64,000 bases of DNA, taken from assembly GCA_002364085.1 (NCBI GenBank), contig DEXK01000008.1:29786-93785 (forward strand), read 5' to 3'. Every line of letters begins with the position of its first letter. Positions within the stretch are counted from its first letter, which is position 1. Origin of the DNA: Balneolaceae bacterium UBA3186 (lineage in GTDB: Bacteria; Bacteroidota; Rhodothermia; Balneolales; Balneolaceae). The notes beneath the pieces are model-generated. The model did not search any database. It was not told the origin of the DNA and worked only from the letters and a program-made list of their open reading frames with translations. This document shows positions 1 through 64,000 of this stretch, one piece after another. The translations under genes and the position numbers were made by a program.

Positions 1-674
1 ATGTCATGATGGCCGGAAAAGTTGCTGTAGTTGCCGGATACGGAGATGTTGGAAAGGGAACTGCTGCTTCATTGAGAGGAGCCGGTGCTCGTGTTATCGT
101 AACTGAAATTGATCCGATCTGTGCGTTACAAGCGGCAATGGATGGTTTTGAAGTTAAGACTATGGATGAAGCTGCTAAACGTGCTGACATCGTTGTTACT
201 GCAACCGGAAACAAGGACATCGTTAAAGGACGCCACTTTGAGAGCATGAAAGATAAAGTGATCGTTGGAAACATTGGTCATTTTGACAATGAAATTGACG
301 TAGCATGGTTAAAAGCGAATTCTGAAGAAGAGAACATTAAACCACAGGTTGATATTTTCACTCTGAAATCAGGTAAGCAAGTGGTACTTCTTTCACAAGG
401 AAGATTGATGAATCTTGGTAATGCAACCGGACATCCATCTTTTGTAATGAGTAACAGTTTCACCAATCAGACGCTTGCTCAGATCGCACTTTGGAACAGA
501 CCCGAAGAATTTGAGCCGGGTGTTCACGTACTTCCAAAGTCTTTAGATGAAAAAGTAGCACGACTTCATTTATCAAAGATCGGTGTAGAACTTGAGACTC
601 TTACTGAAGATCAAGCTGAGTACATTGGTGTTCCTATTACAGGACCTTACAAGTCAGATCAGTACAGATATTGA
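1..674 (+). CDS. ahcY: Adenosylhomocysteinase, C-terminal part (truncated by window start)
   Basis: NAD-binding [41 protein letters not shown] and C-terminal [10 protein letters not shown] motifs; frame is open back to the window edge. Confidence 0.97.
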
Positions 675-680
675 TAGATT

Positions 681-708
681 AAATATCAAATCTCAAGCAT
701 CAAATTTC
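681..708. repeat. Degenerate 7-bp tandem repeat (AAAnnnC x4)
   Basis: AAATATC AAATCTC AAGCATC AAATTTC between the ahcY stop and its terminator. Confidence 0.55.
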
Positions 709-742
709 AAAGCCTTTCTGTATTTCTCAGAAAGGCTTTTTT
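709..742 (+). terminator. Intrinsic terminator of ahcY
   Basis: Perfect 12-bp stem AAAGCCTTTCTG/CAGAAAGGCTTT, 7-nt loop, followed by T-run. Confidence 0.9.
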
Positions 743-756
743 ATTAGAAAAAACGA

Positions 757-787
757 TTGTGAAGCGTTTCAGAAGTCCTTATCTTTA
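757..787 (+). promoter_or_regulatory. Bacteroidota-type housekeeping promoter for tRNA-Arg
   Basis: TTG (757-759), 20-nt spacer, TATCTTTA (780-787), close to the TTTG-N19-21-TAnnTTTG consensus, 26 nt upstream of the tRNA. Confidence 0.5.
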
Positions 788-813
788 AGGCTCTCAATTA
801 ATTTTATTGAAAT

Positions 814-887
814 GCACCCGTAGCTCAATTGGATAGAGTACTTGACTACGAATCAAGCGGTTACAGGTTCGACTCCTGTCGGGTGTA
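814..887 (+). tRNA. tRNA-Arg (anticodon ACG), CCA not encoded
   Basis: Cloverleaf: acceptor GCACCCG/CGGGTGT, D-arm AGCTCAATTGGATAGAGT, anticodon arm CTTGA-CTACGAA-TCAAG, T-loop GGTTCGACTCC. Confidence 0.97.
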
Positions 888-896
888 CACCTAAAT

Positions 897-938
897 AAGC
901 CCAAAACGCGTCTTTCACAGCGCTGAGGGCTTTTTTTT
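897..938. terminator. Imperfect terminator between convergent tRNA-Arg and YwaF-family gene
   Basis: AAGCCC/GGGCTT outer stem, GCG/CGC inner pairs, T8 tail. Confidence 0.55.
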
Positions 939-939
939 A

Positions 940-1659
940 TTACAATTCTATCGCTCTGCTTGTCTTCTTAACCATCCTAAACACTCCCCAAACCATCAGC
1001 GACCAAACAATGATGATCACTTCCAGCACCAGAATATAGACCGGCCATTCAGGAAGCAAGCTAAAGAAAGTAGTTCCGGGTGGCTTACCCATCACATACA
1101 GATAATTGCTGCCTAAGATAAGATTTAAAAAATAGATCACTCCTGCTACCACATTCAGAGCTATAAATGATCTTCCCACATCTTTCAGCTCCAGATCCCA
1201 TCCCCAGACGATAGCGGGATAAAGTCCCAATAAAACCAACATCAAATGAACCATCCAATACCGAATGGCATCATAATGAAATAGCGAAAACTCTACAGAA
1301 GGAGTGAAATTGGCTTGTGAAACTCCCAATATGATCCAGAAAAAGATCGTAGCCCAAACGGTTCTGTTTTTAGTTGCATACACCCAGATCATGATCATGG
1401 GCAGGAAATTGCACATGTGTAGAGGGATATCTTTAGTGACATCAAAAACACCTGTATAATGATTCAGAGGAATCTTGCCCAATTGCAGAACTGTAAGAAA
1501 CAGAGCCAGAAGAAGTAGTGTCTTTTGCTGAATAGATTCAGGTTTTACTTTCAGAAACCGAATAAACCACACAAAGAAAACTACAAATCCGATCAGCAAG
1601 AATATATGTTCAGCTGAATATGAAGAAAACAGATGGGTGATTTCAAAAAAAGAATTCAA
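940..1659 (-). CDS. TIGR02206/YwaF-family integral membrane protein
   Basis: Multiple hydrophobic helices; IPLHMCNFLP, YWMVHLML and NYLYVMGKPPGTTFFSLLPEWPVY motifs typical of YwaF. Confidence 0.8.
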   Translation of the reverse strand: MNSFFEITHLFSSYSAEHIFLLIGFVVFFVWFIRFLKVKPESIQQKTLLLLALFLTVLQLGKIPLNHYTGVFDVTKDIPLHMCNFLPMIMIWVYATKNRTVWATIFFWIILGVSQANFTPSVEFSLFHYDAIRYWMVHLMLVLLGLYPAIVWGWDLELKDVGRSFIALNVVAGVIYFLNLILGSNYLYVMGKPPGTTFFSLLPEWPVYILVLEVIIIVWSLMVWGVFRMVKKTSRAIEL

Positions 1660-1803
1660 TATGCTGATGCAGTTAGTTCGATTGAAAGGTATCTACTTGA
1701 TATCTACCACAAAATAAATGAAAAGTAACTAGTTATAAAACCATTCTTTCAGGAGTAAAAAAAAACAAAAAAATATTTTTCGTTGGGCTTTAAAACTAGT
1801 TGA

Positions 1804-1860
1804 AATGATCAAAATTCTTCGTACCATTATTTAATGATCAAAATTAAAACAGTTTGATCA
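1804..1860. promoter_or_regulatory. Candidate operator: AATGATCAAAATT direct repeat plus TGATCAAA/TTTGATCA inverted repeat
   Basis: 13-bp exact direct repeat at 1804-1816 and 1833-1845; inverted pair 1835-1842/1853-1860; overlaps a possible TTG(1800)-N19-TACCATTA(1822) promoter. Confidence 0.35.
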
Positions 1861-1922
1861 TGGGTTACGGTTTCGCCAAAACAGGCGAGAGAACATAACC
1901 AAAATTTCCAATGGATAAAGCA

Positions 1923-2030
1923 ATGGCTAATAAATTTAAACAGCCTGCTGTCAACCAAACTAAACCTTCAGCTAAGAATGCAGCTCCTGCGAAGAAAGTT
2001 GGTCAAGCAAAGAAAAGTGGCCGTAAATAA
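1923..2030 (+). CDS. Unannotated 35-aa basic Lys/Ala-rich small protein (MANKFKQPAVNQTKPSAKNAAPAKKVGQAKKSGRK); alternative in-frame ATG at 1911
   Basis: ATG 1923 to TAA 2028-2030, followed 21 nt later by a strong terminator; below the length cutoff of the supplied ORF track. Confidence 0.6.
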   Translation: MANKFKQPAVNQTKPSAKNAAPAKKVGQAKKSGRK

Positions 2031-2051
2031 TTTAGACTAAATTTTTTACAT

Positions 2052-2086
2052 AAAGCCGGTTCGTAAATAAGAATCGGCTTTTTTTT
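2052..2086 (+). terminator. Intrinsic terminator after the small ORF
   Basis: AAAGCCGGTTC/GAATCGGCTTT 11-bp stem (one G-U) with T8 run. Confidence 0.85.
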
Positions 2087-2142
2087 GGCCTTAAATTGTA
2101 TGTGCGAATTTAAATTATATAGTATCTTATTTAAAAAACAGC

Positions 2143-2766
2143 ATGTATACTCCCTCTTCCTTTAAAGAAGAAAATCCTGAAATTCTATTCCACCTGATAG
2201 AAGAATATAATTTCGGAATTCTGTTCAGCCAACATCAAGAGCGCCCGGAAGCAACCCATCTACCTTTTTTAGTACACAGAGAAAAAGGTCCTCAGGGAAG
2301 CTTAATTGCTCATTTTGCAAAAGCTAACAAACACTGGAAAAGTTTTGATGAAAGCAAAGAAGTGTTAGCTGTATTTCAAGGACCACACACTTACATCTCT
2401 CCTGCATGGTATAAAAACAGAGCTGAAGTTCCAACCTGGAATTATGCTACTGTACATGTAATCGGGAAGCCTAAGATTGTTACCGACCCAGGCGATTTAA
2501 CCGAAATGGTTACCGAACTTACTCATTTTCATGAAAAGCCGGAACATTCCGATTGGAAGCTTGATGAAGTCCCTAAAAAAGAATTTGATACAGACCTAAA
2601 AGCAATCGTTGGATTAGTGATAGAGATCACGAAAATAGAAGGGAAATTTAAATTCAATCAAAATAAATCAACTGAAGATCAACAAAGCGTGATCAATAAG
2701 ATGGATAGTTTGGGGCGTACAGATATCAGCTCAATAATGAAGAATAATCTTCACTCAAAGAAATAA
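2143..2766 (+). CDS. FMN-binding negative transcriptional regulator (PaiB family)
   Basis: MYTP..F start, ATHLPF, LIAHFAKANKHW, FQGPHTYISPAWY, VPTWNYATVH, KFKFNQNK motifs. Confidence 0.92.
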   Translation: MYTPSSFKEENPEILFHLIEEYNFGILFSQHQERPEATHLPFLVHREKGPQGSLIAHFAKANKHWKSFDESKEVLAVFQGPHTYISPAWYKNRAEVPTWNYATVHVIGKPKIVTDPGDLTEMVTELTHFHEKPEHSDWKLDEVPKKEFDTDLKAIVGLVIEITKIEGKFKFNQNKSTEDQQSVINKMDSLGRTDISSIMKNNLHSKK

Positions 2767-2772
2767 CTAGCT

Positions 2773-4602
2773 TTATTTATTTTTATCAATATCCGAGAGT
2801 TTTCTTCTTAACTCAACCGGATTAAAAGGTTTGGTTACAAAGTCATTCATTCCTACTGAATATACTTTTTCTTTCACATCACTTAGTGCTGCTGCTGTTA
2901 ATGCGATTATCGGCACATCTTTTTTTGAAGTATCTTCCATATTCCGAATAAAGGTTGCCGCTTCATATCCATCCATTTCCGGCATTTCAAGATCCATAAG
3001 AATTAAATCGAAATCGGAATTTTTCAACTCTTCAATTGCTTCCAGTCCATTGCCTACTATAGTGGCATTAACACCCCATTTTTTCAGAAAACTTTCCATA
3101 ACTTTCTGGTTTACCAGATTGTCTTCTGCAACAATTACTTTTAAGCCTGAGATTTCCTCTTCTTTTATTTCCACTCTACCTGCGTCTGTATTTTCTTTGT
3201 TTTCCGGTTTTTCAAAAGTTAGTACTACATTGAATTCACTACCTTTATTGATAGTACTTTTTACTGCAATAGTGCCATTTTGTAGCTCAACCAACCTTTT
3301 ACTAATACTTAAACCTAAGCCTGTTCCTCCATAAAGCCTTTTCGTTTTTTTGTCAGCTTGTACAAAACTTTCAAAAATCGAACCTAACCTGGATTCTTCA
3401 ATCCCAATTCCGGTATCTGAAACCTTGAACTCAACATCTACTTTTTTATTTTTTTCTGCAACACATTGTACAAATATTTTCACATGCCCTTTTTCGGTAA
3501 ATTTTAGAGCGTTACTTACAAGATTGTTTAATATCTGAATCAATTTAACGGGATCACCTGTTAAGTACTTTGGTAAGTTTTCTCCCAGTTCTGTAATTAA
3601 CTCAACTTTTTTATTTTGAGCTGTGCTTCTGAATGTTTCTGATATAGTGCTTATAAGCCCCTTTAATTCAAAGTCTGTTTTTTCAAACTCCATCTTACCG
3701 GCATCTATTTTGGAGAAATCAAGTATATCATCTATCAAAGAAAGCAATATTTTTGCGGAAAAATCTACAATATTAATTGATTCAAGCTGATCTTCACGAG
3801 GGTTATCTTCTTTTAGAAAATGAGTCATCCCCAAAATAGCATTCATTGGTGTTCTGATCTCATGACTCATAGTTGCCAAAAAGTCTGACTTTGCAGTTGA
3901 GCTTTTTTTAAGCTTTTCACTAGTCAATTCCAGCTTTTCGATATAATCCTGAAGCTCTTCTTGTTTTAAGCTCAATTGTTTGTTCAGCTCTTTCTCTTTT
4001 TCTAAAAACTCCCTGTTAATTTGCTCTGCTCTTTCTTTAGATTCCGAAAAGGTATTGAATATAATCCACGTGGTTACAAATGCCGCAGATATTACTCCCC
4101 ATCGCACATAATCAATAGAGTCTGGACTCAGTGTAATTCTATCTATTGCAATAAAATCAATGATGAAATATGAAATTACAGAAAGAAATATTGATATGTT
4201 TCTAATCCTTGTTTTTTTCGCATCAAAAAGAAGAATTGACAAACCCATTGCAGGGATAAGGAAATACTGAATCTCTGCTTGTCCGTCAAAAATGGAACTG
4301 AGTATTATAATTGCAATATCTACATATAAAATGAGGAGAAACTTCGCTATTACCTCAAATCCTTGCCTGGATAGAATTGGAATTAAACAAAGTGCGATAA
4401 TCTCAGAAATAAAGAACCACGAAACAGACATCGACTCATCCAAAGCAAAGATCAAAAAAAATACAGTGCAAGTCAGGGCTATTGAATAGGAAACGATATC
4501 AAGAACAGGCAAGCCAAAAAGTCCTTTATTTTCATAAAGTTCTTTGTTCTGGACGGCTGAAGATGGAGCTGCAATACCTGTAAGAGAAAAGTTATTTGTC
4601 AT
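2773..4602 (-). CDS. Membrane-bound hybrid sensor histidine kinase/response regulator
   Basis: About 5 N-terminal TM helices, coiled coil, H-box FLATMSHEIRTPMNAILG, N-box QILNNLVSNALKFT, G-boxes DTGIGI and GGTGLGLSI, REC domain with ILMDLEMPEMDG. Confidence 0.95.
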   Translation of the reverse strand: MTNNFSLTGIAAPSSAVQNKELYENKGLFGLPVLDIVSYSIALTCTVFFLIFALDESMSVSWFFISEIIALCLIPILSRQGFEVIAKFLLILYVDIAIIILSSIFDGQAEIQYFLIPAMGLSILLFDAKKTRIRNISIFLSVISYFIIDFIAIDRITLSPDSIDYVRWGVISAAFVTTWIIFNTFSESKERAEQINREFLEKEKELNKQLSLKQEELQDYIEKLELTSEKLKKSSTAKSDFLATMSHEIRTPMNAILGMTHFLKEDNPREDQLESINIVDFSAKILLSLIDDILDFSKIDAGKMEFEKTDFELKGLISTISETFRSTAQNKKVELITELGENLPKYLTGDPVKLIQILNNLVSNALKFTEKGHVKIFVQCVAEKNKKVDVEFKVSDTGIGIEESRLGSIFESFVQADKKTKRLYGGTGLGLSISKRLVELQNGTIAVKSTINKGSEFNVVLTFEKPENKENTDAGRVEIKEEEISGLKVIVAEDNLVNQKVMESFLKKWGVNATIVGNGLEAIEELKNSDFDLILMDLEMPEMDGYEAATFIRNMEDTSKKDVPIIALTAAALSDVKEKVYSVGMNDFVTKPFNPVELRRKLSDIDKNK

Positions 4603-4644
4603 ACTTCTAATATAATATTAAGTACGGCAATTATTTCCTATTGG

Positions 4645-5073
4645 TCAAGAAGCTTGCAACTTAGATTTATACGCCATAGCATAGATCTTCATTTGTTTTA
4701 TCATCGAAGCAAGCCCATTTGCCCGCGTGGGAGACAGGTGTTGTTGCATGCCAATTTTTGAAATGAAATCAGGATTTGTACTCAAAATATCTTCCGGTTC
4801 TTGGTTGGAATACAACCGAACTACCAAAGAAACTAATCCTTTTGTTATGGCGGCATCACTATCTGCCTTAAATATTATTCTTTCTCCTTCCAGATAAGCC
4901 TTTAGCCAAACCTGACTTTGGCAACCTTTTACCAAATTGTCCTCAGTCCTATCTTCATCGGGCAAAGGCTCAAGCCTGTCTCCATGCTTGATAATATATT
5001 TGTATCGTTCGGTCCAGTCTTCAAAGAGACCAAATTCCTTAACTATTCTTTCTTGTACTTCCTGTATATCCAT
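4645..5073 (-). CDS. sufE: SufE-family Fe-S cluster sulfur-transfer protein
   Basis: W.ERYKYII, VKGCQSQVW with catalytic Cys, ADSDAAITKGL, HLSPTRANGL. Confidence 0.95.
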   Translation of the reverse strand: MDIQEVQERIVKEFGLFEDWTERYKYIIKHGDRLEPLPDEDRTEDNLVKGCQSQVWLKAYLEGERIIFKADSDAAITKGLVSLVVRLYSNQEPEDILSTNPDFISKIGMQQHLSPTRANGLASMIKQMKIYAMAYKSKLQAS

Positions 5074-5113
5074 AACGAAAGATAATGAAAGCAGAGCTTA
5101 AAAATGACGAATC

Positions 5114-6373
5114 TTAATCAATTCCTAATTCTATAAGAGCAACTGATTTTACCGCATCCACTTTGTTCTGTTTTTCATTAATAATAGGCTTGAAAGACTG
5201 TATCATGGATATGGTGCCATCATTTTTACCAATATATTCACATTTTTCGGAGCATCGTTTTCCGCCAAATGCTTTATCTAAACTTTGTTTTATAAGATCG
5301 ATAGTTTTTTTAGAAACTACTGATTCTATACCTTGATCCAGGATAGCTTCCTGGGAAAGTCCTGTAATGGCTTTATAAGATTCCGATACATAGCTGCAAT
5401 AGATTTCGCCATTTTCATCTTTCTTGAATTTCATCACAAATTCTTCATGGCTATCGAGTAAGTCTTCTATGTTCCCTGTCTTTTTCTTCAGTGTTTCAAT
5501 TACTCTGTTTCTTAATGATACATTGTCAAAATGCACACGAACTATAGTTTGATCGCTACTTACGAAAGAATGTATATCCGCTTCTAGCATCAATTTTTGA
5601 TCTCCGGAACTTAAAAACTCCCAGGTATATCTTTCTTCTGTTACTTTTGATGAATCAAAATCATCGAAAATATCTTTTACGGATTCTTTATCATTTTCTG
5701 ATACCAGATCCCACACTTTCACCTCTTTTAATTCATCAACATCCAGCTTTAGTATTTCACGAAATGATTTATTACTTGAAATAATATTTCCCTGTACGTC
5801 CAGATCTGCAAAAGTACGCTTTGAATTTTCTTCCAGTTCTTCAAAATCTATTGTAGCATCAAAAAGTACTTTACTTGTTTCCTGACGCTCTGTGATATCT
5901 CTTTGATATGAAACCCAATGTGTTATTTCGTCTTCTGAGTTGGTTAATGGGTGAATATCCCATTGATTAATAAATTCAGATCCGTCTTTTCTGTAGTTTA
6001 CGGTATGTCCAAAAAATGCCTGACCGTCAATTAATCTTTTCTTTAAGCGGTCTAAAACATGTCTGTCAGTCTTTTCTCCCTGTAAAATACGTGGTGTTTT
6101 TCCAATCACTTCCTCACGTGAATACCCCGTCATTTTAGTAAATCCGTCATTTACATATACAATTCGCGGCCCCGGGCTTTCTAAACTTAATTCTGTTATT
6201 AAGATAGAATCATAATCATGCTTAGTGGCATTTTCCAATAGCTTAAGATGAGAGGATGTTGTCTCATATTTTTTGAAAATCTTAGCAAAAAGCTCCTCCA
6301 ATTTCAATTTCGAGGATTCATCTTTGCTGCATGAACGTATCAACTCGAAAATTTCGGGATCAATCTTATTCAT
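5114..6373 (-). CDS. Cytoplasmic multi-PAS protein; first PAS is LOV-like but lacks the photoactive Cys; no output domain
   Basis: IVYVNDGFTKMTGYSREEVIGKTPRILQG, NYRKDGSEFIN and WVSYQRDIT, followed by two more PAS-like segments; no kinase, GGDEF or HTH motif. Confidence 0.85.
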   Translation of the reverse strand: MNKIDPEIFELIRSCSKDESSKLKLEELFAKIFKKYETTSSHLKLLENATKHDYDSILITELSLESPGPRIVYVNDGFTKMTGYSREEVIGKTPRILQGEKTDRHVLDRLKKRLIDGQAFFGHTVNYRKDGSEFINQWDIHPLTNSEDEITHWVSYQRDITERQETSKVLFDATIDFEELEENSKRTFADLDVQGNIISSNKSFREILKLDVDELKEVKVWDLVSENDKESVKDIFDDFDSSKVTEERYTWEFLSSGDQKLMLEADIHSFVSSDQTIVRVHFDNVSLRNRVIETLKKKTGNIEDLLDSHEEFVMKFKKDENGEIYCSYVSESYKAITGLSQEAILDQGIESVVSKKTIDLIKQSLDKAFGGKRCSEKCEYIGKNDGTISMIQSFKPIINEKQNKVDAVKSVALIELGID

Positions 6374-6488
6374 TGTATAAAATTAGTGTAGAGTACATTT
6401 AGGTTAATAACTAATGAATAGTTTTCATCATTCCATTTTGGGATAAAAAACTTTACCTTCTACTATCTAAGTAGTATAAATAAATGTT

Positions 6489-7226
6489 ATGCGAAAAAAA
6501 CTGTTTTTCTACTCCCTATTCATTTCTTTAATCGGTTGTTCAATAATCAAACCTAGTGAAAAAAAACCGTTTAAACCACAAATGGTGAAGATTAAGGGTG
6601 GAATTTTCAATTTTGGAGATTTTTACGAAGGTACTAATACAGATGCCATTCCTGTTCATGAAGTTTTTGTTGAAGACTTTAAAATCAGTAAATATGAAAT
6701 TACGTATGCTCAGTTTGATTTTTTTTCAGAAAAGAATGATCTCGAAAAACCAAAATCTGATATAGAAAAAAGAGGGAATAGAGCGGTAGCCTATGTGACT
6801 TGGGATGAGGCTAAAGCTTTTTGCAATTATTTCGATCTTCGATTACCTACGGAAGTGGAGTGGGAGTATGCTGCACGATCTGGAGGCAAAAAACAAGTTG
6901 TTTCAGGTTCTACCAATCTAGATTCAATTTATGTTGTTGCATTAACAAAAGATGAAGATCGAAGAGAATCAGGTGTAGTAGGAACCAAGCAACCTAATGA
7001 TTTAGGAATTTACGACATGAGCGGTAATGTATTTGAATGGATCGGTGAGTACTACCAATTCTATTCTATGCCGGAAAGAAGACACAGCCTTGATGAGGAC
7101 GCAGTGAGAATTATCAGTGGTGGGAGCTATTACGAAAATATGTTAGCAAACCGGACTTATTGGAGAACCGGGACTCTCAGAGATGTCCGCTCTGAGGATA
7201 TAGGTTTCAGATGCGCTGAAGATTAG
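6489..7226 (+). CDS. SUMF1/FGE-sulfatase-domain lipoprotein
   Basis: Lipobox LIGC; RLPTEVEWEYAAR, PNDLGIYDMSGNVFEW and IGFRC motifs. Confidence 0.88.
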   Translation: MRKKLFFYSLFISLIGCSIIKPSEKKPFKPQMVKIKGGIFNFGDFYEGTNTDAIPVHEVFVEDFKISKYEITYAQFDFFSEKNDLEKPKSDIEKRGNRAVAYVTWDEAKAFCNYFDLRLPTEVEWEYAARSGGKKQVVSGSTNLDSIYVVALTKDEDRRESGVVGTKQPNDLGIYDMSGNVFEWIGEYYQFYSMPERRHSLDEDAVRIISGGSYYENMLANRTYWRTGTLRDVRSEDIGFRCAED

Positions 7227-7236
7227 TTTTTGAAAT

Positions 7237-7261
7237 AAAAAAGGGAGCCGAAGCTCCCTTT
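7237..7261. terminator. Terminator between convergent genes (U-tract on minus strand)
   Basis: AAAGGGAGC-CGAA-GCTCCCTTT perfect stem with A-run on the left. Confidence 0.85.
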
Positions 7262-7271
7262 CCTCACTCAC

Positions 7272-8435
7272 TCATCGAAGTAGCAACTTAGCTATAGTCA
7301 TAAGTTGCATGTTCGTGGTTCCTTCATAGATCTTTCCAATTTTAGCATCACGATAGAATTTTTCCACTGGATACTCCTTTACGAAGCCATTTCCACCGTA
7401 AAGATCTACTGCCATAGAAGCTACTCTTTCAGCAACTTCTGACGAATAAAATTTTGCCATTGCCGCTTCTTTCAAAAAAGGTTGTCCGGCCATTTTCATT
7501 CTTGCAGCATTGTATACTAGTAATCGAGCTGTTTCAATATCTGTAGCCATTCGTGCCAACTGAAATTGAACACCCTGGAATTCTGAAATGGCTTTACCAA
7601 ATTGTTTCCGCTCTTGTATGTATCCTAAAGCTGCATCAAATGCTCCTTGTGCAATTCCGACCATCTGAGCTCCGATTCCAATCCTGCCTTCATTCAGAGT
7701 TTCAATTGCAACTTTATATCCTTTACCGAATTCCCCAAGGATATTTTCTTTAGGTACTCGGCAATCTTCCAATAAGATCTCGCAAGTTGAACTTGCTCGT
7801 ATCCCTAATTTATTCTCTTTTTTAGAAACTGAAAATCCTTCAAAACCTCTTTCTACTACAAAAGCTGTAATTCCTTTATACCCTGCTTCTGGGTTTGCGT
7901 TTGCAAGTACAATAAATATATCTGCTTCGTTCGCATTGGTGATCCATAACTTAGCACCGTTCAATATGTAAGAATCTCCATCTTCTTTAGCTTTACATTT
8001 AAGTGCAAAAGCATCACTTCCTGATCCTGCTTCTGATAAGCAATAAGCTCCAACTTTCTCAGTAGCTAACTGGGGCAAGTACTTTTCTTTTAAAAAATCT
8101 GATGCATAGTTTACAAAAGCATTGTTTACCAATGTATTTTGTACATCCATAAACACCCCGGCTGAACCATCCACTCTTGAAATTTGTTCGATAGCAACCA
8201 CAGACATCATAAAAGTTCCGCCACCACCATTGTACTTCTCAGGAATATCAATACCCATTAATCCCATTTCAAAAAATTCTTTAATCAGACCCGAATCTAA
8301 TTTTGCATTTTCGTCCATTTCCTCGACAAGTGGCTTTATTGAAGCTTGAGCAAAATCAGCTGCTGCGTCTTTTAATAATTGCTCATCTTCAGTCAAGGTG
8401 GTAAGTGGGGGTACCAATAGTTCTGTTTCTTCCAT
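7272..8435 (-). CDS. Acyl-CoA dehydrogenase (short/branched-chain type)
   Basis: YCLSEAGSGSDA, LNGAKLWITN, KLGIRASSTCE, LNEGRIGI, FQGVQFQLA and KIYEGTTNMQ motifs. Confidence 0.95.
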   Translation of the reverse strand: MEETELLVPPLTTLTEDEQLLKDAAADFAQASIKPLVEEMDENAKLDSGLIKEFFEMGLMGIDIPEKYNGGGGTFMMSVVAIEQISRVDGSAGVFMDVQNTLVNNAFVNYASDFLKEKYLPQLATEKVGAYCLSEAGSGSDAFALKCKAKEDGDSYILNGAKLWITNANEADIFIVLANANPEAGYKGITAFVVERGFEGFSVSKKENKLGIRASSTCEILLEDCRVPKENILGEFGKGYKVAIETLNEGRIGIGAQMVGIAQGAFDAALGYIQERKQFGKAISEFQGVQFQLARMATDIETARLLVYNAARMKMAGQPFLKEAAMAKFYSSEVAERVASMAVDLYGGNGFVKEYPVEKFYRDAKIGKIYEGTTNMQLMTIAKLLLR

Positions 8436-8515
8436 TAAAAATAGTCGTCTTTTGAGTTGTGAGAATTATAATATACGAATTGTAAGCGCTTTTCTGCTAC
8501 TCTTTTTTGGCTTTA

Positions 8516-9478
8516 TTAAATCTTACTGAGCAATTCCATCGCAGCTTTTGATGGGGTTATTTTACCGGACTTGATCCTGCTTATAAGATCTTCAACACTT
8601 TTTTTATTCTCTCTTGAATTCCATAATCTTCTAAGCACCTCATCCTCAACCAATCGTTTAAACCAATTCAGTTCCTGCTCTTTTCTTTGAGCTTCAAAAA
8701 TTTCTTTCTCTTTTAATGCAGAAATAAACCCTTGAATTTTCTCCCATGCTTCATCAATTCTTTTTTTCTTAATGGAGCTTACTGTCAAAAACTCCACTCC
8801 AATTCCATCGTACTTTGGAGTGAGTAAATGAAACGCGTTTTGATATTCCATAACTGCATTTTTCGCCATCTTCTCCTGATCACCATCCGCTTTGTTGATC
8901 ACCAGAATATCGATGATCTCCATGATCCCTCTTTTGATTCCTTGTAGTGAATCACCGGCACCCGGCAACATCAAAACTAAGAAACAATCCACCATGGAAG
9001 CTACTTCAAATTCACTTTGTCCAACTCCTACAGTTTCAACCAGAATCACGTCATAACCCGCAGCTTCACACAGCATCATAGATTCGCGAGTTCGTTTTGC
9101 TACTCCTCCTAATGTGCCGGAAGTCGGCGAAGGACGAATAAAGGCTTCATCTTTTGAGGACAGCGTCTCCATTCTGGTTTTATCACCCAAAATACTTCCA
9201 CCCGTTGCGGGGCTACTAGGGTCTACCGCCAATACCGCAACTTTCAAGCCCTCTTCGATCAACAGATTTCCAAGCGCTTCTATAAATGTACTTTTTCCCA
9301 CTCCTGGTACTCCGGAAATACCAACCCGAACGGTTTCTTTAGCTGATCTTACTTTACTGATCAGTTCCTGAGCAGTTTGCTGGTCTGCCTCCCGGTTACT
9401 TTCAACCAGAGTGATGGCTTTGGCTAAATGTCGCCGCTTTCCTTCCTGAACCCCTTTTGCAAGTTCGTCAATGGTCAT
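8516..9478 (-). CDS. meaB: Methylmalonyl-CoA mutase-associated GTPase MeaB
   Basis: P-loop GISGVPGVGKST, AVDPSS..TGGSILGDKTRM, ETVGVGQSE, GDSLQGIKRGIME, NKAD; adjacent to scpA. Confidence 0.97.
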   Translation of the reverse strand: MTIDELAKGVQEGKRRHLAKAITLVESNREADQQTAQELISKVRSAKETVRVGISGVPGVGKSTFIEALGNLLIEEGLKVAVLAVDPSSPATGGSILGDKTRMETLSSKDEAFIRPSPTSGTLGGVAKRTRESMMLCEAAGYDVILVETVGVGQSEFEVASMVDCFLVLMLPGAGDSLQGIKRGIMEIIDILVINKADGDQEKMAKNAVMEYQNAFHLLTPKYDGIGVEFLTVSSIKKKRIDEAWEKIQGFISALKEKEIFEAQRKEQELNWFKRLVEDEVLRRLWNSRENKKSVEDLISRIKSGKITPSKAAMELLSKI

Positions 9479-9522
9479 GATATCTCAGATCTATTTACTA
9501 ACTCAGCTCTCAAACAAAGTTT

Positions 9523-9620
9523 AGTCATTCCACGGCGAATGCCTGGAATCTCATTTATTATATTGATTAAAAACTGGTTTGAATACATCAATCCGGATTC
9601 CTGCCTCCGCAGGAATGACT
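9523..9620. repeat. REP-like doublet (REPIN): two inverted GTCATTCC-type palindromes around an AT-rich spacer
   Basis: Left GTCATTCCA-CGGCGAATGCC-TGGAATC (9524-9550); right GATTCCTGC-CTCC-GCAGGAATGAC (9596-9619); terminal AGTCATTCC/GGAATGACT are exact inverted repeats. Confidence 0.8.
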
Positions 9621-9658
9621 TATAAAAAGATGATATAGCTATTGAACTGTTAATATCT

Positions 9659-11803
9659 CTATCTATTTTTAGCTCTGATTTCATCAATTACTTTTGATGC
9701 AGCTTTCGGAATATTCGTACCAGGACCAAAAATTGCAGAAACACCGGCTTCATAAAGAAAATCATAATCCTGAACTGGAATTACGCCACCGGCTACAATG
9801 ATAATATCTCCGGCTTCTTCTCTTTTGAGAATTTTTACCAGATCCGGAATTAAGGTTTTGTGTCCAGCAGCCAGAGTGGATACACCGATCACATGCACAT
9901 CATTTTCGATAGCTTGCTTAGCGGCTTCTTCCGGCGTTGAGAATAACGGACCTACATCCACATCAAAACCCATATCTGCGAATGCAGTTGCTACTACTTT
10001 AGCTCCACGATCATGACCGTCCTGTCCCATTTTCACTACTAAAATTCTTGGTCGGCGACCTTCTTCTTCGGAAAATGCATCGATCTTTGACTTTATTTCC
10101 TGATATCCTTTATCCGATTTATACACGCTTTCGTACACTCCTTTTATGGTTTGATTGGTGGCGGTATGTCTTCCCCAAGCCTGCTCAAGTGCTGTAGAGA
10201 TTTCTCCAACAGTAGCTCTTTTACGTGTTGCTTCCACAGCAAGATCCAGAATATTTCCTTCGCCTGATCTAGCCGCTTCGGTAATTGCCAACAAGGCTTC
10301 TTTGGTTGCTACCTTATCGCGCTTAGCTTTGATCTCATCGATCAGATCAACTTGCCCATCCCGAACTCCGGTGTTGTCGATATCTAAAATATCCACCGGA
10401 TCTTCTTTTTCATTTACGTATTTGTTCACACCAACAATGGTGATATCGCCTTTATCAATTCCGGCTTGCTTGATGGCAGCGGCTTCCTCGATCTTTCGTT
10501 TTGGATATCCTTCTTCGATAGCTTTTGCCATTCCACCCATTTCCATCACTTCATTGATGATGGTCTTTGCCTTTTCTTTCAGATCATGAGTCATGGATTC
10601 TATAGCATACGACCCTCCGAGCGGATCAACGGTATGCGTGATATCCGTTTCTTCCTGAATGATGGTCTGGGTATTTCTGGCAATTCTGGATGATGTTTCT
10701 GTCGGCAGAGAAATTGCTTCATCATAACTGTTGGTATGTAGCGATTGAGTTCCACCAAGAACTGCTGCCATAGCTTCTATCGTAGTTCTTACCACATTAT
10801 TCAATGGGTCCTGAGCAGTTAATGACCAGCCTGATGTTTGACAATGTGTTCTCAACATCAATGACTTTTGATTCTTTGGCTCAAAGTGCTCTTTCATCAA
10901 TTCTGCCCAGAGCGTTCTTGCTGCTCTCAGCTTACTCACTTCCATAAGAAAGTTCATTCCGATCGCAAAAAAGAACGATAATCGTGGAGCAAAAGCATCT
11001 ACATCTAAACCGCTTTCAACTGCAGTTTTAACATATTCTAGACCATCAGCTAGAGTAAAAGCCAATTCAAGAGCTGAATCTGCTCCGGCTTCCTGCATGT
11101 GATATCCGGAAATGGAGATCGAATTAAAGCGAGGCATTTTTTCACTGGTATATTCGATGATATCTGAAACCAATCGCATAGATTCTTGTGGTGGATAGAT
11201 ATAAGTGTTCCGAACCATGAATTCTTTCAGAATATCATTCTGAATCGTTCCGCTTAATTGCTCAGGTGAAACTCCCTGCTCTTCAGCTGCAACTATATAC
11301 GCTGCCATGATGGGAATCACTGCTCCGTTCATCGTCATGGAAACGGACATTTTATCTAGAGGAATACCATCGAATAATATCTTCATGTCTTCCACTGAAT
11401 CGATGGCAACTCCGGCTTTACCAACATCTCCAACTACCCGTGGATGGTCAGAATCATAGCCTCGGTGCGTTGCAAGGTCAAAAGCCACACTAAGCCCCTT
11501 TTGTCCTTTTTTGAGCGCCTGACGATAAAATTTGTTCGATTCTTCTGCAGTTGAAAATCCGGCGTATTGGCGAATCGTCCACGGACGTTGTGTATACATA
11601 CTGGAATAAGGACCGCGCGTAAAAGGAAATTCTCCCGGATAGCCCGGATCGACATTTCTTTTAGAGACATCTTCTGAATCATACAATGCCTGAATTTCAA
11701 AACCCTCAGGACTTTGTCGGTTTAAAGATTCTGCTTTATCACCTTTAAGCAGTTTTTCTACACCTTTCTTCCAATTTTCTTTACCGGAATTATTTTCTGA
11801 CAT
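9659..11803 (-). CDS. scpA: Methylmalonyl-CoA mutase (B12-dependent, catalytic subunit)
   Basis: [46 protein letters not shown] and B12-binding [12 protein letters not shown]. Confidence 0.98.
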
Positions 11804-11877
11804 GGAGTTAGTTTTTTATGGAAACTTCTATCTCCCTAAATGTACGACTTTGAGAGAAGATTTTTAAGAATGAAAAA

Positions 11878-12693
11878 TCACTTCAAATTCATCTCTGTCT
11901 GGGAAGTACCAAAACTCATATCGGAATCAAATTCACCTTTGCCGAAGGTTTCTTCCATTTCGGCACGGAGTTTTTGAATAGTTAATCCACTTTTAAGCGT
12001 CCCGTTTCTGGCAAGAGAAACACGCCCTGTTTCTTCAGAGACGATCAATACTAATACATTATTGGTTTCACTAATACCAACCGCTGCACGGTGTCGAGTA
12101 CCAAAAGACTGTGCAATATTCGGATTTTGTGAGATAGGCAAATAACAACTTGCGGCAACAATTCTATTGCTCCTGATCACCACCGCACCATCATGGAGTG
12201 GAGTGTCTTTTTGAAAAATTGTGGTAAGTAACTCTGCTTTTACAGCAGAATCAATTTTTACCCCGGCGTCTACCAAGTCTTGTAGCGAAGAAGAACGGGC
12301 AAATACTATCAGCGCTCCGGTTCTGTCTTTAGCCATTTTTTTGGTGGCATCAATTACCTCATCGATCATTTCATTTGATCCCGTTCTGGTAAAGAAGCGA
12401 TCAAAACTGGTATTATTACCAATTCTGTACAAAAGCTTTCTGATTTCCGGTTGGAAAAGGATAAACACAGCCAGAATACCTACATCAAGAATACTTTTAA
12501 GAATGAAATTAATGGTCTCAAAACCCAATAAACGGATTATAAAATTGATCAGAATTACGAATATGATTCCAATAGTAGCTTGAATTGCGAATGTTCCTTT
12601 GATCCATCGATACAGATATACCAGAACCCCTGCAATAATGAGGGTTTCGATGAAATCCTTAATTCCGAATTCTAAAAATCCGATGGGAAACAA
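11878..12693 (-). CDS. cdaA: Diadenylate cyclase CdaA
   Basis: Three N-terminal TM helices, FQPEIR, LHDGAV (DGA), FGTRHRAA (RHR), VSEETG; TTG start. Confidence 0.96.
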   Translation of the reverse strand: MFPIGFLEFGIKDFIETLIIAGVLVYLYRWIKGTFAIQATIGIIFVILINFIIRLLGFETINFILKSILDVGILAVFILFQPEIRKLLYRIGNNTSFDRFFTRTGSNEMIDEVIDATKKMAKDRTGALIVFARSSSLQDLVDAGVKIDSAVKAELLTTIFQKDTPLHDGAVVIRSNRIVAASCYLPISQNPNIAQSFGTRHRAAVGISETNNVLVLIVSEETGRVSLARNGTLKSGLTIQKLRAEMEETFGKGEFDSDMSFGTSQTEMNLK

Positions 12694-12705
12694 TGTAGTA
12701 GCCGT

Positions 12706-13488
12706 CTAGCGTTGTGATTGAATTGCTTGGAATATACGTAATGAATCGGAAGCTTCCTTAACATCATGAACACGAAGTATTTTTGCTCCTTTTATAAGTG
12801 CATCATAATGAACTGAAACCGTTCCGATCAGCCGATCATCAGCAGGTCTCTCATCCAGAATTTTTCCGATCATCGATTTTCGTGATGCTCCAATTAACAC
12901 AGGAACGCCAATTTTTGTGAATTTATCAAGGTGGGCTAGTAATTTTAAATTATGCTCTTGAGTTTTGCCAAAGCCAATACCCGGATCGATAATTATTTTC
13001 TGCACTCCTTTTGACCGAGCATAAGCGATCTTGGTTTCAAAAAAATGTAGTAGATCTTCTATTACATTATCATATTTCGGAGCATCCTGCATGGTTTTTG
13101 GATCTCCCTGAGAATGCATTATCACATAGGCTGCGTCTTGTTCAGCTGCCAGCTCTGCCATAGCAGGAGATTTCTGTAAACCGCTTACGTCATTTATTAT
13201 ACTGGCTCCAACTTTCAGCGCTTCTTCAGCTACTTTGAACTTAGTTGTATCGATAGAATAAGTGAGATCAGGGAATGTCTTTGTAGCTTTTTCAAGAACA
13301 GGAATAACACGATCTATTTCTTCCTGTTCAGAAACCGGATCCGATCCCGGACGGGTAGACTCTCCACCAATATCAATGATAGAAGCTCCGTCTCTGCGCA
13401 TAATATGAATTCTATCGAGTGCGCGCGCTACATGAATGTACTTACCACCATCACTGAATGAATCAGGAGTAGCATTTATGATCCCCAT
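12706..13488 (-). CDS. folP: Dihydropteroate synthase (true start may lie upstream at a non-canonical codon)
   Basis: MGIINATPDSFSDGG, IDIGGESTRPG, SIDT, INDVSG, IDPGIGFGK, GASRKS, LRVHDV. Confidence 0.97.
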   Translation of the reverse strand: MGIINATPDSFSDGGKYIHVARALDRIHIMRRDGASIIDIGGESTRPGSDPVSEQEEIDRVIPVLEKATKTFPDLTYSIDTTKFKVAEEALKVGASIINDVSGLQKSPAMAELAAEQDAAYVIMHSQGDPKTMQDAPKYDNVIEDLLHFFETKIAYARSKGVQKIIIDPGIGFGKTQEHNLKLLAHLDKFTKIGVPVLIGASRKSMIGKILDERPADDRLIGTVSVHYDALIKGAKILRVHDVKEASDSLRIFQAIQSQR

Positions 13489-13541
13489 TATTTTGGGAGT
13501 GGAAAAATCTGGTATTGAGATAATAGAAGTTGTTTGAGTAA

Positions 13542-13597
13542 GGTTATTAGTTAATGGTTATCGGTATACGGAAACAAATAACCATTAACCAATCACT
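13542..13597. repeat. Inverted heptamer tandem-repeat hairpin
   Basis: GGTTATT AGTTAAT GGTTAT(C), 16-nt loop, (A)ATAACC ATTAACC AATCACT; the arms match 17/20 as reverse complements. Confidence 0.75.
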
Positions 13598-13603
13598 AAT
13601 AGA

Positions 13604-13939
13604 TTACCACTCTTCCTGTAGCTCGCTTAATTTATCTTCTTTGGTTGCCCATTCATCTGCATCAGGAAGTGCATCCTGAGTTTCATTGATTACTCTGTCT
13701 TCCCACTGTTCAGCAAGGCGTTCATTTAGTTCAATATAGTGCTCCCACTTTTCAGGCACTTCATCATCCGGATAAATAGCTTCTACCGGACATTCCGAAA
13801 CACATGCATCACAATCGATACACTCATTTGGATCGATAGTTAGAAAATTTGGTCCTTCCCGAAAAGCGTCAACAGGACAAACAGCAGCACAATTAGTATA
13901 TTTACATTGAACGCAAGGTTCAGTTACAATGTAGGGCAT
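13604..13939 (-). CDS. fdxA: 7Fe-type ferredoxin (FdxA/FdI-like)
   Basis: CVQCKYTNCAAVCPVD and IDPNECIDCDACVSECPVEAI Cys clusters; acidic C-terminal extension. Confidence 0.93.
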   Translation of the reverse strand: MPYIVTEPCVQCKYTNCAAVCPVDAFREGPNFLTIDPNECIDCDACVSECPVEAIYPDDEVPEKWEHYIELNERLAEQWEDRVINETQDALPDADEWATKEDKLSELQEEW

Positions 13940-14008
13940 TATATTAGTTTTGTATTTTTATTTGGTGATTGGGAATATCTAAGCCTGAGGCATTAGATGC
14001 AATCCAAA

Positions 14009-15220
14009 TTATTTAAGCATTTCCTTAACAGTATTAAAATCTCCATCATTTGGCGCGGGATGCACATTTAGAATCTTTGCCATAACTTCATAAAGATGAA
14101 TGTTTTCAATACGTCCCATAGTAAATTTATTCTTGAATGCAGGCCCGTGCGCTATAAATAATGCATCCATCTTGATGTTTGCATTATCAAAACCGTGCGC
14201 GCCACCACTTGGATATTCCTCACCTCTTGATTTAAAATATTCATCAGAGTTTATAGTGTAGCCTTCTTCTGCTATCATTAAGAAATCTGGCGTTCTGATA
14301 TTGTTTTTAAGGTGAAAGCGTTCGGGAATATCTTCCTTTGAGTAAATCCTGTAGTTTTGCTCCCCTGCTTTTAAAGAGGAATATATGTCTGATTTGACCG
14401 CACCCTCTTTCACATTAAACATAAGTGCAGGGGAATAGGAAATGACTTCTATTTTATTAACATCAATGTAGTTGTCCAGTATAACTTTTTTTGACGGAGA
14501 TACTTCGATCATACCATGATCAGAAACAATCATCAGATTAACAGATCTATCATTGTCGAGTTGTTCCAACTTTTCCATTAAATAACCAACTAATTCATCG
14601 GCCTGTTTAATAGATTCTATTACCTCTTCTGAGTCTGGTCCATAACGATGTCCTTGACTATCGACAAAACTAAAATAAAGTGTTCCAAGATCTACGGGTT
14701 CTTTCTCTCTGGTCAACCACTTCAGAACTGTATCTATTCTTGCTTCATTTGCAATACTACCGTCATAACTTTTCCAATGTGTTGGTCTCATATCCTGAAT
14801 AGGAGCTTCTGAGCCAATCCAAAACATGGTACCCGCTCTTTTACCGGCTTTTTCTACAGTGTTCCAGATGGGTTCCCCTAAATACCATTCAGGATTTTCA
14901 ACCGCATCTCGGTTTCCCATAGAGTATCTTGCTTCCATCTCAGGATCATACATATTATTGCCTATCAATCCATTATTCTCCGGATATAAACCTGTAGCAA
15001 TCGCGTAATGGTTTGGGAATGTCTTTGTTGGAAATATTGGAATCAGTCCTTCTGATGTAACCCCGTTCTTAACTAGTTTATCAAAATTCGGAGTGGCTGT
15101 TTTTGATAAATAATCAGCGCGAAAACCATCAAATGAAATTAGTAACAGCTGTTGTTCTTCATTTTTTGGAGAACACCCAATCAAAACTAATACGGATAGA
15201 ACAATTAGAAGCTTTTTCAT
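14009..15220 (-). CDS. Ectonucleotide pyrophosphatase/phosphodiesterase (ENPP/NPP, alkaline phosphatase superfamily) lipoprotein
   Basis: Lipobox LIGC; LISFDGFR, TKTFPNH (Thr nucleophile), DSQGH, SDHG and GAHG metal-ligand motifs. Confidence 0.93.
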   Translation of the reverse strand: MKKLLIVLSVLVLIGCSPKNEEQQLLLISFDGFRADYLSKTATPNFDKLVKNGVTSEGLIPIFPTKTFPNHYAIATGLYPENNGLIGNNMYDPEMEARYSMGNRDAVENPEWYLGEPIWNTVEKAGKRAGTMFWIGSEAPIQDMRPTHWKSYDGSIANEARIDTVLKWLTREKEPVDLGTLYFSFVDSQGHRYGPDSEEVIESIKQADELVGYLMEKLEQLDNDRSVNLMIVSDHGMIEVSPSKKVILDNYIDVNKIEVISYSPALMFNVKEGAVKSDIYSSLKAGEQNYRIYSKEDIPERFHLKNNIRTPDFLMIAEEGYTINSDEYFKSRGEEYPSGGAHGFDNANIKMDALFIAHGPAFKNKFTMGRIENIHLYEVMAKILNVHPAPNDGDFNTVKEMLK

Positions 15221-15254
15221 CGTGACCGAAAGTTAGGTCTTTACAAATAGTTTA

Positions 15255-16544
15255 TTATTCGAAATCTGTTGTTAATTTAAAGCGTGCAATTCTATTATTG
15301 CCGGTATCTGCCACATATACTACAGCTCTATAGTAGGCTACACCGCTTGGATTCCTGAATTGCTTTGGACCTGCCCCTTCGCCACCAAATGAGACAAGAA
15401 TTTTCTTGCTGTTAGCATCAGCACCTACCGGAGGATTTACCCCTTCCTGTCCATTTGATTGAAATTGATATAAAGAGTCTGTTTCTGAATCAACCACAAA
15501 AATAAATGCATCATCATCCCCTGAAAAAGCAATATCAGTTGGCAATTGGAATTTACCGGGCTCATATAAAAAGCCATTCGCTTGTGAAGTATCCTGAGCC
15601 AAAAGTGAAGAGTTCTGCTGAAATACTAAACCATCAGTAGTCTCAACTGCATTAATCCACAATACTCTGAAATCTATTTGCTGAGATTGTGAAGCCTGCG
15701 CGATTAAAAAGCTTCTATCATCTGTTAACCGGTCTCTTTGAGGAGGTGTAACGAAAGAGGCTACTGAACTTAATCTTACAGCACTTCTTAATGAAGGGTT
15801 AGTAGGATTCAACGTAGTGATCTGACGTACATTCGTCATTTTTTCTGTTGCAACTCCATTTATTTCAATTCTTGAAAACTCCAGAACTGTGTTATCAGGT
15901 GCGGCAACTTGATTGGTGCTGTTTAATGGCCCTCTTCTAGACAAATAAATCGAATTATCAGCCAAAACTGTAATTCCTGTTATTTCTACATTTTCATAGT
16001 TGTTTGATGAGCTTTTATTAAGTCTGGCATTCTGTGCAGCTGAAGTACTTAAACTAGCATCATCAAACGGAAAAATTAGTGTATCAACAAATTCCAGATC
16101 CCCTGCACCGTTCAGATTTTTAATTTTAAAAACAGCCGGCAGATTGAAAGTAGTTGGGACTCCATTTTTATCAATAGTTGTATCTATTCTTGCAGACACA
16201 TAGATATTTAACAACCTGTCTTGTGTAACTGCATTCGCTCCTTGTAGCTGAATAGTTCTTCTAGGTGAGAGGTCTGCTCTGTCAAGTAAATGTACACCTT
16301 GATTATCAGTTACGTAAACGAACGTATCGAAACCGATATGAACGTCGTTTGGAGCATCGAAACCACCCCAAAATGGAAGTACAGGAGCATAACCATCAAC
16401 ATTTTCCAATCGAGGGTCGATCTTACCTTCATCAAATATTTCTTCGTTCGTTGAATCATTTTTAGATCCGAAAATAGATTCACACCCTGTTCCAAAAACA
16501 GCAAGCAGAACTATTAAAAATCCTAATTTCTTCATTCTAATCAT
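15255..16544 (-). CDS. Lipoprotein with NHL-type beta-propeller
   Basis: Lipobox GTGC; C-terminal NHL repeat GGEGAGPKQFRNPSGVA..VYVADTGNNRI and FQLPTDIA..FVVDS; ATGA overlap with the upstream PorV-like gene. Confidence 0.75.
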   Translation of the reverse strand: MIRMKKLGFLIVLLAVFGTGCESIFGSKNDSTNEEIFDEGKIDPRLENVDGYAPVLPFWGGFDAPNDVHIGFDTFVYVTDNQGVHLLDRADLSPRRTIQLQGANAVTQDRLLNIYVSARIDTTIDKNGVPTTFNLPAVFKIKNLNGAGDLEFVDTLIFPFDDASLSTSAAQNARLNKSSSNNYENVEITGITVLADNSIYLSRRGPLNSTNQVAAPDNTVLEFSRIEINGVATEKMTNVRQITTLNPTNPSLRSAVRLSSVASFVTPPQRDRLTDDRSFLIAQASQSQQIDFRVLWINAVETTDGLVFQQNSSLLAQDTSQANGFLYEPGKFQLPTDIAFSGDDDAFIFVVDSETDSLYQFQSNGQEGVNPPVGADANSKKILVSFGGEGAGPKQFRNPSGVAYYRAVVYVADTGNNRIARFKLTTDFE

Positions 16545-17539
16545 AAACTAAATCCTAACGAAATTCTGTGTATAGTTCCTAAACGGTCGAAGTTTGTGAA
16601 GCCGTAATCAGCTTTAAGTGTTTTTCCTGAAAAAGGAATTTTTATTCCTGCTCCAAAACTTGGTAGTAATCTCTCTTCATTTCCAAATTCGTACCCGGCT
16701 CTGAAAAAGAACTGATCCATGAAGCTGTATTCTCCACCAATATTTAACTCCTCTGAGTTATCACTTGGGTTATTGATTTGTGCAGTTAATACAACCTTGT
16801 TTTCCTCTGTTTCATAAACATCATAAGCTGCTCCAAAAATAAATCTAGTTGGTAAAGAAAGCTCACTTTCAGGCTCTCGTGTTACTTCACCTTGTGGGGT
16901 TGAATTTGAAACCTCTCCTTCGGGTGATGCATCGAATCCAAAGTTATTTACGCTTACACCAAACCGAAGTCCGGTATCACCAACGTCATAAGAAAACCCA
17001 AAATCTATTGCTCCTGTTTGATAAGTCACATCAAAAAAGTTTAGGTAATAGTATCTCAAAGTAATTCCATAGCTAAATAAATCAGTAATTTTATGAGAAC
17101 CAGTTAACCCTGCAGATAGATGATGTGTTCTAAATGTACGTCCATCACCAAAAGGCTGCGTTTCTGTTGTTACGTTTTGATCTCCTGATGTGAAATACTG
17201 AACAGAGCCACCGATAGCAAAATCTCTGTATTTATGAACATAACTGAAATATTGTTGATTCGTCTCAACCAGATACGATGTATGTGAAAGGGTTGCAAAC
17301 GAACTTCCTATTTTAGAAGCTAATGCTGGATTCCAGTATAAACTTGAGCCATCAGTTGCATCCGCCATGTTTGAATTTCCCATTCCAGCACTTCTGGCAT
17401 CTACAGTTATCTTAGTAAACTGAAAGCCTTCGGTTCCTGATCGGTCATCTCCATAAGAGGTTTGCCCAAATGTTTGCGTGCCGGCAAAGAAAATAATTCC
17501 GGCTAAAATAAACGAAGTAAGTTTAGAGTAATTTCTCAT
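16541..17539 (-). CDS. PorV/PorQ-family (FadL-like) outer-membrane beta-barrel, T9SS shuttle paralogue
   Basis: GTEGFQFTKITVDARSAGMG and SLYWNPA motifs, amphipathic strands, C-terminal HRISLGFSL; ATG at 17539 overlaps the TBDR stop (TGATG); in-frame TTG at 17542. Confidence 0.9.
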   Translation of the reverse strand: MRNYSKLTSFILAGIIFFAGTQTFGQTSYGDDRSGTEGFQFTKITVDARSAGMGNSNMADATDGSSLYWNPALASKIGSSFATLSHTSYLVETNQQYFSYVHKYRDFAIGGSVQYFTSGDQNVTTETQPFGDGRTFRTHHLSAGLTGSHKITDLFSYGITLRYYYLNFFDVTYQTGAIDFGFSYDVGDTGLRFGVSVNNFGFDASPEGEVSNSTPQGEVTREPESELSLPTRFIFGAAYDVYETEENKVVLTAQINNPSDNSEELNIGGEYSFMDQFFFRAGYEFGNEERLLPSFGAGIKIPFSGKTLKADYGFTNFDRLGTIHRISLGFSL

Positions 17540-20493
17540 CAAAAATTGATTGAAAGTCCAAAGACGATGTGTCTTTGCTGTAAAAAGTTTGCGGGGTTTT
17601 CATAGCTTGGTAAGCCATTATCTGTAGGATCCAAATATCTGGGATCTCTTACACTGTTCGGTACGTCATACGATCTGTCGTCTCTTAGGGCTATAAGTTC
17701 AGCCTGACCGCTTGGGTATTGTTTATAACCTTCACCGGTTACAGGATTAATAACTACTGCACTCTTATTATTCAGAAAGTTTGAAATCTCTAAGAATGTA
17801 GATACTCTGGTATCTCCAATATTAAACCATTTTTGAAGATTGAAATCCATATAAAACCAAGCAGGCCCAACTTGACTGTATCTCTTCGCAGGGTCGTCAA
17901 TCTGCTCATAAATCGGTCTCCAGTTTTCTTCTCCTGTAATAGGATTTCTTTCCGTACCAACTCTTTCAAATGGTGTATACCGAGCGCCGCTTCTCCATAC
18001 TCCGGATACGAATAACTGGAAGTTATTTAAAACTGGACTGTCAAAAATTCCGTTTTCTCTAGCATGAGTAAATGTAATGTTCCCTTTTATATCAAAAGGA
18101 CGATCCCAAGCTAATGGAGTTTCAATATTATTACCAACATTCTGACTACCTGATATGCTGTTTAAATTATCATCATTTGTAGAACTCAATCCTTCAGCCC
18201 TGCTGTATGTTACCGAAAGTTGACCTCTCAATAAATCTCTGTATCTCTTTAAATATGAAACCTCAACTCCACGAGACCTCGCATAATCCCCATTAATCCT
18301 GAATGCTTTTGTAACCGGTCTTCCATCTATATCATTAACTCTAATGCTCTGAGAAGTCACAAAATCATATTTATCTCTCCAAAAAGCAGAGATATTTAAC
18401 GCATCGTTAGAAGTTATTTGATTCCGCAGGCCAATTTCATAAGAGATATCCACTTCTCTGTTCAAGTTTGGATTACCTAAATTTGGCAAATCTGACTGAT
18501 CCTGAAAGAACGGATCAAGACCTGCATATACAAAACTCGGATGTGGAATTCTCGCTGAATGCCCATAGTTAAAGAACAGCACCTGATTTTCTCTTACCGG
18601 AAATGATACATTTATCTTAGGCAGAAAAATAAATTTATACCTTAGCCCCAATATCTCTTTACTGTCTTCTTGATATTGTTCTGCAACAAACTCTGGTATA
18701 GTTGAGAAAACATCAGAATTCAATGCTTCTTCTACACGCTCATCTACATATTTACCAGGAGCCCAATATTCAAAACGACCACCAATATTTGCGATCAAGC
18801 CATTATATCGAATCTTATTGGTTGCGAATATAGCTCCTCGTTTTGGTTTTACTCTCCAAGCATCAAAATTTTCTCCAACACGAAAAGTTTCCGAAACCGT
18901 ATTTTCATCAATTCTGATAGGAGCGCCAATCCAAGGTCTGGTAATGTCAATCCATTGATAGTCATTGAACTTTGATTCGAACCCAACTACTATTTGGTTT
19001 TGTTGCCCTCCAAATAACTTGGTATAACTGGAACGTAAAGTTATTTCTTCAGCGAAATGATCGTGCCATAAAGTTGCTACCCCACCATTATTAAAATACC
19101 CGGGACCAGCTAAGATATAAGTAAAATCGTCGGTGCCTTCAAACTCATTTCCCGGATAAGTAACTATACTTTCAGGATCGAATTCTCCATCAACAATATC
19201 CGGCCTCCAATCCCTTCCATTTGCATCCGCCCTTAATTGTGTAAATAATCTACTTACTTGCACTTCATAAAAAGATGAAGTTGATAAGGTTTGAGTCCAC
19301 TTTAGATAGGAAAGGTTAGAATCATGCGTGTAAGTATTCGCATTATCCAAAAAGCCGTTTGAGAATGCAAATTGGAACCCTGGTTGTACCTGAGTATCTG
19401 CTCCTGTAATTTGAAGCATTCTCGTATTTTGATTAATTGTAAGGGAACGTTGATAAGCTGCTTGGAACCTCATTCCAGGCTTTATATTATAAGTAAGCTT
19501 CATCATGCCGTTCCAACGATTTCCTTGTCTTGGAGACCAGAAGTCAGACCCGGAAATAGAAGACTGTATTTGATTCGCCGAAAGCTTGGTATAGCCATCT
19601 TCAAAGGCAACTTGCGCTGTTGCATAAAAAGAGATCTTCCCTGGAATATCCAGCCCTAATTTTGGCAAGATCTTTTCAGCGAGCACCCCAGGTCCACCAA
19701 TACTGAATTCATATATATCCTGGAAGTAATTAGCCTGATTATCCATTACGTTAGAGCCAAAATTATCACGCTTGTGAGAAAAACTTCCCTCGTAAGTATC
19801 TCCGCCATTTCTTGTTTTCACAGAAACAACTCCTGAGGTAACATCACCATACTCAGCGCCAACTCCACCTGTAATTACTTCAATATTACTGAATGAATTT
19901 GCTCCAAGATCCAGTCCAAAACCAGTTCCTGCAAGTGGATCCTGAGCAGAAACTCCATCCACTACATAACCCGTTTCATAAGCTCGACCACCTTTTATAT
20001 ATAAGCCGGTAGGATCTTTAATTACTCCTGATTGTAATGAAACTGCATCTTCAACTTTTCTCACTGGTGCAGCTTCAATATCTTTTCTTGAAATGGTCGC
20101 AGAGGTAGTTGATTTCTCTACATCAAAAATAGGACGTTCTCCGATTACAACAATTTCTTCTCCTGAAGTTAAAACTTTAGGCTTTAGTTTATAATCGAGC
20201 TCTGTAAATTCTCCGGCTTCGACTTTGATAGCCGTTAAAAGTACTGTCTCGAATCCGATGTATGTGATTCTTACAGAATATTCGCCCGGACGAATCTTAT
20301 CAATTTCATAATCACCATCAATACCAGTAGCTGTACCAAAGCTAGTTCCTGTAATAAGTACCGTTGCACCAATTAAGGTTTCACCTGTTTCGGCATCAGT
20401 GATAACACCTTTGATTCCCCCTGTTTGTGCAAAAACAGCAGAGCCAGTGAATAATAAAAATAAGGCTATCAGTATGCTTTTTAATCTTTTCAT
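17539..20493 (-). CDS. TonB-dependent receptor with N-terminal carboxypeptidase-regulatory-like domain
   Basis: Signal peptide, IKGVITDAETGETLIGATV, plug LYIKGGRAYETGYVVDGV, NPNLNREVDISYEIG, terminal RHIVFGLSINF. Confidence 0.93.
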   Translation of the reverse strand: MKRLKSILIALFLLFTGSAVFAQTGGIKGVITDAETGETLIGATVLITGTSFGTATGIDGDYEIDKIRPGEYSVRITYIGFETVLLTAIKVEAGEFTELDYKLKPKVLTSGEEIVVIGERPIFDVEKSTTSATISRKDIEAAPVRKVEDAVSLQSGVIKDPTGLYIKGGRAYETGYVVDGVSAQDPLAGTGFGLDLGANSFSNIEVITGGVGAEYGDVTSGVVSVKTRNGGDTYEGSFSHKRDNFGSNVMDNQANYFQDIYEFSIGGPGVLAEKILPKLGLDIPGKISFYATAQVAFEDGYTKLSANQIQSSISGSDFWSPRQGNRWNGMMKLTYNIKPGMRFQAAYQRSLTINQNTRMLQITGADTQVQPGFQFAFSNGFLDNANTYTHDSNLSYLKWTQTLSTSSFYEVQVSRLFTQLRADANGRDWRPDIVDGEFDPESIVTYPGNEFEGTDDFTYILAGPGYFNNGGVATLWHDHFAEEITLRSSYTKLFGGQQNQIVVGFESKFNDYQWIDITRPWIGAPIRIDENTVSETFRVGENFDAWRVKPKRGAIFATNKIRYNGLIANIGGRFEYWAPGKYVDERVEEALNSDVFSTIPEFVAEQYQEDSKEILGLRYKFIFLPKINVSFPVRENQVLFFNYGHSARIPHPSFVYAGLDPFFQDQSDLPNLGNPNLNREVDISYEIGLRNQITSNDALNISAFWRDKYDFVTSQSIRVNDIDGRPVTKAFRINGDYARSRGVEVSYLKRYRDLLRGQLSVTYSRAEGLSSTNDDNLNSISGSQNVGNNIETPLAWDRPFDIKGNITFTHARENGIFDSPVLNNFQLFVSGVWRSGARYTPFERVGTERNPITGEENWRPIYEQIDDPAKRYSQVGPAWFYMDFNLQKWFNIGDTRVSTFLEISNFLNNKSAVVINPVTGEGYKQYPSGQAELIALRDDRSYDVPNSVRDPRYLDPTDNGLPSYENPANFLQQRHIVFGLSINF

Positions 20494-20497
20494 AATT

Positions 20498-22006
20498 CTA
20501 TTGTTTGAAGCCTAAACGTTCGATCACGATCTCATTGATCAGGTTTTCCAGATTATTATTACCATCAAGTATGGTAATATCTAAACTGAAATAGATCAGA
20601 TTAGATTCTGCATTTTCTATTGCTACTCCTTTGTAGCCAAAATAAGGAGCCTGACTACTATTTGGTCTTCTTCTTCTGAATTGAGCAGCATAAAGCTCAG
20701 TACTCCCACTTACACCTTTTATTGGTCTTTCATTAGTTAAGGCAAAAGATCCTGAATTTACTTTAAGTGTTTCTGATAAAGATACTTCCGTTGGAACTAC
20801 TAAGGAATCTTCGAATAAATAAAACTGACCTGTTGCAATTGAATCTACAGGAAGGAAACTAAACACAGGATCTTCACGACTTATACTTTTCATAGGAATA
20901 TTTACGAATGCCGTTCCGTTATTATCGAAGAACTCATCCAGAATTTCCTGTGCATAAGTTATATTTCTATCTATGTCATCTGATATCCAATAAATATGAT
21001 CCCATTTAGATAGTGTTTTTATCAAAGTAGGATCAATAACTGTTGGAAACGCTTCTGATAGCGCAACTTTATCCTGTTCAACTTGTCCATCATTAATAAT
21101 CCAAACATCAGGGTTAATTCCCTGAGACTGTAAAAGAGCCAAATGTTCGTTTTGCTTATTTAATGAACTAGGACCTCCAATATCATTTAAAAAAAGTGTA
21201 TTAGATGTTTGCTCTTTGATATACCATGAAAGCGAATCCACTTCACTTACTGATTCTGCCGCATCCACAGCTCTTACATAAAATGTATTTCTGGCTCCTA
21301 CTTCTACCGGTATTGTAAGTATTTCACCACCGATCTGAATGGTTGAATAGCGTTTCCCCAGAAAAACTTGAGCATCTTTTTGCCCTGAACTAGAATTATC
21401 TACTTCCAATGATATAAATAGCTGGCCGTCATCATCTTCAGTAAACGGAATTTCTACCCATCCGTTTACAGTGTCATTTACCGCAACCTCAGTTCTAACA
21501 ATATTAAGCAAACCATCTGGATCACTGAAATTCCATCCAAAACTTGATACTGAAAATAAAGTATCCGGAGGAGATTGATTTGAGTTTATACTAACCTCAG
21601 GGTCTGAATTTACAACGGGATAAATAAGAGATGCGCCTACAGGATCTGCCAAGCCCTTATCATCTACTGCTCTTACTTTGAAAAGCACATCATCAGTCTG
21701 CTGCCCTGGTGTGATCGGAAGAATAAAAACGCTATCTGTCTTAGTTGTAAAAGAGAAATTTCCTTCAGATGTATCATTTATAGCATACTCAAACCCTGAA
21801 ATAAACCCATCAGGATCGCTACCAAACCAAGAAATTTGAATTTGGCTGGACAAACGAAAATCGTTTCCACGATTTATCCTTTCTACAGTCAAATTTGTTG
21901 TAGGTGGTTGGTTTTCTGAGAATTCTCCGCTAATTGTTTCTTTGCATCCATTCCAAAAAATGAACGTCCAGAATATAAGAAGTAGTAAAAGGGTGTATTT
22001 TTTCAA
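20498..22006 (-). CDS. Hypothetical lipoprotein with FN3/Ig-like N-terminal segments
   Basis: TTG start; lipobox WNGC; NQPPTT, ISWFGSDPDGFISGFEY and FYVRAVD segments; no SusD/RagB motifs recognised. Confidence 0.75.
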   Translation of the reverse strand: MKKYTLLLLLIFWTFIFWNGCKETISGEFSENQPPTTNLTVERINRGNDFRLSSQIQISWFGSDPDGFISGFEYAINDTSEGNFSFTTKTDSVFILPITPGQQTDDVLFKVRAVDDKGLADPVGASLIYPVVNSDPEVSINSNQSPPDTLFSVSSFGWNFSDPDGLLNIVRTEVAVNDTVNGWVEIPFTEDDDGQLFISLEVDNSSSGQKDAQVFLGKRYSTIQIGGEILTIPVEVGARNTFYVRAVDAAESVSEVDSLSWYIKEQTSNTLFLNDIGGPSSLNKQNEHLALLQSQGINPDVWIINDGQVEQDKVALSEAFPTVIDPTLIKTLSKWDHIYWISDDIDRNITYAQEILDEFFDNNGTAFVNIPMKSISREDPVFSFLPVDSIATGQFYLFEDSLVVPTEVSLSETLKVNSGSFALTNERPIKGVSGSTELYAAQFRRRRPNSSQAPYFGYKGVAIENAESNLIYFSLDITILDGNNNLENLINEIVIERLGFKQ

Positions 22007-22020
22007 GAGACAAATTATTA

Positions 22021-22058
22021 AAAAAGAAAGGAGCCACCTATATAATTAAGGTGGCTCC
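22021..22058 (-). terminator. Intra-operonic terminator/stabilising hairpin after the 901-aa gene
   Basis: GGAGCCACCT/AGGTGGCTCC perfect 10-bp stem; followed on the minus strand by TTTCTTTTT. Confidence 0.85.
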
Positions 22059-22070
22059 ATTTCAATATGT

Positions 22071-24776
22071 TTATTTAATCAATAGCATTTTTTTGGTGCT
22101 AGTGAATGAACCGGCTTGGATTCGGTAAATATACATTCCACTTGATAGGTTACTTGCATCAAATGGTACGATATGGAATCCTGAGTTCATTTTTTCATTG
22201 ATCAATGTGCTCACTTTTTGACCCAGCATGTTATATATAGTAAGTGTTACATCAGCCGTTTTAGGCAATGCAAACTTAATATTTGTTGTTGGGTTGAATG
22301 GGTTCGGGTAATTTTGCTCTAGGGCAAATTTATCCGGGGTTCCCGCTTCGAAATCATTCGAAGTGATCACTGCTCTTTCAATAGTAATGTGTCTGTAGAT
22401 TGGCTCCCAATCATCTCCGAAGTTGCCATAAGAACCACGAACACCTAAAGTATCAGAACCGTCAGTAGCTCTTACATGCCACACGAATGAACCTGATTGA
22501 CCAACGTCAACACCTTGCTCTGCAAGGAATTCATTAACATCTACTGTACTTGCCAGCAAAGAAGTTGCAGTTCCTTCACTATCAGACATAGAGCTTACAA
22601 GAACTTGTGTAGTATCTTCACTTAGAAGTCTCCATTCGTAAGTAACATCGTCTCCATCAAAATCAACACTACCATTCCAGGTAAAAGTGAAATCTTGATC
22701 AGCAACAATGCTTGCGCTATCAGCAGGACCTGTTAATGAAAAATCAAGAACCGGAGTAAAAGAATTACCGTCAGCTGCAATTATATCACTAGCATTTCTT
22801 GGGTGAAATTTTGGAGCTCCAAAAGATGCTGCAACAATTGCATATGCATCAAATGTTTTGCCTTCTCTAACAGTGTGGTTGTAATCATAGTTTACATTTG
22901 GCACACCAATTTGAGAATCTGAGCGAATGTCTTCATTGAAGCGAACACCGTCCGATGAATCTGCAGTTATATTCTGAAGTTCATACTCACCGAATGCTCC
23001 ACGATCAACAAGTTCAACATCTTCAAACTTAACAACCATGCCTTCATAGTTCTCAAGCTCACCACCGTTTTGCAATGCTTGAACAGTGTCAGTTGAAATT
23101 ACCGGAATTACTTGCTCCGTGTCGTTTCCTGATGAATTAACAGTAAACTCAAGGTTTACGATTTGAGTTAAAGTAAGCGAGTTACTTGCTACAGATGCTT
23201 CTGCAACTTCCAAAGAAGTTACTGTAATAGAATCTCCCCTAACAAGCGCTTCAGTAGCTGATGTTTTTTCTAAGAAAACACCACTCCAAGCAGCTGCTGC
23301 TTCCTGAAGAACGATTACACCATCTGAGTTGTCTGAAACAATAATACCTGAAATATTAACAGGAACCTGACCTGCACCTGCTAATGGGCTTGCTCCAGCT
23401 TTACCGTCTGCAGTAGCTTGAATAATAGCAATAGAGTTTATTGCTTCATCCTGAACGAAGAAGCCATAGCTTCCTGAAATAGGATCTCTACCTGTTAAAC
23501 CTTCACTGTCAGTAGCTTCAACATAAAATGAAACCGGTGTAAAGTTGTCAAAAGTAGGAAGTGTAGCTGAATAAGTACTTCCAGAAGTATTTGTCATAGT
23601 CAAAGTGTCTGAAACAGAACCTGCTGAGTAGACTAAAGAAGCCGTAGAAATAGTCGCAGAACCATCAGCTACAATATCAACAGTTACTGTTACTGCATCA
23701 GAAGAAGTTACAGCGGAATCAGACTGTGAAATGTTGCTAAATACAGGAGGTAATCCAACAACTTCAATGTCGTTTGGCCATTCATGAACTGCACCATTAC
23801 AGGTTTCTCCATCCACACAACGGATGTATGTACCTGCGTTGTTCACATCTTCTTGCCATTCTACACCATCTTCAAATGGATTTAAACCAAATACGTTTTG
23901 GTCAGCTGCAATTGTTCCATCAGGATCATCGCCGTTTACTGTTAAGAAACCACTTACGTTTACAATAGCTCCAGGAACAGGTGGAACAAATGCGCCATCT
24001 TCAGTACCAAGCTCACTATTTAATCTTCTATAATTGAATTCAGGAAGATAACCAGCAGTTCTGTCATTTCTGGTTCTTAAAGAAGTATCATAAGCATAAA
24101 TTCTGGTACCGCTTTGGTTAATAGCCCAGTTTGGTCTGTCGCCAGTAGAAACATTGCTAACACTACCATTAGTGATCTTAACGTATGCTCCATTGTATTT
24201 TCCATAATTTTCAATATTGATCTGATAAGTACCATCACTATTAGCTGTATTCAGATCGGTAAGCGGCACTTCCCAAGGATCTAATAAAGAAGCGTATTCA
24301 GGGAAATTCAGGTTTACACTTCCTTTAAATTCCGGTGTTTGATCCACAGACATTTGAGCTGTTGCATTAAAGAAAGTAAGCCTTCCTGTAAATGTTACAA
24401 CATCTCCTCTGTTTAATCCTGAAAGTAGCCCAAAATCAGATTCAACAATCTGAATAGACATACCATCTCTCCCTTGAGTAACAGCAGCTGTATCCGTAAT
24501 AAATACGTGAATCCTACTTATATCATCAATAACTCCATCGTTATCGGTATCACTTGGTGTGGCTAAACCTGAACTTCTTGGGTTAGAAACTACTACACCA
24601 GTATATACTACAGTTTGTCCATTTAATGGATGACTCTGTATTGCATTAACAGAATACTCTGTTAACGGCGTTGGGTATGTGTTAAGATCTTTTACAGAAA
24701 CTGTATCTTGTGCTTGCACAAACATTGGCAAAACTACTAACATAGTAACTGCAAAAAATTGTATCAATTTTCTCAT
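22071..24776 (-). CDS. T9SS type A sorting domain protein containing tandem OB-fold-like modules
   Basis: Signal peptide; C-terminal FALEQNYPNPFNPTTNIKF...SSGMYIYRI...TKKMLLIK; two repeats of the pattern V..TGVV / L.RGD.VT.T / YEG..VK....V seen in ExeM/YhcR-type OB folds. Confidence 0.88.
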   Translation of the reverse strand: MRKLIQFFAVTMLVVLPMFVQAQDTVSVKDLNTYPTPLTEYSVNAIQSHPLNGQTVVYTGVVVSNPRSSGLATPSDTDNDGVIDDISRIHVFITDTAAVTQGRDGMSIQIVESDFGLLSGLNRGDVVTFTGRLTFFNATAQMSVDQTPEFKGSVNLNFPEYASLLDPWEVPLTDLNTANSDGTYQINIENYGKYNGAYVKITNGSVSNVSTGDRPNWAINQSGTRIYAYDTSLRTRNDRTAGYLPEFNYRRLNSELGTEDGAFVPPVPGAIVNVSGFLTVNGDDPDGTIAADQNVFGLNPFEDGVEWQEDVNNAGTYIRCVDGETCNGAVHEWPNDIEVVGLPPVFSNISQSDSAVTSSDAVTVTVDIVADGSATISTASLVYSAGSVSDTLTMTNTSGSTYSATLPTFDNFTPVSFYVEATDSEGLTGRDPISGSYGFFVQDEAINSIAIIQATADGKAGASPLAGAGQVPVNISGIIVSDNSDGVIVLQEAAAAWSGVFLEKTSATEALVRGDSITVTSLEVAEASVASNSLTLTQIVNLEFTVNSSGNDTEQVIPVISTDTVQALQNGGELENYEGMVVKFEDVELVDRGAFGEYELQNITADSSDGVRFNEDIRSDSQIGVPNVNYDYNHTVREGKTFDAYAIVAASFGAPKFHPRNASDIIAADGNSFTPVLDFSLTGPADSASIVADQDFTFTWNGSVDFDGDDVTYEWRLLSEDTTQVLVSSMSDSEGTATSLLASTVDVNEFLAEQGVDVGQSGSFVWHVRATDGSDTLGVRGSYGNFGDDWEPIYRHITIERAVITSNDFEAGTPDKFALEQNYPNPFNPTTNIKFALPKTADVTLTIYNMLGQKVSTLINEKMNSGFHIVPFDASNLSSGMYIYRIQAGSFTSTKKMLLIK

Positions 24777-24784
24777 AGTAAGTA

Positions 24785-26887
24785 TTATTTGATTATTGTA
24801 AGTTTTCCTTTTTCTATTTGTCCTGTATTTAAATCTTTAACGGTAAATAGATATAAACCCGTCGTTAAGATCTGATTAGCTTCGCTCTGTAAATCCCAGG
24901 CATGCTCACCACCGGGAAGCACTCTGGGGTCGTCACTAAAATCATCAAACCAAGAGATATCTCCGGAATATGTTTCAGAATCATGCTCAAGCTCTGCTAT
25001 AATATCTCCTGCAATAGTATAAATTCTGATTTCGGCTTTCGAAGGCAGGTTATAAAAATATAGTTTTCGATCGCCCTCATTCGGCCCATCCCAAGCAGCG
25101 TTTACTTTATATGGATTAGGATAAACACCTACTTCAAATCCATCATCACCAAAGTTAGTATTGGTTGGTGTGCCAGGGAAAACACGAACTGCGTTAGCAT
25201 TGGTACTGGTTTCCAGGCTTTCAACTCCAAACTCAGCATCTCCTCTGTCAAAAGCTGTTACAGAAACCTGATATTGCCAACCACTCAATAAATTTGATAA
25301 GTCATATTTGTAATAATATTCCACTGTATCGCCTTCAAATGTAACAGGTTCGTTAAGCTCCACTTCATTGAATCCAACATCAAAGCCAATATTATTATTT
25401 GGCTTGTCAAACTCTCTAATCAATCTGGAATTTGGATTTATATCCTGCCCAAGATCCGAGCTGTACACACGATAGCCTTCAAAATCCATCTCTCCGGATA
25501 CTCTGTCTACAGATTCTTCCGCTGTTTTATCCCAATAAATAGAAACTTTTCCAGCTTCTAAAACAATTTTTGTTTTGGGATTATCAGGCGGAGTTGGAAA
25601 TAAGTACCGTGTTAATTCCCCGTTTCCATCTGTATCTTCACCAGGGTCAAGTACACCATTTTTGTTTTTATCTTCTCCTCTGAAAACACTGTTGGCTGAG
25701 TTTATTGTACTCACCATATTTACTCTGGAATCTTCATTATCAACAGACTTACCGGGCTGCCCTTGAAATTGATCAGGCTTCAAAGCAGCACTAAATACAA
25801 AGTAAACAGTTATTGTTTCTCCCGGTTCTACTTGAGGAAAAGGTCCCATCGAAATAAATGAAATATAATTCCCATTACCGCTTTGACCGTCTTCTCTAAG
25901 ATTTTGCTCGTTATCTTTATAAGGAAATTGTTGAGCCATTCTATCATAACGATCATTATCATTGGCAGGTGCAGTAAAAGCCCCAGCTCCGGCACTAAAC
26001 AACCAATAACTTGGACCCAGATCAGGCACATTAAAACCTGTTTCGGTAAACTTTCCATCCAGTGTATCCGGATTATCAGGGTGGAAGAAAGAGTTTCTAT
26101 ATTCTGCACCAATAATTGAAACGGCACCGTAGGTATTTATACTTGGATCATCTGGTGAACCTGCATCAAAAGCATACATGGTATTCAGTGAATCCATAAA
26201 ACCTACACCATTCTTATTAAAAAATGCCCCTCCGGTTTCAGTAGCACTATTTACATTTCGAACTACCAAATCGGCATACATCCCAACATACACACTATCC
26301 CAAGTTTCCGGAAGTGCATGTAAATCACTGTTGTTGGTGATATCGTATTTCAGAATTGTAAAATTTTCAGTAAATGGGAAGCCCCAATTGTAGCTTTCTA
26401 ATTTAACATCTGTATAAAGCGGGTTGTCATGACCTTGTATTTCAGTCCCGTTAACACTTCTTCTTCGATCAGTAAAAGCTGTTAAAATATCTTTTTCACT
26501 TATTGCTGACACAGAAAAGAATTCATTATTTGGATCAGTACTTCTTCGGGTTATTATTGTCTCTGATGTAAATTCGAAACCCCTTGCCCCTCTGGCATAA
26601 CCTGATGGATTAGTGACTGAAGATGAAGATAATCTGATCTGACCTCCCACATCAGCTCCGATCCATATACCAGCCTCAAACAAGTGCTCGGTTCCTGTAG
26701 ATTTTGGAAAGCGCATACTTGAGCCGCTTTCGGGGTTATTCCGAACATCAGGCTTCCCTAAAGTTCCAAAGTTAGTAATGGATAAACCTATAATTCCGGC
26801 ATCTGTTTCTGCTCTTTCAAATGGAACTTGTGCTTGCGCACTAAACGGAACTACTAATAAAATCAGGAGTAGGATTAACTTCTTCAA
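24785..26887 (-). CDS. Secreted hypothetical protein with Ca-binding loop, FN3-like domain and atypical T9SS-like C-terminal domain
   Basis: TTG start; signal peptide; EDKNKNGVLDPGEDTDGNG; DFEGYRVY...YQVSVTAFD; C-terminal VGVYPNPY...TGLYLFTV...GKLTIIK. Confidence 0.75.
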   Translation of the reverse strand: MKKLILLLILLVVPFSAQAQVPFERAETDAGIIGLSITNFGTLGKPDVRNNPESGSSMRFPKSTGTEHLFEAGIWIGADVGGQIRLSSSSVTNPSGYARGARGFEFTSETIITRRSTDPNNEFFSVSAISEKDILTAFTDRRRSVNGTEIQGHDNPLYTDVKLESYNWGFPFTENFTILKYDITNNSDLHALPETWDSVYVGMYADLVVRNVNSATETGGAFFNKNGVGFMDSLNTMYAFDAGSPDDPSINTYGAVSIIGAEYRNSFFHPDNPDTLDGKFTETGFNVPDLGPSYWLFSAGAGAFTAPANDNDRYDRMAQQFPYKDNEQNLREDGQSGNGNYISFISMGPFPQVEPGETITVYFVFSAALKPDQFQGQPGKSVDNEDSRVNMVSTINSANSVFRGEDKNKNGVLDPGEDTDGNGELTRYLFPTPPDNPKTKIVLEAGKVSIYWDKTAEESVDRVSGEMDFEGYRVYSSDLGQDINPNSRLIREFDKPNNNIGFDVGFNEVELNEPVTFEGDTVEYYYKYDLSNLLSGWQYQVSVTAFDRGDAEFGVESLETSTNANAVRVFPGTPTNTNFGDDGFEVGVYPNPYKVNAAWDGPNEGDRKLYFYNLPSKAEIRIYTIAGDIIAELEHDSETYSGDISWFDDFSDDPRVLPGGEHAWDLQSEANQILTTGLYLFTVKDLNTGQIEKGKLTIIK

Positions 26888-26932
26888 ATAACGATAAATT
26901 GCTAACGATTATAATGAGCACAATGATAAGAA

Positions 26933-26959
26933 AATTCTAACTTAATCGAAGTTAGAATT
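26933..26959. promoter_or_regulatory. Perfect 11-5-11 inverted repeat upstream of the TBDR/PorV operon (operator or weak terminator)
   Basis: AATTCTAACTT-AATCG-AAGTTAGAATT, 45 nt before the TTG at 26887. Confidence 0.5.
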
Positions 26960-26987
26960 CAATGTTTTACAGTTTAGTAACATGTGC

Positions 26988-27668
26988 CTAAAGTTGTTTA
27001 GAGTAAAAGTGAGACATAACCTTTTGACTCACACCCAAATAGTATGAAATTACGATTATCGTAAAAATTAATTGCAACTTCACTACTCCAACTTTCAGGT
27101 ACTTTCTTGAAGAAGTGACTACACAATCATCCATAATTTTAAACTTTCCATACTTCTTTACATCTGATATTATTTTTTGATCTTCCATCACTTTAAGATC
27201 CTCATCGAAGCCTTTTATGCTTTCGAAAACCTCTTTTTTCACAAAAAGACTTTGATCTCCAAATCGGAAAAGGTCAACATCAAACCTAGTAAACCATGCA
27301 TACAGCTTAAGTAAAGAGTGCTCAGGATTAAAAGCTAAACGATAACACCCGGCTATGTATCCTTGATCGATACTTTTTTGTATATCTTCCACAAGAGAAA
27401 TAGGCGGCTCTGAATCTGCATGCAAAAAATACAATACGTCTCCCGAAGATTTTTCTGCCCCAAAATTCATTTGAGAAGCCCTGCCTTTTAAGGGCGAATC
27501 ATAAACCTGCTTACCCAATTCTCTACAGATCTGAGTGGTTTTATCTGTACTTCCCCCATCAATAAAAATCAGCTCAGCGTTCTTTCCTTTAATTGCTCTT
27601 TCTAAAGAATTGATACAACCTTCTATAAATTCTTCCTCATTAAAAACGGGTACTATAATACTTAACAT
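26988..27668 (-). CDS. GT2 glycosyltransferase, TIGR04283 family
   Basis: SIIVPVFNEE, IDGGSTD, GRASQMNFGA, LYFLHADS, FGDQSLFV, GFDEDLKVMED, VTSSRKY. Confidence 0.92.
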   Translation of the reverse strand: MLSIIVPVFNEEEFIEGCINSLERAIKGKNAELIFIDGGSTDKTTQICRELGKQVYDSPLKGRASQMNFGAEKSSGDVLYFLHADSEPPISLVEDIQKSIDQGYIAGCYRLAFNPEHSLLKLYAWFTRFDVDLFRFGDQSLFVKKEVFESIKGFDEDLKVMEDQKIISDVKKYGKFKIMDDCVVTSSRKYLKVGVVKLQLIFTIIVISYYLGVSQKVMSHFYSKQL

Positions 27669-27669
27669 A

Positions 27670-28269
27670 TCAATTTACATTCGCTAAATATTCCTTCCAA
27701 TCTTGTTCAGTATCAATATCATTTAAATACTTTAGTTTTGTTAATTTTATTCCAATATGCTTGGCTTTAGCTTCCGTTTGCTCCATTACTTTTTCTGTAC
27801 TCCAGTCTATCCCCTCCAATACTTCCGGGTTATATGAACTCATACCTATTAAATAATACCCTCCATCTTCTGATGGACCAAAGACTACATCAGAGGTATT
27901 TAGCTCATTGAAAGCCTGCTCCAGCACTTCATTCGTGAGAGTAGGACAATCACTCCCAATCAATACTATTTTCTCACCTCCTGAATCAAACGATTTTTTA
28001 AACGCATCTTTCATTTTCTCTCCTAAATCGCCTTCGATCTGAACTTTTTTCTTAAAATAATTTTCGTCCCAAATATCATTTTCACTCACTTCCCAGGCAT
28101 ACCATACTTCCTTTTCAGCTCTTACTTTTGAAACCTCTTCTTTAGTAATAGCCAATAATCTAAGATACACTCTCAATGCCTCATCCTTTCCAATGGTTTT
28201 TGCCAATCGTGTTTTTACTTTACCTGAAATTGTATTTTTTACGAATACTATAACTTTATTTTTACTCAC
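27670..28269 (-). CDS. TIGR04282/DUF2064-family CofC-like transferase
   Basis: FVKNTISGKVKTRLA, QIEGDLGEKM, IGSDCP, GPSEDGGYYLIG, IDWST, LNDIDT. Confidence 0.92.
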   Translation of the reverse strand: MSKNKVIVFVKNTISGKVKTRLAKTIGKDEALRVYLRLLAITKEEVSKVRAEKEVWYAWEVSENDIWDENYFKKKVQIEGDLGEKMKDAFKKSFDSGGEKIVLIGSDCPTLTNEVLEQAFNELNTSDVVFGPSEDGGYYLIGMSSYNPEVLEGIDWSTEKVMEQTEAKAKHIGIKLTKLKYLNDIDTEQDWKEYLANVN

Positions 28270-28354
28270 TATTGGAAATCATCTTGTTAATAATTGGAAC
28301 TAAAATACGATTTATATCCTTTAACTCTTTGAATACAAACTAACTAACCAAAAA

Positions 28355-28825
28355 ATGAAAACTATTAGAAAATCGTTTCTTTTATCTTTTGCAGTAGCTT
28401 TTTTCGGGCTACTTACAATGAACACCAATGCACAGAGCACTAACGGTGGCAAAACAGGCCTAGGTGTTATGATTGGTGAACCAACTGGAATTACACTCAA
28501 ATCATGGACCAATGAACGAAATGCATTTGATGTAGGCTTAGCGTGGTCTCTTTCAGGTACAGATGATATTTATATCCACGCTGACTATCAATGGCATAAA
28601 CCATTAGAAGTTGATAAAGGTAATCTTTCATTCTTTTATGGCTTAGGTGCTAGAGCCATCTTCTCTAACGATACTTTCTTTGGAGCACGAATACCATTAG
28701 GTCTATCATATTTAGCTCCAGAAGCCCCATTAGAATTTTATCTCGAAGTTGCTCCTGTGATTAACTTGATCCCAGACACAGATGGAGATGCAGATGGTGG
28801 AATTGGTATCAGATATTACTTCTAA
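28355..28825 (+). CDS. Small outer-membrane beta-barrel protein
   Basis: Signal peptide; GLGVMIGEPTGIT, GARIPLGLSY, LEFYLEVAP and terminal GGIGIRYYF. Confidence 0.8.
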   Translation: MKTIRKSFLLSFAVAFFGLLTMNTNAQSTNGGKTGLGVMIGEPTGITLKSWTNERNAFDVGLAWSLSGTDDIYIHADYQWHKPLEVDKGNLSFFYGLGARAIFSNDTFFGARIPLGLSYLAPEAPLEFYLEVAPVINLIPDTDGDADGGIGIRYYF

Positions 28826-28843
28826 GTGAACAAAGTATAGATA

Positions 28844-29707
28844 TTAGTTGGGCAGGTAAATTTCCTGCCCTTCTTGTATCACTGTAGCTTCCACATATGA
28901 ACTTCCCTTGATGCTGGCTATTTTCGAGTTTATCCTGTCTAAAGCATCATCACTATGATCAGGGTCATGGTGAGATAAACACAACCTTTTTATTCCAAGA
29001 TCTTTTGTCAGTTCGATAACAGTTTCCCAATTCGAATGTCCCCACCCTAATCTTTCTTCATGTTGTTCTTTTGTAAATTGAGCGTCATGAATTAACACAT
29101 CCGCTCCTTTAACAAAATTTTGAAAGGTCTCTACAAATGCTTTGTTATCCGAATCAATTTCAATTGGTAATTCGTTGTCTGGAGCAAAAACAATTACCCT
29201 ACCTTCTATATTGAATTTATAGATAGCAGTAGGCACTGTATGATTAGCCCATATATATTCAACTGAGTAATTCTTAAAGCTAAGTTTTCCAATTTCGAAA
29301 GTAATACAATCCAGCTCTGACTCAAGCATATCAATGGAAACAGGGAAAAAAGTATTAGACAAATGCCCTTGCAAAATCTCTTTACAACCTATCCCATCCT
29401 GAGGAGGCATATAAACTTTAAATCGATTTTTAGAATCATAAAAAGGCTTAAAAAAAGGAAATCCCTGAAGGTGGTCCCAATGAGGATGTGTAATAAAAAC
29501 CTTCCCGGTTAGACTTTTTCCTTTTGAATCGAGCTCGTTTCCGAGGTTTCTAAATCCGGTACCACAATCAGCAATTAAAAACTCATCCATTCCTGGAATA
29601 GTTATCTGAATACAAGAGGTGTTACCACCATATCTCATATTCTCAGGGTTAGCACATGGCGTTGAACCTCGAACTCCCCATAGTTTTATTTTGATGTTGT
29701 TTTCCAA
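28844..29707 (-). CDS. MBL-fold metallo-hydrolase (phosphodiesterase-like subgroup)
   Basis: WGVRGSTP, YGGNTSC, DCGTG, THPHWDH (HxHxDH), HDAQF, GWGHS, HHDP. Confidence 0.92.
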   Translation of the reverse strand: MENNIKIKLWGVRGSTPCANPENMRYGGNTSCIQITIPGMDEFLIADCGTGFRNLGNELDSKGKSLTGKVFITHPHWDHLQGFPFFKPFYDSKNRFKVYMPPQDGIGCKEILQGHLSNTFFPVSIDMLESELDCITFEIGKLSFKNYSVEYIWANHTVPTAIYKFNIEGRVIVFAPDNELPIEIDSDNKAFVETFQNFVKGADVLIHDAQFTKEQHEERLGWGHSNWETVIELTKDLGIKRLCLSHHDPDHSDDALDRINSKIASIKGSSYVEATVIQEGQEIYLPN

Positions 29708-29777
29708 ATATCGTCACAATCTTAAATGTAATAATAGGTAAAAACCACTATCACATTCAAATAATATTAATTAATGA

Positions 29778-31805
29778 TTATTCCTCTTCATCAGAACTCA
29801 TCAACTCTTTTAGAGCACGATTGATTTCAGACATTCTCTTCTTTTTTGTCTCAAGCTTTTCACCAACTTTATCTATTTTTTCTTGCAACTCATCTCTAAG
29901 CTTGTTGCCTTTATTGGTTGGCTTAAAATATGTTTTAGCTTCTTCATACTGAATACTTTCAGATTCCAGCTTCGAAACATCTTTCTTAATATCGCTCTTT
30001 TCTTTCCTAAGCTTGATAACCTTTTTTCTGTCGGCTGGCTCCACTCCTTCTGAAGCCAACTCCCTCTCCATTCCCAGATCAGAACCACTGGCTCTAAATC
30101 TTTCATAGATCACATCACAGGCTTCGCGATATTGCTTCCAAATTTTATTTTTCGACTTTATTGGAACATATCCTGCATTCTTGAACTCTTCCTGTAGTTT
30201 TTTGGCTTCCTCAACTGCTTTTACAGGATCTTCATGAGTTTTTAGTTCTTTAAGCTTATCTAAAATATTCTTTTTCTTTTCGAGATTTTCTTTCTCTTCG
30301 CCACGACGGTCTTTAAAATGATCCCTGCGTCGCTCATAGAATACATCCATTGCTGCTTTAAACTTCTTCCAAATCTTAGTTGATTTCTTTCTCTGAACAG
30401 GTCCTATTTTTTTCCATTCATCCATCAACTTTTGCATAGCTTGATGGCCTTTATCAAAATCTTCAGTATCCTGAGTTGCCTGAGCCAGCTCTATTAATTC
30501 AAGCTTTTTGGCATAATTCTTTTCTTCCTGTTCACGAAGAACATCGATGTTCTCTGACTTTTTCTCATTGAATGCATCTGTTGCAGCTTTAAATCTGTCC
30601 CACAATTCATTTTCATCCTTTTGCGGAAGATTTCCTGTTTTTTTCCAGGCGTTATGAAGTTTATTAACCTTACGAGCTGCTTGAGCAATGTTTTCATTAT
30701 CCACTAATGCTTCGGCTTCTGCAATTAGTTTCTTCTTCTTTTTCAGAGATTTTTCAACTTTCTCTCTGTACTCTTTATCATTCTTAAATCTTAGTGAGTT
30801 GAAAGCATCTTCAGCAGCATTGAAACGATCCCAAACCATTTGATTCTTTTCGTTTGGAACCCTTCCTATCTTTTTCCATTGGTTATGTAAATCGTCGTAC
30901 TCTTTGATTAATGTCTTAAAATCTGCTTTAGGATCATCGCTTCTTACATTTAATGCATCCATCTTATCAAGCAGCAACAACTTTAGAGTAAGATTGTCTT
31001 CTTCTTTCTCAAGCTTTTTTACCAAACGGTCTACTTTGTGGCTATCGAATTCTTTCATGAATGACTCAAAACGTTCATTCAGTGCATCGATCTCATCTCT
31101 TGGTATTTGAGTAATTCTATCCCAATTATTTTTTATTTGAGAAACCTCTTTGGTTGCTGTCCACTTTTCTTCGTTAATGATATCAGCAAACTGCTTTAGA
31201 AGCTCTTTCTTTTTCTTAAGATTTTCTTCTCTCTTTCTGTTCAACTCCTCATAATGAGCTTTTTTTCGCTCTTCAAAATCTGCCTTAAGCTCTTCAAATT
31301 CACTTAAGAGTTTTTTTGATTCTTCATCAGGCTCAGGTCCTTCACCAATATGTAATGAAAGATTAGAAAATTCATTAGATATAAGCCCCCAATCTTTTGT
31401 CTCCAATACTTCTTTGATCTTATTTAAGATCTTCTCGTAATACTGATTTGGACTTACTTCTTCCGTTGACTCTGAAGAATCGCTTGCTTCTTCACCTTCT
31501 TTTTCCTCAGAATCCGAAACATTTTCGTTCTCAGATGTAGACTCATTAGCCGCTTCTTCTGTACTATTTTGTTCCTCTACACTTTCAACTTCTAAGGATG
31601 AAGTTTCAGCATTAGACTCTTCTTCTGCTGAAACTGCTTCTTCAACTTTATTCTCCTTATCTAAATCAGGAGTTTCTTGAGCTATTGTTTCAGCAGCCTC
31701 TTCATTGGTTACTTCCTGATCATTTAAAGATTCAGTCTTTTCGTTTTCTGTATTTTTATCTTGCTCCAGGTTCATAATAGCAACCTTCCTTTCCACTTGG
31801 TTCAT
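29778..31805 (-). CDS. DUF349 domain-containing protein
   Basis: Acidic low-complexity N-terminus; repeated L...WK..G.VP......W.RF...D.F units. Confidence 0.9.
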   Translation of the reverse strand: MNQVERKVAIMNLEQDKNTENEKTESLNDQEVTNEEAAETIAQETPDLDKENKVEEAVSAEEESNAETSSLEVESVEEQNSTEEAANESTSENENVSDSEEKEGEEASDSSESTEEVSPNQYYEKILNKIKEVLETKDWGLISNEFSNLSLHIGEGPEPDEESKKLLSEFEELKADFEERKKAHYEELNRKREENLKKKKELLKQFADIINEEKWTATKEVSQIKNNWDRITQIPRDEIDALNERFESFMKEFDSHKVDRLVKKLEKEEDNLTLKLLLLDKMDALNVRSDDPKADFKTLIKEYDDLHNQWKKIGRVPNEKNQMVWDRFNAAEDAFNSLRFKNDKEYREKVEKSLKKKKKLIAEAEALVDNENIAQAARKVNKLHNAWKKTGNLPQKDENELWDRFKAATDAFNEKKSENIDVLREQEEKNYAKKLELIELAQATQDTEDFDKGHQAMQKLMDEWKKIGPVQRKKSTKIWKKFKAAMDVFYERRRDHFKDRRGEEKENLEKKKNILDKLKELKTHEDPVKAVEEAKKLQEEFKNAGYVPIKSKNKIWKQYREACDVIYERFRASGSDLGMERELASEGVEPADRKKVIKLRKEKSDIKKDVSKLESESIQYEEAKTYFKPTNKGNKLRDELQEKIDKVGEKLETKKKRMSEINRALKELMSSDEEE

Positions 31806-31890
31806 TGATTCGGCACATGCCTTCTTTATATATATAAGTTGAGTAAGATAGTATTTATTAACTTTTTTTTATAATCAGTTTTCTTGACAT

Positions 31891-31918
31891 AAAAAAAGCC
31901 GATTTAAAAACCGGCTTT
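31891..31918 (-). terminator. Terminator of mscS
   Basis: AAAGCCG/CGGCTTT stem; A7 on the left gives a U-tract on the minus strand. Confidence 0.75.
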
Positions 31919-31940
31919 AGATTTAGGATTCAAAAATTAA

Positions 31941-32759
31941 TTAATCAACTTTATATAAATGCACGTCTCTTTGAGGGAACGGTATTTCAATGCCTTCTTT
32001 ATCTAATTCTTCTTTGATCTTTTCTAGATTTTCCCAAAAAAACGGCCAATAATCAGAGTTCTTTGTCCACGCTCTCGCAGAAAGATTCAGTGAGCTATCG
32101 GCAAGTTCTGTGAGTAATACAACAGGAGCGGGTTCTTTCAGCAATCTCTCATCTGAATTCAAGACCCTGAGAATAGCTTCTCTTGCTTTTTTAATATCTG
32201 AGCCATAACTGATACCAACAGAAAAACGAGCCTGTCTTGTCTCTTTATTGGAATAATTGATAACAGGGGAGTTTGCCAGTTGACCGTTTGGAACCACAAC
32301 AGTCTGATTTTGAGGAGTATTAAGTATAGTATGCAAAATATCAATTTTTTCAACCGTACCTGATTCTGAGCCTCGTTCTATAAAATCCCCAACTTTGAAT
32401 GGTTTAAAAAACAAAATCAAAACTCCTCCGGCAAAATTGGATAAACTTCCCTGAAGAGCCAAACCAACCGCTAAACCTGCAGCACCAAGTATGGCAATAA
32501 AAGAAGTCATTTCTATTCCCAACATTCCAAGTGCAGTAATATATACCATCACCTTAAGTATCATCGAGATTAAACCTCTCAAAAATCCTTGTAACGAAGG
32601 ATCGACATTACTTTTATTGAATACTCTTTTTATTCCACTACTAATTAATTTTACTGCCCACAATCCTATAACCAGTACAGCAATTGCTTTTAAGACATTT
32701 GGCGCATAAGTAAGTACAAAATCCAGCAACATTTCTGAGTCTATTTCAAAGTTTTCCAT
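31941..32759 (-). CDS. mscS: Small-conductance mechanosensitive channel MscS
   Basis: LGAAGLAVGLALQGSLSNFAGG, KPFKVGD, VVPNG, IEIPFPQRDVH. Confidence 0.96.
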   Translation of the reverse strand: MENFEIDSEMLLDFVLTYAPNVLKAIAVLVIGLWAVKLISSGIKRVFNKSNVDPSLQGFLRGLISMILKVMVYITALGMLGIEMTSFIAILGAAGLAVGLALQGSLSNFAGGVLILFFKPFKVGDFIERGSESGTVEKIDILHTILNTPQNQTVVVPNGQLANSPVINYSNKETRQARFSVGISYGSDIKKAREAILRVLNSDERLLKEPAPVVLLTELADSSLNLSARAWTKNSDYWPFFWENLEKIKEELDKEGIEIPFPQRDVHLYKVD

Positions 32760-32841
32760 ATTCTTTTCTGTAGTTAATTCCTTTATTCAATGTAATACAT
32801 TAAAATATCCCTGATGATTCCGAACTGCAACAAAAGGGCAT

Positions 32842-32871
32842 AAAAAAAGGAAGCCGATTTTGGCTTCCTTT
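32842..32871 (-). terminator. Terminator of csbD-like gene
   Basis: AAAGGAAGCC/GGCTTCCTTT stem with A-run on the left. Confidence 0.85.
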
Positions 32872-32893
32872 AGAGTATGAGATCAAAACTTCT

Positions 32894-33079
32894 TTATAAT
32901 GAAGCAATCATTTCTTTAATTTCATCTTTGGTTTTTCCAAGCTTTTCTTGAAGTCTTCCATACATCTCATCTTCTTTCCCTTCCTGAAATGTTAGATCAT
33001 CATCTGTAAGGTTAGAATATTTTTGCTTTAGCTTTCCCTTTACTTGGTTCCAGTTTCCTTCGATAGTTAAGTTATTCAT
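32894..33079 (-). CDS. CsbD family stress protein
   Basis: IEGNWNQVKGKLKQKYSNLTDDDL...EGKEDEMYGRLQEKLGKTK. Confidence 0.93.
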   Translation of the reverse strand: MNNLTIEGNWNQVKGKLKQKYSNLTDDDLTFQEGKEDEMYGRLQEKLGKTKDEIKEMIASL

Positions 33080-33162
33080 AATAATAAACTTTTATTATCC
33101 TTTCTGTTTACTATTATAACTGCCTTTTGCAAGAAATTGTTCCAAATTAATTCAGAAAAGCC

Positions 33163-33510
33163 TCAATCTAAATCGTACACTTCTTTTAAAATAGCTTTAG
33201 CATTAGCGTCTTTACCCTGCATTGCACGATGTTGCAAATTTGTTATAATTTCAGGAGTAGCGCGCTCATATGCTTCTTCTTTTGCATCTTTTTCATTCGG
33301 CATTCTGATAAGGTCATAGATATCATCTGCGCGAACAACACTATAAATATTATCTTTATTAAAAGCGTGCGATCTTTTCTCTTCATACTCTTTAAAAACC
33401 CTAGAGAAATCCGCGCTGTCTTCAGCTCTGGTTATGATCTCAACATCATCAGCACCTTCAGCGCTTAGTGGGGTTTTACATAGAAAAAAATAGTTTTGCT
33501 GAAAATTCAT
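33163..33510 (-). CDS. Hypothetical soluble protein (115 aa)
   Basis: Fills the gap between sixA and csbD on the same strand, with normal protein-like composition; no motif recognised. Confidence 0.75.
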   Translation of the reverse strand: MNFQQNYFFLCKTPLSAEGADDVEIITRAEDSADFSRVFKEYEEKRSHAFNKDNIYSVVRADDIYDLIRMPNEKDAKEEAYERATPEIITNLQHRAMQGKDANAKAILKEVYDLD

Positions 33511-33597
33511 TCTTTAATAATTCTTGAATTGTAGATTGGTTTTCGTTTTTGAATATAAACAAAGTGCGTATAAATGTTTAGCAAGTTCGTGCCAATA

Positions 33598-34107
33598 TCA
33601 GATTTCTTTCAGCACCTTGGGGATCATCATCCATTCAAGCTCACAACCTCCCCATTGTACTTGATCCCAGCTAGCTGCATATGAATTAACGCATACTAAA
33701 GCAGCAGTGGGCATGCGAATACCTGAAGACCGTTCAGACCCAATCAACGCTCCGGCCGTATCTTCCATTTTCGGATTGTGTCCGACAATCATTACTCGTT
33801 CTACATCACCATCAGCTGATTGTATAGCTTTCAAATAGTCTCTCACACTTCCATAATACAAGTCACTATTCCAAGTAATAATACTTTCATTTTCTTTCAT
33901 TCCTTCTACAGCAAGCTGAGAAGTTTCTCTTGCCCTCTGTGCTGTTGATGAAATAACCAAATCAGGCGCTCTTCCTATCTTTCTCAGAAACTTCCCCATT
34001 CTTGGGGCATCTTTTAACCCTCTTTTGGCTAACGGCCTGTCAAAATCATCTAAACCCGGGTGATCCCAACTCGATTTTGCATGCCTAAGTAATAGTATCT
34101 GTTTCAT
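33598..34107 (-). CDS. sixA: SixA-family histidine phosphatase
   Basis: LLRHAKS (RHG-type motif), DFDRPLAKRG, SSTAQRARET, VGHNP. Confidence 0.92.
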   Translation of the reverse strand: MKQILLLRHAKSSWDHPGLDDFDRPLAKRGLKDAPRMGKFLRKIGRAPDLVISSTAQRARETSQLAVEGMKENESIITWNSDLYYGSVRDYLKAIQSADGDVERVMIVGHNPKMEDTAGALIGSERSSGIRMPTAALVCVNSYAASWDQVQWGGCELEWMMIPKVLKEI

Positions 34108-34111
34108 GAGC

Positions 34112-35422
34112 TCATTGTTTATGTTGAAATTTTAAGAACAGCTCTTTTTTTGCAAATAATGTCAACGTAACCCCTCTTATAACCATAAAAGAAGTCATTG
34201 CGATCCATAGTGCATGGTTACCTGCAAATGGCTTTACTAAATAATATACTGGAACAAAGAATATAATTGTAGCAATCAACATTGAATTCCTCATTGCAGC
34301 CGTTGAAGTTGCTCCGATGTATACTCCATCCCAAATAAAACATATGCTATTGATCAATGGAGCTATAATTAACCAAATGGCTACTATCATAGCTGTTTCA
34401 ATGACCAAAGGTTTATCTGTGAAAATGGATAACAACTCGCGATCAAATAAGGCATAAAACAATGTCCCCACAACACCGAATCCCAACCCCCATGCCATAC
34501 ATGTCCAGATAGCTTTCCTCATTTTTTTGAAATCCATAGCTCCCACATACTTACCCACCAAGCTTTCTGCGGCATATGCAAATCCATCAACTGCATAAGC
34601 ACTTATATACCACAGCTGAAGTAATATCGTATTTGCAGCCAACCAAACATCTCCCATTTCAGCTGATGATGCGGTGAAAAAGCCGTATGAAAAAATCAGA
34701 CATAAGGTTCTGATGAAAATATCTCTATTTACGCTGAAGAACTTTTTCAATTCCTCTAGTTCAATAAGATCGCTCCAGGATACGTTAAGTTTTACTTTAT
34801 TATATGTACTCAGGTATAGGATTACCGCCAGAACAACTGCTAGATAACTGGAAAGCAGGCTTCCCCACGCAACTCCATCAACATTCATTCCAAAATAGAA
34901 TACAAAGGTCAGGTTTAATATTATATTCAGAATGTTGAGAAATATGGTTACAACCATTGGATATCGTGCATTTTGCATACCCAGAAACCAACCGTTTATA
35001 GCAAAAAGACTTAAAGTAGCAGGTGCCGAAAACACTCTGATCTTATAGTAAATACGAGTGTACTGTTCAACTTCAGGACTGGCATCTATAACCCATAAAG
35101 AAAATTCAATTAATGGATACTGCAACAGCAGTATAGCTACCGATCCTGCCAATGCTACCAAAAGTACTCTTATCAGAATTACTTTGGTCCTGTGAATGTT
35201 ATTAGCTCCGTATGCTTGTGCAACCAAACCCGTAGTGCCCATTCTCAGAAATCCGAATCCCCAAAAAATAAAATCAAAAATAATACTCCCTACAGCTATA
35301 GCTCCTAAATAGTATACATGCTCTAAATGCCCGATAACTGCCGTATCAACTGCTCCAAGTAATGGTACTGAAATATTACTGATAATATTGGGTATGGCTA
35401 ATTGAAGTACTCTTTTATTCAA
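34112..35422 (-). CDS. MATE family efflux transporter (DinF-like)
   Basis: LAIPNIISNISVPLLGAVDTAVIGH, FGFLRMGTTGL, LRTL-type second repeat, VDGFAYAAE, about 12 TM helices. Confidence 0.95.
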   Translation of the reverse strand: MNKRVLQLAIPNIISNISVPLLGAVDTAVIGHLEHVYYLGAIAVGSIIFDFIFWGFGFLRMGTTGLVAQAYGANNIHRTKVILIRVLLVALAGSVAILLLQYPLIEFSLWVIDASPEVEQYTRIYYKIRVFSAPATLSLFAINGWFLGMQNARYPMVVTIFLNILNIILNLTFVFYFGMNVDGVAWGSLLSSYLAVVLAVILYLSTYNKVKLNVSWSDLIELEELKKFFSVNRDIFIRTLCLIFSYGFFTASSAEMGDVWLAANTILLQLWYISAYAVDGFAYAAESLVGKYVGAMDFKKMRKAIWTCMAWGLGFGVVGTLFYALFDRELLSIFTDKPLVIETAMIVAIWLIIAPLINSICFIWDGVYIGATSTAAMRNSMLIATIIFFVPVYYLVKPFAGNHALWIAMTSFMVIRGVTLTLFAKKELFLKFQHKQ

Positions 35423-35513
35423 ACCAATTTTGTTTATTTATGTAATAAAATCACCCTTAGGGTACGTCAGGCTTAACTTAATTACAGATTTATTTTTACA
35501 TCGCTTCCAACGG

Positions 35514-35544
35514 TTGCATATATATGGGTGCGAATGTATTTTTA
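35514..35544 (+). promoter_or_regulatory. Candidate promoter of the 158aa-DUF3822-rsmD-coaD cluster
   Basis: TTG (35514-35516), 20 nt, TATTTTTA (35537-35544); same geometry as the tRNA promoters. Confidence 0.45.
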
Positions 35545-35593
35545 CCCACTCAAAGTTCCAAAATTCTTTACAATTAACTGACTTTTATTTCAA

Positions 35594-36070
35594 ATGAATA
35601 TTGATACACGCAATAAAGTTTTAAGCATCGTTTTAGGGATCGTAATTCTAGCTCTTTCTTGGTTACTGTACGATTCTATAGTTACTCCATACCAAGAGGT
35701 ACTTGAGCGTCAAGCTATGACTGAGCGTGTCCGCTATCATATGAGTACGATAAAGGATGTGCTTATTCAGTATGATGTTCGATATGGTAAGTATCCCCCG
35801 GCTGAAGGCGGTTTAGATTCTGTAGTTCAATTTGTTGAAAGTGATTCTGCTATGATCTCTCTTTCTGATAGTCTTTTATCATATCAAGGGGAGCCATTTC
35901 CTGCAGGACAGCTGATTTATTCGCCCAGAGACCAACAGCGTTTCATCTATTCTGTAAATGATACCATTCGTCCACCACTGTATTTACTTCAAGATCCGAG
36001 TGAAGATTACAATGATGAAATAGGTAGTTTATCAAGAACCACAATGAGAAACGCTCCTAGCTGGAATTAA
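35594..36070 (+). CDS. Single-TM hypothetical protein with GspG/pseudopilin-like segment
   Basis: N-terminal TM helix, long amphipathic helix, then QYDVRYGKYPPAEGGLDSVV. Confidence 0.7.
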   Translation: MNIDTRNKVLSIVLGIVILALSWLLYDSIVTPYQEVLERQAMTERVRYHMSTIKDVLIQYDVRYGKYPPAEGGLDSVVQFVESDSAMISLSDSLLSYQGEPFPAGQLIYSPRDQQRFIYSVNDTIRPPLYLLQDPSEDYNDEIGSLSRTTMRNAPSWN

Positions 36071-36930
36071 TGAGCGAATCCACCTCAAACTTGGGTGTTT
36101 GTTTTTTTGCTGATCGTCTTTTTTATGCACTCAACGATCCGCAGAACAGCAAGCACCTTTTTCGTATTGGGTCGTTTGATTTTAACTTTAATGTAAATCA
36201 AGCAATAACTACCCAGAACGAAAAGCATTTCCCTCTTTTACAAAAAACCTTTGACCGAATCTTTGAGGAACATAGCATCCAATCTGTACGGGCGTTAACA
36301 CATCCGGGAGAAGAATGCTGGACAGCTCTCCCAAAAGTTGTTTATGATAATGCCGACGAACGTGAAGATCACCTCTCTATTTTAATGAAAGGAATTGATC
36401 GTAAAGAGGTCGAACCAACGTGGCATACACTAAGCAAATCAGCTTTTAAATTTCTTTGTTTACGTAGAAGAACCGTTATGCAAGGGTTTAATGACCTTAC
36501 AGAAAAAATAGCTGTCACTGAATTTGCCAGTGACTTTGAGATCGCTCAGAAATGGTCTTCGTTTCAAAAACCAGGTGGTTCTTTTATGATGATTGGTTGC
36601 CACAAAAATGTACTTACAATTACTTCTTTTTTGCTGGGCAAGTTTCGAGCAGCTACCTACTTTCAGTTTGATCAAATTACAGACGCGCCTTACCATTGGT
36701 TACAACAAGCTTCTAATTCTTCATGGATGAATGGATTACACGAAAATATTTTCCTTTTTGGACACCATACTCATGAAACGGAACAAGCACTTCAAGGATT
36801 TTGGGATCCATCTTCAGAAATCACACATTTAAATTCATTACAAACCATTGGCGTTGAAGCAGAAGAAGAAACCTACGGATTTGATCTGGCGGCAGCTTTT
36901 CCGGCAATTCTGTTAAGTCTGGATTTTTAA
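36070..36930 (+). CDS. DUF3822-like protein (actin-like fold), tentative
   Basis: Position upstream of rsmD, size, and pattern similarity judged by eye (LGVCFFADRLFY, WTALPKVVYD, NIFLFG) to Bacteroidota DUF3822; TAATG overlap with the upstream gene. Confidence 0.55.
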   Translation: MSESTSNLGVCFFADRLFYALNDPQNSKHLFRIGSFDFNFNVNQAITTQNEKHFPLLQKTFDRIFEEHSIQSVRALTHPGEECWTALPKVVYDNADEREDHLSILMKGIDRKEVEPTWHTLSKSAFKFLCLRRRTVMQGFNDLTEKIAVTEFASDFEIAQKWSSFQKPGGSFMMIGCHKNVLTITSFLLGKFRAATYFQFDQITDAPYHWLQQASNSSWMNGLHENIFLFGHHTHETEQALQGFWDPSSEITHLNSLQTIGVEAEEETYGFDLAAAFPAILLSLDF

Positions 36931-36947
36931 GCTTACTACACCCAAAT

Positions 36948-37001
36948 TATAACACCCTAACATTTTAGCACATTATTGTGTTAGCTTGTTATAGTGTTAC
37001 A
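36948..37001. repeat. Inverted octamer tandem-repeat hairpin (nnTAACAC x3 each arm)
   Basis: TATAACAC CCTAACAT TTTAGCAC - ATTATT - GTGTTAGC TTGTTATA GTGTTACA. Confidence 0.65.
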
Positions 37002-37034
37002 GTTGTTTCCTTATATTTACTCAAAAATTACTTC

Positions 37035-37586
37035 ATGCGAATAATTACCGGAAAACTTAAAGGACGCCGCTTTTCAATTCCAAAAGGATTGGATGTACGC
37101 CCTACCACAGACCGAACTAAGGAGAGTATCTTTAATAAGATTGTTGCTTACAAATATTTGGAAAACTCTGTAATTCTGGATCTCTTCGGTGGATCAGGAA
37201 ATTTGGGATTCGAAGCAATTTCCCGCGGTGCTAAGCAAGTTACTTTCGTCGATATTAAACCGGAGAATATCAAGCTGATCGAAAAAGTAGCTGCTGATTT
37301 CGAGATCGAAAAAAATATCAGAACCGTGGTTTCAGATGTTCAACAGTTTTTAGAAAACAGAACTATGAGCTATGATTTTATTTTCTGTGACCCACCATAC
37401 TGGTATGAATGGATGGATGAAATGATTGCCGAGATAATTGATAACGAATGGCTGAATGAAGATGGTTGGTTTATTCTGGAACATGATAAGTACCATAATT
37501 ACGAGGAACATCCCCATCACTTTTTTAGTAAAGCGTATGGCAGAACAACCGTTAGTATTTTTGAAAAGCATCCGGTAGAGAAGTGA
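37035..37586 (+). CDS. rsmD: 16S rRNA (guanine966-N2)-methyltransferase RsmD (start revised to ATG 37035)
   Basis: MRIITGKLKGR, VRPTTDRTKESIFN, LDLFGGSGNLGFEAISRGA, DFIFCDPPY, YGRT. Confidence 0.96.
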   Translation: MRIITGKLKGRRFSIPKGLDVRPTTDRTKESIFNKIVAYKYLENSVILDLFGGSGNLGFEAISRGAKQVTFVDIKPENIKLIEKVAADFEIEKNIRTVVSDVQQFLENRTMSYDFIFCDPPYWYEWMDEMIAEIIDNEWLNEDGWFILEHDKYHNYEEHPHHFFSKAYGRTTVSIFEKHPVEK

Positions 37587-38227
37587 AAACGCTAACTCTA
37601 ATACCTCTTTTTTTAATCGTACTTCTTAGTTGCAGAAGCAGTAAAAACTTAACCCCTAATCCTGAAAATTATCAACATTTGGATATCAATGGTTTTGCTA
37701 ATGAACTATTGAATGGTTGGGGAACCTTTAATACTAAAGAGTTTAATGATTATGTACCTCATAGCTATCATTTAAACAAAATTGAATTAGCTAAACACAT
37801 AGAAAAAATATCCGCTGATTCTTCTTCAGCATTTAAAGGTTTAATTATTCTTGGCCCAATGTCTTTTTTGTGGGAATACCGTACAATATATATACAAGAA
37901 CACTATACTGATTCTAGTAAGATGATTGTAAACTTTCTACAGTTTCCGCATGCTCGGATTACATATAAAGCGACGAACTCAGTCGATATTAGTCAAGTTG
38001 ATTCTTTGATTACGAGTATTAAAAATACACAGTTCATTTATTCAGGTTTACCTTCAGCTTCCCAATTTAATGAGAAAGATATTTTAGATATAGATTCAAA
38101 ATTTGATCTTTTGATTCTATTTAAGACTAATAATGAGTTTCAATATTATTGGGGTTATATTGATGACAGTCCTATTGATGAGATTGGCAAAATTTTGACA
38201 GGCTCAATTACTACATATAATCACTGA
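37583..38227 (+). CDS. Hypothetical AT-rich lipoprotein between rsmD and coaD
   Basis: GTG start overlapping the rsmD stop (GTGA), lipobox LLSC, stop 2 nt before the coaD ATG. Confidence 0.7.
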   Translation: MKTLTLIPLFLIVLLSCRSSKNLTPNPENYQHLDINGFANELLNGWGTFNTKEFNDYVPHSYHLNKIELAKHIEKISADSSSAFKGLIILGPMSFLWEYRTIYIQEHYTDSSKMIVNFLQFPHARITYKATNSVDISQVDSLITSIKNTQFIYSGLPSASQFNEKDILDIDSKFDLLILFKTNNEFQYYWGYIDDSPIDEIGKILTGSITTYNH

Positions 38228-38229
38228 TT

Positions 38230-38721
38230 ATGAAACACATTGCCTTATATCCCGGTTCATTCGATCCCATCACATTTGGGCATCTCGATATTTTAGAACG
38301 TGCCACCAATCTTTTCGATAAGGTTTTAGTGACTGTAGCTGTAAATCACAGAAAGAATGCGGTTTTTTCCGGCGATGAAAGAGTGGAACTCATCAAAGAG
38401 TGCCTGAAGGGAAAAGAATGGGCAAAGAATGTTGAGGTAGATCAGTTTACAGGATTACTTGTAAATCATGCCAAGAAAGTAAAAGCGAATACACTGATCA
38501 GAGGTGTACGACAAATTTCTGACTTTGAATACGAATTCCGAATGGCGCTTACCAACAAAAGATTAGCCCCGGAAGTGGACACCGTATTTCTAATGCCCGA
38601 TGAACATTTTACTTTCATCTCAGCATCGCTGGTAAAAGAAGTCGCTCACTGGAATGGAGATCTTTCGTCCTTTGTGCCCGAACGAGTTGCAAAAGCTCTA
38701 CTGGAAAAACTAAATAAATAG
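38230..38721 (+). CDS. coaD: Phosphopantetheine adenylyltransferase
   Basis: YPGSFDPITFGHLDI, IRGVRQISDFEYEF, ISASLVKEVA. Confidence 0.98.
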   Translation: MKHIALYPGSFDPITFGHLDILERATNLFDKVLVTVAVNHRKNAVFSGDERVELIKECLKGKEWAKNVEVDQFTGLLVNHAKKVKANTLIRGVRQISDFEYEFRMALTNKRLAPEVDTVFLMPDEHFTFISASLVKEVAHWNGDLSSFVPERVAKALLEKLNK

Positions 38722-38739
38722 TTTTGGGCTAGATTAGCA

Positions 38740-38814
38740 GAACCTGAAGGATCTGCTTTTTTAAACCCTCTCAGGTTCATCTTGTTGTTATTTGGTATTT
38801 GAACTTTGTTTTTT
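38740..38814. repeat. Degenerate AACCTG/CAGGTT palindrome followed by a GnnnTTT x4 heptamer tract
   Basis: GAACCTGA-AGG...CCT-C-TCAGGTTC (38740-38778); GTTATTT GGTATTT GAACTTT GTTTTTT (38787-38814), whose reverse complement fits the AAAnnnC unit at 681-708. Confidence 0.5.
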
Positions 38815-38900
38815 TGTTCTTGAAATAGCGTTTCCCTTTTACCTAACTATTTGGGATTTTCCGCCTGCACAAAAAAACTATACTCCAACTCATCCCACGC

Positions 38901-40094
38901 ATGATATCCAACAGGGCACAAAACCTTCAGCCATCAGAAACTTTAAAGATCACCGGAAAAGCTAAAGAGCTAAAAAGACAAGGTAAGTCTGTAGTTTCCC
39001 TCAGCGCCGGAGAACCTGATTTCAAAACTCCGCGACATATTTGCGATGCAGCTATAAGAGCAATTAATGATGGATTTCACGGATATACAATGAATACCGG
39101 AACCCCGGAATTACGTGCAGCCATCGTTGCAAAGCTGAAAAGAGATAATGGTTTGGATTACGATCCGTCACAGATCATCTGCTCTAATGGCGCGAAACAA
39201 TCGGTTGGTTTTGGTTTATTGGCTATAGTAAATAAAGGCGATGAAGTAATTATTCCTGCTCCGTTCTGGGTTTCTTACCCTGAAATGGTTCGTTTGGCTG
39301 AAGGAGAATCTGTGCTTGTAAGAACTTCCTTTGAAAATGACTTTAAGCTTACGCCGCAGCAACTTGAAGATTCTATTACGGATAAAACGAAAGCAATCAT
39401 TCTATGCTCGCCTTCAAATCCTACAGGCGCTTGCTACTCAAAAGAAGAACTGGAAGAGTTAGCGAATGTGCTTCGTAAACACCCAGAAATTTATATTCTC
39501 TCGGACGAGATCTATGAGTACATCGTTTTTGACAGCGACCATGTCAGCATTTTGAATGTTGCACCAGACCTTAAAGATCGGGTGTTATTGGTTAACGGAT
39601 TTTCCAAGGGGTTTGCAATGACCGGCTGGAGATTGGGCTACCTTGCAGCGAGTAATGAAGTTGTAAGCGCTGTGTCCAAGATTCAAAGTCAGGAAACTTC
39701 CGCACCTTCTTCCATATCTCAGAAAGCAGCGGAAGCAGCATATAATGGCTCTTTGGATGAAGTTAAAGCTATGCGTGATCAGTTTAAAAAGCGTCGCGAT
39801 TTCATGGTTAATTCATTGAATGCTATTGAAGGAGTAAGCTGCTTCTCTCCGGGCGGGGCGTTTTATGTATTTCCGGATATTTCTCATTATTTAAATTCAT
39901 CAAAACCCGACGGAAGTAAAATTGAATCCTCAACAGAACTCTGTATGTACTTGCTGGAAGAATTCGGATTAGCTCTGGTCCCAGGTGACGCCTTTGGCGA
40001 ACCGAATGGATTGCGAATGAGTTACGCCGCTTCGATGAATGACCTTGAAGATGCTATGCAGAGATTTAAGAAAGGATTGGCGAGTTTGGGGTAA
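38901..40094 (+). CDS. PLP-dependent aminotransferase class I/II (aspartate aminotransferase-like)
   Basis: LSAGEPDF, SNGAKQS, PFWVSY, SPSNPTG, SDEIYE, NGFSKGFAMTGWRLGY (PLP Lys), GAFY. Confidence 0.95.
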   Translation: MISNRAQNLQPSETLKITGKAKELKRQGKSVVSLSAGEPDFKTPRHICDAAIRAINDGFHGYTMNTGTPELRAAIVAKLKRDNGLDYDPSQIICSNGAKQSVGFGLLAIVNKGDEVIIPAPFWVSYPEMVRLAEGESVLVRTSFENDFKLTPQQLEDSITDKTKAIILCSPSNPTGACYSKEELEELANVLRKHPEIYILSDEIYEYIVFDSDHVSILNVAPDLKDRVLLVNGFSKGFAMTGWRLGYLAASNEVVSAVSKIQSQETSAPSSISQKAAEAAYNGSLDEVKAMRDQFKKRRDFMVNSLNAIEGVSCFSPGGAFYVFPDISHYLNSSKPDGSKIESSTELCMYLLEEFGLALVPGDAFGEPNGLRMSYAASMNDLEDAMQRFKKGLASLG

Positions 40095-40112
40095 TTTATT
40101 ATTCAAAGCGTT

Positions 40113-40198
40113 TGAAGCAGAATTATCTTAATTACTGGATTTGCAGGATTTAGTTTATTTAATTTTACTAATTCTGTAATCCTGTAAATTCTGCTTCA
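40113..40198. repeat. Long imperfect hairpin built of AAT(T/C)CTG(T/C)(A) 8-9-mer units, upstream of the GxxExxY gene
   Basis: TGAAGCAGAATT (40113-40124) is the exact reverse complement of AATTCTGCTTCA (40187-40198); inner ACTGGATT TGCAGGATT faces AATTCTGT AATCCTGTA. Confidence 0.8.
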
Positions 40199-40205
40199 GA
40201 TTGCT

Positions 40206-40586
40206 ATGATTAAAAATGAGCTCACTTATAAGATCATAGGTTGTGCAATGAATGTTCACAACACTATTGGTCCTGGCTTTCAGGAAGTTATATACCAGCG
40301 TTGTCTTAAAATGGAACTAGAAGAATCCGGATTGAACTTCGAAAGAGAGAAGAATCAAGCCATATTTTATAAAGATGTACAGGTTGGAACTAGAAGAGCA
40401 GACTTTGTAGTAGAAGAAAAAGTAATTGTTGAAATAAAAGCCGTTACAAAACTTGAAGATGTTCATCTTGCGCAAGCAAAAAATTATACAGTTGCTTATG
40501 ATTTTCCTTTAGGATTATTAATTAATTTTGGGAGTAAAAGCATGGAATATAAATTGTTGTTCAACCCCAAATATCATCCAAAATAA
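40206..40586 (+). CDS. GxxExxY protein (PD-(D/E)xK nuclease superfamily)
   Basis: GPGFQEVIY (GxxExxY), RADFVVEEKVIVEIKA (D...ExK), GLLINFG. Confidence 0.95.
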   Translation: MIKNELTYKIIGCAMNVHNTIGPGFQEVIYQRCLKMELEESGLNFEREKNQAIFYKDVQVGTRRADFVVEEKVIVEIKAVTKLEDVHLAQAKNYTVAYDFPLGLLINFGSKSMEYKLLFNPKYHPK

Positions 40587-40601
40587 TTCAAGTATGCTGA
40601 C

Positions 40602-40630
40602 AATTCTTTAATCCTGTAAATTCTGCTCCA
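40602..40630. repeat. Second direct copy of the 29-bp repeat, downstream of the GxxExxY gene
   Basis: AATTCTTTAATCCTGTAAATTCTGCTCCA vs AATTCTGTAATCCTGTAAATTCTGCTTCA (40170-40198): 27/29 identical. Confidence 0.85.
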
Positions 40631-40644
40631 ACCTACTTTTTTCT

Positions 40645-41421
40645 ATGGCCTACAAACCTCTTAAACTTTGGTTCGATAAAGAACTGGCAGAACAGCTTTC
40701 GGAAAAACTACTTTCTGTTAGATCTGATTTTAACTCAATTCCTTTCCTCAAAAAAGTAAATGCAGGAGTTGATGGACTGGAACTTAAAGAAAGAGTCGAG
40801 TTAATAGCTGATGAGCTAAACAACCATTTGGAAAGCGATTATCCACAACAAGTTGAAGTTTTGCTTCAAATACTTGGTCCTGAAAACGATGAAGAAACAG
40901 GAATGTTTAAGAAATATTTCTGGATCATGCCCATCGCAAAATTTGTAGAAAAGTATGGTTTAGATCACTTTGATGTCTCCATGAGAGCTATACAAGAGAT
41001 CACCAAGAGAAATACGGGTGAATATGCCATACGGCCCTTTATTGAAAAATTTCCTGAACAAACAATGGCAAGAATGAGAGTCTGGTCGTTGGATTCCAAT
41101 AAACACATCCGAAGGTTATCAAGTGAAGGCGGTCGGCCGAGATTGCCCTGGGCCACCAAACTTCAAATGTTTATAGATGATCCAAATCCATTATTTCCTA
41201 TTCTGGATAACCTTAAAGACGATCCTTCAAAATATGTTCAGAAATCTGTAGCTAACTGCCTGAATGATATATTGAAAGACAATCCAAAAGTTGCCAAAAG
41301 AATTATCGAAAAATGGATTACAGATGCTACGATAGAAAGAATCTGGATCATTAAACACGCACTCAGAAATCTTCGGAAACAAAATGATGAATGGGCGATG
41401 AAGATTATTTCTGCTCTTTGA
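40645..41421 (+). CDS. DNA alkylation repair protein (AlkC/AlkD HEAT-like glycosylase family)
   Basis: LELKERV, EYAIRPFI, HIRRLSSEGGRPRLPW, LKDDPSKYVQKSVANCLNDI. Confidence 0.9.
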   Translation: MAYKPLKLWFDKELAEQLSEKLLSVRSDFNSIPFLKKVNAGVDGLELKERVELIADELNNHLESDYPQQVEVLLQILGPENDEETGMFKKYFWIMPIAKFVEKYGLDHFDVSMRAIQEITKRNTGEYAIRPFIEKFPEQTMARMRVWSLDSNKHIRRLSSEGGRPRLPWATKLQMFIDDPNPLFPILDNLKDDPSKYVQKSVANCLNDILKDNPKVAKRIIEKWITDATIERIWIIKHALRNLRKQNDEWAMKIISAL

Positions 41422-41466
41422 TTTTAGGCCGATTCAAAGTACGTTCCTATAACTAAACTCATTTTT

Positions 41467-41829
41467 ATGGAACTAACAGCTAAAATACTCATCGGACTTG
41501 TCGCCTTTATGCATCTTTATTTTTTGTGGCTGGAAATGTTTGCATGGACAACACGCGCAAAGAAAGTATTCACTGGGTTTACACCTGATTTCTTTGAAAA
41601 GACTAAAAATATGGCTGCCAATCAAGGACTTTATAATGGATTTCTTGCAGCCGGACTTATTTGGTCCTTTTTTATAGAAAACCCTTATTGGTGGATCAAT
41701 GTGGCCTTATTCTTTCTGAGCTGTGTAGCAATCGCAGGTATCTTTGGAGCTGTTACAGTCAGCAAAAAGATCTTTTTCGTGCAAGGCTTGCCGGCAATTA
41801 TAGGGATTCTTCTATTACTATTTATTTGA
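41467..41829 (+). CDS. DUF1304 family membrane protein
   Basis: HLYFLWLEMFAW, AANQGLYNGFLAAGL, QGLPA. Confidence 0.92.
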   Translation: MELTAKILIGLVAFMHLYFLWLEMFAWTTRAKKVFTGFTPDFFEKTKNMAANQGLYNGFLAAGLIWSFFIENPYWWINVALFFLSCVAIAGIFGAVTVSKKIFFVQGLPAIIGILLLLFI

Positions 41830-41877
41830 GGTATGAGTAAAAATCGCATCACTTTTCTTGAAGATCTCTAATCAGAC

Positions 41878-42627
41878 ATGAAAGAATTCCACATTCTTAA
41901 CGGTGATGCTTTAAAAGAGCAATTTCCTGACTCTTTAAATGGTAAGTTAATTGTTGCCAGAGAATGTTTAGTGGATGGTGATGTATCTGCCGATTCGTTG
42001 GATCAGCTATTTCAGCTAAGAGCTGAATATTTAAGTAATGCCTACGATTCAGAAATTGATTTCTACCATCAAGAAGTAATCCCCGAGTTCAACAAAATTA
42101 TTTCTTTACCTGAACATTCAGTTATCAATCTTTGGTTTGAAGATGATCTTTATTGTCAGGTGAATTTATGGTTTGTGTCTCATTTGATTCACGATTTCGC
42201 AAGTCCTTCTCAGGTCTTTCTTGTTCGCCCACATACCGATATTCAGTATGGTTTCGGCGGTTTAAATTCTGATGGTCTAGAAAACGCTTTTAAATCAAAA
42301 GTCCGGTTATCTCGTGACGAAGTGAAGCTTTTCTCTTCTCTTTGGGCGTTATATCAGCATCAAGATCATGAGGGAATTTTAGAACTCGCTCTGAAACACT
42401 CTGAAAGATTTCCTTTCTTAGAAGATACTGCAAAGGCGAACCTCGATCGGTTTCCAAATGATGGTTCACAGGGAAGACCTGAACGAACACTACTGGACAT
42501 CATGAAAGAATTAGACTCTGATGAATTTGGTCCTGTTTTCAGGGAATTTCATAAAAGAGAAAGCATTTACGGCTTTGGAGATCTTCAGGTAAAGCGATTG
42601 TTTGACGAATTGAGAAATAGTAACTAA
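41878..42627 (+). CDS. DUF1835-like protein
   Basis: FHILNGDAL, RECLVDG, LWFEDDLYCQVNL, YGFGDLQ. Confidence 0.8.
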   Translation: MKEFHILNGDALKEQFPDSLNGKLIVARECLVDGDVSADSLDQLFQLRAEYLSNAYDSEIDFYHQEVIPEFNKIISLPEHSVINLWFEDDLYCQVNLWFVSHLIHDFASPSQVFLVRPHTDIQYGFGGLNSDGLENAFKSKVRLSRDEVKLFSSLWALYQHQDHEGILELALKHSERFPFLEDTAKANLDRFPNDGSQGRPERTLLDIMKELDSDEFGPVFREFHKRESIYGFGDLQVKRLFDELRNSN

Positions 42628-42669
42628 AGAAATCTTTCTTTCAGTGTAATTCTGATTATTTTCTCTCCT

Positions 42670-43239
42670 ATGAAAAGAACTCAAGCTTATACTGATGCCT
42701 TAGATCAATTTGTTCAACTTTGGGGAGATATGGCCTCTGCTTGGGGCATCAATAAAACGATGTCACAGATTCACGCATTGCTGTATGCTGAATCTCATCC
42801 GCTTGATACCGACACTATCATGGATAAACTTGATATAAGTCGTGGAAATGCCAATATGAACCTGCACCGGTTAGTGGAATGGGAATTGATCCATAAAGTT
42901 CAAAAATCCGGAACGCGCAAAGATTTTTACACTGCTGAGACCGATGTCTGGAAAATAGTATCTACAATTATACGAGAACGGCAACAAAAGGAAATCGAGC
43001 CCATCAGAGCTGAATTGAAAGAGTGTATCGCTACGTTGGAATCTGGCGGGTTAAACGATGAAGAAAGCAAAGCCTTCAAACAACGGATAGAAAATTATAA
43101 TGAGTTTCTGGAAATGTTTGAGCGATTTACCGGAGCTCTTCTCCCTTACATCAATAAAAAGAATCTCGGCTTTTTGAAACAGCTCATAAAATTAGTGGAA
43201 GTAAAAGAATCATTGATAGGAAAAAAGTCTGATGACTAA
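42670..43239 (+). CDS. GbsR/MarR-family transcriptional regulator
   Basis: FVQLWGDMASAWGINKTMSQIHALL, ISRGNANMNL..L..W.LI, RKDFYTAE. Confidence 0.92.
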   Translation: MKRTQAYTDALDQFVQLWGDMASAWGINKTMSQIHALLYAESHPLDTDTIMDKLDISRGNANMNLHRLVEWELIHKVQKSGTRKDFYTAETDVWKIVSTIIRERQQKEIEPIRAELKECIATLESGGLNDEESKAFKQRIENYNEFLEMFERFTGALLPYINKKNLGFLKQLIKLVEVKESLIGKKSDD

Positions 43240-43597
43240 AAAAACCACCCGTGAAATTGGAAACGAAGGCGAGGAACTGGCTTGTGCATATCTGGAAAGT
43301 AAAGGCTGGAGAATTCTGGAAAGAAATTATTTTTTCGAAAAGTCAGAGGTTGATATAATAGCTTATGATGACACAGCTATTGTGTTTATCGAGGTAAAGC
43401 TTCGATCTTCTGATAAATATGGCAGGCCTGAAGAATATGTCTCTGAAGTAAAAGTAGAACATGTTTTTAAAGCTGCGGAGGCATGGATGTATGAACGGAA
43501 AATGGATGGTTCTCCCATGCGCTTTGATGTAATTGGAATTCTGCAAAAGAAAAATGAAGCGCCTCAATTCAATCACATTCAAGATGCCTTTCGTTAA
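43232..43597 (+). CDS. YraN family protein (UPF0102)
   Basis: G..GEELA..YL..KG..ILERN, EVDII, VFIEVKLR, RFDVI. Confidence 0.95.
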   Translation: MTKKTTREIGNEGEELACAYLESKGWRILERNYFFEKSEVDIIAYDDTAIVFIEVKLRSSDKYGRPEEYVSEVKVEHVFKAAEAWMYERKMDGSPMRFDVIGILQKKNEAPQFNHIQDAFR

Positions 43598-43631
43598 TTG
43601 GAAATTTGCACTTGAATTCTGACTTTCCACC

Positions 43632-44375
43632 ATGCAAAAAACTACTCTAACTCCATTTGAATACTTCAGAAGTGTTATAACGATTCTCTCTTTCATGGTT
43701 ATTCTCGCAATCGTTTCTTTGCTTGTAACCGTTATTGTACTCCTTACTTTCGGAAAAGCTACTAATTGGATTGTAAAAACCTTTCCTAAGTATATGAGCA
43801 TTCCGGTTTTTTATCTGCTTGGAATAGAATATAAACTTAATGACCTCAGGCACGATACATCTAAGCCCGTAATTTTTATTTTCAACCACTGCTCTACTTT
43901 AGATATACCTGCTATCTTAATGCTGGCACTGGAACGCTTTCGAATTGTGATAAAGTGGGAACTACAATACATCCCTTTCTTTTTTATCATCGGCAGACTA
44001 ACCGGTCAGGTTTTTATTAAACGTTCGGATAAAGAACATGCCATTTCAACTCTTCAGAAAACATACGACCGCCTCAAAAAAAACAATCTGAATTTAATTC
44101 TTGCTCCCGAAGGCTCTCGAAAACATAAAGGAAGAATTGGTCCATTTAAAAAGGGCGCATTCAGAATGGCGATCGATCTCGGATATCCGATTGTCCCAAT
44201 TTACTTTGATGGAAATGATCGTTTAAGTTTAGGCGGTTCAATAATGGCTAAACAAGGAACAATTACAGCTACTATACATCCTCAGATTGACACCTCCTCA
44301 TGGAAAGTAGAAACAATTGAAGAGCACATTGAAGAAGTCAGAAGTATGTATTTGCAGTGGGCTGGTGTTGAATAG
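43632..44375 (+). CDS. Lysophospholipid acyltransferase (PlsC family)
   Basis: NHCSTLD (HxxxxD), FIKR, APEGSR, FKKGAF, IVPI. Confidence 0.93.
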   Translation: MQKTTLTPFEYFRSVITILSFMVILAIVSLLVTVIVLLTFGKATNWIVKTFPKYMSIPVFYLLGIEYKLNDLRHDTSKPVIFIFNHCSTLDIPAILMLALERFRIVIKWELQYIPFFFIIGRLTGQVFIKRSDKEHAISTLQKTYDRLKKNNLNLILAPEGSRKHKGRIGPFKKGAFRMAIDLGYPIVPIYFDGNDRLSLGGSIMAKQGTITATIHPQIDTSSWKVETIEEHIEEVRSMYLQWAGVE

Positions 44376-44401
44376 TCTCTCTTTTTTAAACTTGGAACTT
44401 C

Positions 44402-45346
44402 TCACTTAGGCTCCAAATACTGTAGACTAAAGAAATCCTTCTCATCTGTCCATACTTTCTTTACATCGAACCAATTAGAAACCATATCAGCAAACTCATT
44501 CAATGAATATTTATGGGAGTTTTCCGTATGAATGGACTCACCTTTTATGAAGTCTATAACTTTATCATCTACCGTCACGCTATGATCTTCCTTCACGAAA
44601 AGATGCATTTCAATGCGTCCTTTTTCTTCATTCCAGATTGCTTTGTGATCAAATAAATTCGGATTAAATGACAGTCCTAATTCTTCGTTAAGATGGTTGA
44701 GAATATTTTTATTGAATTCAGCTGTTATACTTTTGGAATCATTATATGCAGCTTTCAAGACTTCGATATCTTTTTTGAGGTCTACCCCGATTAAAAACGC
44801 ACCATCTTTTCCTATAATATCATGAATCACTTTCAAAAATTGCTGAACTTTTTCCATCTTGAAATTCCCAATTGTTGACCCCGGATAAAAAACTACTTTT
44901 CGTGCATCCGGACTACTTTTTGGCAAATCGAATGGTTTCGTATAATCTGCTGATAGGGGCAGTATTTGTATATTGGGATATTCAGTTCGTAATTGTTCAG
45001 CTACTTTATTGAGGTAATCTCCTGAAATATCCATAGGGATGTAACAACAGATATTTTGCATATTGCTCAGGAGTATTTTGGTCTTTGAACTACTTCCACT
45101 TCCCGGTTCAATCAATAATACCTTCTTCCCTAAGTATTTCGCAATCTCCTCTATATTATCTTCCAGAATTTTTCTTTCAGTTCTGGTAGGGTAATATTCA
45201 TCCAACTCAGTAATATCATTAAAAAGTTTGGAGCCTCTTTCATCATAGAAAAATTTACTGGGTAGTGACTTTTGTTGCTGAAATAATCCACTTTTTACTT
45301 CCTCAAGCATTGAGGATTTATTTAAAATCAGTTCTGTTTCTGTCAT
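44402..45346 (-). CDS. egtD: L-histidine N-alpha-methyltransferase
   Basis: KSLPSKFFYDERGSKLF, EYYPTRTE, EPGSGSSSK, YPGSTIGNF, LIGVDL, AYND, IHTENSHK. Confidence 0.97.
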   Translation of the reverse strand: MTETELILNKSSMLEEVKSGLFQQQKSLPSKFFYDERGSKLFNDITELDEYYPTRTERKILEDNIEEIAKYLGKKVLLIEPGSGSSSKTKILLSNMQNICCYIPMDISGDYLNKVAEQLRTEYPNIQILPLSADYTKPFDLPKSSPDARKVVFYPGSTIGNFKMEKVQQFLKVIHDIIGKDGAFLIGVDLKKDIEVLKAAYNDSKSITAEFNKNILNHLNEELGLSFNPNLFDHKAIWNEEKGRIEMHLFVKEDHSVTVDDKVIDFIKGESIHTENSHKYSLNEFADMVSNWFDVKKVWTDEKDFFSLQYLEPK

Positions 45347-45351
45347 TGATA

Positions 45352-46638
45352 TTACTTTGCCAATCTAATTCCGGAAAATTGCCATCGAGCATCAGCATGG
45401 AAAAAGTTCCGATACGTTTTTCTTATATGAGACCTAGATGTTGCACAAGATCCTCCGCGTAATACATATTGATTTGCCATAAACTTACCATTGTATTCGC
45501 CTAAAGCTCCCGGCAGTGGTTCATATCCGGGATAGGCAGAATAACTGCTTTGTGTCCACTCCCATACATCGCCGAACATTTGTTTTATTTCTCCTTTTGA
45601 ATTTCTTAAAGGTGTTGGATGAAATAAATCACTATCAACGAAGTTCCCCACTATTTCACGATTCCCGCAGGCATACTCCCACTCTTGTTCAGTTGGAAGC
45701 CTACATCCTTTCCATCTGGCAAAGGCATCTGCTTCATAATAACTTATATGAGTTACCGGCTCGTTTGGATGAATCGCGCGCGCACCTGACAATGTGTAAT
45801 TAAACCACGAACCATCTCTTTTAAACCAATAAAGAGGAGCTTTCCATAGATCTGACTTCACTTTACTCCATCCTTCATCTAACCAAAACTCTGATCTTTC
45901 ATACCCTCCTTCACTCATAAACTCCAGATACTCTTCATTGGTAATCAATCTGTTGGCAAGTTTAAAATTCTGAACAAATGTTCTATGTCTGGGATGCTCA
46001 TTATCGTATGTAAATTCATCTCCCTTACTTCCGATTTCAACAATTCCTTCTTCATACTCAATCCATTTTAATTCTGAAGAAACTCCTGGATCAATTTCTT
46101 TTCTCTCTTTATAAACGGGCAACAAAGGGTTTTGAGCCAACAGGTATTTTAAGTCAGTTATAATAAGTTCCTGATGCTGTTGCTCATGGTTTATACCGAT
46201 TTCCAACACATTGGATGCTTTTTCCCAAGTTTGGTCATCACAAGAATTTATAAAATCAGAAACCTGATCATTCACATATTCCCGGTATTCGAAAACTTCT
46301 TTTACAGTCGGACGAGACAGCAATCCACGCTTAGCTCGAGAAAAAGGAACACCGGTCTGTAAATAATAGGAGTTAAAAAAATAAGCGTATTGGGGATGTA
46401 AGCTTTCAAAATTGGATTGAAATTTTTCTAATACAAAAGTCTCAAAAAACCAACTTGTATGTGCCAAATGCCATTTGGTAGGACTTGTATTTTCCATTGG
46501 TTGAATCACAAAGTCTTCAATTTCCAATGGCTCCACCAAATGATGAGTAAAAGCTCTTACTTTATTGAAATTACCTTCAATGCTTTCTCTCGAAAATCTT
46601 GAATCTTGTTCTTTGGATTTAATCTGTGTCTCACTCAT
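45352..46638 (-). CDS. egtB: Ergothioneine sulfoxide synthase EgtB
   Basis: DinB-like SPTKWHLAHTSWFFE and HEQQHQE (Fe His ligands), FNSYY loop, FGE-like RLPTEQEWE and YNGKFMANQYVLRGGSCAT. Confidence 0.97.
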   Translation of the reverse strand: MSETQIKSKEQDSRFSRESIEGNFNKVRAFTHHLVEPLEIEDFVIQPMENTSPTKWHLAHTSWFFETFVLEKFQSNFESLHPQYAYFFNSYYLQTGVPFSRAKRGLLSRPTVKEVFEYREYVNDQVSDFINSCDDQTWEKASNVLEIGINHEQQHQELIITDLKYLLAQNPLLPVYKERKEIDPGVSSELKWIEYEEGIVEIGSKGDEFTYDNEHPRHRTFVQNFKLANRLITNEEYLEFMSEGGYERSEFWLDEGWSKVKSDLWKAPLYWFKRDGSWFNYTLSGARAIHPNEPVTHISYYEADAFARWKGCRLPTEQEWEYACGNREIVGNFVDSDLFHPTPLRNSKGEIKQMFGDVWEWTQSSYSAYPGYEPLPGALGEYNGKFMANQYVLRGGSCATSRSHIRKTYRNFFHADARWQFSGIRLAK

Positions 46639-46704
46639 ATAACGGTGCAGTTCAGTGTCATGTAGTAATGTAGGAAATCAACACCAAACCCAAAAAACTC
46701 ATTC

Positions 46705-46962
46705 CTATTCTTCCCTGTAAAAATGTATTTTTTTTATTGAGGGGTCTTTTTTACTCTTGATCTTAATATTTTTAACTCTGCTATGCTGATAAACCGCAGT
46801 TCGCATCGAATTCACATTTTTGTCGCTGGTATATGAAACCTCAATTGCCTGTCCACCCGGTTTTAACTTATCAATAGCTTCCAAAAGGGGCTTAAACTTT
46901 GAATTTCTTTTTTTGGAAGAATTTATTGCCGATCTCTTAACAAACTTAATATCCATAATCAT
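46705..46962 (-). CDS. Small basic hypothetical protein (start uncertain: 46968 TTG, 46962 or 46956 ATG)
   Basis: Lys/Arg-rich ORF of about 83-87 aa, alone between the histidine kinase and egtB on the same strand. Confidence 0.75.
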   Translation of the reverse strand: MIMDIKFVKRSAINSSKKRNSKFKPLLEAIDKLKPGGQAIEVSYTSDKNVNSMRTAVYQHSRVKNIKIKSKKDPSIKKIHFYREE

Positions 46963-47031
46963 ACCCAATTAGATACATACTATAATATCGAATATAGTTT
47001 TTTATTTCTAGAAAAACCTTTAATTAAATTC

Positions 47032-49023
47032 TTAAGACTTAGGCAAGCTAACTATAAATTCAGATCCCTTATATTCTTCTGAAATAACAGTAATTGTGCC
47101 GTTATGAGCCTCTACCAGATCTTTACATAACAGCAATCCCAATCCGGTTCCTTTCTCAGAAAGTGTCCCTCTTCTTTGCGGTCTGTTTTCTTTATCAAAA
47201 AGCTGATCTTTAATTTCTGGGGTCATTCCAATTCCGGAATCCTTAATACTGATAGTTACAGAATGCCCACTCTCATTTATATTCACATTTATCTCACCAT
47301 CTTTTTCGGAGTACTTAATTGCATTCGAGATCAAATTTCTGAAAACAGTGGAAAGCATATTGGCATCAGCCATAATATGCACATCAGACGGCTCCAAATT
47401 TACGGTTACTCTTTTTTTTGCTGCAGATGTTTCGAAAATGGAAAAACTGTAAGATAATAGTTGAGCAATATCTACTTCTTCTCTTTCAATGCTAATTTCA
47501 CCATTCTGAACCCTGATCCAATCAAGCAGATTCTCCAGGAGCTCATAAGCATTGTTTGAGGATAAATGTACAAGTGAGAGAGTCTTTATGCTCTTTTCAA
47601 TTTTGTCTTTACTATTACTTTCTTTTAACTCATCAATCAAAAGCTCGATCAATCCATTAATCCCGAAAAACGCTCCTTTTAGATCATGCGCAATAATTGA
47701 GTACAGTTTGTCCCTTGTTTCAGTAAGCCTCAATAGCTCCTCGTTTTGAGCAATTATTCGCTTCTCATAATTAACCTGCTTACTTATGTCCTGAAACGTT
47801 CCACTAAGCCTTACTACATTCCCATCAACTATATGCGGCTCACCAATTGCACGCACCCACTTAAAAACTTTTTTTTCTGAAATAAATGGAAGTACAAGGT
47901 CATATTTTTCATGATTCATAGTGGCTTTGTTAATAGCCATTGAAAGTTTATCTCTGCCTTCCCCCGGAAAATGATCCATTCCTTCTTCCAGTACAATTTC
48001 TGATCCAATTTCTTTATCATGAATTCGGTACACTTCATCAGTCCAGGATATCTTTCCTGTCGTTAGATCAAATTCCCATCCACCTACATTCGCCATTTCC
48101 TGGGCTTTCTCGAACATCAATTCCAGATTCTTTCTGGCAGTTACATCTCTTGAAATAGATTGCAAGCCTATTGGTTTACCATCAAGATCCTTAACTGTTG
48201 AAACTGAACTCTCAAACCAAATATACTCTCCCTGTTTATTTCGAATCCTATATCTGGAATTAGTTATAATCCCATTCTCTTCCAATTCTTTTCGGGGATC
48301 CTCCATCAGCATTTCCAGATCTTCTTCATGGATCAGGTCAGCATGATTCTTTCCAAGTAACTCCTGATAAGTATAGCCTAAAATATTTTCTACTGAAGGG
48401 GATATAAATGTATACACTCCATCCATGTTATGTAAACAGATCAGGTCAGCACTATTTCTAGAGATCAGTTCAAGCCGTTCATTTTTTTCTTTTAGGGCCT
48501 TAACTATTCTAGCTCTCTTTATTGTAGCTGCCACCCACTCACTCAAAAGCTTCATCAGAGTGAAATCAGACGGAACAAATCCTCCTTTTTTTGGATTTGG
48601 GCTCGAAAAATTTATGGTCCCGTATAATTCTCTGTTTATAATTATTGGAATTCCTATATAAGCTTCCAGAGAAAAAGTATTGTAGCAAGGGTGACGCTCA
48701 TATGCTGATTCTTTCATATGATTGATCGCAACAACATCATCACTTTCCAACGTTATACTACAGTAGGTATTCCCAAGATCAAATGTTTGTCCCACAGAAA
48801 GCCCGGAATCTTCCGGAAAGAAATTTCTAATTGTATATGTCGCACTCTCATTTGAAATGGAACTGATAATACCTATTTCCATTCCCAATAACTTCGTAGT
48901 TAGCTCAAGTGCATTATCCAGCTGGTCGTTTAAGTCTTTTTTTGGCTGAGACGTGATCTGATACAGAAGCTGTAGCCGCTTCTCTGTTTCCCCAAATTCT
49001 ATTGTGTTGTTATCGGATTTCAA
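47032..49023 (-). CDS. Cytoplasmic GAF-PAS-PAS sensor histidine kinase
   Basis: GAF (AYIGIPI...LYGTINFS), two PAS domains, H-box IIAHDLKG, NLISNAIKYS, DSGIG, GTGLGL; TTG start. Confidence 0.94.
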   Translation of the reverse strand: MKSDNNTIEFGETEKRLQLLYQITSQPKKDLNDQLDNALELTTKLLGMEIGIISSISNESATYTIRNFFPEDSGLSVGQTFDLGNTYCSITLESDDVVAINHMKESAYERHPCYNTFSLEAYIGIPIIINRELYGTINFSSPNPKKGGFVPSDFTLMKLLSEWVAATIKRARIVKALKEKNERLELISRNSADLICLHNMDGVYTFISPSVENILGYTYQELLGKNHADLIHEEDLEMLMEDPRKELEENGIITNSRYRIRNKQGEYIWFESSVSTVKDLDGKPIGLQSISRDVTARKNLELMFEKAQEMANVGGWEFDLTTGKISWTDEVYRIHDKEIGSEIVLEEGMDHFPGEGRDKLSMAINKATMNHEKYDLVLPFISEKKVFKWVRAIGEPHIVDGNVVRLSGTFQDISKQVNYEKRIIAQNEELLRLTETRDKLYSIIAHDLKGAFFGINGLIELLIDELKESNSKDKIEKSIKTLSLVHLSSNNAYELLENLLDWIRVQNGEISIEREEVDIAQLLSYSFSIFETSAAKKRVTVNLEPSDVHIMADANMLSTVFRNLISNAIKYSEKDGEINVNINESGHSVTISIKDSGIGMTPEIKDQLFDKENRPQRRGTLSEKGTGLGLLLCKDLVEAHNGTITVISEEYKGSEFIVSLPKS

Positions 49024-49146
49024 AGGGATATTAAGAACAAAATTACCGGTTATGTGAGATTACGTTATTTTAGTCATAATTGCCATATCAACCATTAATG
49101 TTTCTTTAATGAAAGACGGGCCACTAACTAACCATTACAATTAAAC

Positions 49147-49185
49147 AAAAAAAAGCCACATTGTTTTAAAATCAATGTGGCTTTT
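49147..49185 (-). terminator. Terminator of tRNA-Val
   Basis: AAAAGCCACATTG/CAATGTGGCTTTT perfect 13-bp stem; A-run gives a U-tract on the minus strand. Confidence 0.9.
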
Positions 49186-49210
49186 GGAATTTGTTGCTTA
49201 AAATAAGTTG

Positions 49211-49285
49211 TGGGCGATGAGGGACTCGAACCCCCGACCCCCTCGGTGTAAACGAGGTGCTCTAAACCAACTGAGCTAATCGCCC
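49211..49285 (-). tRNA. tRNA-Val (anticodon TAC), CCA not encoded
   Basis: Minus strand GGGCGATTAGCTCAGTTGGTTTAGAGCACCTCGTTTACACCGAGGGGGTCGGGGGTTCGAGTCCCTCATCGCCCA; anticodon arm CCTCG-TTTACAC-CGAGG. Confidence 0.97.
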
Positions 49286-49297
49286 TAACAAGGGCGA

Positions 49298-49328
49298 CAA
49301 ATATATGAACATTTATAATGCAGACAAA
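49298..49328 (-). promoter_or_regulatory. Canonical Bacteroidota -33/-7 promoter of tRNA-Val
   Basis: TTTG, 19 nt, TATATTTG on the minus strand, ending 12 nt before the tRNA 5' end. Confidence 0.75.
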
Positions 49329-49407
49329 GAAATTTCTTCATAAATATTGATTATTTGGTTAACACTGTTAACTTACGCCATACAAAAGAATAAAAATCCC
49401 CCATATT

Positions 49408-50703
49408 TTGAATAAGTATCCTTTTACAGCTGTTCTTGTTGATGGAATCAGAACTCCCTTTTTAAAATCAGGCACAAATTATAATGATCTTATGGCTTAC
49501 GACCTCGGACGTTATGCTATTCAGGGCTTATTAGCACGTAACGCTGTTGATCCCCTTATCATTGACAGGGTCATTATGGGGAATGTCATCCAAGAAGTTC
49601 GTACCAGTAATGTTGCTCGGGAAAGCGCTTTAGGTGCAGGTATTCCACATTCCGTACCGGCATTTACAGTAGCTTTGGCATGCATTTCTTCGAACCAAGC
49701 TATAGCAAGTGGTGTTGATCTGATAAGATCCGGGCAAGCAAAGATCATTTTAGCCGGAGGTACGGAAACGATGTCAGACATTCCGGTTCGGTTTAAGAAA
49801 AAATTTCGCCAAAAAGTGCTGAAAGCACGAAAGTATAAGTCACCTTTAGATTTTCTGAAATTCTTAAAAGGACTTCGTCCCAAGGACCTTCTCCCTGAAC
49901 TACCTGCAATTGCAGAGTTCTCGACAGGAGAAACTATGGGTAAAAGTGCCGACCGAATGGCTGCAAAGTTCGGAATCTCACGCAAGGATCAAGATGAATT
50001 TGCGATGCGCTCACATCATTTAGCTGCAAAAGCCACGCAGGAAGGTTTGTTGGATGATGAAATTTTTCCAGTAAAGGTACCGCCTAAATTCTCCGTTGTT
50101 AACAATGACAATGGTTTTCGTGCAGACACTTCAGTTGAAAAACTGGCAAAGTTAAAACCAGCTTTTATAAAACCCCACGGAACTATTACAGCCGGAAATG
50201 CTTCTTTTTTAACGGATGGCGCATCTGCAGCTTTTATAATGGAAGAACAAACAGCTCTTTCATTGGGGCTTAAACCAAAAGCTTATTTAAGGGAGTATAA
50301 TTTTGTGTCTCAGGATCCTAAAGATGAATTGCTACTTGGCCCTGCATATGCAACACCAAAAGTCTTAGATCAAATGAATCTTAAACTTGAAGATATTGAC
50401 GTTTTCGAAATTCATGAAGCATTTGCAGGTCAGGTTCTTTCCGTATTAGCTGCTCTAGACTCTAATGAATTTGCTAAAAGATCATTAAACAGAGATTCTA
50501 AACTGGGAGCAATTCCGATGGATAAGATTAACACCATGGGTGGATCTCTCTCATTGGGGCATCCTTTTGGAGCTACCGGAACAAGGTTGGTTACTACTGC
50601 AGCAAACAGACTTATACTTGAGGATGGAAAGTATGCTTTAGTTACAGCTTGTGCTGCCGGTGGTCAGGGTCATGCAATTATCCTAGAGAGATATCTAGGA
50701 TAA
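49408..50703 (+). CDS. fadI: Acetyl-CoA C-acyltransferase (FadI/trifunctional enzyme beta type thiolase)
   Basis: GIRTPF, LACISS (catalytic Cys), HEAFA, GHPFGATG, CAAGG; TTG start. Confidence 0.92.
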   Translation: MNKYPFTAVLVDGIRTPFLKSGTNYNDLMAYDLGRYAIQGLLARNAVDPLIIDRVIMGNVIQEVRTSNVARESALGAGIPHSVPAFTVALACISSNQAIASGVDLIRSGQAKIILAGGTETMSDIPVRFKKKFRQKVLKARKYKSPLDFLKFLKGLRPKDLLPELPAIAEFSTGETMGKSADRMAAKFGISRKDQDEFAMRSHHLAAKATQEGLLDDEIFPVKVPPKFSVVNNDNGFRADTSVEKLAKLKPAFIKPHGTITAGNASFLTDGASAAFIMEEQTALSLGLKPKAYLREYNFVSQDPKDELLLGPAYATPKVLDQMNLKLEDIDVFEIHEAFAGQVLSVLAALDSNEFAKRSLNRDSKLGAIPMDKINTMGGSLSLGHPFGATGTRLVTTAANRLILEDGKYALVTACAAGGQGHAIILERYLG

Positions 50704-50802
50704 ATGACAATAAAGGAATTTTCAAATCTCAAAAATTAGTCCGTTAGTTTCTTCTCCATAAAAGAAATTGAAGGGGCGTTTAAACACCATTTCTGAAAAA
50801 TT

Positions 50803-52914
50803 ATGAGCTACTTAGAAATTACAAAAACAGAGAATGTTGCCGTTTTAACTCTTGACCAACCCGGAGAAAAGGTAAATACACTCAATGAATCTATGATGGA
50901 GCAGTTCGCATCCTTCTTAACTGATCTCGATTCAGATCCTTCACTTATAGGCGCTGTCCTTATTAGTGGTAAAGAAAACAATTTTATTGCGGGCGCCGAT
51001 ATTGAAATGTTTAAATCACGGGAAACAGCACAAGAAATTGAACAGCTTAGTCTAGATGGTCATAAGATCTTAAATCGAGTAGAGAGCTCTTCAAAACCGA
51101 TAGTGGTGGCAATACATGGAAGCTGCATGGGAGGCGGCCTGGAGCTTTCTTTGGCTTGTCAGTATCGAATTGTATCAGACCATTCTAAAACAATATTGGG
51201 TTTACCGGAAGTTAAACTCGGCATTCTTCCGGGCACAGGTGGCACACAACGGCTGCCAAGGTTAATTGGGATTCAAAAGTCATTGAATTTTATGCTTACG
51301 GGGAAAAATATTTATGCCAGACAAGCCTATAAAATTGGATTGGCCGATGAAATGGTTCATAAAGATGCTTTAAAAGGCGCTGCCATTAAAGCTGTTCATA
51401 AGCTATCATCAGGTAATTTTACACGTAAGGATAAAAGATCATCCATGGAAAAGATGATCGAAGGAAATGCCTTAGGTAGAAAAATTGTGTTTTCTCAGGC
51501 TCTCAAACAAACTTTAGCACAGACAAAGGGTAATTACCCGGCTCCCGAAAAAATACTGGATACTGTAGAATTTGGCTATAAGAACGGGAAAGAAAAAGGA
51601 TTGATAAATGAGGCAAAACTTTTCGGTGAACTAGGAGCGACTAAAGAATCCCGAGCTTTGGTAAACTTGTTTTTTGCCATGACCAACGCCAAGAAAAACC
51701 CTCTAAAAGAATTGGTATTGCCTATTGATAAAATAGGAGTACTTGGAGCAGGGTTAATGGGCTCAGGAATTGCAGACGTGAGCATAAACAAAGGCAAATA
51801 TTCAGTGCTTTTAAAAGATCGGGATTTAGAGTCTGCATCTAAAGGGGAAAAAAGCATTTGGGAAGATCTTAATAAAAAAGCCCGGAAAAGAATCATCACT
51901 AAGTTTGAACGTGATGAAGTTGCCAGCAGAGTTACCGGAATAGATTCCTATACCGGCTTTGATGGGGTTGATCTTGTAATTGAAGCTGTGTTTGAAGACC
52001 TGGATCTCAAACATAAAATTATTAAAGAAGTAGAAGATGTAACTGGCGAAAATACAATTTTTGCATCTAACACTTCTTCAATACCAATATCTGAAATCGC
52101 TAAAGCGTCTTCCCGCCCTCAAAATGTTATTGGTATGCATTATTTCTCACCTGTTCAGAAAATGCCATTATTGGAAATAATTACCACTTCCCAAACTGCA
52201 GATTGGGTAACCGCTACTGCTTATGAAGTTGGAGTAAAGCAAGGAAAAACGGTAATTGTAGTAAACGATGGACCCGGATTTTATACCACCCGAATTCTTG
52301 CTCCTTTTATGAATGAGGCATTACTTTTATTAGAAGAAGGAGCATCCATTGAATTTCTGGACAAAGCTATGAAGCAGTTCGGATATCCTGTTGGCCCGAT
52401 GGCTCTTTTAGATGAAGTTGGATTTGACGTAGGCGCTCATGTTGGAGAAACTATGAAGCCAATGTTTGATAAAAGAGGAGCTAAGTCTTCAGAAAAAGCT
52501 AAGGAACTTGTTGATGAAGGCTATTTGGGTCGTAAGAATAAAAAAGGGATGTATTCATATGCAGACGGAAAGAAGAAAGAAGTGAATACCGAGATCTATA
52601 AATACTTCGGTGGTACAAACAGAACAAATCCTGATATGAAAACTGCTCAGTTCCGAATGGCATTGACCATGATCAATGAAGCTGCATATTGCTTAGAAGA
52701 AGGAGTTCTTAAATCAGCTACTGATGGGGATCTTGGAGCAATTCTTGGATTGGGTTTCCCTCCATTTCTCGGTGGACCATTTAGATACATTGATCAAATT
52801 GGAGCTGATACTATAGTGAAAAAACTAACTGCTTTTAGTGAAGAATTTGGCCCTCGTTTCAAACCTTCTGATATTTTAATTCAAAAAGCTGAGTCAAAAG
52901 ATAGTTTTCATTAA
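50803..52914 (+). CDS. fadJ: Fatty-acid oxidation complex alpha subunit (enoyl-CoA hydratase/3-hydroxyacyl-CoA dehydrogenase)
   Basis: FIAGADI, GGGLEL, GLPEVKLG, GAGLMG, EAVFEDL, ASNTSS, GMHYFSP, GLGFPPFLGGP. Confidence 0.92.
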   Translation: MSYLEITKTENVAVLTLDQPGEKVNTLNESMMEQFASFLTDLDSDPSLIGAVLISGKENNFIAGADIEMFKSRETAQEIEQLSLDGHKILNRVESSSKPIVVAIHGSCMGGGLELSLACQYRIVSDHSKTILGLPEVKLGILPGTGGTQRLPRLIGIQKSLNFMLTGKNIYARQAYKIGLADEMVHKDALKGAAIKAVHKLSSGNFTRKDKRSSMEKMIEGNALGRKIVFSQALKQTLAQTKGNYPAPEKILDTVEFGYKNGKEKGLINEAKLFGELGATKESRALVNLFFAMTNAKKNPLKELVLPIDKIGVLGAGLMGSGIADVSINKGKYSVLLKDRDLESASKGEKSIWEDLNKKARKRIITKFERDEVASRVTGIDSYTGFDGVDLVIEAVFEDLDLKHKIIKEVEDVTGENTIFASNTSSIPISEIAKASSRPQNVIGMHYFSPVQKMPLLEIITTSQTADWVTATAYEVGVKQGKTVIVVNDGPGFYTTRILAPFMNEALLLLEEGASIEFLDKAMKQFGYPVGPMALLDEVGFDVGAHVGETMKPMFDKRGAKSSEKAKELVDEGYLGRKNKKGMYSYADGKKKEVNTEIYKYFGGTNRTNPDMKTAQFRMALTMINEAAYCLEEGVLKSATDGDLGAILGLGFPPFLGGPFRYIDQIGADTIVKKLTAFSEEFGPRFKPSDILIQKAESKDSFH

Positions 52915-53060
52915 ATAATCCTTCTTAAGCCAGTTGCAATTTATAATGCTATTAATATTATAGTTATATACGATAAAAATCTCTGGCACATATCATTCTA
53001 TGCCAATCTAATACTAGCGATACACCTTTTCGAGCTTAAGTACAATTTCATCTATTAGCT

Positions 53061-53220
53061 GGTGCTGAGAGAAGAGAGGCATGCAGACAAGCCTCTTTGA
53101 TATGAAGTTACCCACTGCATAACCTTTATCACTAAACCTTAGTTAAGCCTGTTTAGCGTCTCAAAGTTTAGATATAAATAAAGATGACCAAAACTTATTT
53201 CGGTCTCCTAGATTAGCACT
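53061..53220 (+). ncRNA. Candidate structured RNA (four-way junction with possible loop-loop pairing); no known family recognised
   Basis: Manual pairing only: P1 53066-70/53159-63, H1 53073-98, H2 53099-130, H3 53132-56, loop complement TGCAG/CTGCA, outer GGTGC/GCACT. Confidence 0.3.
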
Positions 53221-53268
53221 TGAATTAAGTCCTATATTCTGACAGCGTTTCTAAACAAAAATATTGGA

Positions 53269-54303
53269 ATGAAAAAAACACTTACACTCTTTTTAATTTC
53301 GCTTGTTTTCATTACCTGCTCGAAAACAAAAGAGAAAACTTTCGAATTAACCGAGTTTAAAATTGAAGATATCAGCATTCGCGCGATCGAAACTTTAGAT
53401 GAAAACACAATGTGGTTTGCCGGTTCTAATGGAAAAATTGGATTTACGAACGATGGGGGTAAGTCATGGAATATTGATAGCATTTATTTCGATACTCTTA
53501 AGCCCGAATTCAGATCTATTGCTATAAAAGATAGCTCCATATTTGTTTTAAGTATTGCCTCCCCTGCGTTGCTTTTTAAGTCTATGAATAAAGGAAAAGA
53601 TTGGGAATTGGTTTATAAAGAAGAACATCCTGCAACTTTTTATAACGCCATGGCTATTTCAAAAAATGGTTTCGGAGTAGCTGTAGGGGATCCAATAGAG
53701 GAGTGTCTTTCTGTATTAATTACCGAAAACGGAGGCAAAACCTGGAATAAAATAGATTGCGAGAAGTTGCCTATAGTAGCTGACGGAGAAGCAGGTTTTG
53801 CTGCGAGCAACTCAAATGTTAATATTATTGAGGATAATGTTTGGTTGGTTACAGGTGGAACTAGAGCTAGAGTTTTTCATAGCGAGAATAGAGGGGAAAC
53901 CTGGCAGGTATATAACACCCCAATTGTTAAAGGTGGACAAATGACCGGGATTTTTTCGAGCCATTTTTATGATATACAAAATGGTATAGTTATGGGTGGG
54001 GACTGGAACAAAAAAGATACAAATACACAAAACAAAGCTATAACTTCTGATGGTGGAAGAACTTGGACATTAATCGCTGATGGAGAAGGTCCTTCTTATC
54101 GGTCATCAGTTAGGTATATCCCTAAAAGTAAAGGAAAAGAGCTTATTGCGGTAGGTATTCCTGGGATTTCGTATTCCAATGATGGGGGAATAAGTTGGAA
54201 AAAAATAAGCGGTGAATCCTATTATACAATACGTTTTTCTCCGGATGGTAAATCAGCTTGGTTGGCTGGTTCGGGAAAGATTGGGAAATTAAACTGGAAA
54301 TAA
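53269..54303 (+). CDS. BNR/Asp-box repeat (YCF48/WD40-YVTN-like) beta-propeller lipoprotein
   Basis: Lipobox FITC; repeated T.DGG.(S/T)W motifs; GFAASN. Confidence 0.88.
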   Translation: MKKTLTLFLISLVFITCSKTKEKTFELTEFKIEDISIRAIETLDENTMWFAGSNGKIGFTNDGGKSWNIDSIYFDTLKPEFRSIAIKDSSIFVLSIASPALLFKSMNKGKDWELVYKEEHPATFYNAMAISKNGFGVAVGDPIEECLSVLITENGGKTWNKIDCEKLPIVADGEAGFAASNSNVNIIEDNVWLVTGGTRARVFHSENRGETWQVYNTPIVKGGQMTGIFSSHFYDIQNGIVMGGDWNKKDTNTQNKAITSDGGRTWTLIADGEGPSYRSSVRYIPKSKGKELIAVGIPGISYSNDGGISWKKISGESYYTIRFSPDGKSAWLAGSGKIGKLNWK

Positions 54304-54364
54304 TGTTAATAAGCTCTTTCCGTTCATACTAACTTTTGTTCGCTTACAATACTTCGGATAAAAT

Positions 54365-54394
54365 AAAAGCCCCTTCATTTCTGAAGGGGCTTTT
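54365..54394. terminator. Bidirectional terminator (rpoC and BNR gene)
   Basis: AAAAGCCCCTTCA-TTTC-TGAAGGGGCTTTT perfect stem. Confidence 0.92.
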
Positions 54395-54423
54395 CAATTT
54401 ATCTTAGATAAAAGTTCAGAGAA

Positions 54424-57400
54424 TTAAGCTCCTGCTTTTTCTTCATCGCTTCCGCCCAGAGTTTCAAATATCTCTGCTACTTCTGCGTCACTTTCATCAA
54501 CTTCTTCAGTTGGTCCAACGATAAGATCATTGTACTCACGAAGACCAGTACCTGCTGGTACTTTGTGTCCAACAACTACATTTTCTTTCAGTCCACGTAA
54601 GAAGTCTTTCTTAGCCTCAATTGAAGCCTGAGTAAGAACCTTAGTAGTTTCCTGGAAAGAAGCGGCTGATAACCAACTTTCAGTAGAAAGTGCAGCTCTC
54701 GTAATACCCAATAGAATTGGACGAGAAATTGCCGGTTCAGCTTCACGAGTTTGGATCTCTTCTTTGCCTTCTTTGATCAATTCGTTGTTGATGTCTCTTA
54801 CCTGACGACGATCAAGGATCTTTCCTTTCTTAAGCTCACTGCCACCTTCTTCGGTTACAACAAACTTACCGATCAATTCATCATTTCTGGTATTAACTTC
54901 AAAACGATCAACTTTATCGCCTTCTAGGAACATTGTATCGCCCGGATCAGTGATCTCAACTTTCTGCATCATCGTGCTTACAATAACCTCGATGTGCTTA
55001 TCATTGATTTTCACACCCTGTAGACGGTAAACTTCCTGAATCTCATTCACTAAGTACGATTGTACAGCGTATGGCCCAAGAATGTTTAGAATGTCCTGTG
55101 CAGGAATTGTACCATCAGATAATGGCTGGCCTGCTTTCACAAAGTCATTGGTTTGTACAAGAATATGCTTGCTCAAAGAGATCAAATACTTTTTCTCATC
55201 AGTACCGTCTTTTGATTTAACAAATACTTCCTGAGAACCACGCTTACGACCTCCCATTTCAACAATACCATCAATCTCAGAAACTACTGCCGGCTCACTT
55301 GGCGAACGAGCTTCGAAAAGCTCAGTCACACGAGGAAGACCCGCTGTAATATCTTTAGATTTAGATGCTGCTCTAGGAATCTTAGCGATTACCTGACCTG
55401 CTGAAACTGTCTCTCCGTTGTCGATAGCTACGTGAGTATCAACTGGAAGAGTGCTTTCGCGAATCACATCTTTTGCGCCTTTAACAACTAGTGTCGGTAC
55501 AAGAGATCTGTCTTTAGAATCAGTAATTACTTTTTCACGGTGACCTGTTTGGGCATCTGTATCATCAGTAGAAGTAACTCCATCAATAATATCTTTGTAC
55601 TCAACAACACCATCGATTTCAGAGAAGATCAATGCGTTGTATGGATCCCACTTACAGAGCTGAGCTCCTTTTGGAACCATATCGCCTTCTTCAACCATCA
55701 TTTCGCTACCATAAGGAACGTTATAGCTGATTAAGACCTGACCTTCGTCATTAACAATTTTCAATTCGCCTGCACGGCTCAATACAATGTTATGCTCTTC
55801 TTCACCATCATCATAAGCTACAACACGAACATTTTCGAATTCAACTTTACCGTCGAATTTAGTTTTGTGTTGTGAATCTGCCTCAAGACGAGAAGCCGTA
55901 CCACCAACGTGGAAAGTACGAAGTGTAAGCTGTGTACCCGGCTCACCAATTGATTGAGCAGCGATAACACCAACGGCCTCACCTTTCTCAACAACGGTTC
56001 CACGAGCTAAGTCACGCCCATAACATTTTGCACAAACACCACGACCGGTTTCACATGTAAGTACCGAACGGATGTCAACTTCTTCAATAGAAGTTTCTGC
56101 AATTTTCTTAGCTACTCCTTCATCGATCATCTGGTTTGCTTCACAGATAAGATCATCTGTGATAGGATCATGAATATCATGCAGAGAGAAACGACCTATA
56201 ATACGATCTTCCAATCTTTCGATTATATCTTCATTATCCTTAAGAGCTGACATCTTGATACCACGAAGTGTACCACAGTCATCTTCAGTGATAATCACAT
56301 CCTGAGAAACGTCAACAAGTCGACGGGTTAAGTAACCTGCATCGGCAGTTTTAAGTGCGGTATCAGCAAGACCTTTACGAGCACCGTGAGTAGAGATAAA
56401 GTACTCAAGTACCGAAAGTCCCTCTTTGAAAGAAGAAAGAATCGGATTCTCAATTACTTCGTTACCCTGCTGCATTGAACTCTTTTGAGGCTTAGCCATC
56501 AATCCACGCATACCACCTAACTGACGAATCTGCTCTTTAGAACCACGAGCTCCTGAGTCAGCCATCATATACACCGGGTTGAAACCATCACGATCTTCTT
56601 GAAGAGCGGTAAATAGAGTTTCGGAAACACGGTTAGTGGTACTTGTCCATTTATCAATAACTTGGTTATATCGTTCATTATCAGTGATGAAACCCATTTC
56701 GTAACGACCTTGAATGTCGGTTACTTCGTCTTTGGCTCCGTCAATTAATTTTGCTTTAGCATCCGGAATAATGATATCATCAAGGCTAAATGAAAGACCA
56801 CCAAGGGTAGCATTTTCGTAACCTAACTTTTTCATATCATCAAGGAATACAGCACATCGTGAAGTACCAACATTCGAGTGAATATCACCAATCAATACAC
56901 GAAGCTCTTTTTTACCAAGAGTTTTGTTCATGTACCCAATTTCTTCAGGTACAATCTGATTGAAGATCACACGACCGGTAGAGGTTTTAACCACTTCTTT
57001 AACGGTTTCGCCTTCTTCATTGATTACATCAACACGAACATTAATTTTTGCATGCAGATCGATCTGTCCTTGATCAAAAGCGACAAGAACTTCATCCATA
57101 TCTGAAAATGTCTTTCCTTCTCCCTTTTTGCCGTTTGCAGGCTTAGTAAGGAAGTAAAGACCCAAGATCATATCCTGAGATGGAACTGCAATAGGGCCAC
57201 CACTTGCAGGACTCATAATATTATGAGAACCAAGCATCAATACAGAAGCCTCAAGCACTGCATCGTGGCTAAGTGGCAAGTGAACCGCCATCTGATCACC
57301 ATCGAAATCGGCGTTGAATGCCGTACACGCTAGTGGGTGAAGACGAATCGCTTTTTCCTCGATAAGCACCGGTTGAAACGCTTGAATACCTAAACGGTGA

Positions 57401-58725
57401 AGCGTTGGAGCACGGTTAAGCATTACCGGATGTCCATCAATTACATTTTCAAGTACTTCCCAAACCACCGCATCTCTGCGATCAACTACTTTCTTTGCGC
57501 TCTTAACGGTTTTAACATAACCGCGTTCTATCAAGCGACGAATAATGAATGGTTTGTAAAGCTCGACTGCCATTTCTTTTGGAAGGCCACACTCATGCAT
57601 TTTGAGTTCCGGACCTACCACAATTACAGAACGACCGGAATAATCAACACGCTTACCAAGAAGGTTTTGACGGAAACGACCGCTCTTACCTTTCAACATG
57701 TCGCTAAGAGATTTTAGCGGACGATTGTTATTTCTAACTGCGTTTGATTTTCTTGAGTTGTCATATAATGAATCAACCGCTTCCTGAAGCATACGCTTCT
57801 CATTTCGAAGAATTACATCAGGAGCTTTAATGTCCATCAATCTCTTCAAACGGTTGTTTCTGATAATGACCCTTCTGTATAGATCGTTAAGATCAGAAGT
57901 AGCAAACCTACCACCTTCAAGAGGTACAAGAGGGCGCAATTCTGGTGGAATTACCGGGATTACACTCTGGCACATCCACTCAGGCTTGTTTTCTGTGTGC
58001 TCTGCAGCGGCACGGAAAGACTCAATAACCTGAAGGCGCTTTAATTTCTTTTTCTTACGCATTTGTGAAGTTTCATTTTTCACTTCATAGCGTAATTGAT
58101 AAGCTAATTCATCCAAGTCAAGATCTGCAAGCATTGCTGCTAGTGCATCTGCTCCTTCTTTAACTATGAACTTATCTTCGTCGTCATTATCAAGCTCATA
58201 ATTATCTTCCGGAAGCTGATCAAGGATGTCATATTTCTCTTCTTCAGAAATCATATCACCTTTAGCATAACCCAAATCGCGTGCTACACCAGGGTTTATG
58301 ATTACAAAAGTCTCATAATAAACAATCTTGTCAAGGTTTTTAGAAGACATACCTAAAAGGTAAGCAATCTTGTTTGGCAGAGATTTGAAATACCAAATGT
58401 GTACAACCGGAACGGTTAGGGTGATATGACCCATTCGCTCACGACGAACAGCCTTTCTTGTTACTTCAACACCGCAACGATCGCAAATAATACCTTTGTA
58501 GCGAATACGCTTGTATTTTCCGCAATGGCATTCATAATCTTTAACCGGGCCAAAGATCTTTTCACAGAAAAGACCATCCATCTCCGGCTTAAAGGTTCTG
58601 TAGTTTATAGTTTCCGGTGTTAATACTTCTCCGTGTGAACGGGACAAAATTGTCTCAGCAGAAGCAAGTGATACTCCAATGCTGTTAAAGTCGTTGGTAA
58701 CTGTTAATGTTTTCGTTATTGGCAA
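54424..58725 (-). CDS. rpoC: DNA-directed RNA polymerase subunit beta'
   Basis: Zn finger CHCGKYK...[13 protein letters not shown], catalytic NADFDGD, RTFHVGG; TTG start with GGAGG upstream. Confidence 0.99.
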
Positions 58726-58756
58726 GGGTATTCCTCCATTAAATAATTAACAGTGA

Positions 58757-61700
58757 TTATTGTATATGTATTTCAAGTCCGAGACCCATAAGCTCTCGAA
58801 GTAATACTTTAAATGATTCAGGCACGTCTCCATCAGGAAGGTTTTCACCTTTCACAATAGCTTCATAAACTTTGGAGCGCCCTTTTACGTCATCACTTTT
58901 TACAGTGAGCATTTCCTTTAGGATACTTGAAGCACCATATGCATAAAGTGCCCAAACCTCCATCTCACCAAGTCGCTGACCACCAAACTGAGCTTTACCA
59001 CCCAATGGTTGCTGCGTAATTAATGAGTATGGTCCAATCGAACGGGAGTGCATCTTATCCTGAACCAAGTGATTCAACTTGATCATATAGATATATCCAA
59101 CAGTCGTTTTCTGTGAGAATGGCTCACCAGTGCGACCGTCGTATAGGTTTACACGACCATCTTCAGGCAATCCTGCTTCTCTTAATTTTCCTTTTACGTC
59201 ATCCATGCTTGCTCCATCAAAAATCGGAGAAGCGAAAGTAACGCCAAGTTTTTTAGCTGCCCAACCAAGGATCGTTTCATAGATCTGTCCAAGGTTCATA
59301 CGAGAAGGCACACCAAGTGGGTTCAGACAGATATCTACAGGAGTACCATCAGCCATAAACGGCATGTCTTCCTGTGGTACGATCTTAGCAACAACACCTT
59401 TGTTACCGTGACGTCCCGCCATCTTATCACCTACCTGAAGCTTACGCTTCTTAGCAACGTAGATCTTAGCTTTTTGGATGATTCCAGGAGGTAGTTCGTC
59501 TCCTACTTGAATTGCAAACGTACGACGCTTAGCCTCACTGTCGATCTTACGACGAAGGTCACGATAGTTAGCAAACAGTAGTCTTACTTTTTCTACCAAT
59601 TCCTGATCTGTAGCCCAGTCAATATTCTCATTGATATTTACCGGATCTAGTTCTTCAAATACTGATTTTTTATACTTCTCACCTTTAGGGATCAGCTCAA
59701 CATTACTGTAGTTCAACACTCCCGGAGAAGTTTTGTCTCTAAGAAGAGAGTACATCTTATCAGCCCATTGCTGATTTAGTTCTGCAAGTTTTTCAGCATG
59801 TCTTTCCTGCTCTTGCTCTACTCTTTTCTTTTCTTCTTTTCTTGAAATTAACTCATCACGCTTACGGCTGAAAAGCTTTGTGTTGATTACAGTTCCAGAA
59901 ACGCCCGGAGGAGTTTTTAGAGAAGCATCTTTAACATCACCAGCTTTGTCGCCAAAAATAGCACGAAGTAATTTTTCTTCCGGTGTTGGGTCAGTTTCAC
60001 CTTTCGGAGTGATCTTACCAACCAGAATATCACCCGGATTGATTTTAGCTCCAACTCGGATAATACCTTTTTCATTAAGGTTACGAGTTGCTTCTTCACT
60101 TACGTTTGGAATCTCGCGAGTAAGTTCTTCTTCACCACGCTTGGTGTCACGAACTTGTTGTTCGAATTCTGTAATGTGGATAGAAGTATAAATGTCATCC
60201 TGAACAATACGCTCACTTACAACGATCGCATCCTCAAAGTTGTAGCCTCTCCATGGCATGAAAGCCACAAGTAAGTTACGTCCAAGAGCAAGTTCTCCAC
60301 CGTCAGTTGAGCAACCATCAGCAATAGCTTGTCCTTTTTTAACCTTGTCACCAACTTTTACAATGGCACGCTGATTAGTACAAGTATCCTGGTTTGTTCT
60401 ACTGAACTTTTCAAGCTCATATGATTTAATTCCACCATCAAAATAACAATGTTGGTCAAGCTCATCTCTTTCGTACTTGATACGAATTTCAGTTGAACTT
60501 ACATATACAACTTCACCTTTTGCATCTGCGGTGATAATTGCACGGGAATCACGAGCAGCTCTATGCTCTAATCCTGTACCTACTACCGGTGCTTCAGGTC
60601 TAAGTAATGGAACTGCTTGACGCTGCATGTTCGAGCCCATCAAAGCACGGTTTGCATCATCATGTTCAATAAATGGAATTAATGCAGCTGCAAGTGATGT
60701 GATCTGATTTGTTGCCACATCCATATACTCGATCTCTTCAGCTTTAGCAACTAAGTAGTTACCTTCACGCATTCTTGAGAAAACTGCATCATTAGCAAAA
60801 GTGTTATTTTCGTCTAACTCTGCATTAGCCTGAGCAATTACTGTCTCATCTTCCTGCTCTGCAGCTAAATACTCAACACTTTTAGAAACTTTCTTGTCCT
60901 TAACTTTTCTGTAAGGCGTTTCAATAAATCCAAAATCATTCACTTTTGCATGAATACAAAGAGATGAGATCAGACCAATGTTCGGACCTTCAGGAGTTTC
61001 AATTGGACAAAGACGACCGTAATGAGTGTAGTGAACATCACGAACCTCAAAACCGGCACGCTCACGAGTAAGACCACCTGGTCCAAGAGCAGACATACGA
61101 CGCTTGTGCGTTAATTCTGCTAATGGATTCGTTTGATCCATAAACTGTGAAAGCTGGTTAGTACCAAAGAAAGTGTTAATTACACTTGAAATGGTACGTG
61201 CGTTCACAAGATCTTGAGGAGTCAATTGCTCTGCATCACGAGAGTTCATTCTCTCTTTTATTGTTCTTGCCATTCTGGCAAGTCCAATAGCAAATTGCTG
61301 TCCTAATTGCTCACCTACAGTACGAACTCGTCTGTTACTCAAGTGATCAATATCATCAACTTGAGATTTCATATTTTTAAGACGGATAACTTCTCTGATG
61401 ATAGCAACAATATCTTCTTTCAATAGATATTGGATCTCTTCATTACCCTCTAAACGAAGTCGCTTGTTTAATCTGTAACGACCAACTTCTCCAAGATCAT
61501 ATTTCTTATCACTAAAGAATAATCTTTCAAGAATAGAACGAGCAGTTTCAGGATCAGGCATTTCACCAGATCTGATCTGCTGATAAACTTCCCCTAGTGC
61601 AGAAGTTTCGTCCCAAGTTGGATCTTTACGAAGTGTATTCATCATAACAGAACGCTCAGACTCTTCTGAAGTAATCTTCTGAACCAGTACTGTTTTTTGA

Positions 61701-62584
61701 TCAACCTCGCCAAACATTCCGTAATCATCTTCTGTTAATTCATGATCACGTTCAAAAATGATTTTACGGTTTAACGCTTCAGTAACTTCACCTGTCTCAT
61801 CATCAACAACTTCTTCCATCTCTTCAACGATGATGTTTTGAGCAAGTCGTTTACCTACAAGGTTCTTTTTGAAGTTAGCTTTTGTTCCAACTTTAATTTC
61901 TTCTGATAATTCAAACAGACTTAATAAGTCAAGATCAGTAGAATATCCAAGTGCACGCAATAGTGTTGTTGCAGGGATCTTTTTCTTACGATCAATGTAA
62001 GCCCAGAGTACGTCTCTGATATCAGTAGTAAATTCGATCCATGAACCTTTGAAAGGAATTACACGAGCTGAATAGAGCTGAGTACCATTCGGGTGAACCG
62101 ATTGACCAAAAAATACACCAGGAGATCTATGTAACTGGGAAACAATTACACGCTCAGCGCCATTAATGATAAAAGTACCACGGTTTGTCATCCATGGCAG
62201 GTCACCTAAAAATACTTCCTGCTCTATTGTTTCACTAGCTTCGTCACTATCATCCACAGATGATAGACGTAGTTTTGCTTTCAATGGAACTGAATAAGTT
62301 AGTCCACGATCCTGACATTCTTTGATGGTATATCTCGGAACATCAACATTGTAGTATAAAAATTCTAGTATATGAGTTTCCCGTGTATCCTGAATTGGAA
62401 AGTTTTCTAAGAAAATTCTTTGCAACCCTTGATTAACACGCTCATTTGGTGCAATATCAAGTTGTACGAATTTCTCGAACGACTCTAATTGGATATCCAG
62501 AAAATCAGGATACTCTAAAACTTCTTTAGTTCGCCCAAAAGATTGGCGATCCGTATTTGGAATAGTTTGCATCTTCTTGCTCAA
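58757..62584 (-). CDS. rpoB: DNA-directed RNA polymerase subunit beta
   Basis: QLSQFMDQTNPL..THKRR, ETPEGPNIGL, GSNMQRQA, GDKMAGRHGNKG, GGQRLGEMEVWAL; TTG start with GGAGAGG upstream. Confidence 0.99.
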   Translation of the reverse strand: MSKKMQTIPNTDRQSFGRTKEVLEYPDFLDIQLESFEKFVQLDIAPNERVNQGLQRIFLENFPIQDTRETHILEFLYYNVDVPRYTIKECQDRGLTYSVPLKAKLRLSSVDDSDEASETIEQEVFLGDLPWMTNRGTFIINGAERVIVSQLHRSPGVFFGQSVHPNGTQLYSARVIPFKGSWIEFTTDIRDVLWAYIDRKKKIPATTLLRALGYSTDLDLLSLFELSEEIKVGTKANFKKNLVGKRLAQNIIVEEMEEVVDDETGEVTEALNRKIIFERDHELTEDDYGMFGEVDQKTVLVQKITSEESERSVMMNTLRKDPTWDETSALGEVYQQIRSGEMPDPETARSILERLFFSDKKYDLGEVGRYRLNKRLRLEGNEEIQYLLKEDIVAIIREVIRLKNMKSQVDDIDHLSNRRVRTVGEQLGQQFAIGLARMARTIKERMNSRDAEQLTPQDLVNARTISSVINTFFGTNQLSQFMDQTNPLAELTHKRRMSALGPGGLTRERAGFEVRDVHYTHYGRLCPIETPEGPNIGLISSLCIHAKVNDFGFIETPYRKVKDKKVSKSVEYLAAEQEDETVIAQANAELDENNTFANDAVFSRMREGNYLVAKAEEIEYMDVATNQITSLAAALIPFIEHDDANRALMGSNMQRQAVPLLRPEAPVVGTGLEHRAARDSRAIITADAKGEVVYVSSTEIRIKYERDELDQHCYFDGGIKSYELEKFSRTNQDTCTNQRAIVKVGDKVKKGQAIADGCSTDGGELALGRNLLVAFMPWRGYNFEDAIVVSERIVQDDIYTSIHITEFEQQVRDTKRGEEELTREIPNVSEEATRNLNEKGIIRVGAKINPGDILVGKITPKGETDPTPEEKLLRAIFGDKAGDVKDASLKTPPGVSGTVINTKLFSRKRDELISRKEEKKRVEQEQERHAEKLAELNQQWADKMYSLLRDKTSPGVLNYSNVELIPKGEKYKKSVFEELDPVNINENIDWATDQELVEKVRLLFANYRDLRRKIDSEAKRRTFAIQVGDELPPGIIQKAKIYVAKKRKLQVGDKMAGRHGNKGVVAKIVPQEDMPFMADGTPVDICLNPLGVPSRMNLGQIYETILGWAAKKLGVTFASPIFDGASMDDVKGKLREAGLPEDGRVNLYDGRTGEPFSQKTTVGYIYMIKLNHLVQDKMHSRSIGPYSLITQQPLGGKAQFGGQRLGEMEVWALYAYGASSILKEMLTVKSDDVKGRSKVYEAIVKGENLPDGDVPESFKVLLRELMGLGLEIHIQ

Positions 62585-62623
62585 AAGGAACCTCTCCTTT
62601 TTGTTGAAGGTAAATTAAACGGT

Positions 62624-62696
62624 AAAAACCCTATAAATAACAGGGTTAAGTAATATAGACGCCAATAGCCAATACCGTTTTCACGATATCGGCTAT
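62624..62696 (-). promoter_or_regulatory. rplL-rpoB intergenic hairpins (stabiliser/processing site plus attenuator-like terminator)
   Basis: Minus strand ATAGCCGATATCG-TGAAAA-CGGTATTGGCTAT (13 bp, no U-tract), then AACCCTGT-TATTT-ATAGGGTT-TTT. Confidence 0.65.
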
Positions 62697-62717
62697 GTGC
62701 GAATATTGTAAGAAAGC

Positions 62718-63098
62718 TTATTTAAGCTCTACTGTTGCTCCAGCTTCTTCAAGCTTAGCTTTGATCTCTTCAGCTTCTGCTTTAGCAGCACCTTCTTTGA
62801 TAGTATTAGGTGCGCCATCAACAAGTTCTTTAGCTTCTTTCAGCCCAAGACCAGTGATTCCGCGAACTTCTTTGATCACAGCGATTTTTTTAGCTCCAGC
62901 AGATTCAAGAACTACATCAAACTCGGTTTGCTCTTCACCACCACCAGCAGCGTCTCCGCCTCCGGCTGGGCCAGCAACAGCAACAGCTGCTGCAGCAGGT
63001 TTGATATCATATTCTTCTTCAAGAACTTTTGCTAGTTCGTTTGCTTCTTTGATAGTTAGGTTGACAAGCTCTTCAGCTAGTTTATTAACGTCAGCCAT
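62718..63098 (-). CDS. rplL: 50S ribosomal protein L7/L12
   Basis: [48 protein letters not shown]. Confidence 0.99.
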
Positions 63099-63160
63099 TT
63101 TTATCTCCAGTTGTTTTTTAAAGTAAAATTTTTAATGTCTTGCGACATATTGTATAAATA

Positions 63161-63682
63161 TTATTCTTCGCCTTTTTCGGCAATAGTCTTTACAGCACCA
63201 ACAAGGTTTGAACCTTGAGCAGTAAGCGCACTTACTACATTTTGTGCAGGTGACATTAACAGACCAAGTATATCGCCAATAACTTCGTTTTTAGACTTCA
63301 TTGCGGCGAGAGCTTCTAATTTATCAGAAGAATAGAATTCGCCATCTATAAAAGCGGCTTTGAATTCAGGTTTCTTCTTATCCTTAGTAAACTCTTTTAA
63401 TACTTTAGCCGGTGCGGACAATTCATCTTCAACGAATGCAAAAGCATTTTGCTCAACTAAAGAAGGGAGTACTTTATCGTAACCTCCAACTTCTTCCATT
63501 GCAAGCTTCATAAGCTTATTCTTATATACTTTGAAGAAGATATTTCCCTTACGGAATGCTCCTCGCAATTCATTAGCATCTGCCACAGACATACCAGTGT
63601 ACTTGGTAATGTAAATACCGTTCGCACCATTTAGTTTTTCTGTGATTTCGTCTAAGACTGCTCTTTTTTCTGCAGTAGGCAT
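63161..63682 (-). CDS. rplJ: 50S ribosomal protein L10
   Basis: Y.GMSVA..ELR, KVYKNKL, FKAAFIDG; between rplA and rplL. Confidence 0.97.
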   Translation of the reverse strand: MPTAEKRAVLDEITEKLNGANGIYITKYTGMSVADANELRGAFRKGNIFFKVYKNKLMKLAMEEVGGYDKVLPSLVEQNAFAFVEDELSAPAKVLKEFTKDKKKPEFKAAFIDGEFYSSDKLEALAAMKSKNEVIGDILGLLMSPAQNVVSALTAQGSNLVGAVKTIAEKGEE

Positions 63683-63700
63683 AATTCTTAATTCCTCCTA

Positions 63701-64000
63701 TTATAGGGATGTAACTGCGGTTCTACTTATAGGTATGCTTGGTCCCATTGTACTACTCATGAAAACTGATTTCACGTATAGTCCTTTAGAGGATGCAGGT
63801 TTTAATCGCATTACAGTTGAAAGAAAAGCTTCAGCGTTTTCTTTAATTGCAGTAGCGTCAAAACTTATTTTACCTACGGATGTGTGAAGAATTCCGAATT
63901 TATCAACACGAAAATCAATCTGACCTGCTTTAACTTGCTTAACAGCATCAGCTACATCCATAGTAACTGTTCCACTTTTTGGGTTTGGCATAAGCCCACG
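63701..64000 (-). CDS. rplA: 50S ribosomal protein L1, C-terminal part (truncated by window end)
   Basis: [31 protein letters not shown]. Confidence 0.98.

What the first reader, a model, noticed from the sequence alone, without database searches (positions are those of the whole stretch)
22071..24776. T9SS cargo made of tandem ExeM/YhcR-like OB-fold modules with no recognisable nuclease domain
Seen: two similar modules, (TVVYTGVVVSN...LNRGDVVTFTGRL...YGKYNGAYVKITNGSV) and (PVNISGIIVSD...LVRGDSITVT...ENYEGMVVKFEDVEL), separated by Ig-like segments and ending in a canonical type A CTD. I could find no EEP, HNH, SNase or metallophosphoesterase motif. Established: such modules normally accompany a catalytic domain in extracellular nucleases. 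Inference: a non-catalytic surface nucleic-acid binding/tethering protein (eDNA receptor or biofilm adhesin). Its codon choice looks qualitatively like that of highly expressed genes (not computed).
Basis: partly seen in the sequence, partly recalled or inferred. Interest (0 to 1): 0.65.

Follow-up and report, generated by a model that had tools for sequence, protein, structure and literature searches.

The report
Enzyme-free surface DNA-binding protein
This marine Balneolaceae gene encodes an abundant cell-surface protein made of two copies of the nucleic-acid-binding module that secreted bacterial nucleases carry, but with no enzyme part, and it sits in a conserved outer-membrane import operon that most likely captures and takes up environmental DNA or RNA.

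Summary
Window 22071-24776 (-) encodes a 901-aa protein with these parts:
- a signal peptide
- module A
- an Ig-like domain
- module B
- a SusE-like Ig domain
- a canonical T9SS type A sorting domain

Both modules are divergent DUF5689 domains (the ExeM/YhcR-type tandem OB-fold). Profile-profile probability is 97% for module B and 82% for module A. Unrelated segments and neighbouring proteins score at most 1.4%.

An AlphaFold model of module A (pTM 0.84) matches only tandem-OB nucleic-acid binders in the PDB: bacterial SSB, HIN-200 domains and RPA.

No catalytic domain was found in this protein or in 15 differently built relatives. Its codon adaptation index is in the 99th percentile of the genome, and a conserved intrinsic terminator follows the gene.

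The gene is second in a six-gene core: secreted protein, cargo, lipoprotein, SusD-less TonB-dependent receptor, PorV paralogue, NHL lipoprotein. Distant lineages keep this core with unrelated flanks. There the operon ends with a T9SS EEP nuclease; Balneolaceae have an NPP phosphodiesterase in that position.

Best reading: a non-catalytic surface nucleic-acid receptor feeding an uptake operon. The closest published system is the Bacteroides ddbABCDEF / Riemerella DUF5689 system, but this is not a member of it. Binding is inferred, not shown.

This scan has already reported the same operon type in other phyla.

The parts
22071..24776 (-). Gene for the 901-aa T9SS cargo (P0001)
   Evidence: ORF and translation. 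170 homologs, all in Balneolaceae-type genomes. CAI 0.733, 99.1 percentile.
24711..24776 (-). Signal peptide (residues 1-22, ...VQA|QD), type I
   Evidence: Read directly from the sequence. Helix 2-20 with low pLDDT in the model. The cleavage site is inferred.
24087..24704 (-). Module A (residues 25-230): divergent DUF5689-like tandem OB-fold
   Evidence: hhalign against nuclease-type DUF5689: probability 82%, E 1e-5. 7 of 35 orthologs weakly hit Pfam OB-fold tRNA_anti-codon. Model pTM 0.84, and the Foldseek top 50 are all SSB/HIN/RPA-type OB proteins.
23742..24086 (-). Extension of module A (residues 231-345): holds most of the invariant YDTSLRxRNDR motif (residues 229-239, which starts in module A) and a small beta domain
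   Evidence: Invariant columns D230, R234, R236, N237, D238, W307 and W333. Beta strands in the models. No family match.
23457..23741 (-). Ig-like domain (residues 346-440)
   Evidence: Profile match to the Ig-like domain of P. gingivalis peptidylarginine deiminase, E 2e-5. Beta-sandwich in the model.
22737..23444 (-). Module B (residues 445-680): DUF5689-type tandem OB-fold
   Evidence: hhalign against DUF5689 alignments: probability 97%, E 1.7e-11, 180 columns covering both barrels. A Rhodothermaceae relative has a Pfam DUF5689 hit (49 bits) at the equivalent place.
22332..22736 (-). SusE-N-like Ig domain and linker (residues 681-815)
   Evidence: PF14292 at E 4e-4 here; it hits 16 of 35 orthologs, best E 4e-7.
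22074..22310 (-). T9SS type A C-terminal sorting domain (residues 823-901)
   Evidence: PF18962 E 3.6e-12. TIGR04183 48.2 bits against cut-off 23. PDB 8glj CTD.
22020..22058 (-). Intrinsic terminator: 9-bp GC-rich stem, 11-nt loop, T-run, 12 nt after the stop codon
   Evidence: Sequence. Fold energy -22.4 kcal/mol. An equivalent hairpin plus T-run, with a different sequence, is present in 7 of 9 orthologous loci. The consensus scan missed it because its loop limit is 8 nt.
24785..26887 (-). Operon gene 1: 700-aa secreted protein with a non-canonical CTD-like end (P0002)
   Evidence: No family match apart from a weak PorZ C-terminal match, E 8.5e-4. 46-50% identical in distant operon copies. 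8-nt gap to P0001.
20498..22006 (-). Operon gene 3: 502-aa lipoprotein (P0003), candidate partner of the receptor
   Evidence: Signal sequence plus Cys. No family match. Not DUF5689-like. Conserved in all operon copies.
17539..20493 (-). Operon gene 4: TonB-dependent receptor with CarboxypepD_reg N-domain and plug, no SusD partner (P0004)
   Evidence: Pfam and NCBIfam. 54-59% identical in distant copies.
16541..17542 (-). Operon gene 5: PorV/PorQ-family barrel, a paralogue of the housekeeping PorV
   Evidence: NF033709 at 178 bits. It scores 72 bits on the PorV equivalog model, against 271 bits for the true PorV on contig C20.
15255..16544 (-). Operon gene 6: NHL-repeat lipoprotein
   Evidence: Pfam NHL. 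43% identical in L125.
14009..15220 (-). Gene 7: NPP-type (type I) phosphodiesterase/nucleotide pyrophosphatase lipoprotein
   Evidence: PF01663 E 2.8e-94. Same position in most Balneolaceae loci examined, L120-L124; one extra receptor gene away in Gracilimonas L002/L003. A T9SS EEP nuclease takes this place in L125 and L127.

Best explanation
P0001 is a non-catalytic surface receptor for extracellular nucleic acid. It is produced in large amounts and exported by the type IX secretion system.

**Shown**
- It has a Sec signal peptide and a canonical type A CTD.
- The genome has the SprA translocon and a true PorV.
- It carries two DUF5689-type modules. Each is a pair of OB-like barrels of the kind found in front of the catalytic domain of secreted nucleases and in DdbD.
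- No enzyme domain is present.
- It is gene 2 of a conserved operon: secreted protein, this cargo, lipoprotein, TonB-dependent receptor, PorV paralogue, NHL lipoprotein, followed by a phosphodiesterase.
- Its codon usage is that of the most highly expressed genes.
- A conserved terminator follows it.

**Inferred**
- After export, the CTD is cleaved and the protein is linked to the outer-membrane surface.
- Its four OB-like barrels bind DNA and/or RNA without sequence specificity, probably with help from divalent cations, because the protein is very acidic.
- The bound polymer is cut by the genome's T9SS DUF5689-EEP nuclease, which is encoded elsewhere, and trimmed by the operon's NPP lipoprotein.
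- The products pass through the operon's TonB-dependent receptor, probably capped by the adjacent lipoprotein.
- The terminator lets the cell make much more receptor than transporter.
For: **Homology.** Module B against DUF5689: probability 97%, E 1.7e-11. Module A: 82%, E 1e-5. Controls: at most 1.4%.

**Fold.**
- The module A model has pTM 0.84.
- All 50 best PDB matches are tandem-OB nucleic-acid binders: Thermus/Deinococcus SSB (E 5e-6), HIN-200 domains of IFI16, MNDA, p202, p204 and AIM2 (TM 0.43-0.51 normalised on the target), RPA, Teb1 and BRCA2.
- p204 HINab-dsDNA also appears among the whole-protein hits.
- The same HIN resemblance was published for DdbD (10.1101/2025.03.18.642099).

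**DUF5689 goes with DNA.**
- It sits in the genome's own T9SS EEP nuclease.
- DdbD belongs to the Bacteroides DNA-utilisation locus.
- It is in the Riemerella protein required for natural transformation (PMC8459023).
- About half of the orthologs add a lamin-tail domain, as ExeM does (PMC6085458).

**Operon.**
- The six-gene core is orthologous in L125 and L127, with unrelated flanks and a different GC content.
- There it ends in a T9SS EEP nuclease.
- That nuclease is 35% identical to the EEP+CTD part of this genome's nuclease.
- Balneolaceae have an NPP phosphodiesterase at that position.

**Abundance.** CAI is in the 99.1 percentile, against the 46th-86th percentiles for the neighbouring genes. 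A conserved terminator follows the gene.

**No enzyme.** No catalytic domain was found here or in 15 relatives with other architectures.
Against: - No binding experiment exists for this protein or for any DUF5689 domain; even for DdbD, DNA binding is a prediction.
- The mature protein is strongly acidic (pI 4.05; 34 K+R against 112 D+E), which is unusual for a DNA binder. The DUF5689 and EEP domains of the genome's own nuclease are just as acidic, however.
- P0001 itself does not reach the Pfam DUF5689 or NCBIfam ExeM thresholds.
- TM-scores to HIN domains are moderate (about 0.5, rmsd 7-8 A).
- The receptor is not detectably related to DdbC beyond the shared architecture.
- Relatives of module A in other organisms are combined with starch-type CBM53/CBM48/CBM20-like modules and with cohesin/dockerin, not with nucleases.
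- OB-folds also bind oligosaccharides and proteins.
- Within Balneolaceae the whole neighbourhood is syntenic, so NPP adjacency there carries little weight on its own.
- The terminator separates P0001 from the transporter genes.
Confidence: 0.6

Rival explanations
1. The OB-like modules bind some other polymer, such as a polysaccharide, another polyanion or a protein. The operon would then be a SusD-less polymer-utilisation system for that substrate, and the phosphodiesterase or nuclease at its end would be incidental or act on a phosphodiester-containing glycan such as a teichoic-acid-like polymer.
For: - OB stands for oligonucleotide/oligosaccharide binding.
- Relatives of module A elsewhere are fused to CBM53 (40 and 35 bits, above cut-off), to CBM48/CBM20-like modules and to cohesin/dockerin modules.
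- A SusE-like and a Sde0182_C/CBM56-like signal lie in residues 680-770.
- The protein is very acidic.
- The Rhodothermaceae relative carries a chitobiase/hexosaminidase C-terminal domain.
Against: - Every characterised or annotated context of DUF5689 is nucleic acid: nucleases, Ddb, Riemerella transformation.
- The structural neighbours are exclusively nucleic-acid-binding OB proteins.
- The operon carries no glycoside hydrolase, lyase or SusD in any of the copies examined, but does carry a nuclease or an NPP.
Confidence: 0.2
2. It is mainly a structural or adhesive surface coat: an eDNA-dependent biofilm adhesin or an S-layer-like abundant protein. Its link to the transporter genes would be only positional.
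For: - CAI is at the level of GroEL, EF-G and ATP synthase.
- A conserved terminator separates it from the transporter genes.
- It evolves faster (33% identity in L125) than the receptor (54%) and gene 1 (46%), as exposed coat proteins do.
- Copy number of the modules varies: four modules in L126.
Against: - The gene is kept between gene 1 and the lipoprotein-receptor genes in every copy examined, including lineages with unrelated flanks.
- It is 8 nt from gene 1.
- An abundant receptor and a scarce channel is also the expected stoichiometry for a capture system.
Confidence: 0.12
3. It is a cryptic enzyme: the invariant polar cluster around YDTSLRxRNDR and the conserved H90, D95, E302, D303 and D336 would form an unrecognised active site, for example a new phosphodiesterase.
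For: This is the most conserved stretch of the family, and the residues are charged and invariant in 35 orthologs. Residues 231-345 have no family assignment.
Against: - No enzyme family matched by sequence or by fold.
- The model is made only of small beta domains.
- Conserved Arg/Asp clusters fit ligand or Ca2+ binding equally well.
- I could not inspect coordinates to see whether these residues cluster in space.
Confidence: 0.04

Closest known systems
[quoted passage not shown]
   Same: - It is a non-catalytic DUF5689-type, HIN-like tandem OB surface protein.
- It is encoded with a SusD-less TonB-dependent transporter that has a CarboxypepD_reg N-domain and a plug.
- Nucleases or phosphodiesterases lie in or next to the locus.
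   Different: - It is anchored by the T9SS (type I signal peptide plus type A CTD), not as a lipoprotein.
- It has two DUF5689 modules, and neither reaches the Pfam threshold.
- It is not adjacent to the receptor: a different lipoprotein sits there, and a terminator intervenes.
- The receptor shows no detectable orthology to DdbC-like transporters.
- The operon has extra conserved genes: a 700-aa secreted protein, a PorV paralogue and an NHL lipoprotein.
ExeM/NucH/Xds-type extracellular nucleases (LTD + YhcR-like OB region + EEP domain; PMC6085458) and this genome's own T9SS nuclease at contig C3:101437-104034
   Same: It has the same OB module family (DUF5689), and many orthologs also have an N-terminal lamin-tail domain. 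In ExeM the OB region is required for activity.
   Different: There is no EEP or other catalytic domain. The module is duplicated. In distant lineages an EEP nuclease is a separate gene at the end of the operon.
HIN-200 domains (AIM2, IFI16, p202, p204) and two-OB SSBs of Thermus/Deinococcus
   Same: These are the best structural matches of module A. Each is a pair of OB barrels that binds DNA through the backbone without sequence specificity.
   Different: Only fold-level similarity: 7-11% identity, TM about 0.5. P0001 is acidic rather than basic overall. The known proteins are intracellular, and no homology is claimed.
SusE/SusF-type accessory surface glycan-binding proteins of polysaccharide utilisation loci
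   Same: It would play the same role: an abundant, non-catalytic, multi-domain surface protein that holds the polymer near a TonB-dependent transporter. P0001 has a SusE-N-like Ig domain.
   Different: Different binding modules (OB instead of CBM), a different anchor (T9SS), and no SusC/SusD pair.

Membership tests
T9SS type A CTD cargo | C-terminal sorting domain matching TIGR04183/PF18962 at the very C-terminus | tested here: met
   TIGR04183 48.2 bits (cut-off 23). PF18962 46.8 bits (cut-off 27), at residues 823-898 of 901.
T9SS type A CTD cargo | N-terminal Sec signal peptide, and T9SS machinery in the same genome | tested here: met
   The signal peptide was read from the sequence. SprA_N 306 bits on C3. 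True PorV 271 bits, above the 250 cut-off, on C20.
DUF5689 (PF18942) / YhcR-ExeM-type OB module | Match to the Pfam model above the gathering score | tested here: not met
   No DUF5689 hit for P0001, or for any of 35 orthologs, at E<=0.1. A Rhodothermaceae relative does hit at 49 bits.
DUF5689 (PF18942) / YhcR-ExeM-type OB module | Homology detectable by profile-profile comparison over the whole domain, with negative controls | tested here: met
   Module B: 97%, E 1.7e-11, 180 columns. Module A: 82%, E 1e-5. Other segments and neighbouring proteins: at most 1.4%.
DUF5689 (PF18942) / YhcR-ExeM-type OB module | Tandem OB (HIN-like) fold | tested here: met
   Module A model pTM 0.84, with the top 50 PDB hits all tandem-OB proteins. 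Module B was not modelled alone.
ExeM/NucH extracellular endonuclease | EEP catalytic domain C-terminal to the OB region | tested here: not met
   No PF03372 or NF033681 hit at E<=1. The only EEP genes of the genome are elsewhere.
ExeM/NucH extracellular endonuclease | N-terminal lamin-tail domain | tested here: not met
   Absent in P0001. Present in the roughly 1070-aa orthologs of Gracilimonas and other genomes.
Ddb-type DNA utilisation / Riemerella transformation locus | DUF5689 protein is an SPII lipoprotein encoded directly next to the transporter | tested here: not met
   P0001 has a type I signal peptide and a T9SS CTD. The neighbour of the receptor is P0003, which is not DUF5689-like.
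Ddb-type DNA utilisation / Riemerella transformation locus | Transporter orthologous to DdbC / RA0C_RS04915 | tested here: not met
   BLASTP, phmmer, and an HMM built from six transporters that sit next to canonical DUF5689 lipoproteins all failed to hit P0004 or any large receptor of this genome. Only the domain architecture is shared. The reference DdbC sequence itself was not available to me.
Ddb-type DNA utilisation / Riemerella transformation locus | Secreted nucleases encoded in the locus | tested here: inconclusive
   This genome has no nuclease in the locus, but it has an NPP phosphodiesterase lipoprotein. A T9SS EEP nuclease ends the operon in L125 and L127.
Ddb-type DNA utilisation / Riemerella transformation locus | Locus required for DNA depletion or uptake | not testable with these tools
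   Needs genetics in a cultivable Balneolaceae strain.

The most novel reading that the evidence does not exclude
The operon could be the outer-membrane DNA-entry route of a natural-transformation system in FCB bacteria outside the Flavobacteriales. P0001 would be the abundant primary DNA receptor that holds long DNA at the surface and hands it to a TonB-powered channel. That would be a T9SS-dependent alternative to the type IV pilus/ComEA route. The genome does encode ComEC.
Probability: 0.12. Interest if true: 0.85.

Novelty: new variant of a known kind. Interest (0 to 1): 0.55.

Why it matters
Dissolved DNA and RNA are major phosphorus and nitrogen pools in seawater and sediments, yet how Gram-negative bacteria without competence pili bring them across the outer membrane is barely known. 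The only described route of this kind is the Bacteroides Ddb / Riemerella DUF5689 system, published between 2021 and 2025.

This protein would extend that principle in three ways:
- to a second, unrelated transporter family
- to T9SS-anchored rather than lipid-anchored receptors
- to marine Balneolaceae and other FCB lineages

It is also a clean case of a nuclease's substrate-binding part living on as a free-standing, highly expressed receptor. That makes the biochemical question 'does DUF5689 bind DNA?' directly testable with a soluble protein.

Tried and rejected
- **BLASTP between the two modules:** nothing significant. The relation is visible only with profiles.
- **Pfam and NCBIfam on P0001:** only the CTD passes.
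- **Foldseek with the whole 901-aa model:** swamped by Ig/FN3 arrays and uninformative apart from p204 HINab. I therefore modelled residues 25-345 alone.
- **The search for related loci in genome contigs:** it mostly returned proteins sharing only the CTD pattern. Only L004-L007 were real relatives.
- **Same-genus ORFs of 893-894 aa and one of 1062 aa with DUF5689 hits:** I took these for orthologs. They share only the CTD with P0001 or nothing at all, so they are other DUF5689 proteins.
- **Orthology of the receptor to DdbC-like transporters:** rejected.
- **DUF5689-likeness of P0002, P0003 and the NHL protein:** rejected.
- **HMM searches with modules A and B in the own genome:** no paralogues.
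- **Ribosomal-protein reference set for CAI:**
  - The L16 model found nothing.
  - The EF-Tu motif was not found in any ORF of at least 150 aa.
  - The S10 cluster appears to be absent from the 21-contig assembly.
  - I used S12, S7, L1, L10, L11, EF-G, RpoB/C, GroEL, DnaK, AtpA/D, enolase and GAPDH instead.
- **Consensus terminator scan:** it missed the terminator after the gene because of its loop limit. Reading the sequence and folding it found the hairpin.
- **Net charge as a test of DNA binding:** rejected as uninformative, because the genome's real nuclease is equally acidic.
- **The look-up of sequencing runs:** not available, so expression and termination could not be checked with reads.
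- **Context look-up of P0172:** no record.
- **Literature searches:** no description of this operon was found.
Full report
**1. What is there**

The minus-strand ORF at 22071-24776 encodes a 901-aa protein.
- It starts with a typical signal peptide (…VQA|QD).
- It ends in a canonical type A T9SS sorting domain. PF18962 gives E 3.6e-12, and TIGR04183 scores 48.2 bits against a cut-off of 23.
- No other Pfam or NCBIfam model reaches its threshold.
- The genome has the SprA translocon and a true PorV, so the sorting signal is meaningful.
- 170 homologs were found, the named ones all from Balneolaceae (Balneola, Gracilimonas). About half of them are roughly 1070 aa and carry an extra N-terminal lamin-tail domain.

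An AlphaFold2 model built on 35 orthologs has mean pLDDT 83.7 and is all-beta. It divides as follows:

| Part | Residues |
|---|---|
| Module A | 25-230 |
| Extension of module A | 231-345 |
| Ig-like domain | 346-440 |
| Module B | 445-680 |
| Second Ig-like domain | 681-815 |
| CTD | 823-901 |

The first Ig domain matches the Ig-like domain of P. gingivalis peptidylarginine deiminase (E 2e-5). The second matches the SusE N-domain in 16 of 35 orthologs.

**2. Are the two modules real, and what are they?**

- BLASTP between the modules finds nothing.

The lead to their identity came from a Rhodothermaceae relative. At the place of module B it hits Pfam DUF5689 with 49 bits.

I collected DUF5689 domains from 29 loci of the same phylum and compared profiles:

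| Query | Result against DUF5689 |
|---|---|
| Module B | probability 97%, E 1.7e-11, 180 columns, both halves of the domain |
| Module A | probability 82%, E 1e-5 (nuclease-type subgroup) |
| Three other segments of the protein | at most 1.1% |
| Three neighbouring operon proteins | at most 1.4% |

Seven of 35 orthologs also give weak hits to the Pfam OB-fold model tRNA_anti-codon in module A.

I modelled residues 25-345 alone from 12 orthologous segments (pTM 0.84). In Foldseek against the PDB, all 50 best matches are tandem-OB nucleic-acid binders:
- the two-OB SSBs of Thermus and Deinococcus (E 5e-6)
- HIN-200 domains of IFI16, MNDA, p202, p204, p205 and AIM2, several solved with DNA (TM 0.43-0.51 on the target)
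- RPA, Teb1, BRCA2 and LysRS

So each 'module' is a pair of OB-like barrels.

**3. Is a catalytic domain hidden somewhere?**

None appears with any of these:
- Pfam or NCBIfam at E<=1
- sequence or profile search of the PDB
- the models
- fifteen relatives with other architectures, taken from a search of 1.8 billion representatives

The partner domains in those relatives are CBM53/48/20-like modules, cohesin/dockerin, DUF4397, BNR and lamin-tail domains.

At contig C3:101437-104034 lies a T9SS nuclease built as DUF1573-DUF5689-EEP-CTD. It is the only protein of the genome that reaches the DUF5689 threshold. The Pfam model also rings in Bacillus subtilis, plausibly on YhcR; the protein was not inspected.

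The one unexplained feature is the extension 231-345, with the invariant YDTSLRxRNDR motif. I could not inspect coordinates, so I keep a cryptic active site as a low-probability rival.

**4. Context**

The gene is second in a co-directional cluster:
1. a 700-aa secreted protein with a non-canonical CTD-like end
2. P0001
3. a 502-aa lipoprotein
4. a SusD-less TonB-dependent receptor with a CarboxypepD_reg N-domain and a plug
5. a PorV/PorQ-family barrel, which is a paralogue of the true PorV (72 against 271 bits)
6. an NHL lipoprotein
7. an NPP-type phosphodiesterase lipoprotein (PF01663, E 2.8e-94)

The gaps between consecutive genes are 8, 64, 4, -4, -4 and 34 nt.

Within Balneolaceae the whole neighbourhood, housekeeping flanks included, is syntenic down to 42% identity. 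That proves little.

More telling are three metagenomic contigs (L125, L126, L127) and a Rhodothermaceae MAG (L006). These have a different GC content; L125 and L127, where enough flank is held, also have unrelated flanking genes. They keep the same genes in the same order:

| Protein | Identity to the window's copy |
|---|---|
| Gene 1 | 46-50% |
| Cargo (P0001) | 28-33% |
| Lipoprotein | 30-43% |
| Receptor | 54-59% |
| PorV-like | 42% |
| NHL | 43% |

In L125 and L127 the seventh gene is not NPP. It is a roughly 400-aa T9SS-secreted EEP nuclease. That nuclease is 35% identical to the EEP+CTD part of this genome's C3 nuclease.

So a phosphodiester-cleaving enzyme at the end of the operon is kept through non-orthologous replacement. 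This is the strongest contextual argument that the substrate is nucleic acid.

**5. Expression signals**

Against a reference of 14 highly expressed genes (7233 codons), P0001 has CAI 0.733.
- That is the 99.1 percentile of 2640 ORFs, level with GroEL, ATP synthase and RpoB.
- Its operon neighbours lie between the 46th and 86th percentiles.

Twelve nucleotides after its stop codon lies an intrinsic terminator at 22020-22058: a 9-bp stem, an 11-nt loop and the run TTTCTTTTTT (-22.4 kcal/mol). An equivalent hairpin plus T-run, with an unrelated sequence, follows the gene in 7 of 9 orthologous loci.

Together these suggest much more cargo than transporter is made.

**6. Comparison with what is known**

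DUF5689 appears in only two papers of the held library.
- **Riemerella anatipestifer.** A DUF5689 protein and the adjacent CarboxypepD_reg-type outer-membrane protein are essential for natural transformation (PMC8459023).
- **Bacteroides thetaiotaomicron.** The ddbABCDEF locus (three nucleases, the transporter DdbC, the DUF5689 lipoprotein DdbD and a further surface protein) is required for depletion of exogenous DNA. The DdbD model was reported to resemble the dsDNA-binding HIN domain of p202 (10.1101/2025.03.18.642099).

I obtained the same structural resemblance independently for module A.

P0001 is nevertheless not a member of that system.
- It is T9SS-anchored, not a lipoprotein.
- It is not the receptor's neighbour.
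- It has two sub-threshold DUF5689 modules.
- The receptor is not detectably related to the transporters that sit next to canonical DUF5689 lipoproteins in six other genomes, although the domain architecture is the same.

Relative to ExeM/NucH nucleases (PMC6085458), it is the substrate-binding front end without the EEP domain.

**7. Weak points**

- Binding is not shown for any DUF5689 domain.
- The protein is very acidic (pI 4.05). The genome's real nuclease is equally acidic, so this does not discriminate, but it implies cation-mediated binding.
- Module A relatives elsewhere are fused to starch-type CBMs. This keeps a non-nucleic-acid ligand alive as a rival.
- The terminator and the high CAI would also fit a structural coat or adhesin.

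**8. Verdict**

I rate the non-catalytic nucleic-acid receptor reading at about 0.6. It is a new variant of a known kind.

The scan has already reported the same operon type on other DNA: Zixibacteria, Rhodothermales, Ignavibacteria, Kryptoniota and Marinimicrobia. I read those notes after reaching the DUF5689/Ddb link and do not count them as evidence. No publication describing this operon was found.

Noticed in passing
L006:5184-9008 (Rhodothermaceae MAG): The cargo homolog and the homolog of the downstream lipoprotein are read as one 1274-aa ORF, with the T9SS sorting domain in the middle (residues 741-815). This is either a lost stop codon or frameshift in the MAG, or a real fusion that would disable the sorting signal.
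   Followed up: partly
L126:3345-7379: In this metagenomic copy the cargo is 1344 aa. The whole A-Ig-B unit is duplicated (P0001 residues 1-680 align twice), giving four DUF5689-type modules.
   Followed up: partly
own genome, contigs C3:456591-460305 and C15:532055-536651: Other PorV-family paralogues of the genome lie next to T9SS-type genes with CAI values among the top 30 long genes (465-aa and 1201-aa proteins). This suggests a general pairing of PorV paralogues with abundant cargo.
   Followed up: no
window 24785-26887 (-): Gene 1 of the operon (700 aa) has no family match. It is better conserved than the cargo (46-50% identity in distant copies), and its C-terminus weakly resembles that of PorZ (E 8.5e-4). 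It may be the partner of the operon's PorV paralogue.
   Followed up: partly
window 26988-28269 (-): Two genes match the TIGR04283 and TIGR04282 'arsenosugar biosynthesis glycosyltransferase' models directly upstream of the operon. In Gracilimonas and Balneola sp. MJW-20 they are preceded by a radical-SAM DUF3641 gene and a CMD-family gene.
   Followed up: no
own genome assembly (21 contigs): The Pfam L16 model finds nothing, and no ORF of at least 150 aa carries the EF-Tu motif. S12, S7 and EF-G sit at the very start of contig C13. The S10-spc-EF-Tu region therefore seems to be missing or withheld, despite a stated completeness of 100%.
   Followed up: partly
window 54424-64000 (-): rpoC, rpoB and the L7/L12-L10-L1-L11 ribosomal protein genes lie at the right end of the window. 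They were used as part of the CAI reference.
   Followed up: yes
own genome C3:101437-104034: The genome's only canonical DUF5689 protein is an 865-aa T9SS nuclease (DUF1573-DUF5689-EEP-CTD). It stands alone next to a MerR-type regulator gene, and its EEP+CTD part is 35% identical to the operon-terminal nucleases of L125 and L127.
   Followed up: partly

Follow-up and report, generated by a model that had tools for sequence, protein, structure and literature searches.

The 550-nt gap between an aminotransferase gene and an AlkC-like gene in a marine Balneola is, in our assessment, somewhat likelier than not to hold the gene-bearing copy of a low-copy, hairpin-armed GxxExxY nuclease cassette, whose arms are the predicted recognition and recombination sites of the nuclease enclosed by them. 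Three features assign the locus to such a type of cassette: a PF13366 gene that lies inside inverted arms of phased units, arm ends that are shared with homologous loci, and the occurrence of gene-less derivatives. No published description of a hairpin-armed GxxExxY cassette was found. What is new here is the distribution of occupied and empty sites on a tree of sister species, the solo-hairpin footprint, the recombination breakpoints located at the arms, and the recognition of a direct repeat as an extra internal arm. The window, by which we mean the whole 64,000-nt stretch of DNA analyzed, lies on contig C11 of the 3.23-Mb genome G000.

All features of the site are found on the plus strand. 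An aspartate/PLP aminotransferase gene (38901–40094; NCBIfam aminotransferase models, E 5e-137) is followed by a gene for an AlkC-like HEAT-repeat protein (40645–41421; DNA_alkylation, PF08713, E 3e-5, 24.2 bits against a cut-off of 21), and every part of the cassette falls within the gap between them: an 18-nt spacer, an 86-nt hairpin, 7 nt, the 381-nt GxxExxY gene, 15 nt, and a second repeat copy termed R′. The hairpin (40113–40198) consists of 38-nt arms around a 10-nt loop. Its left arm L (40113–40150), identified as one half of an inverted repeat, is composed of four phased units of ~9 nt that each end in RATT, and the outer end of L, TTGAAGCAGAATT, is homologous to the end CTGAATCAGAATT displayed across the family, as judged from the arm-end consensus and from the colinear pairing of R′ in relatives. 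Beyond the loop (40151–40160, placed by local folding) lies the internal right arm R (40161–40198), the other half of the folded inverted repeat, with units that begin AATYC and a terminus reading AATTCTGCTTCA. Units of the GAATT and GGATT types are mixed inside one arm at this locus. The final 29 nt of R (40170–40198) constitute the first copy of a direct repeat, of which R′ (40602–40630) is the second. The two copies are identical at 27 of 29 positions with a spacing of 432, and their 17-nt core, expected 0.03 times in the window, is present twice.

Folded as DNA, the hairpin reaches −16.3 kcal/mol (z = −6.5), a value matched by none of 200 shuffles, while R′ has no local pairing partner (−2 kcal/mol, z +1.5). 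Over seven alleles the hairpin is 93% paired, with one or two compensatory pairs; this weak covariation counts against our reading, and RNAalifold chose another register within the unit repeats of the hairpin. The original prediction, made from the letters of the window, had described the 381-bp gene, the 29-nt repeats and the unit-built hairpin correctly in every detail, and this arrangement is far beyond chance. It had also stated that no transposase or integrase is nearby, and indeed no transposase, integrase or recombinase gene was detected within ~6 kb of the cassette.

The gene itself (40206–40586) encodes a 126-aa protein retrieved by both TIGR04256 (139.5 bits, cut-off 35) and PF13366 (134.3 bits, cut-off 22). 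Its signature residues G24, E27, Y30, D66, E76, K78, Q90 and Y94 are intact in an alignment of 19 sequences that extends down to 31% identity, and the conserved pattern corresponds to the E...D...ExK...QxxxY signature of RecB/Cas4-type PD-(D/E)xK nucleases. A search of PDB sequences with the protein returned nothing, even at an E value of 10. The AF2 model (pLDDT 90.6) displays the element order α-α-β-β-β-α-β-β of the PD-(D/E)xK fold, and its top Foldseek matches are Cas4 SSO0001 (4ic1), LHK-Exo/lambda exonuclease and MGME1, with query-normalized TM-scores of 0.55–0.60. Cas4, lambda exonuclease and MGME1 work on single-stranded or recessed DNA ends. On the strength of its profile, signature and modeled fold, the GxxExxY protein is a predicted minimal RecB/Cas4-like PD-(D/E)xK nuclease that comprises, at this length, only the catalytic core; the shared signature notwithstanding, it differs from the Cas4/RecB family in having neither the Fe–S cluster module nor the CRISPR context. 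Between species, the gene exhibits a dN/dS of ~0.03–0.07, which indicates that the protein is kept functional by purifying selection. The GxxExxY/PF13366 family is very large, with at least 8000 scored candidates, all at E < 1e-10, and it is entered in the searchable literature solely as a family of unknown function, a point that we count against our reading.

Orthologous sites that are occupied, reduced to a solo hairpin, or tight occur within a single genus, making the locus a compact natural experiment for PF13366. The cassette is present at the aminotransferase–AlkC site in five species (G000, G014, G002, G008 and G017). Two further genomes, G011 and G021, possess empty sites with gene gaps of 116 and 120 nt, each containing one whole L–loop–R hairpin and differing from the occupied allele by exactly one repeat plus the gene; empty alleles that retain a solo hairpin had been predicted in just this form. 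The deletion endpoints fall within 12–19 nt of identity between R and R′. In G004 and G022, the two host genes are separated by 13 and 7 nt, respectively, and the hairpin is absent, which implies that hairpin and gene were both added to an originally tight junction. Other inserts occupy the junction in G012, G013 and G005, and G013 also has a cassette of 79% identity in the following gap, beyond the AlkC-like gene. At the same site, G006 displays tandem hairpins with a cassette and also a solo hairpin. Three contigs of this genome (C64, C115 and C151; loci L026, L027 and L030) are involved: a 932-bp repeat, identical on two contigs, contains, besides the cassette and R′, a hairpin, a partial hairpin and an AlkC-like gene from which ~545 nt are deleted internally, and the contig bearing the aminotransferase stops right after another solo hairpin. 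This pattern reflects either the mixing of strains in the MAG or a genuine duplication.

A species tree built on the flanks (16 kb on the left, 10 kb on the right) has the topology (G005,G013),(G000,(G014,((G002,G021),(G012,(G008,(G017,G011)))))). Every empty genome is thus sister to an occupied one, and at least two or three events are required to account for the distribution. Among near-identical strains, no movement was seen. All 24 contigs that encode a 100%-identical protein carry it at the aminotransferase–AlkC site, an absence of transposition that counts against our reading. The search of metagenome contigs for the exact empty junction of the G000 type yielded two, both 97–98% identical to G021; as both belong to the G021 lineage, excision within a species was not seen, which likewise counts against our reading. 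On one metagenome contig with the identical GxxExxY protein (L079:4256–4806), a DUF433/PIN-like toxin–antitoxin pair that is absent from the window lies between the AlkC-like gene and a DUF1304 gene.

Comparison of the occupied alleles led to a revised reading of the direct repeat. The identity of 27/29 is peculiar to G000, whereas in G008, G017, G002 and G014 about 7 of the 29 positions distinguish one copy from the other. In these four relatives, the reverse complement of R′ matches L at 23–24 of 29 positions, or at 28–29 of 38 when the 15-nt spacer past the stop codon (40587–40601 in G000) is included, this spacer corresponding, in the relatives, to the fourth and innermost unit of that arm. 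Pairing between R and L is worse than that between R′ and L and requires one unit to be looped out. Since R′ is colinear with L, the canonical pair of arms is L...gene...R′, and R is an extra internal arm that, placed 10 nt past L, creates both the local hairpin and the 29-nt direct repeat. The high identity in G000 arose because its R′ took on, by replacement or conversion, the sequence of R from a solo-type allele, which the G000 copy of R′ resembles. R and R′ are evidently partners in recombination.

A fairly unlikely alternative is that the cassette is a passive insert that arrived once, was inherited vertically, and was occasionally deleted by slipped mispairing or short homology between the right-arm copies. 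The hairpin would then be a cis-acting RNA or DNA structure that processes, stabilizes or insulates, as in 23S rRNA intervening sequences, and so lets a foreign gene sit in an operon, with no link to nuclease activity. The position of the deletion endpoints within the R/R′ identity accords with this explanation, as does the tight ancestral junction, which suggests an operon, and identical copies are never encountered at another site. A scan for promoters and terminators identified no such sites flanking the cassette, so expression by read-through is plausible. The structural role proposed for the hairpin is not matched by any Rfam family, the single hit being a chance miRNA match whose 23 bits fall far below the gathering threshold of 94. 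A single arrival followed by vertical descent is also at odds with the sequence divergence of the locus, in which segments have incongruent nearest relatives and the gene has a dS 2–4 times below that of its flanks.

The incongruence is apparent in two mosaic alleles. G002 and its sister G021 are 96–98% identical on both sides of the locus and merely 87–95% across ~36.8–42.9 kb, a tract in which G021 stands at background distance from all other genomes. To the left of the hairpin, the nearest relative of G002 is G021; for the hairpin, it is the empty allele of G011 (96%); and for the gene, R′ and the 5′ part of the AlkC-like gene, it is G017 (96%, 98% and 95%). The simplest reading is that a G017-like donor supplied G002 with the gene module and that the left crossover took place within or next to the hairpin. 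This gain carried along ~900 nt of AlkC flank, and co-transfer of that extent is explained equally well by ordinary homologous recombination of linear DNA and by a nuclease-driven event, a point against our reading. In G000, the spacer and hairpin are nearest to G014, the gene is nearest to G008 (9 differences versus ~21–23 to others), and R′ with its flank is nearest to the empty, solo-hairpin allele of G021 (95%). The block of low divergence between G000 and G014 is limited to 40000–40599 and stops where R′ begins, with 3.3 mismatches per 50 nt versus 9–18 in most of the neighboring bins to either side. As hairpin, gene and R′ have different nearest relatives, recombination breakpoints are placed at the arms R and R′. 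Identity between G017 and G011 is patchy throughout, with no informative tract at the site.

Synonymous divergence adds a second line of evidence. Measured from G000, dS exceeds 1.2 for most genes of the 42-kb neighborhood. A 6.6-kb tract (36978–43594) instead shows values of 0.25–0.9 when G000 is compared with its congeners, while values elsewhere range from 1.2 to saturation, and the same interval is unusually divergent between the sisters G002 and G021. The lowest values belong to the GxxExxY gene (0.12–0.31, estimated from 126 codons in species comparisons that are non-independent), followed by the two adjacent genes at 0.35–0.8. A gene dS below that of its surroundings indicates a gene younger than those surroundings and fits interspecies exchange. 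Two additional valleys of dS are present in the window, at 33601–35422 and 47035–50700. As a separate observation, the window contains two more gene-less hairpins of phased units built from other words, at 36948–37001 (TAACAC/GTGTTA) and 13542–13597 (GGTTA/TAACC), the first of which lies at the left boundary of the low-dS tract that surrounds the cassette.

These patterns invite comparison with a homing-type selfish element, in which the nuclease would cut the solo hairpin or arm end of an empty allele and repair from an occupied allele would copy the gene–R′ module together with some flank. PD-(D/E)xK homing endonucleases are known, e.g., I-Ssp6803I. Examined for co-conversion of flanks, the locus offers a valley of dS centered on the cassette with its minimum at the gene, a G000–G014 block confined to the immediate site, and a left breakpoint in G002 at the hairpin, all of which homing would explain. 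The events are few, however, the valley is not the only one in the window, and the patchy identity of G017 and G011 leaves their tracts uninformative. Homing between species would further demand that donor DNA and nuclease meet in one cell. The occupied allele also retains an intact hairpin, unlike classical homing sites, and would therefore not be immune to cutting, a fact that counts against our reading as well. We consider a homing-type element quite unlikely.

Loci outside Balneola also support the proposal that the arms are recognition sites. Close homologues of the protein (67–79% amino acid identity) are distributed across many classes of Bacteroidota and in Ignavibacteriota, Cyanobacteriota and Desulfobacterota, and the family is characterized by arm ends of the form CTGAATCAGAATT...AATTCTGATTCAG. 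When 73 non-Balneola loci were scanned for CTGAATCAGAATT with up to two mismatches within 250 nt upstream and for the complement downstream, the left end was retrieved at 55 loci, the right end at 51 and both at 41 (background, 12 matches per 146 kb of more distant flank). The left and right ends yielded one and the same consensus, ATTGTCTGAATCAGAATTTaCAGAATTatAGAATTaaCAGAAT, in which four phased units can be recognized and conservation ceases abruptly at the outer end. Each unit reads CAGRATT plus 2–3 nt, and the family consensus amounts to four CAGAATT units with 9-nt spacing. Relative to CTGAATCAGAATT, the ends at the G000 locus carry two mismatches in L and one mismatch in R, the latter reading AATTCTGCTTCAG. 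That homologous GxxExxY genes would have similar repeat flanks had also been foreseen, and unit-built hairpins were accordingly found both within the genus and across phyla.

Conservation of non-coding ends beside proteins whose synonymous sites have long been saturated indicates a sequence-specific function. For the passive insert, such ends, 13–17 nt long and kept in four phyla, are difficult to accommodate, as they point to a sequence-specific reader and not to structure alone. The most common layout is L–gene–R (28 loci), and the L–R–gene–R layout of G000 recurs at a minimum of 5–10 unrelated loci, with right-arm direct repeats of 25–37 nt. At 12 loci the stop codon is located within the right end. 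Many homologues (L087, L092, L094 and others, as well as P0034, P0065 and P0112) have the stop inside the right arm or an ORF reading into the arm, and their C-terminal tails, such as NSENSENS or NSANSK, are translated AATTC units.

The other free-standing GxxExxY paralogues of G000 possess arms with different unit words. The closest paralogue, on C16, is flanked by complete GGATT-unit hairpins on both sides; the one on C13 lies between 27-nt inverted repeats with the word CACAGAG/CACAAAG; and that on C1 has arms of the CACGAAA type, identified by eye. The pairing of each paralogue with its own word speaks against arms that are incidental to the nuclease, as the passive insert would have them.

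Copy number separates the cassette from repeats that are dispersed by their associated enzyme. The original prediction had proposed a REP/RAYT-like unit whose nuclease multiplies its own hairpin at many genomic sites, an idea suggested by a gene flanked by copies of its own repeat and compatible with the existence of gene-less hairpins. In the 3.23-Mb genome, however, the 29-mer and its 17-nt core are confined to a single locus, and clusters of AATYCT units were located at only two, the cassette and the C16 paralogue, both beside GxxExxY genes. A pattern search of 23 Balneola genomes recovered 0–3 unit-built hairpins with family ends per genome. Three Y1_Tnp (RAYT/IS200-type) genes do exist in G000, on C10, C21 and C3, away from the cassette. 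With the copy number this low and an enzyme that is not of the HUH type, spread of the REP/RAYT kind was rejected as very improbable. The original interpretation is therefore partly upheld: the empty sites, the flanks of homologous genes and the lack of a nearby transposase or integrase agree with it; the dispersal did not hold.

Gene-less hairpins were additionally detected in G001, G007, G009 and G020. In G001, three gene-less GGATT-unit hairpins of 111 nt lie within 2 kb (C5:7461–9373), and the only close GxxExxY copy of that subclade in this genome is a pseudogene. The orthologues of these hairpins are single copies at G007:C9:119455, G009:C1:82521 and G020:C11:141833.

Another way in which a small gene may come to lie between imperfect palindromes is as a stray integron cassette, the hairpin then being an attC site handled by an integrase of the same genome. 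G000 does encode a chromosomal integron (C19:238943–247400) with a true integrase (434 bits, cut-off 265), followed by no fewer than 10 small ORFs of the same orientation with classical attC sites (TAACAAGCGTTTCAAG...GCTTAAACGC...GTTA) between them, and the order hairpin–gene–repeat resembles attC–ORF–attC. The likeness extends to a small promoter-less ORF and to presence/absence alleles bounded by a palindrome. Yet the resident attC sites share neither ends nor unit structure with the hairpin, no RYYYAAC/GTTRRRY pair is present at 40095–40644, R′ is not a hairpin, and the locus and the integron are on separate contigs. The cassette also has no attC boxes, array or adjacent intI. Because the attC sites are unrelated to the hairpin, this explanation was rejected at the level of sequence, and we regard it as barely credible.

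The low-copy nuclease cassette with cognate arms has its closest parallel in the Ssn enzymes. In the Ssn system, found in many phyla, a small single-domain nuclease gene has its own hairpin-forming repeat on one flank or on both (Chenal et al. 2025, PMC11893778). At least one SRM/NTS repeat is present at 71% of ssnA loci, 42% have repeats on both sides, and the enzymes cut ssDNA beside the repeat (PMC11893778). A nuclease adjoining its cognate sites is the same logic as that proposed for the GxxExxY cassette. The differences are that Ssn belongs to the GIY-YIG family (cd10448), whereas Pfam and fold searches assign the GxxExxY protein to PD-(D/E)xK only, and that the GxxExxY arms, built from successive phased 9-nt units and conserved at their outer end, surround the gene in the manner of terminal inverted repeats and are not dispersed in the genome. 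REP/REPIN elements with their RAYT genes (REPtrons) likewise feature a gene between inverted copies of a presumed target hairpin and gene-less hairpin derivatives, but RAYT is a HUH Y1 transposase (PF01797) with tens to hundreds of REP copies, and PF13366 represents another fold with few hairpins per genome. Intervening sequences of 23S rRNA resemble the cassette in having a small ORF within a long stem and in being tolerated within a transcription unit; the GxxExxY insert lies outside rRNA, and its ORF family is PF13366 rather than PF05635.

How the cassette might work can be sketched from these comparisons. We tentatively suggest, with confidence that falls somewhat short of even, that the encoded nuclease recognizes and cleaves its own arms, which become recombination junctions as a result. 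It would probably act on a single-stranded or extruded-hairpin form of the arms, its own recognition sites, much as RAYT acts on REP and Ssn on SRM/NTS, and the resulting nicks or breaks would turn the arms into junctions. The gene module could then be gained by import from relatives, lost through recombination between R and R′ with a solo hairpin left behind, or exchanged at the arm junctions, while the element would stay at very low copy and would not seed the genome with repeats. A bolder extension, which we think unlikely, holds that GxxExxY cassettes are autonomous, transposase-free mobile DNA: a Cas4-like nuclease would read the phased arm units and cut the arm end of a solo or occupied hairpin, repair from an occupied copy would home the gene module, and the arms would be carried across species and phyla, with solo hairpins serving as both footprints and landing pads.

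If the nuclease does read its own arms, it would be the third small nuclease, structurally unrelated to the others, found to live with cognate hairpins, after RAYT/REP and Ssn/SRM, and the family would be a possible source of sequence- and structure-specific ssDNA nucleases. The arm consensus, with its four units, regular spacing and defined outer end, supplies ready assay substrates.

One member of the family in G000 departs from the armed, free-standing form. The fifth GxxExxY copy (L005; C9:88800–91433) is annotated as PDDEXK_3 and forms an in-frame N-terminal fusion with a RecQ helicase, giving a protein of 883 aa, and it has no hairpin arms. The same ORF, 883–896 aa in length, is encoded in G008, G011, G017 and G021, and in G004 and G005 a separate GxxExxY gene is located immediately upstream of recQ. 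This arrangement suggests a domesticated copy that works with a recombination helicase.
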